From assembly GCA_964187785.1 (NCBI GenBank), contig OZ076409.1:6388001-6452000 (forward strand): a stretch of 64,000 nucleotides of DNA, in the 5' to 3' direction. Below, in pieces: positions 1 to 64,000 of the stretch. The notes under the pieces were generated by a model. The model was not told where the DNA came from. It did no database searches and saw nothing but the letters and a program-made list of their open reading frames with translations. The number at the start of each line of letters is the position of its first letter. Within the stretch, counting starts at the first letter, position 1. Made by a program: the position numbers and the translations under genes. Origin of the DNA: Amphiscolops sp. MND2022 (Eukaryota).

Positions 1-660
1 GGGTCTTGCAAAGATTAGGTCTGTTTTCAGTATTTGGCATAAGTCTTCCTTCGTGAAGATCGTTATGGGCGACCCTGAGTCTATCATGGTTGAAAATTGT
101 TGTTTGTTTATCTTTCCTTTCAACACAAATGGTTTAACACCTACCCCGTTTACGTGTAGTACAATGTTGTCCTCGTCCCATTCCGAGCTGCCTCCTGATT
201 GGTCGGCTGATTGTTCAATCATATTCACTCTCCGCATGTTGCCACTATTTTGATTTCTGCCAGCTCCGCGCGAGTTGCCAGCTCTTGGTCTCTTGCACAT
301 TCTTGCGAAGTGTCCCGTTACTCCGCAGTTTCTGCATTTCTCTGTTTTCGCTTTACATGCTGCTAAGTGGTTTTGCGAAAATTCGAACCCGCATCGTGTA
401 CATGGATTTCTTGTTGTTCTTCCTTCTACTGCCATTACTGGTTCTGTTTTTATTTCTGCGCCTCCTGCGAAATTCTTTTGTTGGCTTATACCTTCTTCAT
501 ATGCGATCGCGAATCGCAGTGCTTCCTGTGGATTTTCTTTTGGCTCAGTACACAGGCGTTCCTGTACTGTCTTGTGTCGCATGTTCTGGATAAATGCGTC
601 CATGATAAGTCCCTCTGTTTGTTCACCAAATTCACATCTTGCCGCTAATCCCGTGGTTTG
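1..660 (-). mobile_element. gag: Ty3/Gypsy retrotransposon gag-protease fragment, running off the window edge
   Basis: Minus-strand translation reads ...LAARCEFGEQTEGLIMDAFIQNM...CTRCGFEFSQNHLAAC..EKCRNCGVTGHFARMC (CCHC knuckle)...FSTMIDSGSPITIF (aspartic protease DSG motif at ~73-81). No LTR is visible upstream. Confidence 0.85.
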
Positions 661-1539
661 GCACACTTCTTTTTTAGTTTGAGTGTTCGAGAGTGCACTC
701 TCTCACAGGAAGAGAATGTTGAATGAATCATTCGTTTACAAGGTGGCCCTTCAGAAACTGGACACTTATTTTGTTCGATAAAACCTGAAAACCAAATACG
801 AGTAAACGAAACATCAAAACAAGTTCATAAAACAAATGTGAACTTGATTTAAGCTGTCAATAAAAAATGAGAAGTTAATTTTAAGCTGTCTCATTTCAGG
901 AATTGTATAACAAAACAGCAAGGTATATAATAATAGGGGATGATAAGATATTTGACGAGCTTCAGTGCATACCCTTTAGTGTGAAATCTCTTGAAACTCT
1001 TACCAAGAATCCTACATATTCCTGAAACTCTTGGACTCTTGGTAAGAACATTGGCAAGATTCATACCAAGAGCGCCAAGAATATGTACAAATCGCAAGAT
1101 CTTGCCGAGAACATCAAGAAAATGGCTAATTTTTTTGACCGAATAGAAGCACAAAAAGCGTTGTTAGTACAGAAATCATCTCAGGAAAAACCAAGAAGTA
1201 TCAAGAATCTTGTCAAGAAATCCAGGAAAAGCGAATAATGAGCTGGAACGAAACAAAAGATCTCAATATTCCCGTTTACAACCTAGACAACCGCAAAAAA
1301 AATCTGAACAACAAAAAGTTCGGGAAGGCAGTCTAGAGTCACTGGAAATAAGATTTATAGGCATCGAAAAGTCGATCAGATTGTTGTCGGATATGGTTTC
1401 CAACCGCAAGCAAAGTTTGCAGCTATCTCAAACCATATTCCGTTTATTGAGTTTGGAAGATCTCAGCTGGTAAAACCATTTTGATTCCACGGGACATAAC
1501 AAAATCGGGATACATAATTGTTTACTGTGAGGTTCAAAA

Positions 1540-2010
1540 GCGTAAAGTTTTTTGAATTTGCAAAAAGACACTATTGTTCAAATTTTATCAAAATTTCAAG
1601 ACAAAAATGTTCATTTTGAAAAATTTCAAGGCCAAAAATTGTAAAAGGGGGACCCTTGGGTTTTTTGAAAATCCAGTTTGTTGCAAAATATCGAAAAAAT
1701 GAAGGGGGCCCTTTGGAGACTTCAAAAAATTTTCGAGAAAAAGTCTCACAAAGCTGGAAAAAATTGAATGGGGTTGGACCCCTTAGTCTTGTCCGGTTTT
1801 GCAAATGCACGAAAAAGATTTTGCAATTACACGAAAATGGTTTGTCCATGAAGCAGGGACTCGAACCCGCGACCGCTATGTTCCCCCTAAACTGAAAAAC
1901 CTCTGTACCAAAAAGTTGTACATACAGTCTGAGCTGTGTGGTCCGACGAGAACAAAGAAAAAAACTAGCCACTGTAATAGTCGGGCACTTTTTGTCAAAA
2001 AGTGCCGACG
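1540..2010 (-). mobile_element. HINE/DINE-1-like non-autonomous element, family A (partial)
   Basis: Ends in hairpin AGTCGGGCACTTTTT-GTC-AAAAAGTGCCGAC. Internal blocks (aaagggggaccc, gttgcaaaatatc, aaaaactagccactgt) are shared with copies at 40831, 43712 and 62146. Confidence 0.65.
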
Positions 2011-2132
2011 CAAAATAGCAAATTATAAAATAATAGATTACAATAAGTTATTTGACGAGCTTCGGTGCAAAATATAACGAACTTGAGATGCGTAGTTGTT
2101 TACTGTGTTTCGCGAATGCTCCTGTGTTTCAG

Positions 2133-2382
2133 GTCAAACTCTGAAGTTCTACACGAACCAACTGAGGTCGCTACAAGAGAACCAGACGCAGCTGATGGAA
2201 CTGCCAGTCTTACCTAACGTGTCAGTGACCACCGAAAAAGGGAAGGACCCCACGACCTGTTTGGGCGAGTTTTTCGACCAGCTGTCCATTGTGTACTTTC
2301 CCTGCAAATCGCAGATTGCTCAACACTCTAACGAAGAGCATGTCCCCAATAACAGTCTATGTACCAATTCAGTGTGGTCAAG
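2133..2382 (+). CDS. Putative host gene exon 1 (in window) of a C-terminal RING-H2 protein
   Basis: Acceptor tgtttcAG|, donor AAG|gttagt; open frame GQTLKFYTNQLRSLQ...NSVWSR; GC-richer than flanks; end phase 2 matches the next exon. Confidence 0.6.
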
Positions 2383-2399
2383 GTTAGTTGGCCGCTTCA

Positions 2400-2725
2400 A
2401 GGTCACTTGAGGTCAAGGTCAATGTCAAGGTCACTCGAGGTCAAGGTCAAGGTCGCTCGAGGTCAAGGTCACTCGAGGTCAAGGTCGCTCGAGGTCAAGC
2501 TCGCTCGAGGTCAAGGTCGCTCGAGGTCAAGCTCGCTCGAGGTCAAGGTCGCTCGAGGTCAAGGTCAAGGTCGCTCGAGATCGAGGTCAAGGTCGCTCGT
2601 GGTCGAGGTCAAGGTCGCTCGAGGTCAAAGTCGCTCGAGGTCAAGGTCGCTCGAGGTCAAAGTCGCTCGAGGTCAAGGTCGCTCGAGGTCAAGGTCGCTC
2701 GAGGTCAAGGTCAAGTTGAGAGGTC
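2400..2725. repeat. Minisatellite of GAGGTCAAGGTCGCTC (16 bp) with extra GGTCAA (6 bp) units
   Basis: About 20 tandem units read directly; generates spurious RSRSLEVKVARGQG ORFs. Confidence 0.95.
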
Positions 2726-2797
2726 AAATCACTCAAACCGGAGGTCAAGGTCGATTTGTACCAGAAACTGAATTCAATCCACAGATACGGCCGTGAT

Positions 2798-3099
2798 TTT
2801 TAGAATTCAGGAAAAAAATTAGACTGACTACTTATGCAATCGTACTTTTTTCTTCCGGCTTTTCATTGAAAACTTCAAATTGCTCAAAAACTGTCCGCAC
2901 GATTTTTATAAAAATTGCACAGTAATTCTACACCCAAAGGTGCTCCTGTGTGCGCAATGACATCAAAATCGTATGACTGAGATCTGAGAAAGATAGCCAA
3001 AATTAGTCCAAAAATGACCAAATGACAGTAAAGTTGGTAATTTGTTTTTCAACTTTTTAATCCGTTTTCGACTCCTTTACCTCACATGCGGCTCTGGTT
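2798..3099 (+). mobile_element. HINE-like non-autonomous element, family B (degenerate copy)
   Basis: Collinear similarity to 38131-38545 (atgcaatcgt..., ctcaaaaactgtcc, ctacacccaaagg, caaaatcgtatg, gcggctctggtt). Confidence 0.7.
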
Positions 3100-3341
3100 T
3101 AATATGGTTAATAACAAAAACAAAACACACAATATCTTTTTTCTTATGCGTTGAAACCAAGAAAATTATATTCAATTAGAGATTTCTTGAGTTCCAGAAT
3201 TTGTAAGTAAAAACTATTTTAAACTTTTTTGTTTTATTGAAGTTTAAAAAAAATTTTTGGAAGATTTATATTGCGGGTTAGTTTCAATGGAAGACTTCAA
3301 TTTTCAGTCTTTTCCAATGTCATAGATTTTTTGTTGAGCAG

Positions 3342-3469
3342 GCCGGATAAGCCAGGGGTGGGATCCAACTTGCTGTGCCACAACAAAGCAGCCAGACTGC
3401 CCCCTGGAATTCTGATGCAGACACCCTCAGGCTCCTCCTCCGCCTTCTCCGCCCAAGACATTAATCCAG
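3342..3469 (+). CDS. Putative host gene exon 2 (GC-AG donor)
   Basis: Acceptor gagcAG|, donor CAG|gcatgt; 128 nt (phase 2 to 1); reads (R)PDKPGVGSNLLCHNKAARLPPGILMQTPSGSSSAFSAQDINP. Confidence 0.55.
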
Positions 3470-4157
3470 GCATGTATCAACACTTATGTACACAAAATTG
3501 TATTTTTTGGAACTTATGGAAAAGAGATAGCTTGGTAAACATTACGGTACATATGCCGCAAAAGTGGAATTTATCATCAAGTGTAAAATGTATTTTCCGT
3601 AAAACGAGTGCGAACCGTATTCTAGTCAAACAGTTCATCGTGTTCATCGCGGATTGTGATGCACAGTGTAATCAGAAATGGCAGACTGTGATCATTGAGC
3701 GTAATTAGAGAAAAGTGGAAACCAGTCAAGAATTTTCAATCTGAAATCTGTGACGTCAATGAAGTGAAAATTAGTCAATCTTTGACTAGAATTCACTTTT
3801 AGAGTACTTTGAAATATTATTCATTGAAAATGGAGAACTGGTCAAAGTTTGACTACTTTACACCAAACAAACAGTACACCCTATTGCTTTCTTCTTTCAT
3901 AAAAACGCTTCACCTTGTAATTGCAGTCGGTAATTAGTTTGACTGGTCTACACTAATTCGACTAATTTCAAAAAATTAAAAATTTGAATTTGTTTAAAAA
4001 CCTTTATTATTATATTTTTTAATTAATAATTTTTATTTATGTAATTACATGAAATGTCTGAGCAAACAACAGCTTGCTCGCGAAAAAGAATCAAAATTGT
4101 TCCACCACAAAATCGAAGATGAGTTCGAAAGCTTAAGTGAATCGTTCTTGGGGCTTC

Positions 4158-5113
4158 TCACTTGGCCGAATATTCACTTGGCCGAATATCCACTTGGCCC
4201 GATATCCACTTGGCCGAATATCCACTTGGCCGAATATCCACTTGGCCGAATATCCACTTGGCCGAATATCCACTCGGCCGAACATTCACTTGGCCGAATA
4301 TCCACTTGGCCGAACATTCACTTGGCCGAATATCCACTTGGTCGAACATTCACTTGGCCGAACATTCACTTGGCCGAACATTCACTTGGCCGAATATTCA
4401 CTTGGCCGAATATCCACTTGGCCCGATATCCACTTGGCCGAATATCCACTTGGCCGAATATCCACTTGGCCGAATATCCACTTGGCCGAATATCCACTCG
4501 GCCGAACATTCACTTGGCCGAATATCCACTTGGCCGAATATCCACTTGGCCGAATATCCACTTGGCCCGATATCCACTTGGCCCGATATCCACTTGGCCG
4601 AATATCCACTTGGCCGAATATCCACTTGGCCGAATATCCACTTGGCCCGATATCCACTTGGCCGAATATCCACTTGGCCGAATATCCACTTGGCCGAATA
4701 TCCACTTGGCCGAATATCCACTCGGCCGAACATTCACTTGGCCGAATATCCACTTGGTCGAACATTCACTTGGCCGAACATTCACTTGGCCGAATATTCA
4801 CTTGGCCGAATATCCACTTGGCCCGATATCCACTTGGCCGAATATCCACTTGGCCGAATATCCACTTGGCCGAATATCCACTTGGCCGAATATCCACTCG
4901 GCCGAACATTCACTTGGCCGAATATCCACTTGGCCGAACATTCACTTGGCCGAATATCCACTTGGTCGAACATTCACTTGGCCGAACATTCACTTGGCCG
5001 AACATTCACTTGGCCGAATATTCACTTGGGCGAATATCCACTTGGCCGAATATCCACTTGGCCGAACATTCACTTGGCCGAATATCCACTTGGCCGAACA
5101 TTCACTTGGCCGA
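4158..5113. repeat. 16-bp tandem array CACTTGGCCGAATATC (~60 units, with variant units)
   Basis: Read directly; a 16-bp stop-free unit explains the long ORFs in all frames. Confidence 0.97.
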
Positions 5114-5458
5114 AAAAACAAAAGGTTTCAATTAGCCGAAAAATACTAAGCACTGTATAATTCTCTGCAATCTGATTTGTTGACGCGGGCGGACCGGAAC
5201 GAATCCGTTCAAAGATAAAAAATACGAATTTTCCATTTTACCCTAATCAGCTATGCTCACATACCCCTAATGCCCTATATGCAGGAGCAAAGCGAAGCGG
5301 AGCGACGTACCATATGGCCATGCCTCAATGTGCTACTTGGCGAAGGGAGCGAAGCGATCGAGCCATACAACAAATATGCCTAGTATTTTTCTGCTAAGTG
5401 AAACCTTTTGTTTTTTTGCCAAATGAAACCTTTGTTTTTTCGGCCAAGTGAAACCTTA

Positions 5459-6227
5459 TGTAACGGGACCCTGTGATATGCCGAAATCAGCCGAGTTTGA
5501 CGATTTTGGAGTTTTGACATCTTCAGAAATCTTGTCAAAAATTCTGATTCGATCTTTGACGTGGCACTGAGCATGTGATTGCTCTTTTCGCTGTTTCAAC
5601 GAAATTGGCAGGTACTTCGAAAACAAGAGCGAGAAAAAACATAAGGCCAGCCGCCCGAACAGACGCCAGAGACTGCAAAAACCACTGAAATTAGACTCTT
5701 TTGAAGGCGCTAACCTTGATTTCAGCAATTTGCTACCTTAAGTAGCGAAAACCGTAAAAATGAGTCTTTTCGTCTAATTCACAAATCTGTGCCTGTGGTG
5801 CCTTGCGAGCTGAATGTGGATGTTGCCAAATCGCCGTTGTGGACGAGATTGCTGTAGATTGCTGTACATTGTAAGTTGATGGCTACTTTGACAACTTTAG
5901 ATCTATTCCGCAATTTTAGATATTATTCCCCAAGTCACCCTGAATAACGAAAATTTAACATAATTTCCTTTTGGAACGTTTTTAAAGGCTGTCTAAGCGG
6001 TAGTTTCGAGGACAAAGCGTAATTCACGTTACTGACAGCAATTAAAGACTGGATCAGGCCGGCGAGCACTTCACAAGAAGCGGAATCCTCCTCTGACGGG
6101 ACAGTTTTCACCCGAAAGAGGCAAAATGAGCTCATGGTCATGGGCGCCTGTCCCGGGCAAATACCCATACCTTGTGTTCGTCCAACTCTAATGGTTACGG
6201 CGACAATGGTGAGAGCTTGTCGTTACA
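5459..6227. mobile_element. Solo-LTR-like element (~770 bp)
   Basis: Starts TGTAACG and ends CGTTACA (terminal inverted repeat with TG..CA). Homologous segments occur at 44790-44960 and 61316-61798. No clear TSD. Confidence 0.55.
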
Positions 6228-6839
6228 TTGTTTTTTTTGCGGTGAGTGAAACTTTTTTTCGGCCAAGTGAAACCTTTTGTTTTTTCTTCGGCCAAGTGGC
6301 ACCCCACCATCGTGCTGTGTTGCTTCTTCTAGAAAGACTAATATACTTCGTTGAAAACAATGATCGAACTACTGCAGCGATCATAATTGGCTAAAAGCAA
6401 ACGCTTGGCCGCCTTCCATCTGACTAATTCTGTTCTCATTATCGGTGAGAATTCGTAGAGAATTCTGTTTGGCAGGAAGTTGTGGTGTTCGATAAATTTG
6501 AAGTCCGTTGGATAACAAAACGGTTGCTGTGGAAAGCTTATGACAAAAAAATTACAGACAAAACAAAAAATTCAGATGATCCGATTTGATTTCGAGGATG
6601 TTTTCTGTTAATTCCTAACTTCTTCTTCCCCCACAGTAAGCGCGAAAAAACCCCCGTTCAGGCAATTGATTTGAGTTGCAATTAGCGTTAAAACAACCTA
6701 TTGAAATCTAATTGTTGTTACTAATATTTCAATGACTATTTCAATTGACTTAACTGGGGGAAATTAACAGAAAAGACCCGGATTTTGAATTGAGTCTTTT
6801 AGAAAACATTTCAAAAATGTAACGAAACGGAAAGCAATT

Positions 6840-6918
6840 TCCCTTTTTACAGTTTCAAAAAAAACTTACGCTTTTGAGTCTTAGATATAGCGCCGACTTT
6901 AGACGTTCCCGTCTTGTT
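6840..6918 (+). mobile_element. HINE family A 3' end fragment
   Basis: AGCGCCGACTTTAGACGTTCCCGTCTTGTT: subterminal repeat, AGACG/CGTCT stem-loop and CTTGTT end. Confidence 0.7.
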
Positions 6919-7017
6919 TGTTCCAGCTGAGAGACTAAATCTTATTCATAGGCGGAAAATATTGATAGTTTAAACACATCCCTTCAACCTGCTTAGGAAA
7001 CTCTTTATGCACGTCAG

Positions 7018-7209
7018 CCTTCTCCTCCTTCGGGTCAATTGGGGGCGTGGTCTCGGGGGCTGGCAAGGGGGGTCAGCAGCCCCCCTTGGGAGTAGTACCC
7101 CCCACCAGCATTGTGGGCTCGGGGGTGGGGGGAGGTGTGCCAACGTGCCAGAACTCAACCCGACAGAAACTGCTTTCGTCACTATTCAGCTCGGAGCATC
7201 TCACCACGG
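7018..7209 (+). CDS. Putative host gene exon 3 (Gly/Ser/Pro-rich)
   Basis: Acceptor cgtcAG|, donor CGG|gttaga; 192 nt (phase 1 to 1); reads (A)FSSFGSIGGVVSGAGKGGQQPPLGVVPPTS...LFSSEHLTT. Confidence 0.6.
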
Positions 7210-8461
7210 GTTAGAGTTTACCTACCGTAAGGTTATACACGGTATTAGTGCAACAATCCACGAAAGTGTTCCAATCCACTTTTCCCATTTCTTGAAAACC
7301 CACGGGTTAAAACTTACGACGAATGACTTAGATGACCCGGGTTCCACCCCAAAGATTTTTTAGTCTGGGGCCAGATCTGGCGGGAGGTTTGACAGAGGAA
7401 ATACCTGTGTGACAAGGCCTTGGAACGAAATATTCGGCCCAGACTAGACCTGAATCTTGATTGAGATGTCTGGCCCAGACCTATCCCCAGATTGAAAATA
7501 TCTGAAAAGTAGACTTTTCAGTGACCATTGGAAAAACTGCTTCGCTCAAAAATTCTGCTAACTCCAAAATTAACCGGACGTTGGTACTATTTCGCACCAG
7601 AAAGTGTCTGCAAACTTCTGAAGCCAATAGCTGAACGTATGGAACAAAACTCGTGAATAAGAAATTCAGACAATATTACATAGCATTGCACACATTTCAC
7701 GAATTATTGGCTTGATGCGAAAAAAATTGAAACAAATAGTGCCGATTTTCGGTTTTTCCAGGTTTCGTTTATGGCCACTTTATCCCACTGGTATCAAGGT
7801 TGGGTCAAAGTAGCCTTAGCATGTTTTGAAACATACGGAATTGCAATCAGAGACAAGAGGCGTGCAAGGCTTTGGCGCAAAGTCCGGAGTCAGTGCCTGT
7901 AGCAGGAACTCAGCCCAGCAGTTCAGAAATCAATTTAAAAGCACTGATTTGCTTCTTTCGAACACGCTATGAATTGTCTATCGGACTCGAATAGTTAAAA
8001 GATGAGCTCAAGATTATTGGATGGCTTTCCTCGTCAATTCAGAGTCAATGTCAAAATTTTTAGAGCTAGAATCAATCCAACCTGCCAGATAATCTCCTAA
8101 AAGCATTTTAGAGAAAAATGATGAAACAAGATTGTAGCAGGTGATTTTTGAAATACCACTGGTTGGTAACGATCGCAATCTTTCAAAGGTCATCCATGAT
8201 CCACCGAAGTTCCACCAACGGACCACCGAGGTGGCATCTGTAGCTTTTGTATTGAACTGTTACGGATCATTGAAAACAGCCTCCATCGGTAGTTTGCGGT
8301 AAAGTGCCATTTTCAGACGGTATCAGTTATGTCGCAATGATCCTTTAGAATAAACCATTGAAATTAGATCTGATCTTCAATTCAACGTTCCGAATAGTCA
8401 TTACTGAGTCAATGTAAAGCCTTTTTGAATTTAGGAAATTCCCATATTTACTCCTTTATCT

Positions 8462-8661
8462 NNNNNNNNNNNNNNNNNNNNNNNNNNNNNNNNNNNNNNN
8501 NNNNNNNNNNNNNNNNNNNNNNNNNNNNNNNNNNNNNNNNNNNNNNNNNNNNNNNNNNNNNNNNNNNNNNNNNNNNNNNNNNNNNNNNNNNNNNNNNNNN
8601 NNNNNNNNNNNNNNNNNNNNNNNNNNNNNNNNNNNNNNNNNNNNNNNNNNNNNNNNNNNNN
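8462..8661. other. Assembly gap (200 N)
   Basis: Run of N characters. Confidence 1.
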
Positions 8662-8979
8662 AAATCTCGGATTGCCGCTAGCCCGAAATTGAAGTGAATA
8701 AACCCTTACTGCAAACGTACGCATACAGATGAATTCATAATCATGCATTTGTGTTAATCCTTGCCAACCAACCTTGAGCTGAAACCCTAAAACGCAAATA
8801 CGCTCGAACAAAAAATACTACATGTATTGTAGAAAACCAAAAATGAATTTATTTTATTTATTTATTGTCACTATATTGGAATACAATATATTTTTTTACG
8901 TCCCTGGTTGTACTATAGTACATGTAAACCACGCCAGCCAACACTCAGAATCCTAGTGCCAACTTTTGAAGGTGTTGTA

Positions 8980-9168
8980 ACAAGCCGACACGCCATTAAA
9001 TTGACGCGCCAAAAATCCGACAGTAGATGTATTAGCCAGTGAAAACAACTGCACAATTCAATCAAGTTTGAATTCCAAACATGGATTGAACACTCGGCCC
9101 GATCAGATAATGAGTGTCGGTTTCTTGACTCAATTTCCAATTGTCAGTTTGATGGCGTGTCGGCTTGT
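8980..9168. repeat. Short MITE-like inverted-repeat element
   Basis: acaagccgacacgccattaaattgac ... gtcagtttgatggcgtgtcggcttgt: ~26-bp inverted repeats with 2 mismatches. Confidence 0.55.
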
Positions 9169-9464
9169 GCCAACTTTCAAGCCCTCGACGATGATTTCAG
9201 CGGTGGATTCCCAAAGATCCATAAGAGCACATAACATGAAAACTAAATTAGTGTCAAATAACATAAAATTGAAATGATTTCAACAAACAAAAAAGTAAAA
9301 GTGTTAATGAGAAAGTTATAGTGGTAAAAAGTATTCACAATCCAAAAGATTCATTGTAAAAAGTATGAAAATTACAGATAAAATTTCGTGAGTTCAATTG
9401 CATAACCGGGAATTCCCGAATAACCGGGAACTTATGTTATTTGGTACGGCGTAATTGATTTCAG

Positions 9465-9654
9465 CTAGCATGGAGTTAAATAGAAGCGGTGGGATAAGTG
9501 TGAACAACAATGGCGACATAGTTTCGTCCTTCACCAACCCCAGTGGCGGGACCTGTCACGCTCAACAGAACAGTTTTCTGGCATCCAAAACCCCCTCCGG
9601 ACTCGTGTCTTCTATACCAACAGCGCACCATCATCACCCACATTTACTACCTGG
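9465..9654 (+). CDS. Putative host gene exon 4 (Ser/His-rich)
   Basis: Acceptor gatttcAG|, donor TGG|gttgaa; 190 nt (phase 1 to 2); reads (A)SMELNRSGGISVNNNG...TAHHHHPHLLP(G). Confidence 0.6.
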
Positions 9655-9689
9655 GTTGAAATCCTCCTCTTTTCACACAGCGATCGACA

Positions 9690-10030
9690 TCTTGAATATC
9701 TTGCCAAGATCTTCCAAGATTTTGCCAAGATCTTCCAAGATTTTGCCAAGATCTTCCAAGATTTTGCCAAGATCTTCCAAGATTTTGCCAAGATCTTGCA
9801 AGATTTTGCCAAGATCTTGCAAGTTCTGGGAAGATCTTCAAAGAAATCCAGGATAGAACCCAAGATCTTGTCAGGATATCCAAGATGAAATCAAAGATCT
9901 TGTCAAGATATCCTAGATGAGATCCAAGATCTTCCAAGATCTCTCCAAGAAATTCAAGATGTCAAGACAACACCTAAGATATTCAAGAATTCAAACTTTT
10001 CCCCAAGATCTTGGCAAGATATTCAAGATA
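9690..10030. repeat. 21-bp tandem array CAAGATCTTCCAAGATTTTGC (~6 units) within a CAAGAT-rich interspersed repeat
   Basis: Read directly at ~9700-9825. Related CAAGA-rich degenerate tracts occur at ~990-1120 and 43310-43540. Confidence 0.85.
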
Positions 10031-10793
10031 TTCACGAACACTGGGCATCTACTTTTGTTTGACCTTTTCCTCAGAATTGCATTTTTGACTGAAACTTTTC
10101 AGTGTGTCCTGGTCGAGATTGCTTGAACTTTTTACATGCTGCATTGAACCATGCAGGCAAATTTTTTACGAAACATGGAAAACTCAGGGAACATACATGG
10201 AAACATTTTGTAGGATTACAATGCAGCTTCCACTATTTCAATTAAAACTGAAAACATTTCCACTTCTTCACCACCGCGATCACTTTGTTTTCACGCGTAA
10301 GTTTCTCAAGTAAGTACTGTACCTTATGTAATCATTACTTAAATAGCACGCTGAATATGAAGCTCTTTTGATAATATCATGATAATGTATTTTGAAATTA
10401 TGGTAATAACTTTTCTTGATAATTTTTCGTCGTGAAATCTCTTCAAATGACAAAAACTGTCGCAGCTCAGAAAAGCCATTGATATTATCCAATTTCGGGC
10501 AGTTACAAACAAAGTTGAAGAAAAAAGTTTTTTTTTCGATTTGATATAATGACTATTTCATATACAGTTATATGATGCAGTCTAAAGATGCATGTTTTTG
10601 CATGTTTTTTGCATGTTTTCTGCATGGTTTGTTTTGTATGTATTGCATAGTAAATTCAGAAAACAGAATAAAAATTTGCATGCTGCTTTGAACTTTCGAT
10701 GAATGTTCATGCTTCGTTTTCCCAAACAAGGTCAAGGTTTGGTTGATTTCGAATAGCCGGCAAGTTTTTCAACCCGTGACCTTTCACCTCCAG

Positions 10794-10947
10794 CACCTCA
10801 GCGGTGGACAAATCGGAGCACCACCCCTCACACGGGCACCATCCTCATACTTCCGGGGGGCCAGTGTCGGGGGGTTCCGGCGGGGTAGTGGTCACCTGTT
10901 CCAATGACTCACCCCACCCTCACTCACAAGCAGCCAATCACAGCCAG
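10794..10947 (+). CDS. Putative host gene exon 5 (His/Gly-rich)
   Basis: Acceptor ctttcacctccAG|; phase 2 matches the previous exon; reads TSAVDKSEHHPSHGHHPHTSGGPVSGGSGG...ANHSQ. Possible GC donor CAG|gcatta (phase 0); otherwise the frame stops at 10992. Confidence 0.55.
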
Positions 10948-11134
10948 GCATTACTCCACAATGTTGTTATTCAACCACTTTTCACTAGTTGACGCGCTAA
11001 CTAAAATGTGTCGATCTTCGCGAAAGTTTCATTTTCCGTAATAATTTTTTGGATTCCTAATCTGGGGATATTTAAAATTCTCAGATAAAGTGAAAATCAT
11101 ACTCCGGAAAATGGCAAACGACATGAAACCACTT

Positions 11135-12413
11135 CAGAGTGGTTTCATAAATATGGAATAACTAAAACGTCAATTACAAGAAAATGGATTGCAACACAAG
11201 GGCAGTTTCCAAGATTTGGCTAACAGAGAGTTAGAAAATTGTTTTGGGTTAAATTAGGAGGTGCTGGAAATGACCACCTTCAGCCTGTTGGCAGAATTCC
11301 TATCTTTTGTTAATCGACTGAATACCGCTTAGAATGTCTTCCTTTTCCAAAACAGCACAGCATCTCGCAATGACATCCATAAGCTGGTCTAGGCTCTGTG
11401 GAGACTCTTTCTCTCTCTCCACAGAGCTCAACCCATAGCCCCAAAAGACGTAGTCTAGAGGATTCAGGTTCGGACTTTGAGGTGCCAGACCACGGGACTT
11501 TCCACTTTAGTCACACTTCCGTCAAATGTCTCCTTGAGCCAAGCAATAACTTTTTTGGTTTTGACACGTAGCCCCAACCTGCATGAACCAAATACGCCTC
11601 AATATACGCCTCTTGAAGATATTTGGCCACATTTTCGTCTGCAGCATATCGAGGTAAACATCTTAGTTTACTTTGGCAAACCATCCATTTTGATCAATAA
11701 ACCAAAATGAGCCAATAACCTCGCCACCAAGACACCCACACCAAGGCATCACCTTCCGCTTTCCAGTGAAATAGCTCTTTCCTGTCATATTCAGACGACT
11801 TGAAATATTCAGATCATATTCAGCCGGTAGCCCAGATGCGGAATTCTGTTAATTGCTCTCATGTTGCAGAACCCACCATTTTTCGTCCAAACAAAGACAA
11901 TTTTGCAAATTTGTGGTCCACGTTCTCTAAACCAATAGGTGAATATCAGCCGGAATTCCCATTTTGCGGCTCGATCATGTGGACACAGTTTTATTGGAAA
12001 TAGGATTTTTGGTCTCCTGGGTGTTGTAATAGGCAATGGGTATTTTAGAAAACTTTGATTCATTCGTACGAAATTTTTAGGCTGATGAAGGGTTGAAGCC
12101 CGTCCTTTAATTCAGTATTCAGTACAAAAAATACGTTTGACTGCTGGTTGAGAGTCTAATTTGATGTAATGGTGGATCAAACTTGTTCAATGGAGAACGC
12201 TGTTTAACTCTCATTGTAATTTGCAAGTGTGCGGTTTCGAAAGATGTGAAAAACCGGAAGTTGTGAACAATTGAAGATTTACTTTCGATTTGCAAAAACG
12301 CAGCGTAAAACTTTCATAGGATGCTGATATTGTCATAAAACTTCGCATCATTTTAATGTATGATTTATGAGATATCGTTGACTTACTTCTTCCATAATTT
12401 TGAAAACACCCTG
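11135..12413 (-). mobile_element. Degenerate Tc1/mariner-superfamily DNA transposon (D-ending triad type)
   Basis: Imperfect TIRs cagagtggtttcataaatatggaa / ttccataattttgaaaacaccctg. Minus-strand remnants VMPWCGCLGGEVIGSFWF..VN*DVYLDMLQTKMWP..IWFMQVGAT and SPNLNPLDYVFWGY, with stops and frameshifts. Confidence 0.8.
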
Positions 12414-13454
12414 TGTATGTTACATATGATGTCTTTCTAACTCTGACACGATTAGTCCTACTCAATGCCTTAGTTCTGGTTTTCTTCTATCTTATCAAAT
12501 GGTGTCAGTGAAACCTTTCGTTCACTACTCTCGAAAACTGTTGAATTGGGGAATGGAAGAATGTTTGAACAGATCTAAATTGACCACTCAGTCGTACTCA
12601 TAATTCTCCCTGTTCGATATTTTTAGTCGGCGCTTCATGAAGTGAAACGCGACTATTATAGTGACTCTTTTTTTTCTATCCAAAATGAGGATGAAATAGA
12701 CCAACCACAATATGGGTTATGTTGTGAACACTGCCCCTGAAATAGAATTGTAATTTTATTTTATGGCTGATGTAAAAAAGCAATAAATGTTTTTGACGAT
12801 ATTAGAATTTTTTCTCACAATTGTTTGGCTCGATTCATCTCCAAAAACCTCAAACAGTTATAATTATCATCAGATCAATTGAAACGGAGCCCATTTTTAG
12901 GCGTTGTAAAATGCGAAATACCAAATCGGAGTTAACTAAATCTATCGACGATGTATAGTGATCGTTTCGCAACTGATTCTTCGTTCCAGTCCGTTCAAAA
13001 GAAGCCCAATAATTGGTCAATCTTATCCTTCCCATGATTGGAAGCATAAGATTGACCAAATTTGGGTTTCGATTCAAGTTAGCTGTGATATTTCCGAGTA
13101 ACTATGCGCATTCTAGTAGAAGTTTACATGAGGAAAATTCGTTGATAATATACTTTTGGCGCCAGCAAATCCTTCGTGTAGCAGTCAGGGCCTTTGGTTG
13201 GCAGTAATTTCGTTTGACAAGAAATCAATTATCCTGGCACTAGTTCCGTCGACTTTGCGCAAAAGCATTTTGCATCTAAACTCTGGCAATAATGTAGGTG
13301 CAAAAAAATACGTTTGCCAGGTACAATTATACATTTAATTTACGTTAGGCAACCACGATAAAAACCAAACAAAAGAAATTGAAAGTGAAGGTTGCACCGA
13401 GTGGAGTGGAAGTCAACAATTAATTCCTTTTTTACCTAGATTTACCTAGAATAT

Positions 13455-13723
13455 TGTACTGACGTACATTAATAACCAATAGTTTTTAGATGTTTATAGA
13501 ACGTTCTAGAATGTACATTTATTTGTTATTGAATGATTGTAAATCTCTACTCCCTCAGAGAGAGAAAACTAATAATCAGTATTCAGTTGACTTCCTTTTT
13601 GTTCTGCTTCTAACACCTCGAACTAGTTGTAATAAAGTAAGCTAGCTAGCCTGTCTCTCAGCCGCTTTTAGTAGTTGTGAATAAGACCATCCAAAGAAGT
13701 AACCAACCATTAAAAGCAGAACA
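13455..13723 (+). repeat. 5' LTR (269 bp)
   Basis: TGTACTGAC...GCAGAACA; near-identical to 31454-31721 (8 substitutions and 1 indel by eye); contains AATAAA. Confidence 0.95.
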
Positions 13724-13726
13724 ATT

Positions 13727-13740
13727 TGGTGCGACTTGTA
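13727..13740 (+). promoter_or_regulatory. Primer binding site (TGGTGCGAC...)
   Basis: TGG, the complement of tRNA CCA, lies 3 nt downstream of the 5' LTR; cognate tRNA not identified. Confidence 0.65.
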
Positions 13741-15217
13741 GAATTTCTTGCCTTTTCTCCTGGATGATTTCTCTTCTCTCAACAATCATACAAATACCAC
13801 TCTCCATATTTGAAATTCTCTGGAATTGCAGTGAAATCTTTCTAGAATTCCTTGAAAGTTTAGTCTGTGACTTTCTGAATTTCATCAATAAATACATCAT
13901 CGTTCGAAACACAATTTCTCCACTACAAAAATCAATTTAAATATAACAAATTTTCTTCACTACCGGTTTATCACGTTTTCTAACACGTTGACACGGTTCT
14001 TCTTCCTGTTCTTTTGCCATACCGGTTTATCACGTTTTCCAATACGTTGAAACGGTTTCATTTCGGTTTGATTTATCCAAAGTGACACAGTTCTGTTCTC
14101 TATACTGATTTATCACAGCTAATCCGGAAGCTTGTTGAAACATTTTTTTGACGTTTGTCTGGTTTATCAAGGTTTTCTAACACCTTTGACGCAGCAACTT
14201 TCTTCAATCCTGCTATCTTGAACGTCAGGTGGACTCCTGGTGTAATAGTTGATTGAGTGCATGTCCAGCTCCGCTCACCTATAAGCACATACGTCTCAAG
14301 ATCAACTTCGTGTTGGCAGAAAACCTGGAATTTCTACTTTTACGTTTCGGATCCATTTTCTACGAAAATTCCTACAAACTAGTTTTCAGAAATAGACTCT
14401 GAATACAAAAAAAGTCAACCAAGAATATCTACAACAAACGATCAGGCACTATTCCATTTTTTTTCCAATTGTCGACATCCAATACAAATAATTTCACAAA
14501 AATTTAAACAATACAAATAACTTCAAAACCTAAATACAACAAAAATTACAAACCAATATACACTTAACATTATATCTAGTACTTCCAATAGTAATAATTT
14601 TAACATAATCCTACAAATCAATTATTTTAACAAAATACCACATACAATTCTCACAACTCTTTTGCTTTAAAGTTTAAAATAAGGCATGTAAATAACACAA
14701 ACACAGTAAAGTTAGTTTTCTACTTTCAGGCACCCACAATTCCTATCCCCTCCCGTAAGACTTAGCCAATCAGACAGCCTCACCAGCTTACTCTGATTCT
14801 AAGACTGACTAAAAACCTTAGTTAAGTGTAAACGTCTTTAAGGAGAATCGAGAGGACACCGAACTACGTTCGAATCTTCAAAATTCTCAGAAAGTATAAG
14901 TAAAAGTAAAAGAAACAAAGATCAAACTTTGATCTTGATCAGTATTGATCAGACTTTGGATAGTGGACGTTGATTGTTCAGAGTTCCACTCCCTTAGCCT
15001 TAAAACACACAACCCACTTAAAATTAAAACAATCTTAGTTTTTCTGGACGTGTCAGTAACCTTATGTTAGACACCTTAAAGTGATCCAGACTTAAAATAA
15101 CATTTAGTTTCTGTTAGCAATCCTTTGAGGTTGAATACAGATCCTACTGCATCCGCTTCTTTTCTCTATCCAAAACTATTAACTTCTCAAACAACATCAA
15201 ATTATAATACAAAGTAT

Positions 15218-15554
15218 ATGAACCCTAACATATACAACCAAGCAATTATCCCTTTCAACTTTTACATTCCGCCAATTAGCTCCCTTCAAAATCCTACAGC
15301 AAACGATTTTGAAAGATTATTTGAACGATATCAACAATATTTTTTCTTTATCATAAATCAACAACGACATTACCCAAGAGCTCCAACTTAGAAAATATCT
15401 ATAAAAAACAATTGCAACGTTCTCACCTTCACATTATAACATGTGGGAAAAGGTTACCACAGTAGTACTCATTACAACTTACACGTTTTGTGTCTTATTT
15501 ATAGTTTGTGTTCTTCTTGAAAAAATACTTACGGTGATAAGAGACAAACTTTAG
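15218..15554 (+). pseudogene. Small pre-gag ORF with a C-terminal transmembrane segment (probably frameshifted)
   Basis: MNPNIYNQAIIPFNFYIPP... (15218) and MWEKVTTVVLITTYTFCVLFIVCVLLEKILTVIRDKL* (15441-15554), which ends 4 nt before the gag ATG. Confidence 0.45.
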
Positions 15555-15558
15555 AAAA

Positions 15559-18500
15559 ATGTCCTTAACAACAACCTATTTACCTTTTCAAACCCCCATC
15601 ATTAAAAATGCAAAAGTTGTAAAATTAGAACTAAACCCATTCCTACAAAACATTATTTCACATTATACACAACCACTCCCATTTGAAAATGAACCACACA
15701 CAATTGAAACAATCCCTCTTATTAGAGAACATTTGGACACATACCTTTTCTATATTAGATACAAAGTTTTAACAATCACCGAAGAATACCCAACTTTTCA
15801 AATCTCCTTTCTTCAACAAAGACTTAACTCATCTCATATATACAGAAGAACAATAAACCCAATAAACCTTCAAGTTCCTATTAAACAAGTTTTTCATGCT
15901 TTTCTAAACAATGTAAAAGACCACAACTTAGCACAGGAAATTCCAAAAATTAGTCCAAATGCACTCGACGACCTTCAACGATACATAGACAATTTCGACG
16001 TAGAAATTATTGAAAGATTAGTTAATCCTGAAGACAATCCCCATCATTGGTTACAAGCTGATATTTTACGAATTCAAAATTTCATCTACCATTACTTCAA
16101 AGACTTAACATTAAATGACCAAACAATTCCTCAGATCAAAGTAATATCTTAATTTCTCAGAAAATACTTCAGATTTAATTATCAACTATTATGGTCACAA
16201 CAAGATCAATCTGCTTTTACAGCATTTCCAAATCATTTTACACTAGAAGAATGTTTACCATTCATCATCAGTGAACAAAATGAACATCCTTACTTTCATA
16301 AACCACAATCAATCACAAAACAAACCTTAGATTACATACGTTTTGATCCTCTATTAATTACAGAAAATGATCTATTTGCAGACAATAGACCTTACCACTA
16401 TGAACAAAATTCTCAAGATCAACAAAATTTACATTTTAACACTAACAATTCTACTGAAGATGATAACACCGATCAGGAAAATACAACCCAACAACAAAAC
16501 CAACCTGAAAACTATAACGATAATGAGTTTACTACCCAAGAATCTACAATTTCAACACATAATCCATCACAAACAGGGACATCAACATCAGTACATACTC
16601 AATCTTTTAGAGTTCCCACTAGAGTTGTAAACAAAAGACAAACTACACATAGTCCTCAATCTCACTTAGCTACATCTCCAAACCGTAATATAACATTTAA
16701 CCTTCCACATACAGATGACACACACGATGAAACCCATGATACATTACAGGATGATATTCTGACTACATCTAGTGCTCAGAATACTTCTGTTAATGTTGCA
16801 TCTCCAACAAGAACTGATCCTGATTATACAAGATACATCACTCGACCTAGACATGATCCTCCATCAATTCCCTCCGCCTTTCGCTCAAACATATCGACCT
16901 CTTCCAACAACAATTTTAATGATAATCCCCAAACTTCCAATCGATATTACGATCCATTTAATTATAACTTTTATCCTCCATCAAATACATCTAACAATAC
17001 AAATACCAACCAACATCACTCTCAAATTAATACAACTTCAACAACACAAAACCCTTTCATACAATTATCAAATACCAATACTTCACAGAATATATATTCT
17101 CAAAATCAAGGAACCTCGTATACTTCCACTTCTTATTCTAATATCACACAGGATTCTCAAAGAAGACTTCATAATCCTCCACTTACACATATACCAACTG
17201 ATCCTCTGTATCAAATGCATCCAAATCCAAATCCTAACCCTAATCCTAATCCATTACCACCAAATACAATCCAACATATACCTCCTCAACTCACACAACA
17301 ATTAGCCCCTCCACCCCAAAATTTACAAATGCCACAAGATACCTTTATAAACATGTCCGCTTCAATACCAGAACCTATGAAACCTTTTGATGGTTTGGAC
17401 CATTCTTATACCCCTGAAGATTATCTACAACAAGTCGAAGCAAGATTAACCTTCGCCATAGGTGAAGAACCTCAAAATAATGCAATAAAACACAAATCTT
17501 GGCATAACAGACGCATGGCTTACATACAATGTTCATTAACAGGAACAGCTCTCGATTGGTACACTAACCTCCATATATCATATAAACAACAATGGAATTC
17601 TTCTGTACATTTATTCAAAAAACAATTCTCATCTCAAAAAACTGCTTACCACGCTCAAGTAGAAGCTATGTCACTCATGAAAAGGATAATGAAACAGTTC
17701 GCCATTTCGCCCTTAGAGTACAACAATTAGTGAAAAAGGGATGGTGTAATGGAAATGCAGCTACCATAAATCTCAAAAATAATGAAATCTTTACAAAAGG
17801 GTTACCAAAAAAGTTAAAAGATTTTGCCCATAAACGACAAGTTAAACATGTATCAACATTACTTGAACCTTCAATACCATTTCACACACTTGTTAGACAT
17901 GTCGATTCTGAAGATATTGCTAATGAAAAAATTAGAACTAACGACTTAGCTCTAGAAATAAACAAAGTATCGCTTGAAGATGATACTAACAAAAAAGAAT
18001 TTGAAGATGAAGATCAGATAATGGTTACTCAATCTGGAGACCCAAATCACAAAAGCAAACCAGCGTATAGAAAATATTGTTCCTATTGTCACAAAAATAA
18101 TCATAGTATTTCAAATTGTTATCAAAAACAACGTGATGACGAATACCAGAAATACAATAACCAAAGATCACGAACTCCTCAACAATCCTTTGTACAATAT
18201 TTTCGCAGTAAACCTAGTAATCCTCAAGAAAATCGAAATGACAATACAAATCCTTACTCCTCAGATAATGATCGTAATAAATATAATCAAAATTACTATA
18301 ATGATAGATACAGAAACAATGATAGATATCGTAGCAATAGTGGAGAATATTCGCAAAACAACTATAGATCAAACTCTCGACAAAGCTATTATAATCGATC
18401 CCGAAGTCCGTATAGATCTCGATTTGATAATTATTATCAAAGAAGAACTCCATCTAGATCTCCATATAGATCTCCATACAGAACTAACTCAAATTACAGA

Positions 18501-18720
18501 TATAATTCTCGCTCAAGATACAGATCTCGTTCTCAATCACAAGGAAACTCCTTTAAACGATATAATTATCCATATAGATCTCCATCAAGACCTAGAGATT
18601 TTAGATCAAGATCTAGAACACCCTCAAGAAACAGACAACAAAACAGAATAAATCAAGTAGACGTTAAATCTGCAAAAGAAAATGATAGTACAAAATTTGA
18701 AATCCACACCTGTCAAATAA
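15559..18720 (+). pseudogene. gag: Gag: ~550-aa N-terminal extension, capsid-like domain, CCHC knuckle, RS-rich tail
   Basis: ATG 15559 is in frame with the 17215 ORF across a stop at 16150. Motifs PFDGLDHSYTPEDYLQQVE..SLTGTALDWY, CSYCHKNNHSISNC and RSRSPYRS repeats; frameshift near 17680. Confidence 0.85.
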
Positions 18721-21700
18721 CTGAAATAGCTAATACAATCACTCCTTATAGTTGGTTTTATCCACTATGTATTCACGCTTCTGAAACAAATGATAACATA
18801 TTACCTTCAAAATTAGAAAGCTTATTCCTCTTAGATACTGGAGCATCCATATCTGTTTTGAATTTACCAACATTTCATGTAATTTCCAAACAATTAAACA
18901 TCAATGTTCCAACTAACCTCCAAAACAAAAGAGCCAAAACTCTTACAGTTGCAAACCAAACTGAAGTACCAATAATACATTATATTTCGATGACCTGTTT
19001 CACTGAAGTAAATCACAAAATACGATCCTTCAATATCGATTTCGCTGTAGCAAATATCAAATACAACATTCTTGGAACACCCTTTTTCAAAAAACACATC
19101 CAAAATATTGATTTTCAACAAAATATTATGACGTACATAGAACAACATCCAAAGCTTCCAACAAAAACAACATTTTCTACATTTACAGAAAAAGATTACC
19201 CATATATTTCTTACATTTATGCTATTAAAGTGAGGAACCAATTCACTTTAAACCAAGGTCAGGAAAAACCATACATTTCCCAATTAAAAACTATTCAAAT
19301 CTACATTTTGAACTTGAAGATAATACAAAATTCTATTCAACAAACCCATATACATATTTCTTACAAAAATTCAAAAATATCTTTCTTTTCTTAGATATGA
19401 TAGTCAATGAAAAAAACAAAGACTCATGTGCAACCATAATTCAAAACTTTACATCTTACCCAGCTACATTACCACGAGGAATTTTTGGATATATAGAAAT
19501 ACCTATTACTCAAACAACTCCTCCTCACTACAGAGTAACGATGTAAATTCACTTATTCACTCTGTAATGCATGCGTATCACCCTGATACCACAACTCCGA
19601 TTAAACAAAATCCTTATGTAGATATGAACTTATGTACTAGGGTAACACCACAATCCCTATTAGAAATTAACAAGATAGAAATCAACGACAAAACACTTCA
19701 ACTTCCTATACCTTCTGTTACTGGAAACCTTCGACCCTCAGATAAAATTCGAAAAGATTTCCCTCCATTACCCTATTCTACAGAAAATCAACAATTCATA
19801 AAGAAGTTCAGTTTTGAATACTCAGATTTAACCGATACAGAATATGTAAACCTCTCCAATATTCTGATTGATAACCAAAATTGTTACGCCAAACTTAAGA
19901 ACGACGTAGGAAAGATTTCTACTCCCTTTCGAATTAGAATAAAAGATAATTGTAAACTTCACACACAAAGACCTTCTAAAGTACCTATTCACTATAGAGA
20001 TAGACTAAAAAAACTTTTATTAGAACTTGAAAAATACAACATCATAAAACAAATTGGTTCAACAACAGATGAAAGACATACTATTGGAACAACATTTTTA
20101 AACCCTTTAATTTTTATCCCAAAAGGAGACGCAATAAAAGTTGTTTTAGACGCAAGACATCTAAACTCAAACACTAACCAAGAACTTGAATCTTGGCCTA
20201 TTGAACCTTTAGCTCCTCAATTAGCTAGAGCCAAAAAAAATACAAATCAACTATTGATCTAATGTATGCATATGCTCATACACCATTAGACGAAGAAACA
20301 ATTAAACTTACAAGATTTTCATCCGGTGACAAATTATACGCTTTTATCCGTGGATTTTATGGATTAAAAGGACTTCCAAACTTTTTTACAAAACAAATGT
20401 CAACTTTCTTTAGATCGCTTATAGACAAACGTTCTGCGTTAGTTTATATCGATGATATTTTATTACTCGCAAACGAAAAACAAGAAATGTTTGAACTTAT
20501 AAAAGAATTACATACAATAGCATCTCGAGAAAATCTCAAACTTGCACCTGAAAAATCATTCTACATGTTACTCAAAGTAAAATTCCTTGGACATGAAATT
20601 GGTAACAACACAATTAAACTAATTCCATCCAAAATTGATGCTAATAAAAGAATTCCATCACCAAAAGAAAAGAAAGATGTTACGCAATTTCTTGGCAGTG
20701 TTAACTTTTATTCAAAATTCATTGAAAAACTTCATATAAACCCTAAACCATTGTATACATTACTACATGATGATGTTAAATTTCAATGGACACCTGAATT
20801 AGAAAAAATATTTCAAAATGTTAAAAATACAATGACAGCAAACACTGAATTAACAATACCCAACACCACGCATCCATTTTTCATAACAGTAGATGCTTCG
20901 TTAGTAGGTTTAGGCGCAGTCTTATTCCAAATGAACGAAGAAAAGAAGATGAAAGTAATCTCTTATAACTCCAGAATTCTTAACACACAAGAACAAAAAC
21001 TTTCAACTTTAGATAGAGAACTTCTTGCAATAGTTTACGCATTGCAAATATATGAATTTTCGATCATTGGATCTCCTCATCCTATATACCTCTTCACAGA
21101 TCACAAGCCTTTACTACATTGTTTCACAAAGAAAGGAAGTCTTAGTCCTAGATTCTATAGAGCACAAATGCAACTAACAAAATTCTCCAAACTAAAAATC
21201 ATTCATACCCCTGGAAAAAATTTAACTGTAGCAGATATGCTTTCACGAACCTTTACAAAAGCACAGCTACAAGTACACCAATTACGACACAAACAATTAC
21301 CACCTCAAATAGATTTCTCTATCATGAAAGATAATCAACTCAAACCAGTACATTATTTAGTAAAACATGAAGAAATAAAATATAATCAAAAGAATGATTG
21401 TCATCCTATCCTTGCTGACTACGGAGACGACCAATTCTCTATCCGTATAAATAACAAAGGAGAAGAAATACACATAAAGCCTTTAGATTCCTTCTCTTTT
21501 CAATCTATTGTTCCATTCGAATCAAAATATAAAAAGCCTACAAAAAACCAAGCAAAATCTCTTTTACAACAATCGACAATTCTTAATGATACTGACATTC
21601 TTAGTGATGAAGATGAAATAACTCAATCAAATAATATTCAACAACAAAACTCAGACATAGTTAAAGAACACACCCTTGCTATACAATATCCTACCAAATC

Positions 21701-23564
21701 CGACTATTGTAAACAACAAGTTCCATTTTTTGATATTTTAAATACTTCTTCCTACCAGAAGATACACAAATAACCATTGAAACAATAAAAGCTCAACAAA
21801 ACCAAGATACTGTTTTACAAAAGGTTTACCAATGGATACTTAATAATGAAAGACCCTTACAAACAGACCCAACAATTGCAGCTAATTCTTTCTTATTAGT
21901 ATATCACAAAATCTTCAACCAATTATATATTAATCATGATACAAAAATTATCCACACAGATTATCCTAATCTTCACGATTCCAACCCGAATCAAAGAGAC
22001 AAAATATGTCTACCATTTAAACTTTTCCACGCAGCTTTTAACAAACTTCATGCTCATGGACATTCAGGAATAAAAATATCCAACAAAGCTTTCAACCAAT
22101 TTTACTTCATACCGTACTTGAATAAATGGATGTCAATATTCATCCATGATTGTATTGAATGCCAACAAAATAAACATATTAACCAAAAATTACAAACTGC
22201 AACTATACAAACCTTCTCAGGAAATGCTTCATATTTTAATTACCGAATATCAATGGATACAAAAGGACCTATAAACCCACCATCAAATCAAAATTCATAC
22301 ATTCATGTTATAGTAGACGCTTTTAGTCACATTGTAGTAACAGTACCTATAAAACAAAACAATGCTCAAAACGCTGTTAACTCATTACTACATCATTGGA
22401 TAACAAAATTTGGACCTCCTGTATATCTAGTTACCGACCGTGGAACAGAATACATTAATTCAGAATTTGCAAATCTTTGTACCACAATGGGAATTAGACA
22501 TTCACCAAGAACTCCTTATGCACCATGGACAAATGGTTTAGTTGAAAATCAAAACAGAAATCTTGGAACTCATCTCAGACTTTTCTTACATAACACTCCA
22601 GAAAATTGGTCAACTCAAGTTCATATGTATGCTTATGCACATAATTCACAACCACTTTCTGAATCAAACTTATCTCCATATGAAATAGTATTCCATACTA
22701 TACCCAGAATTCCAATCAACTTTGAACTCAATCTCCAAAGAGATACATATAGAAACTGTACTTCTCAATATTTTCAAGAAATACCACTTCATACACACTA
22801 TGACAAATCAAATCTAAACCCTTTCTTTCATAAAATTTTATCTAAATCAATTCCACAATGGATCTTAGCTACTGAAACTGCTATGATACAGATATACCAT
22901 AGAGTATATCAAAACACAAAAAGAAAGATTAATTCCTATGCTTATTTTAACAAAACATATCACAATGCAAGACCCTTAGATATTGGTACATTTGTACTAA
23001 ATGAAATTTTCTCCATGTTTATTTTTCCGATAAATTAAAACCTCTCAGAATTGGCCCATTCAAAATTATTAACAAAATCTCCGACATAACATATGAAATT
23101 GTTAATCAAGATGGTTATACATCGCACATACATAGAAATCATTTAATTCCTTATCATCCAAAAGAACCAGTTATTTTTCCTTTCCTACAACAATATAATC
23201 CTCATTTATTTAATGACTGTCATTCAAATATGAACGATCAAACAATTAACTCTGATGAAGACAAATTTACTGACGAAGAACAATTTCCTTCCACAACATC
23301 TAATAAAGAAACGGATATACCATTCACAATTCACTTACAACCAGAATCATTTAGCCAATATTCTTCATTTCCATATAAACAAAAAGAACAAATTCCTCAA
23401 AATACCTACCTGGATAACAAATCAGATATTCATGACTATGATAATTTTATTAATCCCCGATGACATTCCTATAATAGATACAATTTCCGCCCACAACCAA
23501 GAAAAAACTACCGACTTTTCCTTGGTGAAAACGATATAATTTCACTTTCTCAAAAATCCTGCTG
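18721..23564 (+). pseudogene. pol: Pol: protease, RT, RNase H, integrase (several frameshifts and stops)
   Basis: LLDTGAS; VVLDARHLN; LVYIDDILL; ITVDASLVGLGAVL, DRELLA, TDHKPL, VADMLSR; HAHGHSG..CIEC; SMDTKGP, VTDRGTEY, NGLVENQN; C-terminal IGPFKII (GPY/F). Gypsy domain order. Confidence 0.93.
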
Positions 23565-23569
23565 AAATA

Positions 23570-25197
23570 CGGAATACAGAAAAAAGCACACAAAGAAAAT
23601 TTGAAAGAAATGCAAAAGTTTGAAGCTTACTGTGAAACTGAATGAAAAATATTTCACAAAAGATAATAAACGAAAGAAATCGATATGAAACTATAACTAT
23701 TTTATAAATTGAGACAAACTACCTCAACACAAAGATTTCAAAATTGATAGACATATTCACTCGCCATCATCAACCACAAATAACTCTTCTTCTAGTTCAA
23801 CACATTCTCTCCAAAGATTACCTGAATATACAGCATATTTAAACTCAGATACAGACATACTGGATTCCTCATCCTCAAATCCCAGTCCATCCGCTCCATA
23901 TACTCCTGATAGAGTACCAACAACACCCACCAATACACCTATAACCCAAACTCAAACATTAATATTAACAACTCAATCACAACCTATTTCACGAAATCTA
24001 ACATTTGTAGAAACAAATTCACCACTTTCTGACTCCAATGATGAAACACCTACAATACCAAAGACACAAGATACTTCAAATATTTTAAATAGACCTCCTC
24101 TTCCACCGATTACTACCACTCGTTCTATTCATATCCCTGATCCTAGCTCAGTCCTACAATACATGAATTCTTGTCCACATAAAGTACCAACCGCAACGAA
24201 AACAAAAAGAGAAACTCCTTTACCTACATTACCACAAAATCTTGATTTACCATCATCAAGTAATACTCCAATAACATTTTTACCAGAAACTTCATTGAAA
24301 TCACCAACAAAGAAAACACAACAACACCCAACTCCTTCACCATCTGAACTAAGTTCATTCACATTTTCTCAAATATATCCCAAGCTTGAATTACAACGTG
24401 TACATTCAACCAACACCTCTTCTTTAACAGATCTATATCATAAAGATAAAGATTCTGACTCAACTGCTAGTACTAGAGTACCAAGACATAATTATAACCT
24501 TCGATCTCAACATTAAAGAAATTCTCAAGAATTACAATCTTTAACTAGTTCAAGTACAAACTCAAGACTACTTCGACAGCACGCCCAACCCAGATTGGAC
24601 ACTTCTTCTCTTTCCTCATCTCAACCCACTATACCATCTTCTCTATCACTACCATTTCAAATCACATCAGGATTTGAAACAGCTTCTCTTCTTTCTGAAG
24701 AGCCACTAACTATATCAGATAGCGCAGCTAAATTTTCACGAGTTTACTCACCTAGTTCAATAGCATCAAACTCTTCCATACAATTACCTGAATATTTTTT
24801 AGAATATTTCTCAAGACCTCCATCACCAAACCCTCACGAATATCCTATTCGTGTTAATTCAAAAATTGTTTGCACGCTTAACGAAGATCCCCGATACACG
24901 GTCTTACCTGCAAGATTTATAAACAACAGTTCACTCTCAACTCAAAGAAAACAAAGAGAACTACGAAGATTACAAGAACAACAACTCACATTAAAATTTG
25001 AAGTAGAAGTCACATTCAATTCGTTAGGACCTCATCCATTCTCTCTTTCAACAAGAGTAGCACACAAAACAACCCCATCACCATTCGTAGTCACATCCAT
25101 TTCTTACCTTTGTGACGCAGATTTACCTGAGATTAGAACAGGACATATAAACTTTTTTAATCCCTACTCCGGACTCAATTATAGATCAATATTTTAA
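23570..25197 (+). pseudogene. Pro/Ser/Thr-rich accessory ORF between pol and env (interrupted)
   Basis: ORF pieces 24163-24516 and 24595-25197 share one frame; ends 2 nt before the env ATG. The 5' boundary is approximate. Confidence 0.6.
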
Positions 25198-25199
25198 CC

Positions 25200-27775
25200 A
25201 TGAACCAAACCACCTTTACAATATACTTAATATACATAATACAAGTTGTTAAATACACATATATAATACACATAGTCCACTCTTTAGTTCACCCTTCAAC
25301 TGTTCCTAAAGTTAACACCACCAATTCTGAAAATCATATTTCAGACCAAGATCCTAACATTTTAAACTTGATGGTATCTCATTATGATTGTGCAAAACAA
25401 AACAACTTAAGACAATTCAGTTTATTAAATGTAGAACCATGTAAACAAGCACCCTCAAGTATACAACACACAAAAACCCAAGCAACAGTTTATGTTAGAG
25501 CAAAGGCTAAAAGAATAAAAGCCTTTAAATGCGAAGCATATATAAAGACTGAGAAAGTCTGGTGTTCACAAACATTCACATCTAGTAGACGATATGATCG
25601 TTTACAATGGGGACAAAACACATTAGAACTTCCAAAAATATTGGACCCTATTGAATGCAAAAATATGATCAGATATTTAAACGCGACTGATAGCGAAGAA
25701 CTAAACAACTACAATATACAAAGCTCTTTCTCATTGTTCGACGATAGTAATTATCAAAACACAATTGAACGAATTCAGACACCATTTAGAGTAAAAAAAT
25801 AAAATACATGGCATATTGGAACCTTCGTATTTGATGAAAATTATCCTGACTGGATAGTTAATGTTACACAAAATACATACTCCAGATGTCGATCAGACCG
25901 AGAACATTTAATTACCCGACAAAGTTGGAAACTTAGAATTGTTAACACCGCAATAGAATATGACGATGAAAAAAATCAATTAATACATGACGGACACATA
26001 TTACCATGTTATCATTCAGACGGATTTTGTAAACCAATGACCAAAACTCCATATACATTAACATGGTTTGATGAAAAATTTTGCCTCATATTTCAACTTC
26101 AAGAATTCATTGGTAGAATGACACGAATCAAAGATAGATACTGGATAGAAACCGATACCTTCATTGAAATTTCAAACATCACACAAAAACTTCAAACCGA
26201 AGGAATACAAGGAACAAGATATCCTGATGTAAAAACACCACAATCAAAAGTAAGCAATCCAAGCCTTTCTCGATTTTAAATATACCCAATTGCACAAACC
26301 TTCTGTGGAAAACCTGAGCCATTATTTTCAACACAATATGATGACACCTTTGTTACATACTTAGATGGTTTTGATATGAACACAGGATTACCAAAACCAC
26401 ACTCAATAATTGACCAAACAATTAGTGGAAATATAAAATATGATGATTCAAACAAAAGGTATATATTCCCTGCATTGAACATATCAAACAATTTCGCCAC
26501 TTTAGATTATGATGCCCACATTAACACAAAAATTGATTTCACAATAAATCATGTATTTAAATCCATGACAGTACAAGAACTAAACACTCTTCATACAATA
26601 TGTGAACTGGAAAGAACTCAACTATTAACGATCTTTAGCTTGTCAGTTAAAAATCCTCAATTAGCCGGTTTTCTTTTAACTGGAAATCGTAGTAACTTTC
26701 TTTACGTTGAAGGATCTACAGCATGGCTGTATGATTGCCCTCATTTTATATCACCACTATACAAGGCAGACAATTGCTTTGATAGAATTCCTATACACTA
26801 CAGAGAAACAATAATGTATGTTGAGCCAATAACAAGACAAACTTTTAACTATGCAACACCAATTGAAAGTGGAAATAACCCACAAAAAATAATAGAATTA
26901 GATCCAGATTCTAACGACGGAGATTTTTATGTGTTAACACCAGAACCACTTAAACGAGAAGCACCACAAATGTTTAAACCTACCCAAATTAAAAAAACAA
27001 TCACTCCTAATACATTTACCGCCCAAGATGCCGGTATATACTCAAATGCAGAATTAGATCAATTCTGGAATAGAGTACTATTTGCTAAACATTCTGACAC
27101 AACTCTCCAATTACTTGGAAAATCATTAAGCTATGATTTCATCTCAATGCATAATGATAAACACTCATACTCAGGACATAATACCTATAATCATTTAAGG
27201 ATTGGAGTACATGACCACTTGTTAAACCTTTTACCACTTTTTAACCCTGACTGGTTCAGTCAAGCATTCAATAATTTCATTGGATATCCATGTTATGTTT
27301 TAACTCAATGTGGAATTTATTTTTCAACATTTCTTTTCATTAGAGAAGTTTTAACATTTTTACTCAAATTCTACAGAACAATTAGCATAAAATATAATCT
27401 CCAAAGCAACATTTCCATTTTGAGTTCAATAGTCATGGTTTTTTTAATATAGTTACATCGGAAATGGTAACCGATTTAAACAATACAAGAAAACGAAAAC
27501 GGATATATACTAAACACAAAATTACAACAAGTGAAAATGATAATATCCTATTGCCGGAAAAAGAATTAAACAATAAACGAAGAAACTCTGATACTGACTC
27601 CCCTTATTTACCTCCTAAATATTCCAGTAAGAATTCAACATTTCAATCACCGCAAAAGACACACCCAACTAATGTAAACGATATTAATTCTCAGGACTAT
27701 GACCCAATAATGTCAAATGTAATAGCTGTACCGGAAGGTCCTGCTAAAGTCTTTATAAAATTCAATCCCTCCTAG
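25200..27775 (+). pseudogene. env: Envelope glycoprotein, chuvirus-G-like (class III/gB-type fusogen)
   Basis: Hydrophobic N-terminus; SHYDCAKQNNLRQFSLLNVEPC; ICELERTQLLTIFSLSVKNPQLAGFLLTG..EG..WLYDC; CFDRIPIHY..YVEPITR; C-terminal TM (CGIYFSTFLFIREVLTFLL). Pieces 25200/26037/26376 are in one frame across 2 stops; frameshift near 27430. Confidence 0.8.
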
Positions 27776-28216
27776 CTGAAAAGCAATAACTTAAAAAACA
27801 AATTAACCTCAGAAAAAGTTCAAAAAATTATCAACTAAATTCTTCTCAGTATTAACTTTCATTCAAACCCAAATTCTCACTCGGACCGGTCTCTCCTTTT
27901 CAACTCAACAACAAATTCACTTGCCCACCACAACTCAACTCTCAACCAGAAGACTTCAACTGGATTTTCAGTCCATCTAAAAGACCGAAATCACAGAAGT
28001 TTCTATTCCTGGAATAGATGCCACTGTGATTGTTGATGTTTTCAACCCATCATTGACTCAGTATTCCCATATTGTAAGTACAATTTAAACTTTAATTTTA
28101 CCAAACAATTTAATGGATAAAAAAGATATAACGAAACTTTTCCTTATTATTAGAAATAATATAATCAAACGTTATAATCATTATTTTAGCTCTACAAAAA
28201 CACGCAAGTTTAAATA

Positions 28217-29485
28217 ATGGAATCCTTGCCCGAAATTGATGTAGTTAACTCTACTCCCTCTGAATTGCTTGCATCCCCTTTGAATATAACTATTCAACAA
28301 AATGTTAACGAAGATAATAACTCTTCCTCCAACTCTCAAGACCCCACAGAAACTATTCCTATTGAACAAGTAGATCATGTTAACGCAAGATCTCAAAAAC
28401 GAAAGTACCCAGATATGACTGCAGACAAACCTTTTATGGAATCTGGCGCTTGCCCTCCTTTCATAAAACCAATTAAACAAGATGACGATAGAGATTGTGA
28501 ATTAGTTCCTATTCTCTCGTCAAAACACTTCACCTTTCAATCTCAGTTAACTTCGTTATACATGATTCCAACAAAATACAAATTCATCATCAGAGAATTT
28601 AAAAATGATTATCATACACCAATTGCTTCAAAATTGATTACCCCATATGATTGGTGGTTAAACAATAAAGTGAAAATTTTCTCACTCCAATACAACTTCC
28701 TCAGACCATCTCCATATGATCTTCGAACCGAAGAAAATGATGCAAATTTTTTGCCATATCAAATCAAAAAGGCTCACCACATGACTTATCAAAAGTTTAT
28801 TCAATATAAAGAGCCCGATAATTATATATTCTTCAACTCCAAATATACATCGCCATTCACTTTCAACTCAGAATATTTAATAGATCATACCAAAACAAAA
28901 AGAAAACTTAGATATTATGACCCGCTGAAACAAAGTTTTCTCTTCCTTCCAAACGATAACCCAAAAAGACCAATCATTGTACCACAAGAATACCTCATTC
29001 TGAACGACGATTCGTTACTACAAGAAGATATACCTCAACATAAATCTGATCCTCTTCCTCCACTTCAACATATAGCCTCTCAACCTTTGGGAGACTGTGA
29101 AAAATCTTATTTTCACGCAATGACCAAAAAGGGATATTCGAATAATGAATTAATTTTCATTATTTCTCATCTGCTTTCACTTCTTACAAATGGAAATCAC
29201 AAAGAATATAAAAAGGCAAAACAAGAATCGCCTAAGAAAACCAAAAATGATATTCCCCAACCACAAAGTTTTCGCCCAACAGACGAATTACAGAAATATA
29301 TAGAAATTCTGAATATCATAAAACCGTATCATCATCCGAACCGAGATATTCTTATAACAATCGCTGAAATCGTAAATACCCTTGAACAAGCTCGAAGCAT
29401 AATACAAAGTATCGTATTTTATACGACAAGAATTAGCCAATCAGCTTTGTGCATTCGCACATCTTTAGACGAATTCAACTTTTGA
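28217..29485 (+). CDS. Post-env accessory ORF, 422 aa, unknown function
   Basis: Uninterrupted ATG-initiated ORF inside the LTR element; no recognisable motif. Confidence 0.65.
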   Translation: MESLPEIDVVNSTPSELLASPLNITIQQNVNEDNNSSSNSQDPTETIPIEQVDHVNARSQKRKYPDMTADKPFMESGACPPFIKPIKQDDDRDCELVPILSSKHFTFQSQLTSLYMIPTKYKFIIREFKNDYHTPIASKLITPYDWWLNNKVKIFSLQYNFLRPSPYDLRTEENDANFLPYQIKKAHHMTYQKFIQYKEPDNYIFFNSKYTSPFTFNSEYLIDHTKTKRKLRYYDPLKQSFLFLPNDNPKRPIIVPQEYLILNDDSLLQEDIPQHKSDPLPPLQHIASQPLGDCEKSYFHAMTKKGYSNNELIFIISHLLSLLTNGNHKEYKKAKQESPKKTKNDIPQPQSFRPTDELQKYIEILNIIKPYHHPNRDILITIAEIVNTLEQARSIIQSIVFYTTRISQSALCIRTSLDEFNF

Positions 29486-29911
29486 AAAAATGCATCGACC
29501 TTAACTGGTAATTATGGGATAATCACTCTAAAATTGTTAACACTTACCACTTAATCTCTTAACAACCTGTCAAAATTAATTGAGTCTACACGTATATGCC
29601 TGCTATGCACGATTATAATACATGCTTGATGTTAAAACACTCTTTTAAAATAAAATAACATAAAAAAATTTCAATCACGACTTAAAAATTTTCAACAAAA
29701 TTCCTCAATTGCTCCTCTTTTTAATGGACCGATTTCAACAAATAAGTACTTATATGAAAGATATTCAAATACCCTTCAAAAGACTTCCAAAATACAACAA
29801 CCTAATTCTTAAAGTTAAAAAGTTATAATATCACAAAGTTCAATAAAAAATGTCAACTACGAAATTCTATTTTCAAAGAAAATTTATTGTAAACAAACTA
29901 ATCTATTTTAG

Positions 29912-30376
29912 GTGAATATCGTCACAACTGCTTCTTCAGCATTCCTTCCTCCTCTCAGGCCACCCATTCAAGAAGAATTCCAAAGTATCTTCTACAACTT
30001 TCACGAAATTTTCCCATTCTTCAATATGACAACTATTCATTCAGGCGACATAGACTGCCCGATAGCTCCTCTTCTTTCAATTTCTTCAGCTCGATTGCGA
30101 TCCTTGATCCTGAAAAAGCATTTAACGACATTAAATGCGCAGCTTAGAACAGACAAAAAGGCAGACCCACATCTTACAAGGATGATATTGCTTAATATGT
30201 TCCAAATATTCCAAATAACAAGAATAAATTTCGACCAATATCTCCATATTCATAAACATCCTGACACTTATTCAACCCAACGAGACGCCACTACCCAAAC
30301 AGAACATACTACCATCAAGCCCAAACGTTTAGTACGAAATCTATCCAGTAGAATGCGTTCTGAAATGGAAAAATAA
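29912..30376 (+). CDS. Post-env accessory ORF/exon, 154 aa, unknown function
   Basis: Open frame begins immediately after actaatctattttAG| (branch point and acceptor). Confidence 0.45.
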   Translation: MNIVTTASSAFLPPLRPPIQEEFQSIFYNFHEIFPFFNMTTIHSGDIDCPIAPLLSISSARLRSLILKKHLTTLNAQLRTDKKADPHLTRMILLNMFQIFQITRINFDQYLHIHKHPDTYSTQRDATTQTEHTTIKPKRLVRNLSSRMRSEMEK

Positions 30377-30940
30377 CGTCTAAATTCGTATTGGCCTTCA
30401 GACGATAACGATGATACTGACGAAGAACTTCAAAAAGACCCTCCAGAAGCACTTATAGATGATAATTATCCGCACAAAACATATACTTACGTTTCTTTCT
30501 AATATCAACAGACGCCATCAACAACACCCGTCCACTCCCATCTTCGAATCCCACATCTTCAACGATTGATCGTCGCAGATCAGCACCCATGTTCAACTTC
30601 ATCGCCGCCCAACAGTTGCCCATCTTCATTCATCTGCTGACCCTTCTTCATCCATCTTCCAATCTTCAATCGTCACCCATCCAATTCTCAGCCGAAGATG
30701 ATCGATAATTAATAATAAAGAAAACTCAAAGAAAAAACATTGTTAAAAATTAAAAAATCCTTTATTCACACCCGTACCGATATTTATTTGCTTTATTTTT
30801 AAAGAATAATTAGTAATAATTATTATTTTTCGGTGCTATCATATCCAAAAAATTAACAAATATTATCAACAAATCTTTTCAAATTTCAACAAAACCATTC
30901 AAAATTAAATCAAGCACATTGTTCAAATCAAATTCGAATA

Positions 30941-31234
30941 ATGGCAAACCCAAATTCTCGACGTTTTCAACATTTGTTACATAACAAACCCGCCAAAGTT
31001 AATCACAACCTGAAATCTTTTCAGACAAATTTCACGCTCGATGGAAAAATTTTCTCTTCTCATCGATATTATTTCAATGACTCTTTGACCTTTAACTCGT
31101 ATGATGTTTGCTCACGTTTGTTCAATGCGAAGTTCTTTCAAAAACTTCAACAGAAGCATCAAATTGAGCATCTACCAGTTCAAAAAACAAGACGACGAAA
31201 GCATAGTGAAAAAGAACACTTTGACGCTTTTTGA
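30941..31234 (+). CDS. Post-env small basic ORF, 97 aa
   Basis: ATG in good context (ataATGG); basic KTRRRK near the C-terminus; lies just before the PPT. Confidence 0.4.
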   Translation: MANPNSRRFQHLLHNKPAKVNHNLKSFQTNFTLDGKIFSSHRYYFNDSLTFNSYDVCSRLFNAKFFQKLQQKHQIEHLPVQKTRRRKHSEKEHFDAF

Positions 31235-31438
31235 ACTGTAGTCGCACCTACGAGGTGTCAATCAAAATTTTGACAATTCGAGGTACACCAATGAGTCGAA
31301 CTTACATCACTCTTAACGAGACTTATGCCAATCATCCATCTAATGAAAAATGTTAACTAGCTGAAACGCTAAGAACATTTAAACAAAAATTTTTCTTCAT
31401 TTCAATTAATGATGCTACTTTAAAATTTTATTTTATTC

Positions 31439-31453
31439 AAAAACCGGGATGGA
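31439..31453 (+). promoter_or_regulatory. Polypurine tract-like site
   Basis: AAAAACCGGGATGGA directly abuts the TG of the 3' LTR. Confidence 0.65.
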
Positions 31454-31721
31454 TGTACTGACCTACATTAATAACCAATGGCATTTAGATGTTTATAGAA
31501 TGTTCTAGAATGTACATTTATTTGTTATTGAATGATTGTAAATCTCTACTCCTTCAGAGAGAGAAAATAATAATCAGTATTCAGTTGACTTCCTTTTTGT
31601 TCTGCTTCTAACACCTCGAACTAGTTGTAATAAAGTAAGCTAGCTAGCCTGTCTCTCAGCCGCTTTTAGTAGTTGTGAATAAGACCATCAAAAGAAGTAA
31701 CCAACCATTAAAAGCAGCACA
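31454..31721 (+). repeat. 3' LTR (268 bp)
   Basis: TGTACTGAC...GCAGCACA followed by the ATAT TSD. Confidence 0.95.
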
Positions 31722-31799
31722 ATATGTTTTTCACGCAATTTAGACGTTGGCAGAAGCGTATGCGAAAAATTAAACTGAATCAATTTTCTCATTTTTTAT

Positions 31800-32730
31800 C
31801 TCGTCGGAAATTATCAGCATGTCCTCCATCGGCAGCGACCGCTTTGGGATTAGTCGTTTCGGAACGGAGTTGACAAATGTTCTAATAAGATCGATCTCAA
31901 GGCCATCCCATACCTCCTGAATGGCTTTTTGAAAGTCTTCTAGGTTGTCGTAATCTTTCGTATTGCTGTACACTCGGCTCATCATGATTGACCATAAATT
32001 CTCAAAAGGATTACAGTCGGGAGAACAAGGCGCCCAATCCAGAAGGTTAAAATTCTTCAATTCAAAAAGCTTTTTGTGCTTTAAGATGTATATGGAGTTG
32101 CATTGTCATGCATTGAAGCATAGCCAGGTTGAAGGACTGGCATGTAACTCCCCTGTATAAGATACTGATAACATTTCGAATTTATAATGCCATCATAACG
32201 GTGTATGGAGGTTGTTCCATCGAATCCAATTCCTGCCCAAACAAATCCATCAAGAGAAACCTTTTTTGCCGTAAACCTTTCGCATTTCTCCACTTCTACA
32301 CCAATAAAATCTCATTCCAACAGGCCCATCGAGTAAAAACGTTTTTCGGTGGTCAATGTGATTTTCTGGATATCCATACTCCCAGTCGATAATTTCTCCG
32401 GTAGGGTTTTTGCCCAATCGAACAACTTAGTATTATCCTTCCTCCGTTACAAATTTGCGAACGGTTTCTTTTGAAACAATCAAATCCAGTTTTTTCTTAG
32501 CGAAAGACTATCATTAGCTGATATTGTTGGATTAATCTTGTCTCTTCGCTGACTCTTTCAATTTGGACTTGGTCCACCACCGTCTTTGTATAGTCTTTTC
32601 CTCGCCAAAGAAGTTCGAACACAATTATAACTTCGTCCAATGGCCCGAGCAATGTCCGAATTACTTGTGCCTGCCTTATGCATTCCTCACATTGATCAAT
32701 TTCTGATAGCAAAGTGCCTCTTTTTGGCAT
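31800..32730 (-). mobile_element. Degenerate Tc1-like (DD34E-type) transposase
   Basis: MPKRG.. start; HTH remnant (SDIARAIGRS); VWAGIG..G.INSKCYQ; MHDNATPY; LDWAPCSPDCNPFENLW..IQEVWDGL..LIRTFVNSVPKRL; multiple frameshifts. Confidence 0.85.
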
Positions 32731-34653
32731 TTTGCTATGGATATCTTTGATTTTGTGACCACTGGAATATAGTCTTGGCGTCTTGATTACTGTCTTGCTT
32801 GTTTGTTAAATTGAAAAATACGATTGTTATTATAAGCAATACTTCCTGATTTAAAATTGGAGTGAAACGTAGAAAATCAAATTGAAATGTTTTTTTTTCA
32901 CATACATTCTGAACACGTGGATTTAGACTTCCGCTTGAACTGGCGTTCAATACAACATTTCCGGTTCCGTATTGAAACTATAATTTTCATCGTTAGTAAG
33001 TCTTAAATTACCCTAAATATTACATTTTTCACATGCATTCTTGCCAGATTTTAAATTCAGTTGCAATGATTGACAAGTGGAAATTTTTTACAACTTTTTT
33101 TACAAAATTGTTGACACACATTGAAGGAAAATACGCAAAACCGCGGAAATCCGTTCACATGCAACATTTGCTCAAATCAAAAAAAAACAAATACTTGGTA
33201 ATTCAAAACAAATAGAAAACACAAAAATTCTTTTTCAAAATCGTATAACTTTTAAATAAAACACAAGGTATTCACTCCCTCTGTCAATGATCCTCTGATT
33301 ACGTTTGTCAAATTTTCCAAGAATGATTCATTCGAACCTTCGATAAAAGTCTAGACTTCTTTATCAGTCAATTCATTTGAAACTTCTGCATTGCAGTGTT
33401 CAGAAATTGAATGACAGACAAGCTGCATTGCAATGTTCAGAGGTGTTTCGAAACATTCGTTGACAAGTTTTCGAAACTTTGAGATTTCAAAAACGTTCAT
33501 GCGTTCCGTCGTTTCATGGTTCACCTGGTGTGAATTGACAAAGTGTCAAAAAGTGTTCGAAGACGAATAGTGAGCTTGATCTGAATGGTAGATCAGAAAC
33601 TGCCAAATGCGTCTTTTCGCCGATTGCAGAAATGGCACTTCCGTTATCTAAAGAACCAAAATCCAAGTCAGCTTGAATTTCTACAAAATTCTTAGTGGAC
33701 ACGTCTGACAAAAGCATGCCTGGTCCTTAAAACGATACGTTAATTTCGTCTTTCCTCTTTTCTGGTGCCTCGGACTGAATCTCTTTGAAAATATATTTAC
33801 AACTTCGTCATAGTTCCTATGGAAAAAATCTTCCCACAGCGTCGAAAGTAATGCTAATTTTTTCGCCTGAGTAGTTTTGACTGTTTGAAAAACCGAAGAA
33901 GTCTCTAGAGACTAACCATTGGATTTATTTGACAGTCTATGTTTTTATGAAAGCTTTTTCAAGACAAAGGAACCCCCAAATCACAACTGGATCCAATTTT
34001 TTGCAGCTCATTAGCGGATTGTTTTTCTGATTTTGTTTTCAAATATTTCATATCATCTCAAGTCAAAACCTCAGTCTGAACTTCATCGTTGCTGACCAAC
34101 ATAATCAAAGGTAGCCGCGATATAAGCCGCTCGGTAATATAACTGAATGGTAATATAGAAGAATTTGAATGCATTGACTTTGACCGGTTGCAAAGTTTTA
34201 CTTTCATCATTCAAATCTCACTTTCAAGCAAAGCGACCAATTATGATTGAGAATTCAATTCGGTTCTGCTGTAGTTTATTTCTGTGGATATACTCCTTTT
34301 GACCGTACAATCGGCCGACCGCGCAACTGGTCAACTGCGCATTTAGCTGATTCGATTGAAAATGATTGGATGTCAGTGAAAAATTCTTCATTTTGTTATG
34401 CAACTATAACTTGCAACGAATCAAAATTAGGTGAGCATCAAAAATTTTTTGTGGATTTTGTCGCAGGCTGCCGTCTCTGACGGCAATCGATTCCCAGTAG
34501 CTTCCAACGAGGACAATAATCTCTTTGTTTCTGCCTGGTGTCCTACCTTTATAATTGGGACCCTCAGTCTTTTTGCCTACAAACGTTCTTGGACTGAATT
34601 TCAAACATTTCATATGCACATATATTTATCTAAATAGTAATATTTTATCTCAC

Positions 34654-35870
34654 TGTTGTTAGACATGTATTATATATTAGTTTTAATGTAAACCAGAAAT
34701 GTACTGTTGACGATTTCTGAGAATAATATTCAAGACAAAAGCAGTAATGCAACTGTATACAATAAAAGAAACGCGTTCGAATAGAGCAATGCTATAGTCT
34801 ATTCCATGCGTGGTACGGCACATTAATCCACCAATCACATGCTAGCTTTTTTAGTCGCGTGGACCACCCGTCCACTTTATAGTGCTATTTTATAAAATTC
34901 GCTGAACAACTCATTCAACTGCCAATCAGGCTAGCTATTGTGACTTGAAAGGCGTGCCGCCTTCACGTCCTCCGTGTTCTATTTATATCTTTGTAATGAA
35001 AACCGTTGCTAATTTTAGAAGACCGTAATATTGGCATATTCTCTAGATACCTATTTTGGGTGATATTACCCAAAGTTTCTGCTTGTCATGCAAAAATTAG
35101 TATTTATAGTTGGTTCCGGAGGGATGAACGACAAAGGAATTTTGAAACTCTCAACTGTGAACATTGATTGCGTTTGATGAAATTTGTTTGATTAGTTGCT
35201 TTGTTGTTGATATCTTTCTGTTTGAAAATAATTCTCTGGTCAAATTTTGAAGTTCAACAAATTAGTGTTGACTGGAATATATGTCTTGAATGCCTTCGAC
35301 AAGGAAGCAGAGAGCGAAATAAAACGCTCTACACAGTTGGACGTGATGTCTGATTTAGAGAACATTGACGTTATGTTAGGTAGCTTTTCAAGGAATGGAT
35401 CAGAAAGCCAATCTAGTGACAGAGAAACTGGAATGGACCTTGGGTCCGTTGGCCTACAGCAATACACTAACCTAAACAGTGAAGATTCAGCTCTGATAAA
35501 TACTAATAGCATTAAAAAAAAGCGGAGTTAACGTGAAGACAGTTAGAATGATCAACAGAGAAGTAGCAAATCAAGTTGATAGGAAATTGAAAGAACTCAA
35601 AGAAAACTTCAATTCACAGATTATGGAAACAATGAATTCAATTGCTGAAAAGGTACTCCCAGCAATTGAAAGTACAATAGGGATTCATAGATCGAGATTG
35701 GAATGAAATTTATACCAACAGTTCAGTGGGCTACACAGGAGCCCCGAAGTTAAATATAGTAGGAAGATGAAGGAAAATGTTTCAAGATTGGGTTTCAAGC
35801 TCAATAATCGTAATCGCTCAACTAGGAAAGACTCAGATGAGTCCCAATTGAGTGAGCAACAATCCGACAG
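34654..35870 (+). mobile_element. Possible truncated LTR element: LTR-like segment, PBS-like TGGTTCCG, decayed ORF
   Basis: TG start, AATAAA, TGGTTCCGG at ~35111, then broken ORF MPSTRKQRAK..DVMSDLENIDVMLG with coiled-coil character. Confidence 0.35.
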
Positions 35871-36381
35871 ATATACTAACTATTTCTCATATAAAAGGAT
35901 ACAAAAAATTGAATGACTTTGAATCAAAATCAACTCAATTTCCTCATCTCTATCAAAACCTAATTTAAATCTTTTTAGATTATAAAATCCTTCCAGGTTC
36001 CCCTTGCCCTCTTCTGGAGTTATCAAGTCGGCCAATTGCAGAGTTGGTCAATAACGCTATCGGCCAATTGACCCAGAACCAAACGGTTCTTGACAAACCG
36101 CTGAGAAGGAAATTTATACCATCGCCGACGAGTATATTAAAACCTTGTTCAATTCGAATTCGTTTCCAAGAAGACTTTCCAGCATCATTCATTGTCTGAA
36201 TTACTCGTCAAAGTACTGATTTTCCCGCTGAATTTTGTATTCTGATATTTAATAATAATCTTTTTTGTTTTTAAGCCTTTTGTGTAGTGGCCGAACAATT
36301 TATTCCACAACTGTAAATATAAGCTGCCTAATTAATTGCTGCCTTTTTTATTACGTAATGCCTGGTTTGATTACGCAACAG

Positions 36382-36516
36382 CAGAGGAAGCAGTGCATCT
36401 GTGGGGTGTGTGGGGAGCCAGTGTGCAACGTGCTGTCGACCAGACCCTCGTGCAATCACGTGTTCCACCCCAAGTGTGCCATCATGATAGACAAGTGTCC
36501 TGTCTGTCTCAAATGA
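36382..36516 (+). CDS. Putative terminal host exon encoding a RING-H2 (C3H2C3) finger
   Basis: CGVC-x13-CNH-x2-H-x2-C-x6-CPVC then LK*. Phase-0 acceptor caacAG| (alternative at 36385) is compatible with exon 5. Confidence 0.7.
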   Translation, partial: QRKQCICGVCGEPVCNVLSTRPSCNHVFHPKCAIMIDKCPVCLK

Positions 36517-37035
36517 GGTCACCTCCTTCTCTTCTCCTCAGCCTTGCCTTGCCTGTCACCTTTCAACTTTGACCTTTCAACTTTGACCTTTTGATGTTGA
36601 CCTTTGTACTAAGACCTTTCAACGTTGGCCTCTGTACTAAGACCTTTGAACTTTGACCTTTTAATGTTGGCCTTTGTACTCGTTAACCTTTGAACTTCTG
36701 AAGCGACATTGAAAGATGTCAACATGTGAGGTCAAATTTGATGAGCTTTGTGACGTAGTGACCTGAGGTCAACTGCCTTCTCACACATCTTCCTTGGTGC
36801 TCAACTAATCCTCCTCCTCCTGATCAAATTCAACCACCCGGTTAGCTTGACCTGACCTCCGATGTCGAAATCTTCACCCTGCATTCTGTTGACCTGCTGA
36901 CCCGCGACCTGTGATCTTTACTCGGCAGCAGGACGAAACTGTTGAGATGATCTGCATGCGTTGATCTTTGAGTTGGCTGAGACGACCACGACTTTTCAAC
37001 CTAAAAGTCAGCACGCATCGTGAGATTCATCCCTG

Positions 37036-37909
37036 TTTTTAGTCGGCGCTTTTTCTAAGAAAAGTGTCCGACTCTTACAGTGGATAGTTTTTTTTTCAGT
37101 TCACTTTGAAAGGTCCACTTTTTTGTTCATTTGTTCAAACATTTTCAAAGTTCGGATATAACGTTTTCAAAGTTCGGATATAACGTTTTCAAAGTTCGGA
37201 TATAACGTTTTCAAAGTTCGGATATAACGTTTTCAAAGTTCGGATATAACGTTTTCAAAGTTCGGAAATAACGTTTTCAAAGTTCGGATATAACGTTTCA
37301 AAGTTCGGACGTAACGTTTTCAAAGTTCGGATATAACGTTTTCAAAGTTCTGATATAACGTTTCAAATTCGCATGTAACGTTTTCAAAGTTCGGATATAA
37401 CGCTTTCAAAGTTCGGATATAACGTTTTCGAAGTTCGGATATAACGTTTTCAAAGTTCGGAAATAACGTTTTCAAAGTTCGGATATAACGTTTTCAAAGT
37501 TCGGATATAACGTTTTCAAAGTTGGATATAACGTTTTCAAAGTTCGGATATAACGTTTTCAAAGTTCGGATATAACGTTTCAAATTCGCATGTAACGTTT
37601 TCAAAGTTCGGATATAACGTTTTCAAAGTTCGGATATAACGTTTTCAAAGTTCGGATATAACGTTTTCAAAGTTCGGATATAACGTTTTCAAAGTTCGGA
37701 TATAACGTTTTCAAAGTTCGGACGTAACGTTTTCAAAGTTCGGATATAACGTTTTCAAAGTTCGGATGTAACGTTTTCAAAGTTGAAGTTCGGTTGTAAC
37801 GTTTTCAAAGTTCGGATATAACGTTTTCAAAGTTCGGATGTAACGTTTTTTTGACACTTTGAAGTCCTTTTGCTATTTTTGAGCCGACTTGGGCCGTTCC
37901 CGGCTTGTT
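37036..37909 (+). mobile_element. HINE family A copy carrying an expanded minisatellite
   Basis: 5' TTTTAGTCGGCGCTTTTT..AAAAGTGTCCGACT hairpin; 3' GCCGACTT..GCCGTTCCCGGCTTGTT stem-loop end. Confidence 0.75.
37142..37848. repeat. 22-bp tandem array TTTTCAAAGTTCGGATATAACG (~32 units)
   Basis: Read directly; period 22 (37142, 37164, ...). Confidence 0.97.
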
Positions 37910-38130
37910 ATAGGTATGTATTTACAGAGAAAACTAAGTAACCGAAATTGTTCACACACTTTTGATCGTAAACATCACAAATCGTGTTAAAGTACGAAAC
38001 TTACAAAAAATTTACTTCACTATCGAATAGAAAAAAGGCTAACGGAAGGAAGCGGAATAGTACTTAATAGAGTAACCTTGTTTTGTTTTGCCTTTTCTTG
38101 ATAATTTTCGAAAAATTTAAGAATGATCTG

Positions 38131-38545
38131 TTTTTAGGAGTCGGAAAAAAATTCGACTACTAATGCAATCGTGTTGGTTTTTTTCTCCCGACCTTTCAAT
38201 GAAAATTTCAAATTTCTCAAAAACTGTCCATACGATTTTCATGAAATTTTGCACAGTCATTCTTCTACACCCAAAGGGGCCCCTGCGTGCACAATGGCAT
38301 TAAAATCCTACTGCTGGGATGTGAGAAACAGCCAAAATTAGCCCAAAAACAGCCATTTTTTTTTTACTTTTTTTCGATTTTCTCAAAAACTGTTCATACG
38401 ATTCGAACGAAATTTTGTACAGTCATTCTACACCATATTAGAGTCTTATATGAGCAAAGGAATCAAAATCGTATGGCTGGTATTAGAGCGAGTCAGAAGG
38501 AAAAAGACCTAAGCCGACTTCTTTACCGCATATGCGGCTCTGGTT
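38131..38545 (+). mobile_element. HINE-like non-autonomous element, family B
   Basis: 5' AGTCGG-A7-TTCGACT hairpin, 3' CCGACT, stem-loop CCGCATATGCGG, CTGGTT end; internal duplication; homologous to 2798-3099. Confidence 0.7.
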
Positions 38546-39842
38546 AGAATGTGTTTTCAAAGATTGCTAATTCAGCGATTTCACGATGCGCGCTGCTGAC
38601 AACAGACCCGAAATTGGATCCTGCATTTATTCCAGTCAATGATGACTCACGCGCAAGTAGTCAGTCTTGGAAGATGTCCAGTGTTGATTGTTGATTGGTG
38701 ACGTCATAGTATTATGACGTAATTATCATGTAATCGTGACGTCAGAGGAAATGCCTGCTACTTTAATATGTACACTATGTACTGAAGGTCTTGAATGCTG
38801 GATTTTCAAAAGAAAAACGAAGCTAGCAACAAGATTCATTTTTTGGCGAGTTTTCGACCGAAAACGTGATAGTTTTTCCTGTCTTTTTTCAGTTTTTCAA
38901 AAGCAAACCCAAACTGTCGGGTCGTAAAAATCCATCCATGACTCATCCATGACTCATGGTTCACCATGCGGCTCTTTTCTGACCCAATGGCGCCCCCACT
39001 ACCAATTTTTTGGGAAAAGTAGTGGAAATATTATAACAAAAGACTTGAATACAAACCAGAAACCTTCAATTTTAACCCCAATTGACCTTTTTTGGGCGTT
39101 TTTTTGAAATTTTCAAAAAAATTGATAAATTTTTTTAAATCATCAATATCTCCACAACTACGCGTACCAGAGGAACGAACTAGAGCGCGTTTGAAAGGTC
39201 TGATATTGGGCTTTCATTTTGGTCAGATGAGCCCCTGTCGCCGCGCTCCCCTTCCTTCAGAATTTTAGTCTCCTTTTCCTGTACAGTCGCTTCGCGGGCT
39301 TGTAGTAACAACAAAATATTATTGGGGTTTGTTGCACCAGGACTTGCTGTGGAAGGGTATGTGGTTGGTTTTTTCTTTTAATCAAAGACTTTTGAAAAAA
39401 CTGGATTGCGACAAAAACTTAATTTTGGGAAAACATAATCATTTTTTGGGCAAAAAAAACATTTTTCGCAGCTTTGGAGACATATTCCCTTCTTCTAATG
39501 CTAGGTACCAATTATTTGTTGAAAAAAACTGTGCTAGAGAAAATGCTAGAGACTCTCATGGGATGAAAAAGTTTCATCATATTTATTCAACTTTTATTTT
39601 TTGACTTTTTTAAATTTTTAAATGACTTTTTGAAAAACTCCTTTTATTTTTCGAACAAAGAGATTTCTTTTTCAAAGAAAATTTCTCCTCCTTCTTCGGA
39701 AAAATTTACATCCATTCTTGACAGTTGGTCTCTCCAATTACTTGAAAGTACACTAGACTCTAATTATGACGTCAATAGTCCTAAAGTGATGCATTATAAT
39801 CCGCGTAGCTTTTTTATTCGCGCAGTTTATTCGACATTTATT

Positions 39843-39931
39843 TTTTTGTCTTCCCGGGTGAAGGAATTCCTTCCATACACGGGTATGATACCCGTGTATG
39901 GAAGGAATTCCTTCACCCGGGAAGACAAAAA
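39843..39931. repeat. Perfect 89-bp palindrome (44-bp arms, 1-nt centre)
   Basis: TTTTTGTCTTCCCGGGTGAAGGAATTCCTTCCATACACGGGTAT-G-ATACCCGTGTATGGAAGGAATTCCTTCACCCGGGAAGACAAAAA. Confidence 0.95.
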
Positions 39932-40830
39932 TCGCTAAAACGGTCTTGAGAAACGTGAATAAAACCGTGACCCCTGAAAATGTATATTATTTTAGCAATC
40001 AGAGTTCATTGGAAAACTAACGCGAGATTTTTTGCTACAGGTGCTTACGCTTAAGGACGATTGATAGATTCGAATGATCTCTCCATTTTTCTCTATAGAA
40101 AACAATTCTTGATGAATCCATGTATAATCATCATTTTTGCAAATCAATTACGAAGTTTTGCAATTCTTGTTTTCCTACAATTGAGCTTCTGAAAAAATTC
40201 ATGACGATATTCTGATGGAAACTGTAGAACCTAACGATGGAACTGTGGGGTAAAAAAAACATTTTAAACAGTCTATTGATCAATTTAGGGACTTGTTTCG
40301 CTAGCGAATGGTTGACCTTCTTTTTCGTAAGGACCCTAAGACTCGAGACAATCCAAGGAGCGTAGACAAAAAAAAACAAATGTTATGATTTAACTTAACA
40401 TTGAGCTCGTTTAATTGTTCATGACCGTTTTGTTGGAATCAACTCCAAAGAGCTCCTAAATATGTTGTCGTAGACTGTTGGACGTCAATTTGGAGTCACC
40501 CTAACGTCTTTGAGTCGCAAAGGATAGGCGTATTGTTCGTGTCCACATACTCCATTTTCCATGGAGATTAGAATGTCCAGTGCAACTAAAAACCAAAATG
40601 GTACCGTGTACAATCGACTTGATTTGTGTTGTGAAAAAGTTATAAACTAAAATCTCGCTACAAGCGCTCATTTACGTAAGATAATGCAAATACACAAATT
40701 TATTTTAGTTTAAATGAAAATTCTAAAAGCATTGAACGCCAAACATGCTTCGATTTCGATTCCAAGGTACTTCAAGTGAGATATAATGACTTCAATTGGT
40801 TGACTGAAATCCAGCGTTGAAACTCTAATG

Positions 40831-41247
40831 AACAAGACGGGAACGTCTAAAGTCGGCGCTATATCCAAGGCTCAAAAAGCGCAAAAGACTTTGGGCTTTC
40901 TTAGCATATATTCTGTTGCAAAATATCAAAAAACTCGAAAGGGGGACTCTTTTGAGACATTAAAAAATTTCCGAAAAAGTCACACAATGCCGAAAAAAAG
41001 AAAAAAAATTGACCCTTTAGTCTCGTCCGGTTTTGTAGGTTACGTTAAAAAAGTAAAAAATGAAAGGGGGACCCTTTTGCACTAATTTCCGCTGACCGGA
41101 CTTGGCCTTATGGTAGTAGTTTTAGTAGCTTCGATTGTAAGAAAAGTGGCCCGATTAGAGTGAGATTGTAGTCTGACGAAAAAAAAAGAAAAAAACTAGC
41201 CACTGTAAGAGTCGGTCACTTTTCACTAGAAAAGCGCCGACTAAAAA
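40831..41247 (-). mobile_element. HINE family A full-length copy
   Basis: AACAAGACGGGAACGTCTAAAGTCGGCGCT ... AGTCGGTCACTTTTC..GAAAAGCGCCGACTAAAAA. Confidence 0.8.
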
Positions 41248-41361
41248 GACGACAGAGCTTCAGAATCGTCGATGTTGCGGTACATTTTGATCAGTTTCAA
41301 CAAAGTGTCAATCAAGAAAAATCACTGATTGTGTAATGACCTGTATATTCGATCCAGGTAA

Positions 41362-41643
41362 CCCAGGTTTTCGATCTTTGCGAATCTGTGCAGATCTGCA
41401 GGATTTTTCTGCAGGGTTCTGCAAAGATCGTTGCACTGAATCTTGAAGTTCCATACAGATCTGCAAGATCTTTACAGAAGTGTGCAGATATTCTTTACAG
41501 ATTTTTGCAGAAATGTTTTTCTGCAGCTTCTAAGGAACCAATGACTGCATCTTTGGACTTCTTTAACTACTTCATCAACTACTTCAGCTGACCAAGGCTC
41601 AGTCAGTTGATCTACACAGATTCGCAAAGATCGAAAACCTGGG
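41362..41643. mobile_element. MITE with ~35-bp TIRs (CCC..GGG termini)
   Basis: cccaggttttcgatctttgcgaatctgtgcagatc / gatctacacagattcgcaaagatcgaaaacctggg (1 mismatch); AA on both flanks (possible 2-bp TSD). Confidence 0.85.
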
Positions 41644-43711
41644 AACATCTCAAGAAAATTGTATCATTAGCAAAACGTTCATGATTTGAGTCTACGAAGC
41701 TTAATAATCATACAAAACGAAACACACTAGCCCTACAACCGAACGTTGGGTACAACGCATGGGAGATCTTTCAATATGGAGTTTTCATTCCCAAATTAAA
41801 CGAACTGTTAAATAGAGTTGAAACAAGAGAAGAGTAGATATGTTCATCAAAACCATATTCAAGTTGTTTAAAAGTATTTCATGATCAATTGTATCGAACG
41901 CTTTTCTCACGCAGATGAAGATGAAAACACGAGTGACCTTTTCATCTAGACAGCCAAACACGCAAGGGCATTAATCGTTTTGAACTTTCTGCGGAGACCA
42001 AGTGTATCGGAATTTAAATGATCAAATATGTTCATAAACGAGATCATTTGGTTGTACACTGCACGCTCAGAATTTCCCCCAGAAGTGGCTGTACTGAGAT
42101 AGGACGACATTTCTCTAATGTATTGGCATCTTGTCTTCGGAACACTACTTCGAAACAAGAGTGGAAATCTTTTACGCATCTTTTGATCAGACGAGTGACT
42201 CATATGAACAGGAAAGTTTGCTAAAGAAGATAAATTTGTGAATGGATGGTACAGGAGGTATCGTCTTCTGTAAAATGGGCCCAACTTCGACGAAAAAACA
42301 GATGGGCTTGTCGATGAATTTTCAAGTCTTGCGGTTTCATCGTTTTCAAGTCCTTCAGCCCTGAGCATTTTTGAAAACGTCGCTCGAAGTTTGTCAACAG
42401 TTTGAATTTGAATTGCTTTTTGAAGTATAAACTACTGTCACGTTCATTGATATACCAATTTGTGCTTCTCGATTTTCCATGCTCAATGTTACCATGAGAC
42501 TTCAAAGCCCCTTTTCACGTTTTTTGTATCTTATGCGTATCTTCAAGTTCTATTTCAAAGTTGAAAAGTTTCCGAGATTTATCTGTAACTTTCCGCTTTT
42601 TTTTGAATTTTATCTCTTTTTTGTGGCCATTTAACATGTCATCAAAAATGATCAAACTTATCTAATCCGTATTGCCTATGTCTCACTGTTTTTAGGTTTT
42701 GTTTATGTTCTGTTTTTTTTCGGATAACTTCAGATTTGTTTTTTCTTCAAGACTTTCCTTGTAGTGTATATAATGTGATCGATGGAGCCATCTTCTGGCA
42801 ACGAAATTGAAAATTGGTTGGCTGTGTTACTGATTCCTGATTCCTGATATCATCACAAGGGTGCCTCATCGAATGATATCGATAGCGATACCGATGTCAA
42901 TCGCTGATATCAATATCGTCATCTCATCTCCATTTGAGAAGGAAATGCACAATGAACAATCGAAACGTCACCAAGACAAAATAGAAACTAAATACAAACT
43001 TTCTTTTTTCCTAATCAAGTAGAATGCGAATGCAACAAATAAATCTCTAATTGTACATAAATGCTTTTTGTAATCAGAATCTAGTTACAGTATTACATGT
43101 CTCAATGCATTGCTTTCTTCATAACACTTTCAAAGAATAAAGACCCTTCTCAATATTCAGATAGCGCTGAAATATTTAGGAAAAATTGGTATTCGAAAAT
43201 TGTAAATGCTAGAGTGCTAGTGCTTCAGATATAGCAGTCCAAATATTTGAAAATTTGAAATTATTGTCAGACGAAAACAAGCAATTCGGAATCCTGGTTG
43301 AACCAAAATGCCTTACAAGGATCTTGTAAAATTTTCTTCAAGATCTTACAAGGTAATGCATTATTCAGCAAGCCATCTTGCAAGTACCTTGCAAGGAAAA
43401 AACTTTTTTGCAACATTTTCGTGAGGGAAACATCCGCTTGCAAGATTCTTTCAAGGAGAAAAATTTCCGTGCAAGATTCTTGTAAGAGAAACATCTGCTT
43501 GCAAGATTCTTTCAGAGATGAATTTCCTTGAAAGATTCTCGTGAGGAAAACATTGCTTGAATGGACGAGCGTTTTTGTTTAAAAGTGTCATTTTGGAAAT
43601 AATTGAAGTTTTAACATGTTTTTATTTCTGAAATACATTTGAAAAAAAGATTTGTTGGGCAAAATGAGAGCTTCAACTAGATTGTCAACCAGAGAACGTA
43701 TATTTAAAACA

Positions 43712-44233
43712 AACAAGACGGGAACGCCCCAAGTCGGCGCCATATCTTAGGCTCAAAAATATTCAAGGAACAACTATTGGAAATATTTGGAAAAATTTTT
43801 TTTCAAAAAAAAGTATTTGGTAAAAAAGTCGCACAATGCCGAAAAACCTAAAAAGAGGTTATTTAGGCTCATTAAACGTTTTCTACAAACCGAAACCTTC
43901 AAAAAATGCAAGGGAGTACCCTTTGATAAAATTCGAAAATTTTCGAAAAAAGTCGCACAGTGCCGAAAAAACCCAAAGGGGGGACCCTTTGGTCTCACCT
44001 GTACTTTTGGAAGCATTAAAAAATTTATGGTTTAGTGCGAGAATCGAACCCACGCTCTCCGGCTTGGTCGAAGATGAACAAATATGAAAGATGAACAAAT
44101 ATGAAAGATGAACAAATTGTACGAAAAGTGGACCACTCAGAGTGAGATTGTCAACTGAAAAAAAAAACAAAAAAAAACAACTCACTGTAAGAGTCGGGCT
44201 TTTTTCCTTAAGGGAAAAGGCGCCGACTAAAAA
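43712..44233 (-). mobile_element. HINE family A full-length copy
   Basis: AACAAGACGGGAACG..AAGTCGGCGC ... AGTCGGGCTTTTT..AAAAGGCGCCGACTAAAAA; short internal 16-bp tandem repeat at ~44072-44116. Confidence 0.8.
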
Positions 44234-44789
44234 TAACAGTCTCACCAGGACGCCGAATGGAACTATTTATTTCTTTGATACACGCCCCTGAAATTATTTG
44301 AAGAACACAAAACTGCCAGTTTCAGTGAAGATCGAGTTTATTCAAGGTTTTTTGTGAAACCTTATAGCTTCAGTATTCAACCGAAATATATATCTGAACG
44401 ATTTTTATCCGGCACCTAGAATGTTGAACTACGACCAACTAAGATCAAGATCCTTTAGTTCGCATGAGACCAGTTGACGAACAATTGAGACAATTACCAA
44501 CAATTTTCTGAGTTTTAAAAAAAAAGCTACAATTGAATTAATTCAGAAGCGGAGCGCTTCGCGTAAGACCAGGAAACTCCATCAAAACAGCTGATTGCCA
44601 GTTGTCAATTATCAGCCCACGATTTCAAGGAATTTTAAATAAATATATTCAGTGGTCACCCCAACACCCCCCCGCATTTTCCTATTTAAAAAATTTGTTT
44701 TCTGCCTAACAACAACTCATCATTTACAACAAATCCATTTTGCAACCTCTTTCCCTGACAGCGTATCATTTTCAACATATCTTTTCGTA

Positions 44790-44960
44790 TGTAACAGCAC
44801 CTTCTGGTACACCCAAAATCAATCGCTATTGAAATTGGAACATAATTAGAAAATTGGTGAGGAAATCGAATGCGATATCTGACGTGGCACAGAGTATGTG
44901 ATTGCTTTTTTCGCTGTTTCTACATAATTGGCAAAAATGGAAAACAAAAAGCGTGACCGA
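44790..44960. mobile_element. 5' part of an LTR-like repeat (family of 5459-6227)
   Basis: Starts TGTAAC; tgacgtggcacagagtatgtgattgcttttttcgctgtttc matches ~5557-5597. Confidence 0.55.
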
Positions 44961-45550
44961 GCAAGAACACAAAAAAAAACAACGAAAAGAGACAAGATAC
45001 ATAGGTTTAATGACTTTCGCCTCGAGTCATTTCAATACTTTCTTCATTTCTAGACGTTGAAGCAACATTTGCTAGGCTGGTACCACCAGTTCTACCTTCT
45101 ATCTCTCTCGAACTCTTTCCTGGCAGTGAATCAATTTTTGATGACAGGTTTTCGATCATTTTCAGAATCTCCCTCTGGTTAACTTCAGTCTTTTCCTGGC
45201 TGATTTCTCTTCTCTCGCGGTCTCAGGCACTACGATAGAACTAGCGGGGAATCTCTCCTTGAAATTCCATTTTGATGAACGTTTAGGCATTTTTTAATAC
45301 TTTCCAATTCTATCTAAGGGGTGAAATTTACTATAATCTGCTTTTTTACGACTCAAAATTAAAAAATGAGACGGCGATTTTGAATCGTTTTATCGTTTTT
45401 TAAGTATCACAGTAACAAGCAAAACGGTTTAGATATTAGATTCTCAAGTGAAATCCGTACAAATGCCGCATGTATATTTATTTTTTTCCTCAATCGCGGG
45501 GAACAAATACGTACAACCTTCAGGACTCGTTCCACTTGGCGTCCCATGAA

Positions 45551-45661
45551 AGTAGTATACGAATTCCCGATTCGGGCCAGTCAAATATTTTTTTTAAAAA
45601 AATGTTGATTATTTTATCAAAAAAAATCAGCGTTTTTTTCACAACTAACTTAAAAAATAAC
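45551..45661 (+). repeat. Maverick left TIR (~110 bp, imperfect)
   Basis: Reverse complement of 60041-60152. Confidence 0.9.
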
Positions 45662-45736
45662 CAAGGTAAACCATCTAAAAAGTAGTCATTTTTCACAACT
45701 GAAAAATTAACAAAATTGATGAAAAATAACTATTAA

Positions 45737-46129
45737 ATGAATTATTTATCATTCAAAGAATTTGTTAATAAATATGGATTAAAAAATGGAGCAACTTCCA
45801 ATGTAGAAATAAAAGAAATCTTAAAACTCATGAACACATCTTGTGGAATATATATGAGAGATGATAAATTTATAACCACCAGTGGTATAGTTAACTTACA
45901 TCCAACTAAAGGAACACATTGGGTTATGTTTACATACCAAAACTATTTCGATTCATATGGCTGTCCACCACCACTAAATATAACAAAACAAATTAATCAT
46001 GGTATCTATTCAGAATATCAAATCCAGAAAGACGAGTTATTTTGCAGCTTATTGTTTGAATGTGTTATATCTTACACAAATTATAGGCTTCAAAAATGCA
46101 GTTTTAAATTTATACTATCAAACTTTTAA
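45737..46129 (+). pseudogene. Adenain-like cysteine protease (frameshifted at the catalytic Cys region)
   Basis: GIVNLHPTKGTHWV..YFDSYGCPPP..YQIQ, then AAYCL in a shifted frame. Confidence 0.8.
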
Positions 46130-46180
46130 ACTTAATTAAGCAAGCTTAGAAAAAAAATTCAACAAATATTTTTTTCTTAA

Positions 46181-46366
46181 ATGAAGAAAATTAATAATTA
46201 TTCAGCTCAATTTAAAGTTATTCAAAAGCCAGAGAATGAAAATAATAATAATAATATTCATAAGCAAAGCTCCTTCGGTAATAATTCAAAAAAGAAATTA
46301 TCAAAACAAAACCAAGAATTCATAAATAAGATATCCGCAAGTGTATTTAAACAATTTTTTTCTTAA
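46181..46366 (+). CDS. Maverick small hypothetical protein (61 aa)
   Basis: TAAATG start; abuts the next gene. Confidence 0.45.
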   Translation: MKKINNYSAQFKVIQKPENENNNNNIHKQSSFGNNSKKKLSKQNQEFINKISASVFKQFFS

Positions 46367-46369
46367 TAA

Positions 46370-47412
46370 ATGGATCTATCAAGTTTTGTAACCTATGATA
46401 AAAAAGAATCTCTTTTGTTGAGTATTGCAAAATCTAATCAAGAAATTGTTGAAAATACACATTCTCAACCACAAGAAACTTTAGAGTTTAAAATGAATAA
46501 ACAAAAAGAATCTTTTTCATTTGATATTCCACTAGACCTACCAGAACAATGGATGATGGGAGTAACAAGTTTAGAAGTATATAACACTGTTTGTAACATT
46601 ACTGAAAAAATAATAAACTTAAACTTTTTACTACAGAACAAAACTTAAAAGAATATAAATTTGCAACTGAATTTATACCAAAGATAAAAAATTTATATGA
46701 AACCTCTAATAAGGGAATCTTTGATATAGAAGAAATTTAAAAACTTATAAATGATGTTAAAATTAAAAAGGTTGTATTTCCTGAAAATTATTATGATGAT
46801 TTAAATAAAATCATTGATCAAATTAATCAAAATATTAAAGATAAAACAAATATTCTTGATCTTCATGGTATTGGATCTGTATCTAATTGCTTGGGAATAG
46901 AAATACCACCAGGAGCATATGAATTAGTTGATATAAATAATGCCATCCAACAAGAAATTATTAATTCTTGTGGTTCTTTTCTTGATTCTGATTTTAAAAT
47001 CAACATAGAAGCAGACACAATATCAATGAAATCAGTTTTAACAACCTCATATTCCATTTATTTCAATCTGAACTTAACACCCTTTTAGGATTTACAAACA
47101 AGGGCTACTCAGCAGGAACTCATATATCAGAAAAACCAGTTATGATAACAACGACAGACAAAGTTAATCTTAAATGTGATTGTGTAGATGGTTCAATTGT
47201 TAATGGTATACGAGAACAAATCTTGTTTAGTTTTAATCTTTCCTCCCCACCAGGATATAAAATTATAAAAGAACCCAATATTATTTTGTATAAAAAAAAC
47301 AAACAAAACAAGGTTAGATAGTATTCAATTTTTCCTTGAGGATAACAATCATAACCCAGTTGATTTCAACGTGGAGACATTAACATTTACAATTCAAATC
47401 ATCAAGATTTAA
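46370..47412 (+). pseudogene. Minor capsid (penton-like) protein, frameshifted
   Basis: WMMGVTSLEVYNT..NITEK; IEIPPGAYELVDIN; VNLKCDCVDGSIVNG..LFSF..PPGYKIIKEP..IQFFLEDNNHNPVDFN. Confidence 0.75.
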
Positions 47413-47501
47413 GCTTAATACAAACCAAAGGTTTACAAACTAAAAGTTTGCAAACTGAAAGTTTGTGCTGAAGAAAAATGAATATTTTTTTCCAATAAAT
47501 A

Positions 47502-47903
47502 TTGAGCTTCAATAAATTTAAAAATAATTCATATTGTGTTGGTGGAAAACATTATTCCGCTACCATAAATATTCGTGGTGTTATTACTCAAAATAAAAAA
47601 ACAGGAGCACCTGTTAAATTATTAAGAGGTACTTGTCCAACTTGTAAAAGAAATAAATCACTTATAGTATCTGATCAAACTATTTCAGCCGAGGGATTGG
47701 GTCACTTCTTTAAACATATTGGCAAAGCTGCAAAAAATGTTGGAAAGAAAATACTCAATAACCCAGGCCGTGCATTAGAGCTAGCAGCAAATATTGGAAC
47801 TGCAGCAGCAAGTAAAAATCCTCGAATGATAGCTGCAACTGCTCCTGATATTATAAAATTTGTTCATCAAGGGAAGGGTTTGTATTTAGGTAAAATTCAT
47901 TAA
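47502..47903 (+). CDS. Small basic protein with Cys motif and amphipathic helix (putative virion core/membrane-lytic protein)
   Basis: YCVGGKH..GTCPTCKRNKS, then EGLG-HFFKHIGKAAKNVGKK; C-terminal GKGLYL. Start codon appears to be non-ATG. Confidence 0.6.
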   Translation: MSFNKFKNNSYCVGGKHYSATINIRGVITQNKKTGAPVKLLRGTCPTCKRNKSLIVSDQTISAEGLGHFFKHIGKAAKNVGKKILNNPGRALELAANIGTAAASKNPRMIAATAPDIIKFVHQGKGLYLGKIH

Positions 47904-47952
47904 TTAATTCAATAATTAAATTTGAATTCAAAATTATTCTAATAAATAAATT

Positions 47953-48882
47953 ATGTATTCAATTCATAATCGAGATGATTTAGAAAAATGAAAAAAATTG
48001 CAAGAATCAAAATCTTTAATAAAAGCTGAAATATTAAAACAACTCCTAGGGAAGCAAGACTTTCATTATGATATAGAAGTTTTTGAACCTGTTACTGTAA
48101 AACAGGCTGAAGCTACTAAAAACCAGAAACAATTATCTGAAAAACAAATACAAGCGCTACATGATTCTTCTCAAACAACAGTACAAGTAATAGAAAATCA
48201 AACACAGGTTATTCGAGAATCTAGTAACACCCTTAATAAAAACTTACAAAAATCTTTTAAAGAATACGATGAAATTACTAACCGTAATAATCAACTCATT
48301 ACTAACTTAGTTAATTCAAACCAAGTTGATTCTAGTATCGTTAAGACAGTTTCTAATTTGCTTAATGACGAAAACAAAAGTCAATTTTGTTTAGAACCCA
48401 TTCATGGGTTAGAACCCATGAATCTAAATTTATTCACAATTAATCCCCATAACCCACAACAGGTACTAATCAAAGGTTCAACAATGACTTTCGAGAATGG
48501 TAACACGTATAATTTAAATGATCCAGATCTTTCATATTTTATAACCTATACACAGCTTGATAAAGAAATACAAAACGAGAATCTAATTTATAATTTTTTA
48601 AAAGATATGAAATATGATCTAAATTATGGAGATAAAAAATCGAGTAGATATAATATAATTAAGTATTTGTTTCAACACCAATTAGGGAGTGGAATAAAAT
48701 TTGTTTTCCTTCCATCTGATCCAGATGAGCTTGTAGATCAACTTAAATTAATCGTGTTAGAGAAAGTAGGAGGAAATGATAATCCTATGCTTAGTGAACA
48801 ACTCATAGCAATTGCAGATCAACTCCTGGAGTATGAATGTATTACAACAAATCAACACCAAAATATTGTTTCAGCATTTTGA
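47953..48882 (+). pseudogene. Maverick conserved hypothetical protein
   Basis: ATG 47953 with an early stop; C-terminal LGSG..LPSDPDELVDQLKLIVLEKVGGNDN..IADQLLE motif of the kind seen in Maverick ORFs. Confidence 0.6.
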
Positions 48883-48911
48883 TTAAAATTAAAAATTGTA
48901 TATAAATAATA

Positions 48912-49201
48912 ATGGATATTCAATCCAATGAATTGAAAAAAGAAATTCAAGAATTGAGAAAAAAAAATTTGAAAACAAATCAAACTATAATCAATCCAAT
49001 GAAATGGATAATCCATCTAAAGATAATCAATTCAATGAATTGAAAAAAGAAATTCAAGAATTGAGAAAAGAAAATTTTCAACTTAAATTAAAGTTGGAAA
49101 GTCTATCAGAAATGATTTGGAACTGCTTTGAACAACTAGGACAAAAACTAGACAAAGATATGAAGAACCTAAAAGAAGAAATTATGTATTCGAAAGATTA
49201 A
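48912..49201 (+). CDS. Maverick small coiled-coil ORF with an internally duplicated start region
   Basis: caatgaattgaaaaaagaaattcaagaattgagaaaa occurs twice (~48927 and ~49033); ORF 49004-49201. Confidence 0.4.
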
Positions 49202-50168
49202 TTTGTTTAAAAAGGATCCGTTTGTGGACTAAAGATTTTATACTCTGGATTAGATTGATTACATATTTTATACCTACTCCCATTTTTATCTTCTAACCTG
49301 TTAATTAATAAATAGTTGTATTTTTCTTTCCATGCCTCTCTGCACAAACTTTTGAATTCATCATGAGACATATCAAAACCAGCAATATCTCTTTCAATGT
49401 TTGTTGAAATAAAATTATGATATTACTATTATTGCGTCTGGTGCGTTTAGGCAAATCGAAATATGATTGTGCTAAATAATAAACATCTAAATCATTATGT
49501 CTTCCTCTAGTGAAAAATGGATCTATTAGTTTTTGATTACTATCCAACATATCATCAAATACAACACAACAATTTTGAAAATCTTGTATACTTTTATCTT
49601 CTAGATATTCTTCTATTACTATACGCAAAGCGCCTTCGGTGTCTTCTAATTCAAAATCTTCATATTGATTTGGAGATCTAGTTTTTATATGTATTTCTTT
49701 TTCTTTATCATATAATCGAATTAATTGTAATTTATTTATTAGCAAATGAGTCTTACCACAAAATGATGACCAACTATTAATGTTCTATTACAGCTTTGCT
49801 GGCCTCCGGTATTATTTTCATCATTATTATTTTCATCATTATTTTTTGTGATATTATTTTCATGATTTTCATCTTTATGATTTATTATACGCGAAACACC
49901 TTCGGTATTATTTGTATAACTATTATTGTCATGATTGATAATACATCTTTTTAAATGTTTTGATAACTAAGTTTTATTGAATTCTTTATTACAGAAATCC
50001 CCTTTTTGCTTTTTTATTGAAACATTCTATACATGTACTATACAATTTACCATTTTTATATTTGTAAAAATCTGTTTTCAGTATTTTACACACTTTACAT
50101 CTTTTTTTATTCTCACAATCGGAACAGACAGATTTTTCGATACTTTTTCCACAAATTATACACTTCAT
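49200..50168 (-). pseudogene. A32/FtsK-like packaging ATPase #2 with N-terminal Cys-rich domain (frameshifted)
   Basis: TAAATG start MKCIICGK..CSDC..CKVC..CIEC; Walker A RTLIVG.SFCGKT (frameshift); Walker B CVVFDDML; FTRGRH..YYLAQSYFDLPKRTRRNNSN. The 3' end is approximate. Confidence 0.8.
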
Positions 50169-50191
50169 TTATTTAGTAAAAAATCACTAAA

Positions 50192-50282
50192 TCACTAAGC
50201 AAATTCACTAAGAGCATGATGTTTTAAGTGTAACTTATTTGCTTAGTGACAAAAAAATGCTCTTAGTGAATTTGCTTAGTGA
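50192..50282. promoter_or_regulatory. Intergenic perfect 26-bp inverted repeat
   Basis: TCACTAAGCAAATTCACTAAGAGCAT (50192-50217) / ATGCTCTTAGTGAATTTGCTTAGTGA (50257-50282). Confidence 0.8.
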
Positions 50283-50333
50283 ATTTACTAAGAAAATTAC
50301 TAAGAAATCAAACCCATTTTTTGGGTACTTATT

Positions 50334-51360
50334 TCATTTTAAACTATTTGCGATGCCAGCTTTACCGTAACTAATTGCTTGTTCCATTATTATATTTTTA
50401 AAATCTTCTTTAGGTTTGTCTGAAATTAATGGTTGTTGCATTCTATCGAAGTAATTGTCTATGATGGATTCATTCACTTTTATTTTATTTTGTTTACAAT
50501 AATAAACATAATAAAAAGCTACATTAAAAGGTGTTATTTCAATTGTTTGATCTGACATCTCTTCTAAAAACACCTTGAGTTGGTTGTATTCTTCACCTGT
50601 AAAGAAATAACTTTCATATTTTACATAATCCTCAGGACTCCATTTATGTTTAGTTGTATCATATACTACTTGATACTTTTGATTGAGTATTTTATACTTT
50701 TGTGATCTAGTGTCAAATTCATTTACACCAAATTCTAATTGGTCACGATATTGTGTCCAATTAAGTTGTTTGATACTATAACAACTCATCATTGTTTCGA
50801 AAAATGTATCTGGATTATTTATTGTGATAAATAACTTAAAACAATTTTCTCTAACAACAGGTAGAACATCCTTTGCATAATGTGCAAGATAAATAACTTG
50901 TATATTATGATGTCTTCCAAACCGGAATAAGTCTTCTACTTTTATTTTGAGTTGCTTGTAAGCACCCGCATCATCTAAAATGATTGTTTTACCAGCAAGT
51001 GATTCAACGTTAATATTTTCTAACTGCAACAATTGTATAAATCTACCCGGGAATTCGGCTTAATCTCTACCGAATACTATAAAATCGTTTTTAGTTTGAT
51101 CTAAATAATACTTCAGGAAACTAGTCTTACCTGATCCACTAGTACCATACACCAAAAAATGACATTTAGTATTTGTGATTGGTTTGACTTGTGGCTCGTC
51201 TTTTGGTTGATCAGTTAGATGGGACTTTTTAAATCCCTTGAATTGTTTTAGTTTTTGGTATAATTTTTCGTAATGTCTAGGTCTAATATAATACCAATAA
51301 ATATATAAAACTATAATAAAGATTACACATAATAAAACCTATATAAAATTTTTTATTCAT
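50334..51360 (-). pseudogene. A32/FtsK-like ATPase #1 with N-terminal hydrophobic anchor
   Basis: VLLCVIFIIVLYIYWYYIRPR; Walker A LVYGTSGSGKTS; Walker B IILDDAG; FRFGRHHNIQVIYLAH..LPVVREN; stops and a frameshift upstream of 51032. Confidence 0.8.
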
Positions 51361-51374
51361 TTATTAAGAAATAA

Positions 51375-52229
51375 ATGAAAGAAAAGAAGAAAGAAATTGC
51401 TAAAGAAATATTCTCTCCTGTAATCAAGAAGTTTCAAAGAATTCAAATACAAACTCACTATAAAGATGAGTGTTGGAGTAATGATCTGATAGACAGGTCT
51501 AGCTTATCAAAATAAAACAAAAACTACAAGTTCATTTTTACAATAATTGACAATCATACCAAATATGCATGGGCGATTCCTCTCAAAGATAAGTCAGGAA
51601 AAAGTACAACAACTGCATTTAAAAGTCTTATTGAAAAAGCAAAAAGAAAACCTGATAAAATATGGAGTGATAGAGGTAAAGAGTTTTATAAAAAAACATT
51701 TTTGGATTTTCTGAAAAAGCAAAACATTCAAATTTATTCAACTAATTCAGATTTAAAAGCTGTTTTTGTTGAACGCTTCAATAGAACATTATTAGATCTT
51801 ATCAAAGAACCCATATACATTGAAGGGAAAGCTTGTTGGTTGAATCATCTGGATGCTGCTTTACAAAAGCATAACAATCGTGTCCATGGTACAACAAAAA
51901 TGACACCTTTTGAAGCTAATAAAAAACCAATAGACCCACCTACCTTTGGTAATAAACCGAAACAACCCAAATTTCAAGTGGGAGATTATGTAAGAGTTCC
52001 TGACAAAAGGAACATTTATTCAAAAGGTTATACACTAAATTGGAATAGAGAACTTTTTAAAATACATAAAATTAATCCAACTAACCCAGTTACGTAAGGT
52101 TTAGTAGATGAAAACAACGAACAAATAGAAGGAAAATATTATGAACAAGAACTTTTAAGAAGTATACTCAACTTTAAATCTAACAACAAAACGTTAGAAA
52201 GTATGAATATTTTCCACCAATATGAGTAA
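51375..52229 (+). pseudogene. int: Retroviral-like (rve) DDE integrase of the Maverick
   Basis: WSNDLID..IIDNHTKYAWAIPLKDK..WSDRGKEFY..VERFNRTL..FQVGDYVRV..KGYTLNW; one frame with two internal TAA. Confidence 0.92.
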
Positions 52230-52246
52230 TTATATTTAAATAAATA

Positions 52247-52967
52247 ATGTCAATTCATAAATTTGGTTATAGTGCCGAAAGCTTACAAAAAGATAAGATT
52301 GAGAATCTTGAAAAAGAATTCGAATCAAAAACCAAATTATTTAATATAAAACTTATTGATATGCAAAGCACCATAAATGGTATTTCTGACAAATTAGAAA
52401 ACTTTGAAAACCTACAAAGTGTACAAGAAATTAATTTTGATGATGGTGAAACCAAGGTAGTAGTCAATGCAAAGTTATTCTTAGACATAAATAAAAATAT
52501 AGAAGACTTGAAAATCAACCTGAAATACTTAGAACAAGATGTTAAAAATAAAATATTAGAGAAGAAGAAAGAAATTATTTCGGAAGCAGTCAAACAAGTC
52601 AATGAACAGCAAGTCATTTTACGTAATCACTTCGAACGAAATATTTTTTTAGAATTGGAAAACTGTAAAAATCAAACAGTCAAAGATACTATTCAATTTC
52701 TATACAACAAAGGATTGTTTGACTCATTGGAAAATAAAGACCAAATCTTTAATGAGTACTTTTTTTAGTGATGAATACTTGTTGAAAAAATACGGAAAAG
52801 AAATACAAACATCAGATTGTGTGTATTCTTTATCAGATTTAGACTATTCAACGCGAGAAGATATTTTGAAGTGCTTAAAAATAGATGAATACAAAGATGT
52901 TGTTGATCTTAATTATAGAATGAAACTAACCGATACTGAGATAAATTTCATACTTTTTGAAGAGTGA
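52247..52967 (+). CDS. Maverick hypothetical coiled-coil protein(s) (ORFs 52247-52768 and 52719-52967, likely one frameshifted gene)
   Basis: Overlapping ORFs meet at a T7 run; E/K/L-rich. Confidence 0.5.
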
Positions 52968-53033
52968 ATACTTGTAATAAATTGTGAAATTTAAACTAAA
53001 TACTTTATAAAACCAAGTTTTTTTTTAAATTAA

Positions 53034-53580
53034 ATGAATGAAAAATTGTACCCTTGTTTACAACAAGATCAGAATCTTGATCTTAGATTAAAAGAAATAA
53101 ATAGTTTTTATAATTCAATTCAAAATATAAAAGATATTCAAAATTTTTATAATCATGAAGCTGAAAAGTATAAGAAGAAACTAAAATATATAAAATTATG
53201 AACGGTTTAATTCAATCTATTGATGGAGTTTCAGTACTAGCAGTATCATCAACATGTGTCACGTTGAGTGTCACAGAAGTTGGACTTGTTGTTGTACCTA
53301 TAGCAAGTGGTATAGGTGCAGGTTTATGTATATTTAGTAAAATTGCTGGAGAGTATCTGAAAAGAAAAGAACAACTCATAATAAAAAATATACTCTTGCT
53401 GGTAGAACATTACATGATTTCTGTAAATTACATTCAAAATGTTTAGAAGACAATAAAATTGATCTTAATGAATACAACAAATGAAAACACACTTACGAGG
53501 TGTATAAAAACAATAAAACTAAACTAAATTCTGAGTTTACTTTTTTAGGAGAAATTTATTTTGCAAAAATAATATAAATA
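53034..53580 (+). pseudogene. Maverick small membrane protein (frameshifted)
   Basis: TAAATG start; hydrophobic GVSVLAVSSTCVTLSVTEVGLVVVPIASGIGAGLCIFS; downstream SKCLEDNKIDLNEY. The 3' end is approximate. Confidence 0.55.
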
Positions 53581-53621
53581 TAAATTTTATATCATCATCA
53601 TGAATATTTATTCTTTTATAA

Positions 53622-54840
53622 ATGGAATTATATTCATTGAAAAATATGGATAAACCTATTCATAAAATTGATTTTATTAAATACTCACCTAGTAGTTTAG
53701 CTACAATCAACAACAATAATTCAAATATTTCCATCATCTTCCCAAGAGAAGATGCATATATTTGTTTACAAAACTCATTTATATCAATAGAAATTGAAGT
53801 TCTTGAAAATGATGATACAAGATATGCAGATGGTGATCAAATAAGCTTGGTCAACTTTGGACCCGTTGCTTTATTTAGTGAAGCTAAGTTAACTACTAGT
53901 TCGGGCAAGCATTTAGAAAAAGTTGATAATCTACACCCAATTTAATTGATGTATAAACTTTTAACATCTAATCTTCAAACAAGTCAATTGATGTATGGGT
54001 TTGAAGAATCACAAGCAACTAGAAGACAAGAACTAACAAATAATAAAACAGAGAAAGGAACCTTTTTTGTGAGAATAAAATTAACTGATATTTTTGGATT
54101 CGCTGATCAAGAAAAAATAACTTATGGATTGGGTTAGTCTCACATTAAAACGTAATAATAATAATGATCCTATTATCAGGGACAATGGTGTGGATGCTGC
54201 AAAAATAAATATAAAAGACATCTCCTGGTAAATTCCACACTACACACCATCAATGGAAAACCAACAACTCGTGATGGATCAAATATTAGACAAAGATCCA
54301 TCTGAAATATATTACATGGAACGGATTGTATTTAGAAAAGATGTTAACACGAATAATAATTGGGCATTTGAATTAGGCAGCAGTGGAGAATCGACACCAA
54401 GTTTTATAATTGTTGGATTTCAAGCTAGAAATAAAGTTGATTCACAAACACATGATAATGCAACATTTGACAGACTTCCAATTAGTAGTGGTGTTTGTAA
54501 AATAGGATCAGAAAAATATCCCGATGATGGAATAGAATGTGATTATGATAGAGATAAAGATGATCAAGCATATAATGAAATTGAAAACTTTTATTTGTTA
54601 AAAAGTGAAACTAATCTACTCAATCCATTCATTGATTTGCACAAATTCAGAACAAATTATAATTTTTATGTATTTGATTTATCCAAACAAAAAGATACTA
54701 TTGCGAGTCAACCTATTAGATTAGAATTTAAATTTAATGCTGCCATTGATGTAGCAGATTATATAGCTTATGCCCTAGTCCTAGCACCTAAACTGATAAG
54801 TATCAGTAGTGATGGACAAAGGCTTTTTGATTTATTATAA
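53622..54840 (+). pseudogene. Major capsid protein (double jelly-roll, hexon-like), interrupted
   Basis: ~400 codons in 3 pieces: IHKIDFIKYSPSS..ISIIFPREDAYICLQNSFISIEIEV..ALFSEAKL; PSFIIVGFQ..IGSEKYP..FYVFDLSKQ..IRLEFKF. Beta-rich; position and size fit a Maverick MCP. Confidence 0.8.
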
Positions 54841-55155
54841 GCAAAGCTCTTTCAGTAAATAATTATAATATATAAAATAAAATTGATTTTATTATAAAAA
54901 ATTGATTTTATTATATAAAATTGATTTTATTATGTAAATTTATAATTTAATGATATCAGAGATTCCGTATAAAAAAATATATTAAATAAATTTATAAAAT
55001 AATATTTATATTTTTATAAAATAAATATAATTATAAAACATGTGCTCGATCACTTATCAACTTCACAAGTTGTTGATGGGTTAGATTTTCTTTTTGGTAC
55101 CAAATTTTCAAATAAACTTCTTCATCTGTTTTCTTGCTACCATTATCATTTATAG

Positions 55156-58100
55156 TTAAATCTTATGATACAAACCAATTAATTTCAAACAATATATACA
55201 AGGACAATCACCTTTTTGTGTGTGTTTATCCCATGGTAAACTTTGTATTGGATTTATATACAAACGTTTACCGTCAAAAGGATTCAAACACAACTTAGGT
55301 TGTTTTTCAACTGTAAGGTTGTGTAAATTAGACCTGATTGATATATTTGTAGAAGTTGATGTTTCTGAATTAAACAATGAATTCTGATATTCTTCACATT
55401 TGGGAGCTTTTTGTAATCCTTTTTGTTTCGCTTCTTGAATGATACTATTGTAACTAAAAGAATATGACTTTGATCGCAATGCTGTGAAGGTATCTAACAC
55501 CAAAACTGGACTTGTTTCAATTTTCATTTTTCCTTCAACTTTTCTGTTAATAGGATCATATAATTCATGAGATTTGTGTATTTCACTGAAATCAAATTCA
55601 TCTTTGTTTTCTTGTAAAAAGTTTATTAGTTCTTGGTGGTTTGTATCAAAACACAGAATAAAACTATCAGTGTCCATGTAGTGTAGTTGTATGGATTGTT
55701 TCCAATATGGTTGTAAATTGTTATAATAAAATTCATACATTAATAGTTTTGATAGTTCTAAAACTGTAAAACCTAAATAAATTGGTTTATCAAAGACTGT
55801 TTTTTCTTTATCAAACTTGTACACACTAAATTAGAATAATGATCCACAATGCCTTTGAAACTTAACTTGGATTGTCTTTTTATTATTTGATCTGTTTGAG
55901 AATGATCAATGAATTCTAGATTGGTTCTATCTCTTACATTTTCTATTGTCTTGCCGAAGAAAGCATTGTTCATTAAATTATAAAGATCTTTTTCAAAGTT
56001 TGTTTTCGCTACTGTGCGTTTCTGAGTAATATGATCGATATATTTACCTAACCATGGACTTTGCTTGAAGCGGTAGATTGTATGTATCTTCGTTACTTTC
56101 ATCCCTTGGTTAAGATAAAACTTAAACATTCTATAATGTATCATATATTTCGATTTATTGGTTACATCACACATAAGTTTTGATGTTGGTTTGTAATTAG
56201 GTTGATTCACACTATTCATATATCCTGAGAATAAGTCTGGATCTGCTTTTGTTTGATGCGGACAAAAAGGAAAGTTTTTTGTTTTTTCTTTAATTTCAAC
56301 AGGATATTCTGAATCACATTCTATGAAGTAACCATATTCATTATCATCAGGTATTTGTAACAAATCCTCTACTAATTGATCTTGTGAGTAGTTTTCTGGA
56401 AGTTGGAGTTTTTTGAATTCACCTGTAGGAAGATATTGACTCATTGCCCATTCATATAGATTTTTTGCATCAATGTATAAGATTTGTGTATTTTCATCAG
56501 ATTGCACGTGACGATCACCCATAACACTTGAAATTCCTCCACGGATATTATTTTCAAGTAGTAGCAGTGGGTTTTTATCTTTTATGAAGTCTAAGTTTAT
56601 ATCAATCAACTTCAAACCTGCTTTCCATGTATAACCAGGTAGAGAGTAACTATACAAAGGATTAAATTTATATTCTCGTGTAGAATTTTCCACAAAGTTT
56701 TCAAATACATCAGCTAATTGAAGAACATCCATTTTCAAGTATAACATAGTTAATTCTTGTCCGTTTTTTATATTATTTTTATCAATTAATTCTTGGGTTC
56801 TTTTTATATCATCATCTGATGGATAAAATTGTGTTAATGTTAACCAATAATCTTCTTTGGTTAGATTTAATGGTTCCTGAAAGTTATCAAGATTTAAGTA
56901 TTCATATGGATAAGCTAATTTCTTTTTGAATAAATCATCACTCATTCCTTCCAATTTCATGATAGGAAAATTGTCTAAACTCTTAACTAATTTATCTAAA
57001 CTGGAAGAAAGAAATCGGTATGAATCTAAGAATCTCAAACAACCTACTTGTACACTAACATAATTTTCCAGTGATTTTGGAATTATCGTTGGGTTATAAT
57101 TTTGATTGTATGCTTCGGTTAAAAGTTCTTCAAATATAAGATGACAATCATACCCAGAAAAGTTATGGAAAAATATAGGAACAAAACTTGATGACCTTTG
57201 TTTACAATTTATGTTACATATATAATGAGCTGCTCCTCTGTAATTTCCTGTTAGATGATCATGATCTCTAACCTTAGTACACAAAGCGCCTTCGGTATTA
57301 TCGAGTGAATTTTCACAAAGCCAGCATATGGTGGATTGTTGAAATGATTCTTCTTCTTCAGGAGTTATTTGTAATTCTAAGTTTGTTTTAAAATATTTAT
57401 TTGCTTCTAGTTCTAATTTTAACATTTCCTTTACAAACCACTTGGTACAATCTGTTCCAAAGTATGAGCTGTACCTGTTTCCAAATGGTGAAGTTGCATA
57501 AAATCCTACTGCAATTGGAATTTGTTTAAATAATACATTAGGGATGTTTTGAGGTTGATTAATACATTCAAAATCTGCATATACTCTAATAGGTAAAGGT
57601 ATTTTCATGTGGTGGTCTTCAAATTTTAGATGATCTTTATAACTGAAACTGATTTTAGTTGGTTGTTGTTTTATACATCTTTCCATATGATCAATTAGAA
57701 CTGGTTGTGAACTAAATGCTGTTAAACATCTTCTACACACCCATCGCATGTGTGAATCTTTATTTATTAGACAATGCAACCTTGTTATTAGACAATAGTG
57801 ATTCTCATACAATAACAAATCTCTTTGTGGTTGTAAGTGTTTTTTGTTAACGTGGATTGGTGTTAAAACATTTCCAGTGAGTTCAAATACATTTATGTTT
57901 AAATTATTTAGGTTTTCGAACTTGGGAATATCTTTAACTTTCATAGGGAACTCTAATCCTTTCAGGTTGAGTTTATTTAAATGAATAATATATTTTGATA
58001 TTCTATCTTTATGATTCTCAACTGGATACAACTGGGCTGAAATACACCATAAAAAACAAAATTGATCATTATTCTTTATATTTATAATTGATTTACTATC

Positions 58101-58802
58101 CCTATTTTTTCCTGGTAACTCAACCCATGAACTAGCTTGGATATCATTAACTTTATATATTTCTAAAATAACTTCTTCTATTTCTTGAAACACAAAACCT
58201 GATCCTTCTAATTGTTCATCATCTAATTTCTGCATTATTGTGTTATGAGTATCTGGTTGTATATTGTTTTACCTTAGATCTGATTTTGTCCATCTTTTAA
58301 ATACAGCTTCTTCTTCTCCATTACCGAATGTAACTGTTTTTATAAATTTAGCTAAATAACTCAATTGATATTTATATCGAGGAAAATAATTTTTATTTAA
58401 TACTTTATTTATGTTATGTTCAAGATTTTCAGTAGGATTTACTTTCAATTTAATGTATGTATTTTCATTCATAATTATTTCTACTCCATTACCGAAGGTG
58501 CTTTGTATATTGTTTTGTTGACGGTTTCGACGGTTTTGTAAATGATTTTCACTTTGGAAATGTCCTGTTTTATCAGATATATATCTATTACAATCTTCAC
58601 ACCAAACACGTCGTTGTTCGGTTTTATTTTTATGTTCATCTGAATTTAGATGAGAACTTTTTTCTGATAAGGGCATATATGAATTACATTTTTTACAATA
58701 ATATTGATTTAATTTTTCATGATGTTTTACTGATTTATAATGATCAGATTTGAAACATTTTTTATAATTTGAATTACAAATTCTACAATTTTCCATTTCC
58801 AT
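55156..58802 (-). pseudogene. polB: Protein-primed family B DNA polymerase with N-terminal zinc fingers and an endonuclease-VII-like insert
   Basis: CRIC..H..SVKH-type fingers; VYADFE; CWLC..VRDHDHLTGNYRGAAHYICN; FHNFSGYD; FLDSYRF; LYIDAKNLYEWAM; LMNNAFFGKT; YMDTDS. Frameshifts near 58260 and 55830. Confidence 0.95.
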
Positions 58803-60040
58803 TTATTAAAGAAATAATAGTTCAATTAATATTTTTCAATATGTCTTTTTAAAAAAAATGGATTTTTTTTTATTTTTCTCACCTGTGGGTTCAAGATGAG
58901 AAAAATTGTTAGTTACAAAAGTTGTTCATATTTTGGATGTCTCCAATTTTATTCACTGACTTTTCACGGTAGGACCAACCAGTCGTGAGAAAAATGAGAA
59001 AAACCCATCTTTCACACCTGTTTTCTCACCTGGTAATCAGTGGGTCCAAGATACAGAAAACTTTCTCCCGGAAAAAAAGTTTGTCTTGTTATTGTCTATA
59101 ACTTTGATTTTCTGCGTCGGCATTGTAGGATGTTTCAGTTTCGAGGAAAATGAAAAAAAAACAATTTTCACACCTGTTGGGGCAGGTGGTAATCAGTGGG
59201 TTTTCAGTAACGAGCTGAAATTTGGTGGGGAGACTTGTTTTCTGACGCCCTACATTTTTGTTCCTATTATGCTAAAACTAACGGTTGAGTCAGTTCCTTT
59301 GATCTTGCAAGTTTCAAGGTCAACCCTGATCTCAACACCTGTTCGGGTCACATACAAGCTAAGCATACCATAAGAAAGATCATATATGAGAGTGGTCCTA
59401 ATTTACAACTGTTACTAGTCTTACTCCAACCATTTTCGAGAAAATTGGAAAAAAACCTGTTCTTCACACCTGTTTTGACACCTGGTAATTAGTGGGTTGA
59501 TTCTACAAAAAACCCTCAGTAACAAATTTTGTGTAACTTTTGATTTTCTACAAGTTTAATTCTGATGTTTTTCTCAAAAACGATTTTCCGTTAAGATATT
59601 GAACAATTTAACTTTTCCCATGTATTAAGATTAGGAATAAAAACTTTCTATATATAGATTTAAAATTTTTTCCGAGATATTTGTATCGGTTTTTTTGAGT
59701 TTCAGATTTTTATATCGGTTTTTTCATTTGTCTCGGAAAATTTATATGTCTCGAAAAATTCAACAAGTGACGTTCCACTTGATGTTATTTCAATACCATA
59801 TGTTTCCACTTGAATGCTACTTTCATTCCAAAAATTTTTGCTTCACTAATTTTCTCTCTTACCATACACACAGCAGAGCTGGCTTTGCATACCGAAGGCA
59901 CGTCGCATATTGCACCATAGAGGTTAGTGAATTTTTGCTTCATGGCAAAATGTTTATTAAAAAAATTGCTCATTGATTTTTATTTTGTTAATTTTTTAGT
60001 TGCAAAAAAGGCCATTTTTAATGGATTTGCCTTGAAAATA

Positions 60041-60152
60041 TGTTATTTTTTAACAGTTAGTTGTGAAAAAAACGTTGATTTTAAAAAAAATTAATTAACA
60101 ATTTTAAAAAATATATATTTGACTGGCCCGAATCGGGAATTCGTATACAACT
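60041..60152 (-). repeat. Maverick right TIR
   Basis: ...GACTGGCCCGAATCGGGAATTCGTATACAACT followed by the CATGAA TSD. Confidence 0.9.
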
Positions 60153-61315
60153 CATGAAGACAGAGATATTGGAAGCTCAGTTCGACCTTGTCGAACAGAG
60201 ACACTCAGTTTGTTCATGCTTCCCGAGGAAAGCAAGCGTCCACTTCCTGTATGAGTTGGGACTCAGCTTCCCTTCGCCTTCAATTCCCACCTTCCAAGAC
60301 GCCGAAGCTGAACTTGGCCGTGAAACCATCTGGGGTGATTCATTAAGCACTTTTGTGAGGGAGAATGAGATGAAAGTCATGACAACCTATTTTCCTCGAA
60401 TTTTTAAAAATATATCACAAAACTAGAAACGGATCTTTTTCACTGGATCTTTAGGATATTGGGGATAAGAAATTTGCAACGACACAAATCCCGGTCTCAG
60501 ACCAAAGTCTGGGTCGTGAGAACAACTAATTATTGTTTCCACGTGGCCATAAGTACAAACAGCACACAATCAACGTTATAGTCTAAGAACTAGTTATTAG
60601 CTATTTAAATTTTGTTAGATCACAACACAACTTAACATCAACACAGCAATTCATTTTCACAATGAACCTAATATTTTCTTTTCTTAGTGCTTGTCCTGGG
60701 CCGTACTACACAAAGGTTGTATTTCCCAAGAAAAACATTCAAAGATTTGTAACAACTACATTTCCAGCATCGTTTTTACAATCATTCAAATGCAATAAAT
60801 AAGTTCACATGTATACAATTGTTCCAACAATACCACATTTGTGGTTCAATTTCACTACAACGAACAATTCAAGTTGAGGCCGCTTTCGAAGTCGGCGTCT
60901 CAATTCTTATTTTTGAGGCCACTTGCAAGGCCGTAGGGCTCCCGCATCATATCTCAGGCCGTTAGTCGGGCCGTGTTTTTCAACTATTGGTAATTGTATA
61001 GAGCTTTTTCAAGATTTGATATAGATCCCTGCTTGTTGCTGTCAATCTGTATAAAAATACGCACTCGTTAACTAGTTATCATTATTAAGTACTATTATAA
61101 AAGTTTAGCACCGTTGTTTCAAAAGTAGTAGGATAATTAATGGTAACATATTTCCGTTTTCTTTCCTTCAATCTTTCCTTTCTGTTTCACTTTTCCTTCT
61201 ACGTAGACTGAGCTTGATCTGTGACAAAATTCACAGCTCAGCTGGGGCAGTGAAACCAGGGACTGTAGTAACGTCTGAAAAAGACTGTTCTACAGGTACT
61301 AGTACCCGATTTTTC

Positions 61316-61798
61316 TTGATTTCAGCGTTATCCAGTAGCAAAAATCGCAACATGAGTCTTGGTCTCATTTACGAAAATGTGCCTGTGGTGCCCCAACTTA
61401 CGAGCTGAATGTGGATGTTGCTAAATATTCGTATATTCGTTATGAACATGATCATTGTACTTTATTGCGATTTCATGTCTACTTTGACGATTTTAAGGGT
61501 TATTCCCATGTTGCCCTGAATGGCGAAATTAACACTGTTTCTTCTTGGGATGCTAATAAAGGCTGTCTAAACGGTGTAGCTGAAAAAACAAAATCAAGAT
61601 GCCGTTACTGATAGCAGTTACAGACTGGGATAGGTCGACAAGCGCTCGTTAGAAGTGGAATCCTCTCCTAATGGGACATGTTTTACCGTGAAGACGAAAT
61701 GGGTTTCTGGCGATGGGTGCCTGCCCAGGGCCAATGCCCTTGCCATAATTTCCTCCTTCTTCATAGACGGAGAGCGAAGATTATTGCTTGTCGTTACA
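61316..61798. mobile_element. 3' part of an LTR-like repeat (family of 5459-6227)
   Basis: Collinear with ~5717-6227 (tgtgcctgtggtgcc, gagctgaatgtggatgttgc, ggctgtctaa, gcttgtcgttaca end). Confidence 0.65.
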
Positions 61799-62145
61799 TT
61801 AGAGTTATCGCATTCGTTGTGATAAGTTGTTTTTCAGACTGTTGACTATTTTTCCACAGGTAAAATTTTCAAAGAATCAAATACTTTCGATTGCAACCTT
61901 TCAACAAAAACATTTTCAACATGAGATGGTTTGCAATCATTGACAGAATTCATGAGCAGTTTTCCGAGGCCGAAATCATCAAAAAAGAAGTTAATGGCAA
62001 AGAAAGCTTCCATTATTAGCTTTATTCTTTACTGTACAGCTTGCACAAAAGATTGTCGGGATTTGGGCAATGTGTTTTCTGTAGCGTGTCGACTTTCGCT
62101 TTTAATGGTTTTAATACGCCACAATCATTTGGTTTCTTAGAAAGA

Positions 62146-62736
62146 AACAAGACGAGAACGTCTAAAGTCGGCGCTGTATCTAACGATCAAAAAGCCCAAT
62201 TCGTTTGAATTTGTAAAAGAGAGGACCCTCTGAGCGTTTTAAAAATCCAGTTTGTTGCAAAATATCAAACACTTGAAGGATGGACCCTTTGGAGACAAAA
62301 AAAAATTGAGAATTTTGAAACTGTCTCATGGTTTCAAAAAACTACAAAAGGGTGACTCTCTGCGCTTTTTGAAACTTCAGTTTGCTGTAAAATATCAAAA
62401 CACTTGAAGGGGGACCCAACCGTATTGGCGCGCTTTTTCGGATTCTTAAACACCCATTCTGTTGCAAAATATCAAATAAAAAATGAAGGGGGGTCCTTTG
62501 AAGGTAGAAAAAAATATCTCGGAAAGAAGTCGCACAGTGCCGAACAAAATTGAAAGAGGGGATCCTTGAGTCTCGTCCGCTTTCGCAAATGGTCGAAAAT
62601 GTTTCTGGCTGAAGCAGGTACTCGAACCCGTGATCGCTGGGTTCCCCGTAGACCGCTTAAAGTCTGTCTTAAAAAGTGGTACATACACAAATGAGATCTG
62701 TGGTCTGACAAAAAAAGAGAAAAAACTAGCCACTGT
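62146..62736 (-). mobile_element. HINE family A copy (truncated)
   Basis: AACAAGACGAGAACGTCTAAAGTCGGCGCT; three internal gttgcaaaatatcaaa..gaagggg-like repeats; ends at aaaaactagccactgt. Confidence 0.75.
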
Positions 62737-63785
62737 TGTTTCGTAGCAAAGAAACTAAAAGAGAGAGAGCGAAAAAGGACCAGCGAAAGATGTAAAAAAG
62801 ATGGGACCGCAAAAAAATTTATAAAAACACGCAATGAAACGATGTTCAAAAAAGAGCAGTGAAAGCGTTGCGCGAAACGAGTGTGTTCAGAAAAACAGGA
62901 CTTCAAAAGAGCTGCAATTGGAAAAGTAAGGCAATATCTTATCTTAAACAAAAGACCGCGTGAAAACAAAAGAAAGCTTTGCGATTCTTTGTTGAATCGA
63001 AATCGCCTTTTTGGTGAAGTTTTGTTCGCAAAGATTTCACACTAACTAAGATAAGCTTAGAAATTTATTCTTAGAAATTTGGCCTTTGCTACGCTCGATG
63101 TTGATGTGAGGTCAACTTAGCCGTTCGAAGAGAACCCAACACTAGAACAACTCAGTACTGTCCATATCTTTTGAAAGTTATGGGTTCCCGCTGTGAGTGA
63201 ACGGTGTTTCCTCAATGTTTGCAGTGAAAGTTCTCTTCTTTTAGAGTCGCAAGCGAAGGGGGAAAGTGGGGAAGGAGTCTTAAGCGAGCAAATCCCGATG
63301 CTCGATTTGCTTTCAGAAGGTTCACTTTTTGATCAGAGATCAGTGAAAGTTCTGTGTTTCCTTCAATTGTGAGTCCGACGAAGGAAGGGAAGCAGTAACC
63401 AAGATCTTCAGAGAAGCATAGGTTTCTACTGTGAAACACTAGGCCGTGTGGCAAGTTTAAATTGAAAAAGATGACGAGATCATTACAGTTTCCAAACATA
63501 AAGCCGACAATTTACATTTAATATATTGAAGAAGAATGATGAAGAACTCAAAGTATGAAGTGTTATTTACAGAACAAGAGAAAAACAAGTCGAACAAATT
63601 AGGTTCGAAACAAGGCAATGATTATTAAACAACAAAGTATTGGATTGTTTGTGAATAAAGGCATTTTCATAGTTTGAACAGTTTCAAGATTGCATTATGC
63701 TAATTTTTCCTTCAGCTGTGAAATGCATTAGCGATTGCATCAGCCAATTGAATGAACGCCATGTTGATACACAAAAATCACTTCG

Positions 63786-63890
63786 GTCGGCCATGTTGAT
63801 TATGCAAAGTTCACCGTGACAAAAACGGCCATGTTGATGCAACAAAGTTCCCCGTGACCAAAACGGCCATGTTGATGCACCAAAGCTCAC
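63786..63890. repeat. Short ~37-bp tandem repeat (3 degenerate copies)
   Basis: cggccatgttgat..caaagttc repeated three times. Confidence 0.7.
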
Positions 63891-64000
63891 GATGAGACAT
63901 CCCGGCCGCTTTAAACAAGACTGCTTGTTCAATTTTCGTCCTGAGTAGAAAGACGTCGCAATTTCACCACAGGTCGAAGAAAACATCCGCCATTTCGAAA

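Follow-up and report, generated by a model that had tools for sequence, protein, structure and literature searches.

The locus at 13455-31721 of the window (the whole stretch of DNA analysed, 64,000 nucleotides) raises the question of whether 18.3 kb carrying gag-pol, env and several further ORFs is a single retroelement, and of what kind. The best explanation, taken together with the working model of expression given below and assigned a probability of roughly 0.8, is that this interval is one decayed member of a high-copy, recently active, unusually large and gene-rich Ty3/gypsy-type family. The element is an unusually 'complex' relative of simple gypsy-type elements, with gag-pol, a captured viral env and four further conserved genes. 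Features are listed in Table 1.

Table 1. Features of the element and its flanks, with window coordinates and the basis of each call.
Feature	Coordinates	Strand	Basis
5' target-site duplication, ATAT	13451..13454	.	flanking sequence
5' LTR, 269 bp, TG..CA	13455..13723	+	direct-repeat comparison
Primer-binding site core TGGTGCGAC, 3 nt past 5' LTR	13727..13735	+	tRNA complementarity
Candidate 58-codon leader ORF, opened by the leader's first ATG, F1 clade only	13764..13940	+	omega
Candidate 57-codon leader ORF, F1 clade only	15218..15391	+	omega
sTM, 37-codon ORF, single-pass TM peptide, just 5' of gag	15441..15554	+	sequence comparison
gag-pol	15559..23463	+	Pfam RVT_1, RT_RNaseH, rve, Integrase_H2C2, Retrotrans_gag
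PST, P/S/T-rich ORF before env	23713..25197	+	cross-family alignment
Candidate non-AUG (CUG) start of PST, A-NN-CUG-G context	23860..23862	+	conserved motif
env	25200..27775	+	Pfam PF24664
X1, accessory gene, ~430 aa	28217..29485	+	omega, cross-family similarity
X2, accessory gene, 158 aa when intact	30026..30376	+	omega, protein clusters
'X3' open frame ('97-aa' ORF), not a gene	30857..31234	+	
Putative polypurine tract adjoining 3' LTR	31439..31453	+	purines 11/15, direct reading of sequence
3' LTR, TG..CA	31454..31721	+	direct-repeat comparison
3' target-site duplication, ATAT	31722..31725	.	flanking sequence

The region 12000-33500 contained a single LTR pair, and the intact pair with ATAT duplication claimed by the original prediction was recovered with TG..CA ends and ATAT at both sides. 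A perfect 4-bp target duplication was present at all eight copies inspected (the window copy and seven siblings). The interval 13455-31721 is a single integrase-made insertion. The primer-binding site core can pair with the 3' end, CCA added, of a host tRNA-Met(CAT) whose gene lies at L030:1501-1573. In the window family only 9 nt match, whereas the match covers 11-13 nt in F2 and 12 nt in F3. When the longer F1 sequence at this site was used to look for a fitting tRNA, none scored above the control. The LTRs of the window copy differ by 8 mismatches and 1 indel over 269 bp (JC distance 0.0305), in line with the ~3% divergence predicted. Stops and frame changes are spread over several ORFs, also as predicted: there are 1 in-frame stop and 5 frame changes in gag-pol, 1 stop in PST, and 2 stops plus a frameshift (near 27400-27450) in env; X2 is shortened by a premature stop. 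The window copy is dead.

Comparison was extended to three further lineages of the same genome that share the ORF order, namely a young subfamily (F1y), F2 and F3. Omega (dN/dS) was obtained from pairwise Nei-Gojobori counts on single natural copies, which carry some post-insertion mutations, using subfamilies 13-20% diverged; three independent pairs were available for PST, X1 and X2. Off-frame omega on the same alignments was 0.8-2.3.

The gag-pol gene encodes an N-terminal extension, capsid, zinc knuckle, protease, RT, RNase H and an integrase with a GPF module, and is one ORF of 2,654 codons in the young subfamily (omega 0.05-0.21). A D-T-G protease motif lies upstream, followed by RVT_1, RT_RNaseH, Integrase_H2C2 and rve. 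A single RNase H, belonging to the Ty3/gypsy Pfam families, stands directly after RT; a Pfam search of the 286 aa between RNase H and integrase gave no match. Among solved structures the RT-RNase H was closest to Ty3 (4ol8, E 1.2e-37), scoring 133 bits with Ty3, 93 with caulimovirus, 71 with foamy virus and 49 with MLV-type RT. The motif LRIGPFKI was found in the integrase C-terminus (frame 23005-23463), and SH3_Tf2-1 and Integrase_p58_C scored slightly under their Pfam cut-offs on the integrase. The GPY/F module of the integrase C-terminus is given as a hallmark of Metaviridae / Ty3-gypsy elements in the available part of PMC12440569. From its domains, their order, the GPF motif and the RT-RNase H scores against solved structures, the element is assigned to the Ty3/gypsy type (Metaviridae-type) and is endogenous retrovirus-like; the single Ty3/gypsy-type element originally proposed is upheld.

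The env layout comprises its own ATG, a predicted signal peptide, a class III-type fusion glycoprotein, a TM anchor near 27282-27375 (a hydrophobic C-terminal segment) and a long cytoplasmic tail. An intact sibling env matched PF24664 (Monjiviricetes_fusion) with 92.4 bits against a cut-off of 27, and the same family was matched by the env pieces of the window copy. By this profile the protein is a Monjiviricetes (chuvirus/gB-like) fusion glycoprotein. In other copies env is one frame of 863-870 codons, with omega 0.10-0.14. PF24664 was the only family matched in the Pfam search of env, and the F-type (baculovirus-F-like, class I) env family was not among the matches; membership of the genus Errantivirus in the narrow sense (insect gypsy/17.6-type) was rejected on that ground.

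PST is 418-490 codons long in intact copies and consists of a long disordered S/T/P-rich part followed by a conserved C-terminal domain of ~130 aa. It aligns between families (Z 22-43), gave omega values of 0.17 and 0.24, and has no Met codon in any of the four lineages. All four carry the motif AT[AC]CTGGAT in frame, located where similarity between families sets in, and we hypothesise that its conserved CUG is the start of PST. The 44 codons upstream of this CUG were under mild constraint in the F1 clade (omega 0.36 on 12 substitutions). The missing AUG, the position directly between pol and env, the frame shared with pol in the F1 clade and the overlap or abutment with the env start would all fit a PST that is part of Pol or Env, expressed by readthrough or frameshifting or forming a mucin-like N-terminal domain of the envelope precursor. 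We consider this unlikely, given that in the young subfamily the frame of pol is separated from that of PST by seven stops and that the two frames differ in F2 and F3. Going from PST to env, the frame changes by -1 in F1 and F1y but by +1 in F2 and F3, and the overlaps range from 10 to 134 nt. The N-terminus of PST is not hydrophobic, and in the window element, F1y, F2 and F3 the env ATG is followed immediately by a hydrophobic leader read as the signal peptide.

From the pol stop to the env ATG, 3-6 ATGs were observed, against 11-14 in dinucleotide shuffles; counts as low as those observed were reached in 0 of 300 shuffles for four of the five sequences and in 1.3% for the fifth. Over the same stretch, each of the other orderings of A, T and G, five in all, occurred 10-29 times. 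Among the pieces examined, the env ATG marks the exact end of the longest ATG-free tract for the window element, F1y and F3; in F2 the longest tract lies inside PST, and the next-longest ends at the env ATG. Because each PST region retains one or two internal ATGs, the depletion is strong but not absolute. G is, moreover, scarcer in the PST region than anywhere else in the element. The depletion up to the env ATG suggests one bicistronic PST-env mRNA read with leaky scanning.

In the working model, full-length RNA would serve as the genome and also as the mRNA for gag-pol; the leader of this RNA is long and poor in ATG, and bears sTM just before gag. PST and env would be made from one subgenomic mRNA. 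Having no AUG, PST would start at a near-cognate codon (the conserved CUG being the candidate) or on an upstream spliced exon. Ribosomes missing that start would scan ~1-1.5 kb that is nearly ATG-free in all three frames, and would then initiate at the env AUG. X1 and X2, each with its own AUG, would need further subgenomic mRNAs, either spliced or internally promoted. In ORF I-III of rice tungro bacilliform virus, leaky scanning through a non-AUG start and a long AUG-free stretch has been shown experimentally. That virus is likewise a Ty3/gypsy-related reverse-transcribing element with an upstream ORF free of internal AUGs before downstream ORFs; it is a plant pararetrovirus, whereas the window element offers the signature in its sequence only.

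X1 begins with a disordered, acidic and S/T-rich region that includes a conserved basic cluster; a predicted alpha/beta domain occupies its centre, and long helices are predicted towards the C-terminus. It is 40% identical to its F2 counterpart (E 1e-81), aligns between families with Z 67-81, gave omega 0.10-0.11, and its profile matched 607 clusters (50% identity clustering). For X2, omega was 0.16-0.24 (off-frames 0.8-2.0), and 293 protein clusters were found, many of them exactly 158 aa. At the place of X2, F2 and F3 carry an ORF of 179-220 codons that is no clear sequence counterpart (Z about 0); hhalign gave P 0.002 and a probability of 13.6% for F2, and no match for F3.

The env family also raises the reading that PST-env-X1-X2 is a block captured from a chuvirus- or mononegavirus-like RNA virus, a nucleoprotein having given rise to X1, a small protein to X2, and a phosphoprotein- or matrix-like gene to PST. 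Downstream of G, chuviruses have N and then a small ORF, an order and sizes that roughly fit X1 and X2. Such a capture is nevertheless quite unlikely on the searches made. X1, X2 and PST had no Pfam match, and a viral nucleoprotein family was found on 0 of 150 X1 homologues. No relative of X1 was found in the PDB, in BFVD at E <= 0.001 or among IMG/VR contigs. The modelled core of X1 is beta-rich, whereas mononegaviral N is all-helical. The structure prediction for X1 was weak (pLDDT 57, pTM 0.29) and its fold matches were generic coiled coils only; because of this, the functions proposed for X1 and X2 are drawn from composition. Our guess is that X1 may be a nuclear, oligomerising regulatory or RNA-handling factor and X2 a fast-evolving host-interaction factor. 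By analogy, and again as a guess, their roles may resemble those of complex-retrovirus accessory proteins and of CERV of Cer1.

All ORFs listed by the original prediction were found, on the + strand, and of the ~5 accessory ORFs claimed, four (sTM, PST, X1 and X2) are counted as genes because they are under purifying selection. Two others did not stand. What was taken for a 125-aa ORF (27398-27775) encodes the cytoplasmic tail of env, the two being a single frame in other copies. The 97-aa ORF ('X3') is frameshifted and stop-filled in the intact young subfamily, with omega 0.45 and no cross-family similarity. Its fate, the few substitutions behind the two F1-only leader ORFs, and the cross-family similarity missing from X2 as well, are what could be expected if the extra ORFs were chance open frames in a G-poor, skewed strand. 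This is very unlikely for the four retained ORFs. PST, X1 and X2 gave omega 0.10-0.24, well below 1, with off-frames near or above 1 in three independent pairs. X1 and PST align between families at 31-44% identity, while blastn yields no DNA-level match in the leader between families. X2 is exactly 158 codons and aligned without gaps in 15 chosen members down to 63% identity. sTM differs from the young subfamily at 7 nt over 114 nt, all seven changes being silent and the peptide identical. Homologues of sTM occupy the same position in F2 (40 aa) and F3 (45 and 37 aa), with similarities (F1-F3b, Z 7.9; F2-F3a, Z 9.4) that were each reached by 0 of 2000 shuffles. On these alignments sTM, PST and X1 are judged to be conserved across families too. 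Of the leader candidates, the 58-codon ORF had omega 0.15 against the young subfamily on only 13 substitutions and no counterpart in F2 or F3; the 57-codon ORF had omega 0.30 (off-frames 1.0 and 3.4) on few substitutions, and no similar peptide was seen in F2 or F3.

The last alternative is that PST, or X1 and X2 after env, came in as a nested or chimeric insertion of another element, the 18 kb being an accident of one copy. It would account for a size about twice that of typical Ty3/gypsy elements and for three ORFs without known domains. It is hardly credible when all seven siblings are collinear over the whole 18.3 kb (96-97.6% identity) and the order is common to three further lineages, each of which has LTRs of its own. 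Inside 13455-31721 there is no second direct-repeat pair of >=60 bp, a 19-nt AT-rich pair with 84% complementarity is the sole inverted repeat of 27000-31500, and the strand bias is uniform. The post-env region accordingly showed no TIRs or TSD of its own, and the view that the extra ORFs are long-resident agrees with their retention in the siblings and sister lineages. The single G-poor bias said to run through all ORFs was seen as a GC skew of -0.20 to -0.49 in every 1-kb bin of 14001-31000. Flanking bins (5001-14000 and 31001-64000) ranged from -0.13 to +0.11, and bin 4001-5000, a separate tandem repeat, reached -0.23.

The family is very abundant, high-copy and recently active. At first look, at least 1,739 LTR matches were found in the genome, and the 40 scored were all 97-100% identical; env-like stretches numbered about 10,000-12,500 in the 1.07-Gb genome. 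The young subfamily is 87% identical to the window element and its LTRs are identical (237/237). LTR identity is 99.5% in F2 and 99.7% in F3, and their env is 53-62% identical to that of the window family. In some copies the two LTRs are identical and all ORFs are open, and total element length is 18-18.7 kb.

Complex retroviruses (lentiviruses, spumaviruses and deltaretroviruses) combine gag-pol-env with small accessory genes before and after env and have an A-rich, G-poor genome strand; in HIV-1, vpu-env is a bicistronic upstream-ORF/env message read by leaky scanning. The window element resembles them in its extra genes around env, its G-poor strand and its candidate leaky-scanning upstream-ORF/env message. 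It differs in an RT-RNase H nearer to Ty3 than to foamy or MLV-type RT, an RNase H of the Ty3/gypsy Pfam families, an env of class III rather than class I, and accessory genes unrelated in sequence. The element probably lies outside the complex-retrovirus group, and the resemblance would be convergent. A bolder reading, which we hold to be possible though doubtful, is that, within Ty3/gypsy and independently of the complex retroviruses, the lineage has evolved into their invertebrate counterpart. It would then be a currently active infectious-type endogenous virus, with a viroporin-like TM micro-protein, a bicistronic PST-env message using a non-AUG start and leaky scanning, and regulatory or host-interaction proteins X1 and X2 made from subgenomic RNAs, and would with its sister families form a sizeable fraction of the genome.

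The claim of an undescribed lineage of enveloped retroelements was not supported as worded, as Ty3/gypsy elements with a gB/chuvirus-like env have already been published across metazoa (Chary & Hayashi, eLife 2026, PMC13524379). In the available text of that paper, 'ancient errantiviruses', found in metazoans other than insects and in some insects, are said to have three ORFs, and the screen allowed a POL-ENV gap of at most 1 kb and a region of at most 10 kb. As described there, they share with the window family an LTR element in gag-pol-env order, a Ty3/gypsy pol, a class III env and many near-identical copies, indicating recent activity. In the wide sense of 'errantivirus' used there, the window family fits the gB type by its gag, its pol and an env with a class III-type ectodomain, signal peptide and membrane anchor. 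Unlike them, the window family has pol and env separated by a conserved Met-free ORF that is ~1.4 kb long (from stop to stop, 1.5 kb in the window), two genes after env, a TM micro-ORF before gag and a total of 18-18.7 kb. That text does not use the terms 'accessory', 'splic...' or 'leaky', 'additional ORF' occurring in a general remark on env-type ORFs and in a reference title. No description of the sTM/PST/X1/X2 accessory set and layout, or of the AUG-free arrangement, was found in the literature. Anakin and related mosquito BEL/Pao elements captured a chuvirus glycoprotein (Dezordi et al. 2020, PMC7642597); going by the part of that paper at hand, Anakin is likewise an LTR retroelement with a Chuviridae-like glycoprotein as env, unlike the window element has a BEL/Pao rather than a Ty3/gypsy backbone, and no mention of accessory genes was found there. 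Cer1 of C. elegans, a Ty3/gypsy element, makes a novel protein, CERV, from a subgenomic (spliced) mRNA, which acts on Cer1 RNA (Sun et al. 2023, PMC10309623). In the accessible account, Cer1 is a metazoan Ty3/gypsy element with an extra protein, and CERV is a precedent, by description only, for the guess about X1; CERV is a single accessory protein, whereas the window element carries four extra genes, with a gB-like env downstream of pol. Bdelloid rotifer LTR retrotransposons have captured additional ORFs (Rodriguez, Kenefick & Arkhipova 2017, PMC5408684). Hosts and ORFs differ from those here, and the likeness, by description only in the portion available, is that both are animal LTR retrotransposons with ORFs beyond gag, pol and env.

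The window element is of a Ty3/gypsy lineage with a captured class III fusogen and four selected extra genes, and bears a sequence signature suggestive of polycistronic translation. LTR alignment and a boundary script reproduced the predicted coordinates (13455-31721) and the ATAT target duplication on both sides exactly, and all ORFs listed in the original prediction were found, all on the + strand. The LTR pair had a JC distance of 0.0305 (8 mismatches, 1 indel), in agreement with the description of a dead copy with about 3% LTR divergence: gag-pol contained an in-frame stop and changed frame five times, PST (the P/S/T-rich ORF before env) had one stop, env had two stops and a frameshift, and X2, the second of two accessory ORFs (X1 and X2) after env, terminated early. 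The uniform strand bias that had been noted was also seen, with all 1-kb bins of 14001-31000 at a GC skew between -0.20 and -0.49 and those on either side (5001-14000 and 31001-64000) between -0.13 and +0.11; in bin 4001-5000, a separate tandem repeat, it went down to -0.23. Window 13000-32200 gave no family in Rfam.

Seven sibling copies were picked by paired LTR hits alone. All of them matched the window element collinearly over its whole length, LTRs included, with 96.5-97.6% identity, as was proposed for ORFs that are long-resident parts of one element. The sole recurrent difference was about 120 bases near 30743-30753, where the window copy, between X2 and the last open frame, was without about 113-120 bases present in 7/7 siblings. 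Perfect 4-bp target duplications, each different, flanked all eight copies. Sibling LTR distances were 0.0037-0.0188, making the window copy the oldest of the eight. Intact gag-pol was found in none of the eight (longest frame 1,038 codons). A direct-repeat search of 12000-33500 returned a single pair, the LTRs, split by one indel, and the terminal inverted repeats that would mark the post-env region as an independent insertion were looked for around that part and not found. Nested insertion was ruled out because the element had neither a second long direct repeat inside it nor such inverted repeats.

The gene order was common to three further lineages of the same genome: F1y, a young subfamily with 87% DNA identity to F1 (the family of the window element) and LTRs identical at 237/237 positions; F2 (18,134 bp, LTRs 99.5% identical); and F3 (18,683 bp, LTRs 99.7% identical). 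The env proteins of F2 and F3 were 53-62% identical to that of F1. The F1 LTR had at least 1,739 first-look matches in the 1.07 Gb assembly, and those scored (n = 40) were 97-100% identical; first-look env-like stretches numbered 9,941-12,555, varying with the query. One bit score and an open env frame of 870-871 codons were common to 19 of 74 scored rows, which points to a very recent burst.

Close siblings differ mainly by post-insertion decay, which carries no information on selection, so dN/dS among them was left out and omega was calculated (Nei-Gojobori) for F1 against F1y, lineages that diverged while active (13% DNA divergence). Omega was 0.17 for PST, 0.10 for X1 and 0.19 for X2. A second set, using two older subfamily copies (about 80% identity), gave 0.11 for X1, 0.24 and 0.16 for X2, and 0.24 for PST, the PST value being one comparison with the F1y-L023 row (23 codons, wrong fragment) left out. 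The dN/dS test suggested in the original prediction thus separated these extra ORFs (0.10-0.24) from two off-frames of the same F1-F1y alignments (0.95-2.3). Env gave 0.11 (F1 vs F1y) and 0.10 and 0.14 (older copies), and gag-pol 0.05-0.21 along its length (F1 vs F1y). X1 of F1 and F2 shared 40% identity (tblastn E 1e-81). Cross-family Smith-Waterman Z against shuffles was 67-81 for X1 and 22-43 for PST; X2 and the last ORF both scored about 0. The latter, predicted at 97 aa (X3), was rejected as a gene: its frame was shifted and contained many stops in the otherwise intact F1y, with an omega of 0.45. The small predicted transmembrane ORF before gag (sTM) proved real, with F1 and F1y differing at 7/114 nt and encoding the same 37-aa peptide. 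Homologous micro-ORFs lay just upstream of gag, one in F2 and two in F3 (F3a and F3b); the peptides of F1 and F3b matched at Z 7.9 and those of F2 and F3a at Z 9.4, with 0/2,000 shuffles as high for either. The F3 pair, in tandem before gag, comprised one of each sequence type that F2 and F1 carry singly. The four extra genes (sTM, PST, X1 and X2) are thus maintained under selection. Two leader ORFs gave omegas of 0.15 (58 codons) and 0.30 (57 codons) between F1 and F1y on few substitutions, and had no counterpart in F2 or F3; this constraint could reflect coding or RNA structure.

X1, X2 and PST matched nothing known in Pfam, PDB sequence and profile searches, the ESM Atlas, BFVD, a wide structural search and IMG/VR, as applied to each. 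For X1, 607 relative clusters were found at 50% identity (E <= 0.001), mostly fragments. Pfam gave nothing beyond single chance-level matches on 150 X1 homologues, IMG/VR held no relative, the ESM Atlas gave no usable match, and the top PDB profile match was a designed coil (E 0.0086). AlphaFold2 with 8 X1 sequences was unusable (pLDDT 34.5); with 150 sequences the mean pLDDT was 57.3 and pTM 0.29. The latter model predicted a disordered N-terminal 130 residues, an alpha/beta centre confident only around residues 220-260, and long C-terminal helices (361-434, pLDDT 80-91). With it, Foldseek gave 0 matches in BFVD at E <= 0.001, and VIA-align against 48,161 chains gave generic coiled-coil matches alone (residues 380-435, Z <= 6.4). 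The X1 alignment showed an acidic, S/T-rich start followed by a conserved basic cluster (KRK, KKR or KKK, then Y). PST had no match in Pfam, 0 matches in the PDB profile search and, for its C-terminal domain, none in the Atlas. X2 formed 293 clusters, many of exactly 158 residues, and fifteen chosen members aligned without gaps at identities down to 63%; 140 of the 150 best-scoring copies in its own genome, a sample biased to intact ones, had no stop. X2 is thus a stable protein in the F1 clade. By hhalign profile comparison it had a weak, co-positional match to an F2 ORF (P 0.002, probability 13.6%) and no match in F3. Capture of PST, env, X1 and X2 together from a chuvirus-like virus found no support. 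At a guess, from composition and by analogy with CERV of Cer1 (PMC10309623) and retroviral accessory proteins, X1 might be a nuclear, oligomerising regulator and X2 a fast-evolving host-interaction factor.

Methionine was absent from PST in all four lineages, and in each the stop-to-stop frame had no ATG at its beginning. The stretch from the pol stop to the env ATG held 3-6 ATGs over all three frames, against 11-14 in dinucleotide-preserving shuffles; as few were seen in 0/300 shuffles for four of five sequences and in 1.3% for the fifth (F3). The five other orderings of A, T and G occurred 10-29 times each in this interval. Of the ATGs left, most were in its first 220 nt, ahead of the PST frame or where that frame starts. 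In the window element (1,037 nt), F1y (1,183 nt) and F3 (905 nt, with another of 663 nt), the env ATG itself ended the longest ATG-free tract of the pieces examined; F2 had tracts of 801 and 285 nt, the second ending at the env ATG. Such depletion reads as the signature of a message in which ribosomes scan past one ORF to the next. Given the ATG-free tract up to the env ATG, a bicistronic mRNA is proposed that would carry PST and env, with env reached by leaky scanning. Fusion of PST to env by frameshifting is unlikely: F1 and F1y would need a -1 shift and F2 and F3 a +1 shift, and env starts at a codon of its own and has a signal peptide. Readthrough from pol into PST was excluded by seven intervening stops in F1y and by differing frames in F2 and F3. 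On the proposed bicistronic mRNA, PST would start in an upstream spliced exon or at a near-cognate codon, for which the candidate is an in-frame CTG (window 23860) in AT[AC]CTGGAT. All four lineages have this motif (A at -3, G at +4) at the precise point from which the families resemble each other; the 44 codons upstream had an omega of 0.36 on 12 substitutions in the F1 clade, and the case for this CTG is thin. X1 and X2 have their own ATGs and would require other subgenomic RNAs. Sequencing runs searched with 22000-31726 included none from RNA among those listed. The 5' leader (13764-15063, element 310-1610) was also ATG-poor, with ATGs only at element positions 310, 807, 1232 and 1610, that is, two internal ATGs in 1.3 kb against an element-wide density of about 15 per kb.

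Env matched PF24664 (Monjiviricetes fusion glycoprotein) at 92.4 bits (cut-off 27). In the window element, F1y, F2 and F3 it began at an ATG of its own and continued with a hydrophobic leader; it also had a hydrophobic anchor, and its tail was about 150 residues long. A separate 125-aa ORF had been predicted from part of this tail; it was rejected as a gene of its own, being displaced by the frameshift in the window copy. Env had no sequence match in the PDB and no relative in IMG/VR. A search of 5.8 billion proteins matched unnamed ENA proteins only, one of them distant (24% identity).

The gag-pol of F1y was a single frame of 2,654 codons with the Pfam domains in the table and an SH3-like module scoring slightly under the Pfam cut-off; translations of gag-pol showed a CCHC knuckle, a D-T-G protease motif and a GPF motif. 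Pfam had no match for the N-terminal 629 aa of gag or the bridge between RNase H and integrase. RT-RNase H was ranked against solved structures as a proxy for a phylogeny, with Ty3 at the top (4ol8, E 1.2e-37), then caulimovirus (2e-25), foamy virus (8e-19) and MLV-type RTs (about 3e-12). By the domains, the GPF motif and this proxy, the Ty3/Gypsy assignment held. The primer-binding site TGGTGCGAC started 3 nt past the LTR in all four lineages and was complementary to the 3' end of host tRNA-Met(CAT) over 9 nt in F1, 12 nt in F3 and 11-13 nt in F2. Five tRNA-Val genes were clustered in 2.1 kb at G000:C2:56572494-56575514 (L026), and one of their 3' ends also fits the F2 site over 13 nt. In an F2 copy (L015/L016), gag-protease (1,264 codons) and pol (1,469 codons) shared a frame with one stop between them (relative 8012-8014), which is either a mutation of that copy alone or an arrangement for readthrough like that of gammaretroviruses; the F1y frame was uninterrupted, and the F3 copy had a -1 overlap further downstream.

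Features of the element, its relatives and its flanks (window positions unless stated)
Feature	Position	Strand	Remarks
5' LTR	13455-13723	+	269 bp, TG..CA; alignment and boundary script
3' LTR	31454-31721	+	268 bp, TG..CA; alignment and boundary script
Leader ORF, 58 codons	13764-13940
Leader ORF, 57 codons	15218-15391
sTM	15441-15554	+
Displaced env tail	27398-27775	+	rejected as gene
X3	30857-31234	+	rejected as gene
F3 tandem TM micro-ORFs	L018 (F3 locus) 3741-3878, 3887-4000
Retrotrans_gag	F1y gag-pol codons 636-707		Pfam
RVT_1	F1y gag-pol codons 1537-1662		Pfam
RT_RNaseH	F1y gag-pol codons 1725-1857		Pfam
Integrase_H2C2	F1y gag-pol codons 2144-2192		Pfam
rve	F1y gag-pol codons 2213-2308		Pfam
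Tc1/mariner transposase remnant	31770-32105	-	by eye
Maverick/Polinton-like element	45700-58900		by eye from translations
Adenain-like protease frame of same	45737-46129	+	by eye
Packaging-ATPase-like frame of same	50334-51059	-	by eye
rve integrase of same	51516-52097	+	by eye
Protein-primed type B DNA polymerase frame of same	55156-58268	-	by eye
Tandem repeats	3998-5160, 2353-2796, 9455-9888		open in several frames

Retroviral complexity, meaning accessory or regulatory genes, multiply processed mRNAs and leaky-scanning expression of env, is usually taken to mark out a few genera of vertebrate retroviruses. The lineage is of interest chiefly for its translational signature and for four orphan genes that are conserved; its apparent recent activity and abundance add to this. 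The element offers a natural system in which to study the origin of accessory genes in reverse-transcribing elements and the minimal extra functions needed by an enveloped retroelement. sTM, PST, X1 and X2 are protein families without a Pfam, PDB-sequence or BFVD match, yet with hundreds of clusters (PST and sTM lay outside the fold search). The lineage had been called undescribed. In its env class it is not: Ty3/gypsy elements with an F-type or gB/chuvirus-like env are described across metazoa as gag-pol-env elements (PMC13524379), and BEL/Pao elements (Anakin) are reported to carry a chuvirus glycoprotein (PMC7642597). The window element had all tested features of the gB-type env-carrying Ty3/gypsy group and differed from the genus Errantivirus in the narrow sense, whose env is F-type. 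For the rest, no description of a Ty3/gypsy lineage in animals that has this gene set, or an ORF free of AUG ahead of env, came up in the full-text literature searches made. The main text of PMC13524379, as distinct from its supplements, contains none of 'accessory', 'splic...' or 'leaky', and has 'additional ORF' twice, in a general remark on env-type ORFs and in a reference title. Its screen limits were a POL-ENV gap of 1 kb and a region of 10 kb; compact three-ORF screens of this kind (e.g. pol-env <=1 kb, total <=10 kb) can miss or truncate such elements.

In the flanks, a Tc1/mariner transposase remnant (DDE region, '...DWAPCSPDCNPFENLW...') abuts the 3' end of the element, and an AT-rich (24-30% GC) Maverick/Polinton-like element lies further downstream. 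Three coding-looking tandem repeats, with units including 'STWPNIHLAEYPLGRI', 'RSRSLEVKVARGQG' and 'SKILPRS', are probably minisatellites.

What the first reader, a model, noticed from the sequence alone, without database searches (positions are those of the whole stretch)
45734..58805. Nine Maverick genes start at TAAATG, a poxvirus-late-promoter-like initiator
Seen: TAAATG overlaps the start codon at 45737, 46181, 46370, 51375, 53034 and 53622 (+) and at 50168, 51360 and 58802 (-); two more genes start TAATG (48912, 52247). Intergenic spaces are tiny. Known: TAAATG is the poxvirus late initiator that yields leaderless, 5'-poly(A) mRNAs, and virophages borrow the late promoters of their giant-virus hosts. 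Inferred: the element may be transcribed by a helper cytoplasmic DNA virus, a virophage-like lifestyle in an animal. It encodes no RNA polymerase. An AT-rich Kozak context is the mundane alternative.
Basis: partly seen in the sequence, partly recalled or inferred. Interest (0 to 1): 0.75.

Follow-up and report, generated by a model that had tools for sequence, protein, structure and literature searches.

The report
Maverick genes with poxvirus-like start signals
A decayed virus-like Maverick element starts most of its genes at the same TAAATG signal that poxviruses use for late genes, which hints, without proof, that it borrowed a giant DNA virus's transcription machinery instead of the host's.

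Summary
The region is a decayed 14.6-kb Maverick/Polinton (inverted ends 45551-60152, 6-bp target duplication) from a multicopy family. Nine of 13 genes start at TAAATG, against 19 of 499 other ATGs (p about 7e-10). The other four have TAAAT 6-9 nt upstream. A T-rich tract lies 7-12 nt before TAAAT, as in vaccinia late promoters. The ATPase and integrase starts are head-to-head, 14 bp apart. T at -3 is the opposite of a Kozak context, so the 'AT-rich Kozak' alternative is weak. Among 78 related loci only three are TAAATG-type (7/7, 8/11, 3/5); the other 75 show 41/751. The motif is therefore lineage-specific, not a trait of all Mavericks or of AT-rich ones. Best reading: compact initiator promoters giving near-leaderless mRNA. 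Which polymerase reads them is untested: no host genome, RNA or helper virus was available. A pox/asfar-type helper gets about 0.4, host Pol II about 0.35. Virophage-like Polintons are known; my searches found no promoter evidence of this kind in print. The scan's earlier notes had not recorded this motif.

The parts
45545..45550 (.). Left 6-bp target-site duplication CATGAA
   Evidence: same hexamer at 60153-60158
45551..45657 (+). Left terminal inverted repeat, begins AGTAGT
   Evidence: (I1 84%, I13 89%)
45737..46129 (+). Adenain-like cysteine protease; starts TAAATG; first gene on its strand
   Evidence: invariant H61, D72, Q97, C103; no Pfam protease hit
46181..46366 (+). Conserved 61-aa ORF of unknown function; starts TAAATG
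   Evidence: 215 homologues, 120 listed, two subgroups at about 85-97% and about 70% identity
46370..47412 (+). Putative minor capsid gene, broken by frameshifts; starts TAAATG, 3 nt after the previous stop
   Evidence: matches at 46897-47315 to loci proteins; the minor-capsid label is recalled; start not confirmed by a homologue
47502..47903 (+). 133-aa basic core-like gene; this copy has no ATG where family members start; TAAAT at -6
47953..48882 (+). Conserved ~300-aa Maverick gene, interrupted by a stop; TAAAT at -6
48912..49201 (+). Coiled-coil gene, frameshifted; TAAAT at -9
   Evidence: only sub-threshold Pfam hits
49207..50168 (-). Zinc-finger plus packaging-type ATPase 1, in pieces; starts TAAATG
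   Evidence: that the pieces form one gene is inferred
50334..51360 (-). A32-like ATPase 2 with hydrophobic N-terminus, in pieces; starts TAAATG
   Evidence: (Pox_A32, E 3.6e-5, above cutoff)
51358..51377 (.). Head-to-head pair of TAAATG, start codons 14 bp apart; on each strand the base 10 nt upstream of TAAAT is a T supplied by the partner motif
51375..52229 (+). rve integrase with in-frame stops; starts TAAATG
   Evidence: PF00665 on intact homologue P0002
52247..52967 (+). Unknown gene, frameshifted; TAAAT at -6
   Evidence: Atlas gave no usable hit
53034..53484 (+). Putative membrane-active protein gene, frameshifted; starts TAAATG
   Evidence: label recalled; no homologue among loci
53622..54840 (+). 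Double jelly-roll major capsid gene in three pieces; starts TAAATG
   Evidence: (PF21738, E 5.4e-11)
54877..54938 (.). 3.3 copies of a 19-nt near-palindromic unit between the converging capsid and polymerase ends; the first copy carries AATAAA on both strands
   Evidence: folding not significant (z -1.03)
55156..58802 (-). Protein-primed family B DNA polymerase with zinc-finger start and endonuclease VII-like insert, in three pieces; starts TAAATG; first gene on its strand
60048..60152 (-). Right terminal inverted repeat
60153..60158 (.). Right target-site duplication CATGAA

Best explanation
Each gene has its own very compact promoter that ends at the start codon: a T-rich tract about 7-12 nt upstream, then a TAAAT initiator, usually fused to the ATG. 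Transcription would start on the A's of TAAAT and give mRNA with almost no templated leader, perhaps with a slippage-made 5' poly(A) head. The T at -3 would not be in the mRNA, so it would not hinder translation. This architecture is that of poxvirus late genes. Since the element encodes no RNA polymerase, the most specific match is that its genes were tuned to the late machinery of a pox- or asfar-type helper virus, as mavirus genes are to CroV. Shown: motif, spacing, enrichment, lineage restriction. Inferred: start-site position (my estimate about 0.7) and the helper polymerase (about 0.4 overall).
For: 9 of 13 starts vs 19 of 499 other ATGs. All nine xAA-ATG starts have T at -3, while background xAA-ATG more often has A (37) than T (19); A/G at -3 is favoured in all 47 eukaryotes surveyed (PMC2241899 abstract) and -3A translated best in four systems (PMC10853783 abstract). 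T at -12 to -7 before TAAAT: 8,10,9,7,10,12 of 13; T count higher than before 155 other TAAAT sites (p 3e-5), matching the vaccinia late consensus of TAAATG with T around the 10th base upstream (PMC11980589). Four TAAATG starts (45737, 51360, 51375, 58802) head a gene run, so no upstream stop or poly(A) site explains them. The 14-bp divergent pair leaves no room for two conventional leaders outside coding DNA. L029 (38% GC) has 7 of 7 with varied flanks, 6 of them at divergent heads. AT-matched relatives (GC at most 0.30, without L044) have 14 of 115. Precedent: mavirus promoters resemble the CroV late motif; PLVs occur in entomopoxvirus occlusion bodies (PMC11296320); yeast pPolB elements use a TAAAN initiator with poly(A) slippage (PMC6211774).
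Against: No helper sequence, transcript end or host gene set was examined. The family is very large (1337 integrase and 1066 core-protein clusters; the 120 listed integrases at 83-92% identity, all ENA), which is simpler under host-driven transposition. The T-tract control compares intergenic with mostly coding DNA. The T-tract is weak in L029 and L126 (1-5 T of 7). In L126, 2 of 8 TAAATG are direct stop-start junctions and 2 more lie 4 and 9 nt after a stop. In all four non-TAAATG starts the TAA is in frame with the start (-6 or -9), as a stop-insulator model predicts. A[AT]TAAA lies at or within 40 nt of 7 of 13 stops, compatible with Pol II 3' ends though near my rough chance estimate. Six starts are unconfirmed.
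Confidence: 0.4

Rival explanations
1. Host RNA polymerase II reads the same compact TAAAT initiator in the nucleus and makes very short-leader mRNAs, through a host-specific initiator preference or through TBP/TFIIB-like factors supplied in trans by another Maverick family.
For: Very high copy number. AATAAA-type signals after several stops and on both strands of the repeat between converging genes. Many related elements have their own AT-rich words next to the ATG (TATA-type in L051, L074, L006; TAAAA-type in L009, L014), so start-adjacent motifs are common in the group. Unchecked scan notes describe Mavericks with their own TBP/TFIIB.
Against: No TBP/TFIIB match in this element. From my own knowledge, TAAAT is not a typical animal Pol II initiator and leaders of 2 nt translate poorly without an added head. 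Three probable starts in the neighbouring LTR retrotransposon (15559, 25200, 28217) all have A at -3 and none is TAAATG (three cases, my choice among 13 ORFs listed).
Confidence: 0.35
2. The selected feature is an in-frame TAA stop just before each start, which insulates genes in read-through transcripts or couples stop and restart in a compact genome; it is not a promoter.
For: TAA is in frame with the start in 13 of 13 genes (-3, -6 or -9, with 47953 corrected). The 46366 stop lies 3 nt before 46370. L126 has two direct stop-start junctions.
Against: No TAG or TGA at -3 among the nine, though I read TGA at 4 of 13 gene ends. Only 1 of 9 follows an upstream ORF closely; 4 of 9 head a gene run; 6 of 7 in L029 are divergent heads. 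It does not explain the T-tract.
Confidence: 0.12
3. The motif is a relic of an earlier helper-dependent or cytoplasmic phase, retained while the family later spread by other means.
For: The nearest relative with DNA (L044, about 40% pPolB identity) has TAAATG at 3 of 5 starts, one of the two misses being a truncated polymerase ORF. Yeast pPolB elements keep a related initiator.
Against: A neutral motif should erode, above all an unfavourable T at -3. L029 falls elsewhere in the trees, which points to repeated adoption.
Confidence: 0.08
4. AT-rich Kozak context or chance.
For: The element is 27% GC; background rises with AT content.
Against: Fisher p 6.9e-10; -3 is T, not A; AT-matched relatives 14 of 115; 520 of 751 starts in the other 75 loci have a purine at -3.
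Confidence: 0.05

Closest known systems
Maverick/Polinton elements (Polintoviricetes), pPolB type with endonuclease VII-like insert
   Same: Terminal inverted repeats with AGTAGT end, 6-bp target duplication, pPolB, rve integrase, A32-type ATPase, protease, capsid genes, no introns evident (features as in PMC8097293).
   Different: Two ATPases; near-universal TAAAT at gene starts, which 75 of 78 related loci lack. This copy is decayed.
Vaccinia/poxvirus late promoter
   Same: TAAATG over the start codon and T's around 10 nt upstream (PMC11980589). Shared elements between divergent late promoters are recalled from a 2009 vaccinia study that two searches did not find.
   Different: Found in an integrated 14.6-kb element without RNA polymerase; used also for polymerase and integrase genes; no start sites mapped.
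Mavirus/EMALE virophages and Gezel-14T
   Same: Helper-dependent elements whose promoters match a giant-virus motif; mavirus has pPolB and integrase-mediated residence in host DNA.
   Different: Protist hosts and mimivirus-type motifs, with helper known. Here the motif is pox-type, the host is probably an invertebrate, and no helper is known.
Entomopoxvirus-associated PLVs (AHEV_PLV1/2, CBEV_PLV1)
   Same: Polinton-like elements linked to a poxvirus in animals.
   Different: They lack an rve integrase or use a tyrosine recombinase; the paper has no promoter analysis (0 hits); their DNA could not be fetched.
Yeast cytoplasmic linear plasmids pGKL1/2 (VLEs)
   Same: TAAAN initiator, poly(A) slippage, short leaders.
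   Different: The system encodes its own RNA polymerase and an upstream conserved sequence; no capsid, no integrase (the last two points recalled).
African swine fever virus late promoters
   Same: TA(+1) initiator, T-rich upstream, median late 5' UTR 9 nt (PMC7163114); resembles the TATA-ATG starts of other loci.
   Different: Late initiator is TATA, not TAAAT.

Membership tests
Maverick/Polinton | Terminal inverted repeats with AGT-type ends | tested here: met
   right end has one mismatch in the first six bases
Maverick/Polinton | 6-bp target-site duplication | tested here: met
   CATGAA on both sides
Maverick/Polinton | Protein-primed family B polymerase | tested here: met
   family B motifs and 1200-1300 aa relatives; Pfam and PDB gave no polymerase hit, so the label rests on motifs and gene context
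Maverick/Polinton | rve integrase | tested here: met
   PF00665
Maverick/Polinton | Packaging ATPase, protease, major capsid | tested here: met
   Pox_A32, H-D-Q-C invariants, PF21738
Maverick/Polinton | Minor capsid protein | tested here: inconclusive
   matches unnamed loci proteins; no family hit
Poxvirus late promoter | TAAAT(G) at the start codon | tested here: met
   9 of 13 exact; 4 more at -6 or -9
Poxvirus late promoter | T-rich element about 10 nt upstream | tested here: met
   for this element (imperfect control); weak in L029 and L126
Poxvirus late promoter | Transcription starts in TAAAT with non-templated 5' poly(A) | not testable with these tools
   no reads could be laid
Poxvirus late promoter | Activity depends on viral late factors | not testable with these tools
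   needs a reporter assay
Virophage-like (helper-dependent) element | No own RNA polymerase | tested here: met
   true of Mavericks generally, so not discriminating
Virophage-like (helper-dependent) element | Promoter motif shared with a co-occurring giant virus | tested here: inconclusive
   motif matches poxvirus consensus; no co-occurring virus known; no genome held
Virophage-like (helper-dependent) element | Expression or replication induced by helper infection | not testable with these tools
   experimental
Eukaryotic Kozak context | Purine at -3 | tested here: not met
   4 of 13 starts here; 520 of 751 in 75 related loci

The most novel reading that the evidence does not exclude
A large endogenous Maverick family in an invertebrate genome, plus at least two separate environmental lineages, are virophage-like satellites of undiscovered pox- or asfar-type viruses. 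Their genes stay silent until the helper's late machinery reads TAAATG promoters, and the word next to the start codon (TAAATG, TATA-ATG, TAAAA-ATG) predicts which class of helper each Maverick lineage uses.
Probability: 0.3. Interest if true: 0.85.

Novelty: new variant of a known kind. Interest (0 to 1): 0.6.

Why it matters
How animal Mavericks are transcribed, and whether any act as virophages, is open; a virophage-like role has been proposed without promoter evidence (PMC8097293, passage cut off) and PLVs have been found with entomopoxviruses without promoter analysis. A start-codon signature sorts elements cheaply from sequence alone, names a likely helper class, and makes the question testable with CAGE or a plasmid reporter. 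If Pol II reads these promoters instead, the element would show an unusual near-leaderless mode of animal gene expression.

Tried and rejected
No whole genome is held, so host start contexts, other copies' DNA and helper sequences could not be examined. No sequencing run was listed; this is no evidence either way. Single-protein scans of viral contigs found no close relative. Clade and capsid alignments returned only contigs already held. The entomopoxvirus PLV genomes, the natural positive control, could not be fetched; the paper's supplement holds no promoter text. A Mimivirus-style terminator hairpin between capsid and polymerase was not supported (z -1.03). AAAATTGA (mimivirus early motif) occurs in the repeat array and near 45712; I estimate about 3 by chance, so I set it aside. 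The idea that the motif is a poly(A) signal for the upstream gene was rejected: gene-run heads carry it too and L029 flanks are not AATAAA. Trans-splice acceptor rejected: no AG before the starts. No Rfam match. The first tree run timed out and was redone with FastTree. Earlier scan notes: nothing on this motif or family.
Full report
What the region is. Bases 45551-60152 form a Maverick/Polinton. It has inverted ends (74 nt at 84% and 35 nt at 89%; aligned), a left end AGTAGT, and CATGAA on both flanks. GC falls to 27%. I count 13 genes: protease, 61-aa ORF, putative minor capsid, 133-aa basic protein, ~300-aa conserved protein, coiled-coil protein, two ATPases, integrase, two unknown genes, major capsid and pPolB. 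Most are broken by stops or frameshifts. Intact relatives are abundant: 1337 integrase clusters, 1066 for the 133-aa gene and 215 for the 61-aa ORF; all 360 listed come from ENA. A neighbouring LTR retrotransposon with a Monjiviricetes-type fusion gene makes an invertebrate likely; this is inference.

The observation. The hexamer is not enriched window-wide (70 found, 82.6 expected). It is enriched at starts: 9 of 13 against 19 of 499 other ATGs, Fisher p 6.9e-10. The other four genes have TAAAT beginning at -6 (47502, 47953, 52247) or -9 (48912). I defined that range after seeing the data, so I give it no p-value. At 47502 this copy has no ATG where the family starts; the 15 commonest N-termini, 118 of 120 listed homologues, begin in that register. 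Seven starts have outside support and six do not (see observation check).

More than a hexamer. First, -3 is T. Purine at -3 is favoured in all 47 species of one survey (PMC2241899) and -3A translates best in four systems (PMC10853783). Background xAA-ATG in the element has A 37 times and T 19 times, yet all nine starts have T. Second, aligned on TAAAT, positions -12 to -7 are T in 8, 10, 9, 7, 10 and 12 of 13, more than before 155 other TAAAT sites (p 3e-5). That control is mostly coding DNA, so it overstates the effect. Vaccinia late promoters have TAAATG over the start codon and a T at the 10th base upstream among other T's (PMC11980589). Third, ATPase 2 and integrase start head-to-head 14 bp apart, and each motif supplies the other's upstream T. 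I recall such sharing being shown for vaccinia late promoter pairs, but two searches did not find the paper. Fourth, four TAAATG starts head a gene run, so upstream stops or poly(A) sites do not explain them.

Relatives with DNA. Scans gave 183 loci. I dropped 13 duplicates and 5 weak integrase-only hits; 78 of the remaining 165 had at least 5 ORFs of 100 aa or more. Starts were taken as the first ATG after a stop, which misplaces some, and some loci include flanking DNA. Of 774 starts, 59 were TAAATG and 523 had a purine at -3. Three loci are TAAATG-type: L029 (7 of 7, 38% GC), L126 (8 of 11) and L044 (3 of 5, 22% GC, so its background is high). The other 75 give 41 of 751. Thirteen AT-rich loci other than L044 give 14 of 115. 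In a FastTree pPolB tree of 51 rows the window groups with L044 and three unnamed proteins (SH 100) and L029 falls elsewhere. In the integrase tree L126 shares a five-row group with this family and three non-TAAATG or weak loci, under a long-branch warning, and L044 lies apart. So the motif is patchy. Other loci have their own words beside the ATG, TATA-type or TAAAA-type; these resemble the ASFV late initiator and the yeast VLE initiator, but TAAAA also fits an A-rich Kozak context.

Results against the helper reading. The T-tract is weak in L029 and L126, and in L126 half of the TAAATG sites lie within 9 nt of an upstream stop. In all four non-TAAATG starts the TAA is in frame, which fits a stop-insulator as well as decay from TAAATG. 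A[AT]TAAA lies at or within 40 nt of 7 of 13 stops, and the repeat between the converging capsid and polymerase ends carries AATAAA on both strands; this suits Pol II but is near my rough chance estimate of 5. A family of over a thousand variants is easier to explain without a helper.

How it most likely works. Each gene has a promoter of about 20 bp ending at its ATG, and transcription starts in TAAAT (inferred, about 0.7). The closest described match is poxvirus late transcription, and no RNA polymerase, TBP or TFIIB was detected in the element (broken pieces lower the sensitivity). I therefore put a pox- or asfar-type helper at 0.4. Mavirus promoters resemble the CroV late motif, EMALE types carry different motifs, and PLVs occur with entomopoxviruses. 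Host Pol II on the same initiator gets 0.35, a stop-insulator 0.12, a relic 0.08, Kozak or chance 0.05.

Membership and novelty. It is a Maverick. It works like a poxvirus late promoter in sequence only; the functional features could not be tested. It cannot be filed as a virophage. I found no paper describing TAAATG starts in Mavericks (searches; the library lacks most subscription papers; the three papers listed were seen as listings only). I rate it a new variant of a known kind.

Papers seen. Passages: PMC11980589, PMC4542343, PMC7163114, PMC6211774, PMC8097293, PMC8547959, bioRxiv 2022.07.28.501842 (44), 2026.07.28.741278 (45), 068312 (61), 2025.10.09.676808 (98). PMC11296320: parts 1-2 of 8, term searches and a supplement search. 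Abstract and outline only: PMC2241899, PMC10853783. Supplements of the preprints were not available and could hold promoter logos that bear on novelty. Labels 'minor capsid', 'core-like' and 'membrane-active' are recalled, not from a call.

Noticed in passing
window 13455-31726: An 18-kb LTR retrotransposon (LTRs 95-98% alike) with gag, RT, integrase, a Monjiviricetes-type fusion glycoprotein (PF24664) and extra 3' ORFs, including a 422-aa ORF at 28217 without a family hit; strong C-over-G skew on the coding strand.
   Followed up: partly
window 28205-28219: The retrotransposon's 422-aa ORF starts TAAATAATG, the same context as Maverick gene 52247; a single case.
   Followed up: no
window 49207-51360: The element carries two packaging-type ATPase genes in tandem, one with a zinc-finger start and one with a hydrophobic start.
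   Followed up: partly
window 54877-54938: Tandem near-palindromic 19-nt unit between converging genes; contains AAAATTGA and AATAAA; role unknown.
   Followed up: partly
window 58820-60050: About 1.2 kb without long genes inside the right end, with a three-copy 66-nt repeat (D13); may be an insertion.
   Followed up: no
L051, L074, L006, L011, L012; L009, L014, L003: Related elements with TATA-type or TAAAA-type words directly before most start codons and divergent gaps as small as 15-55 bp.
   Followed up: partly
L029:2740-4251: One ORF with a protease-like start fused to an rve integrase and chromodomain.
   Followed up: no
L147-L183: 37 pPolB loci inside prokaryotic MAG records, probably misbinned eukaryotic or viral contigs.
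   Followed up: no
window 39843-39931: Perfect 44-nt inverted repeat with a 1-nt spacer (I6).
   Followed up: no
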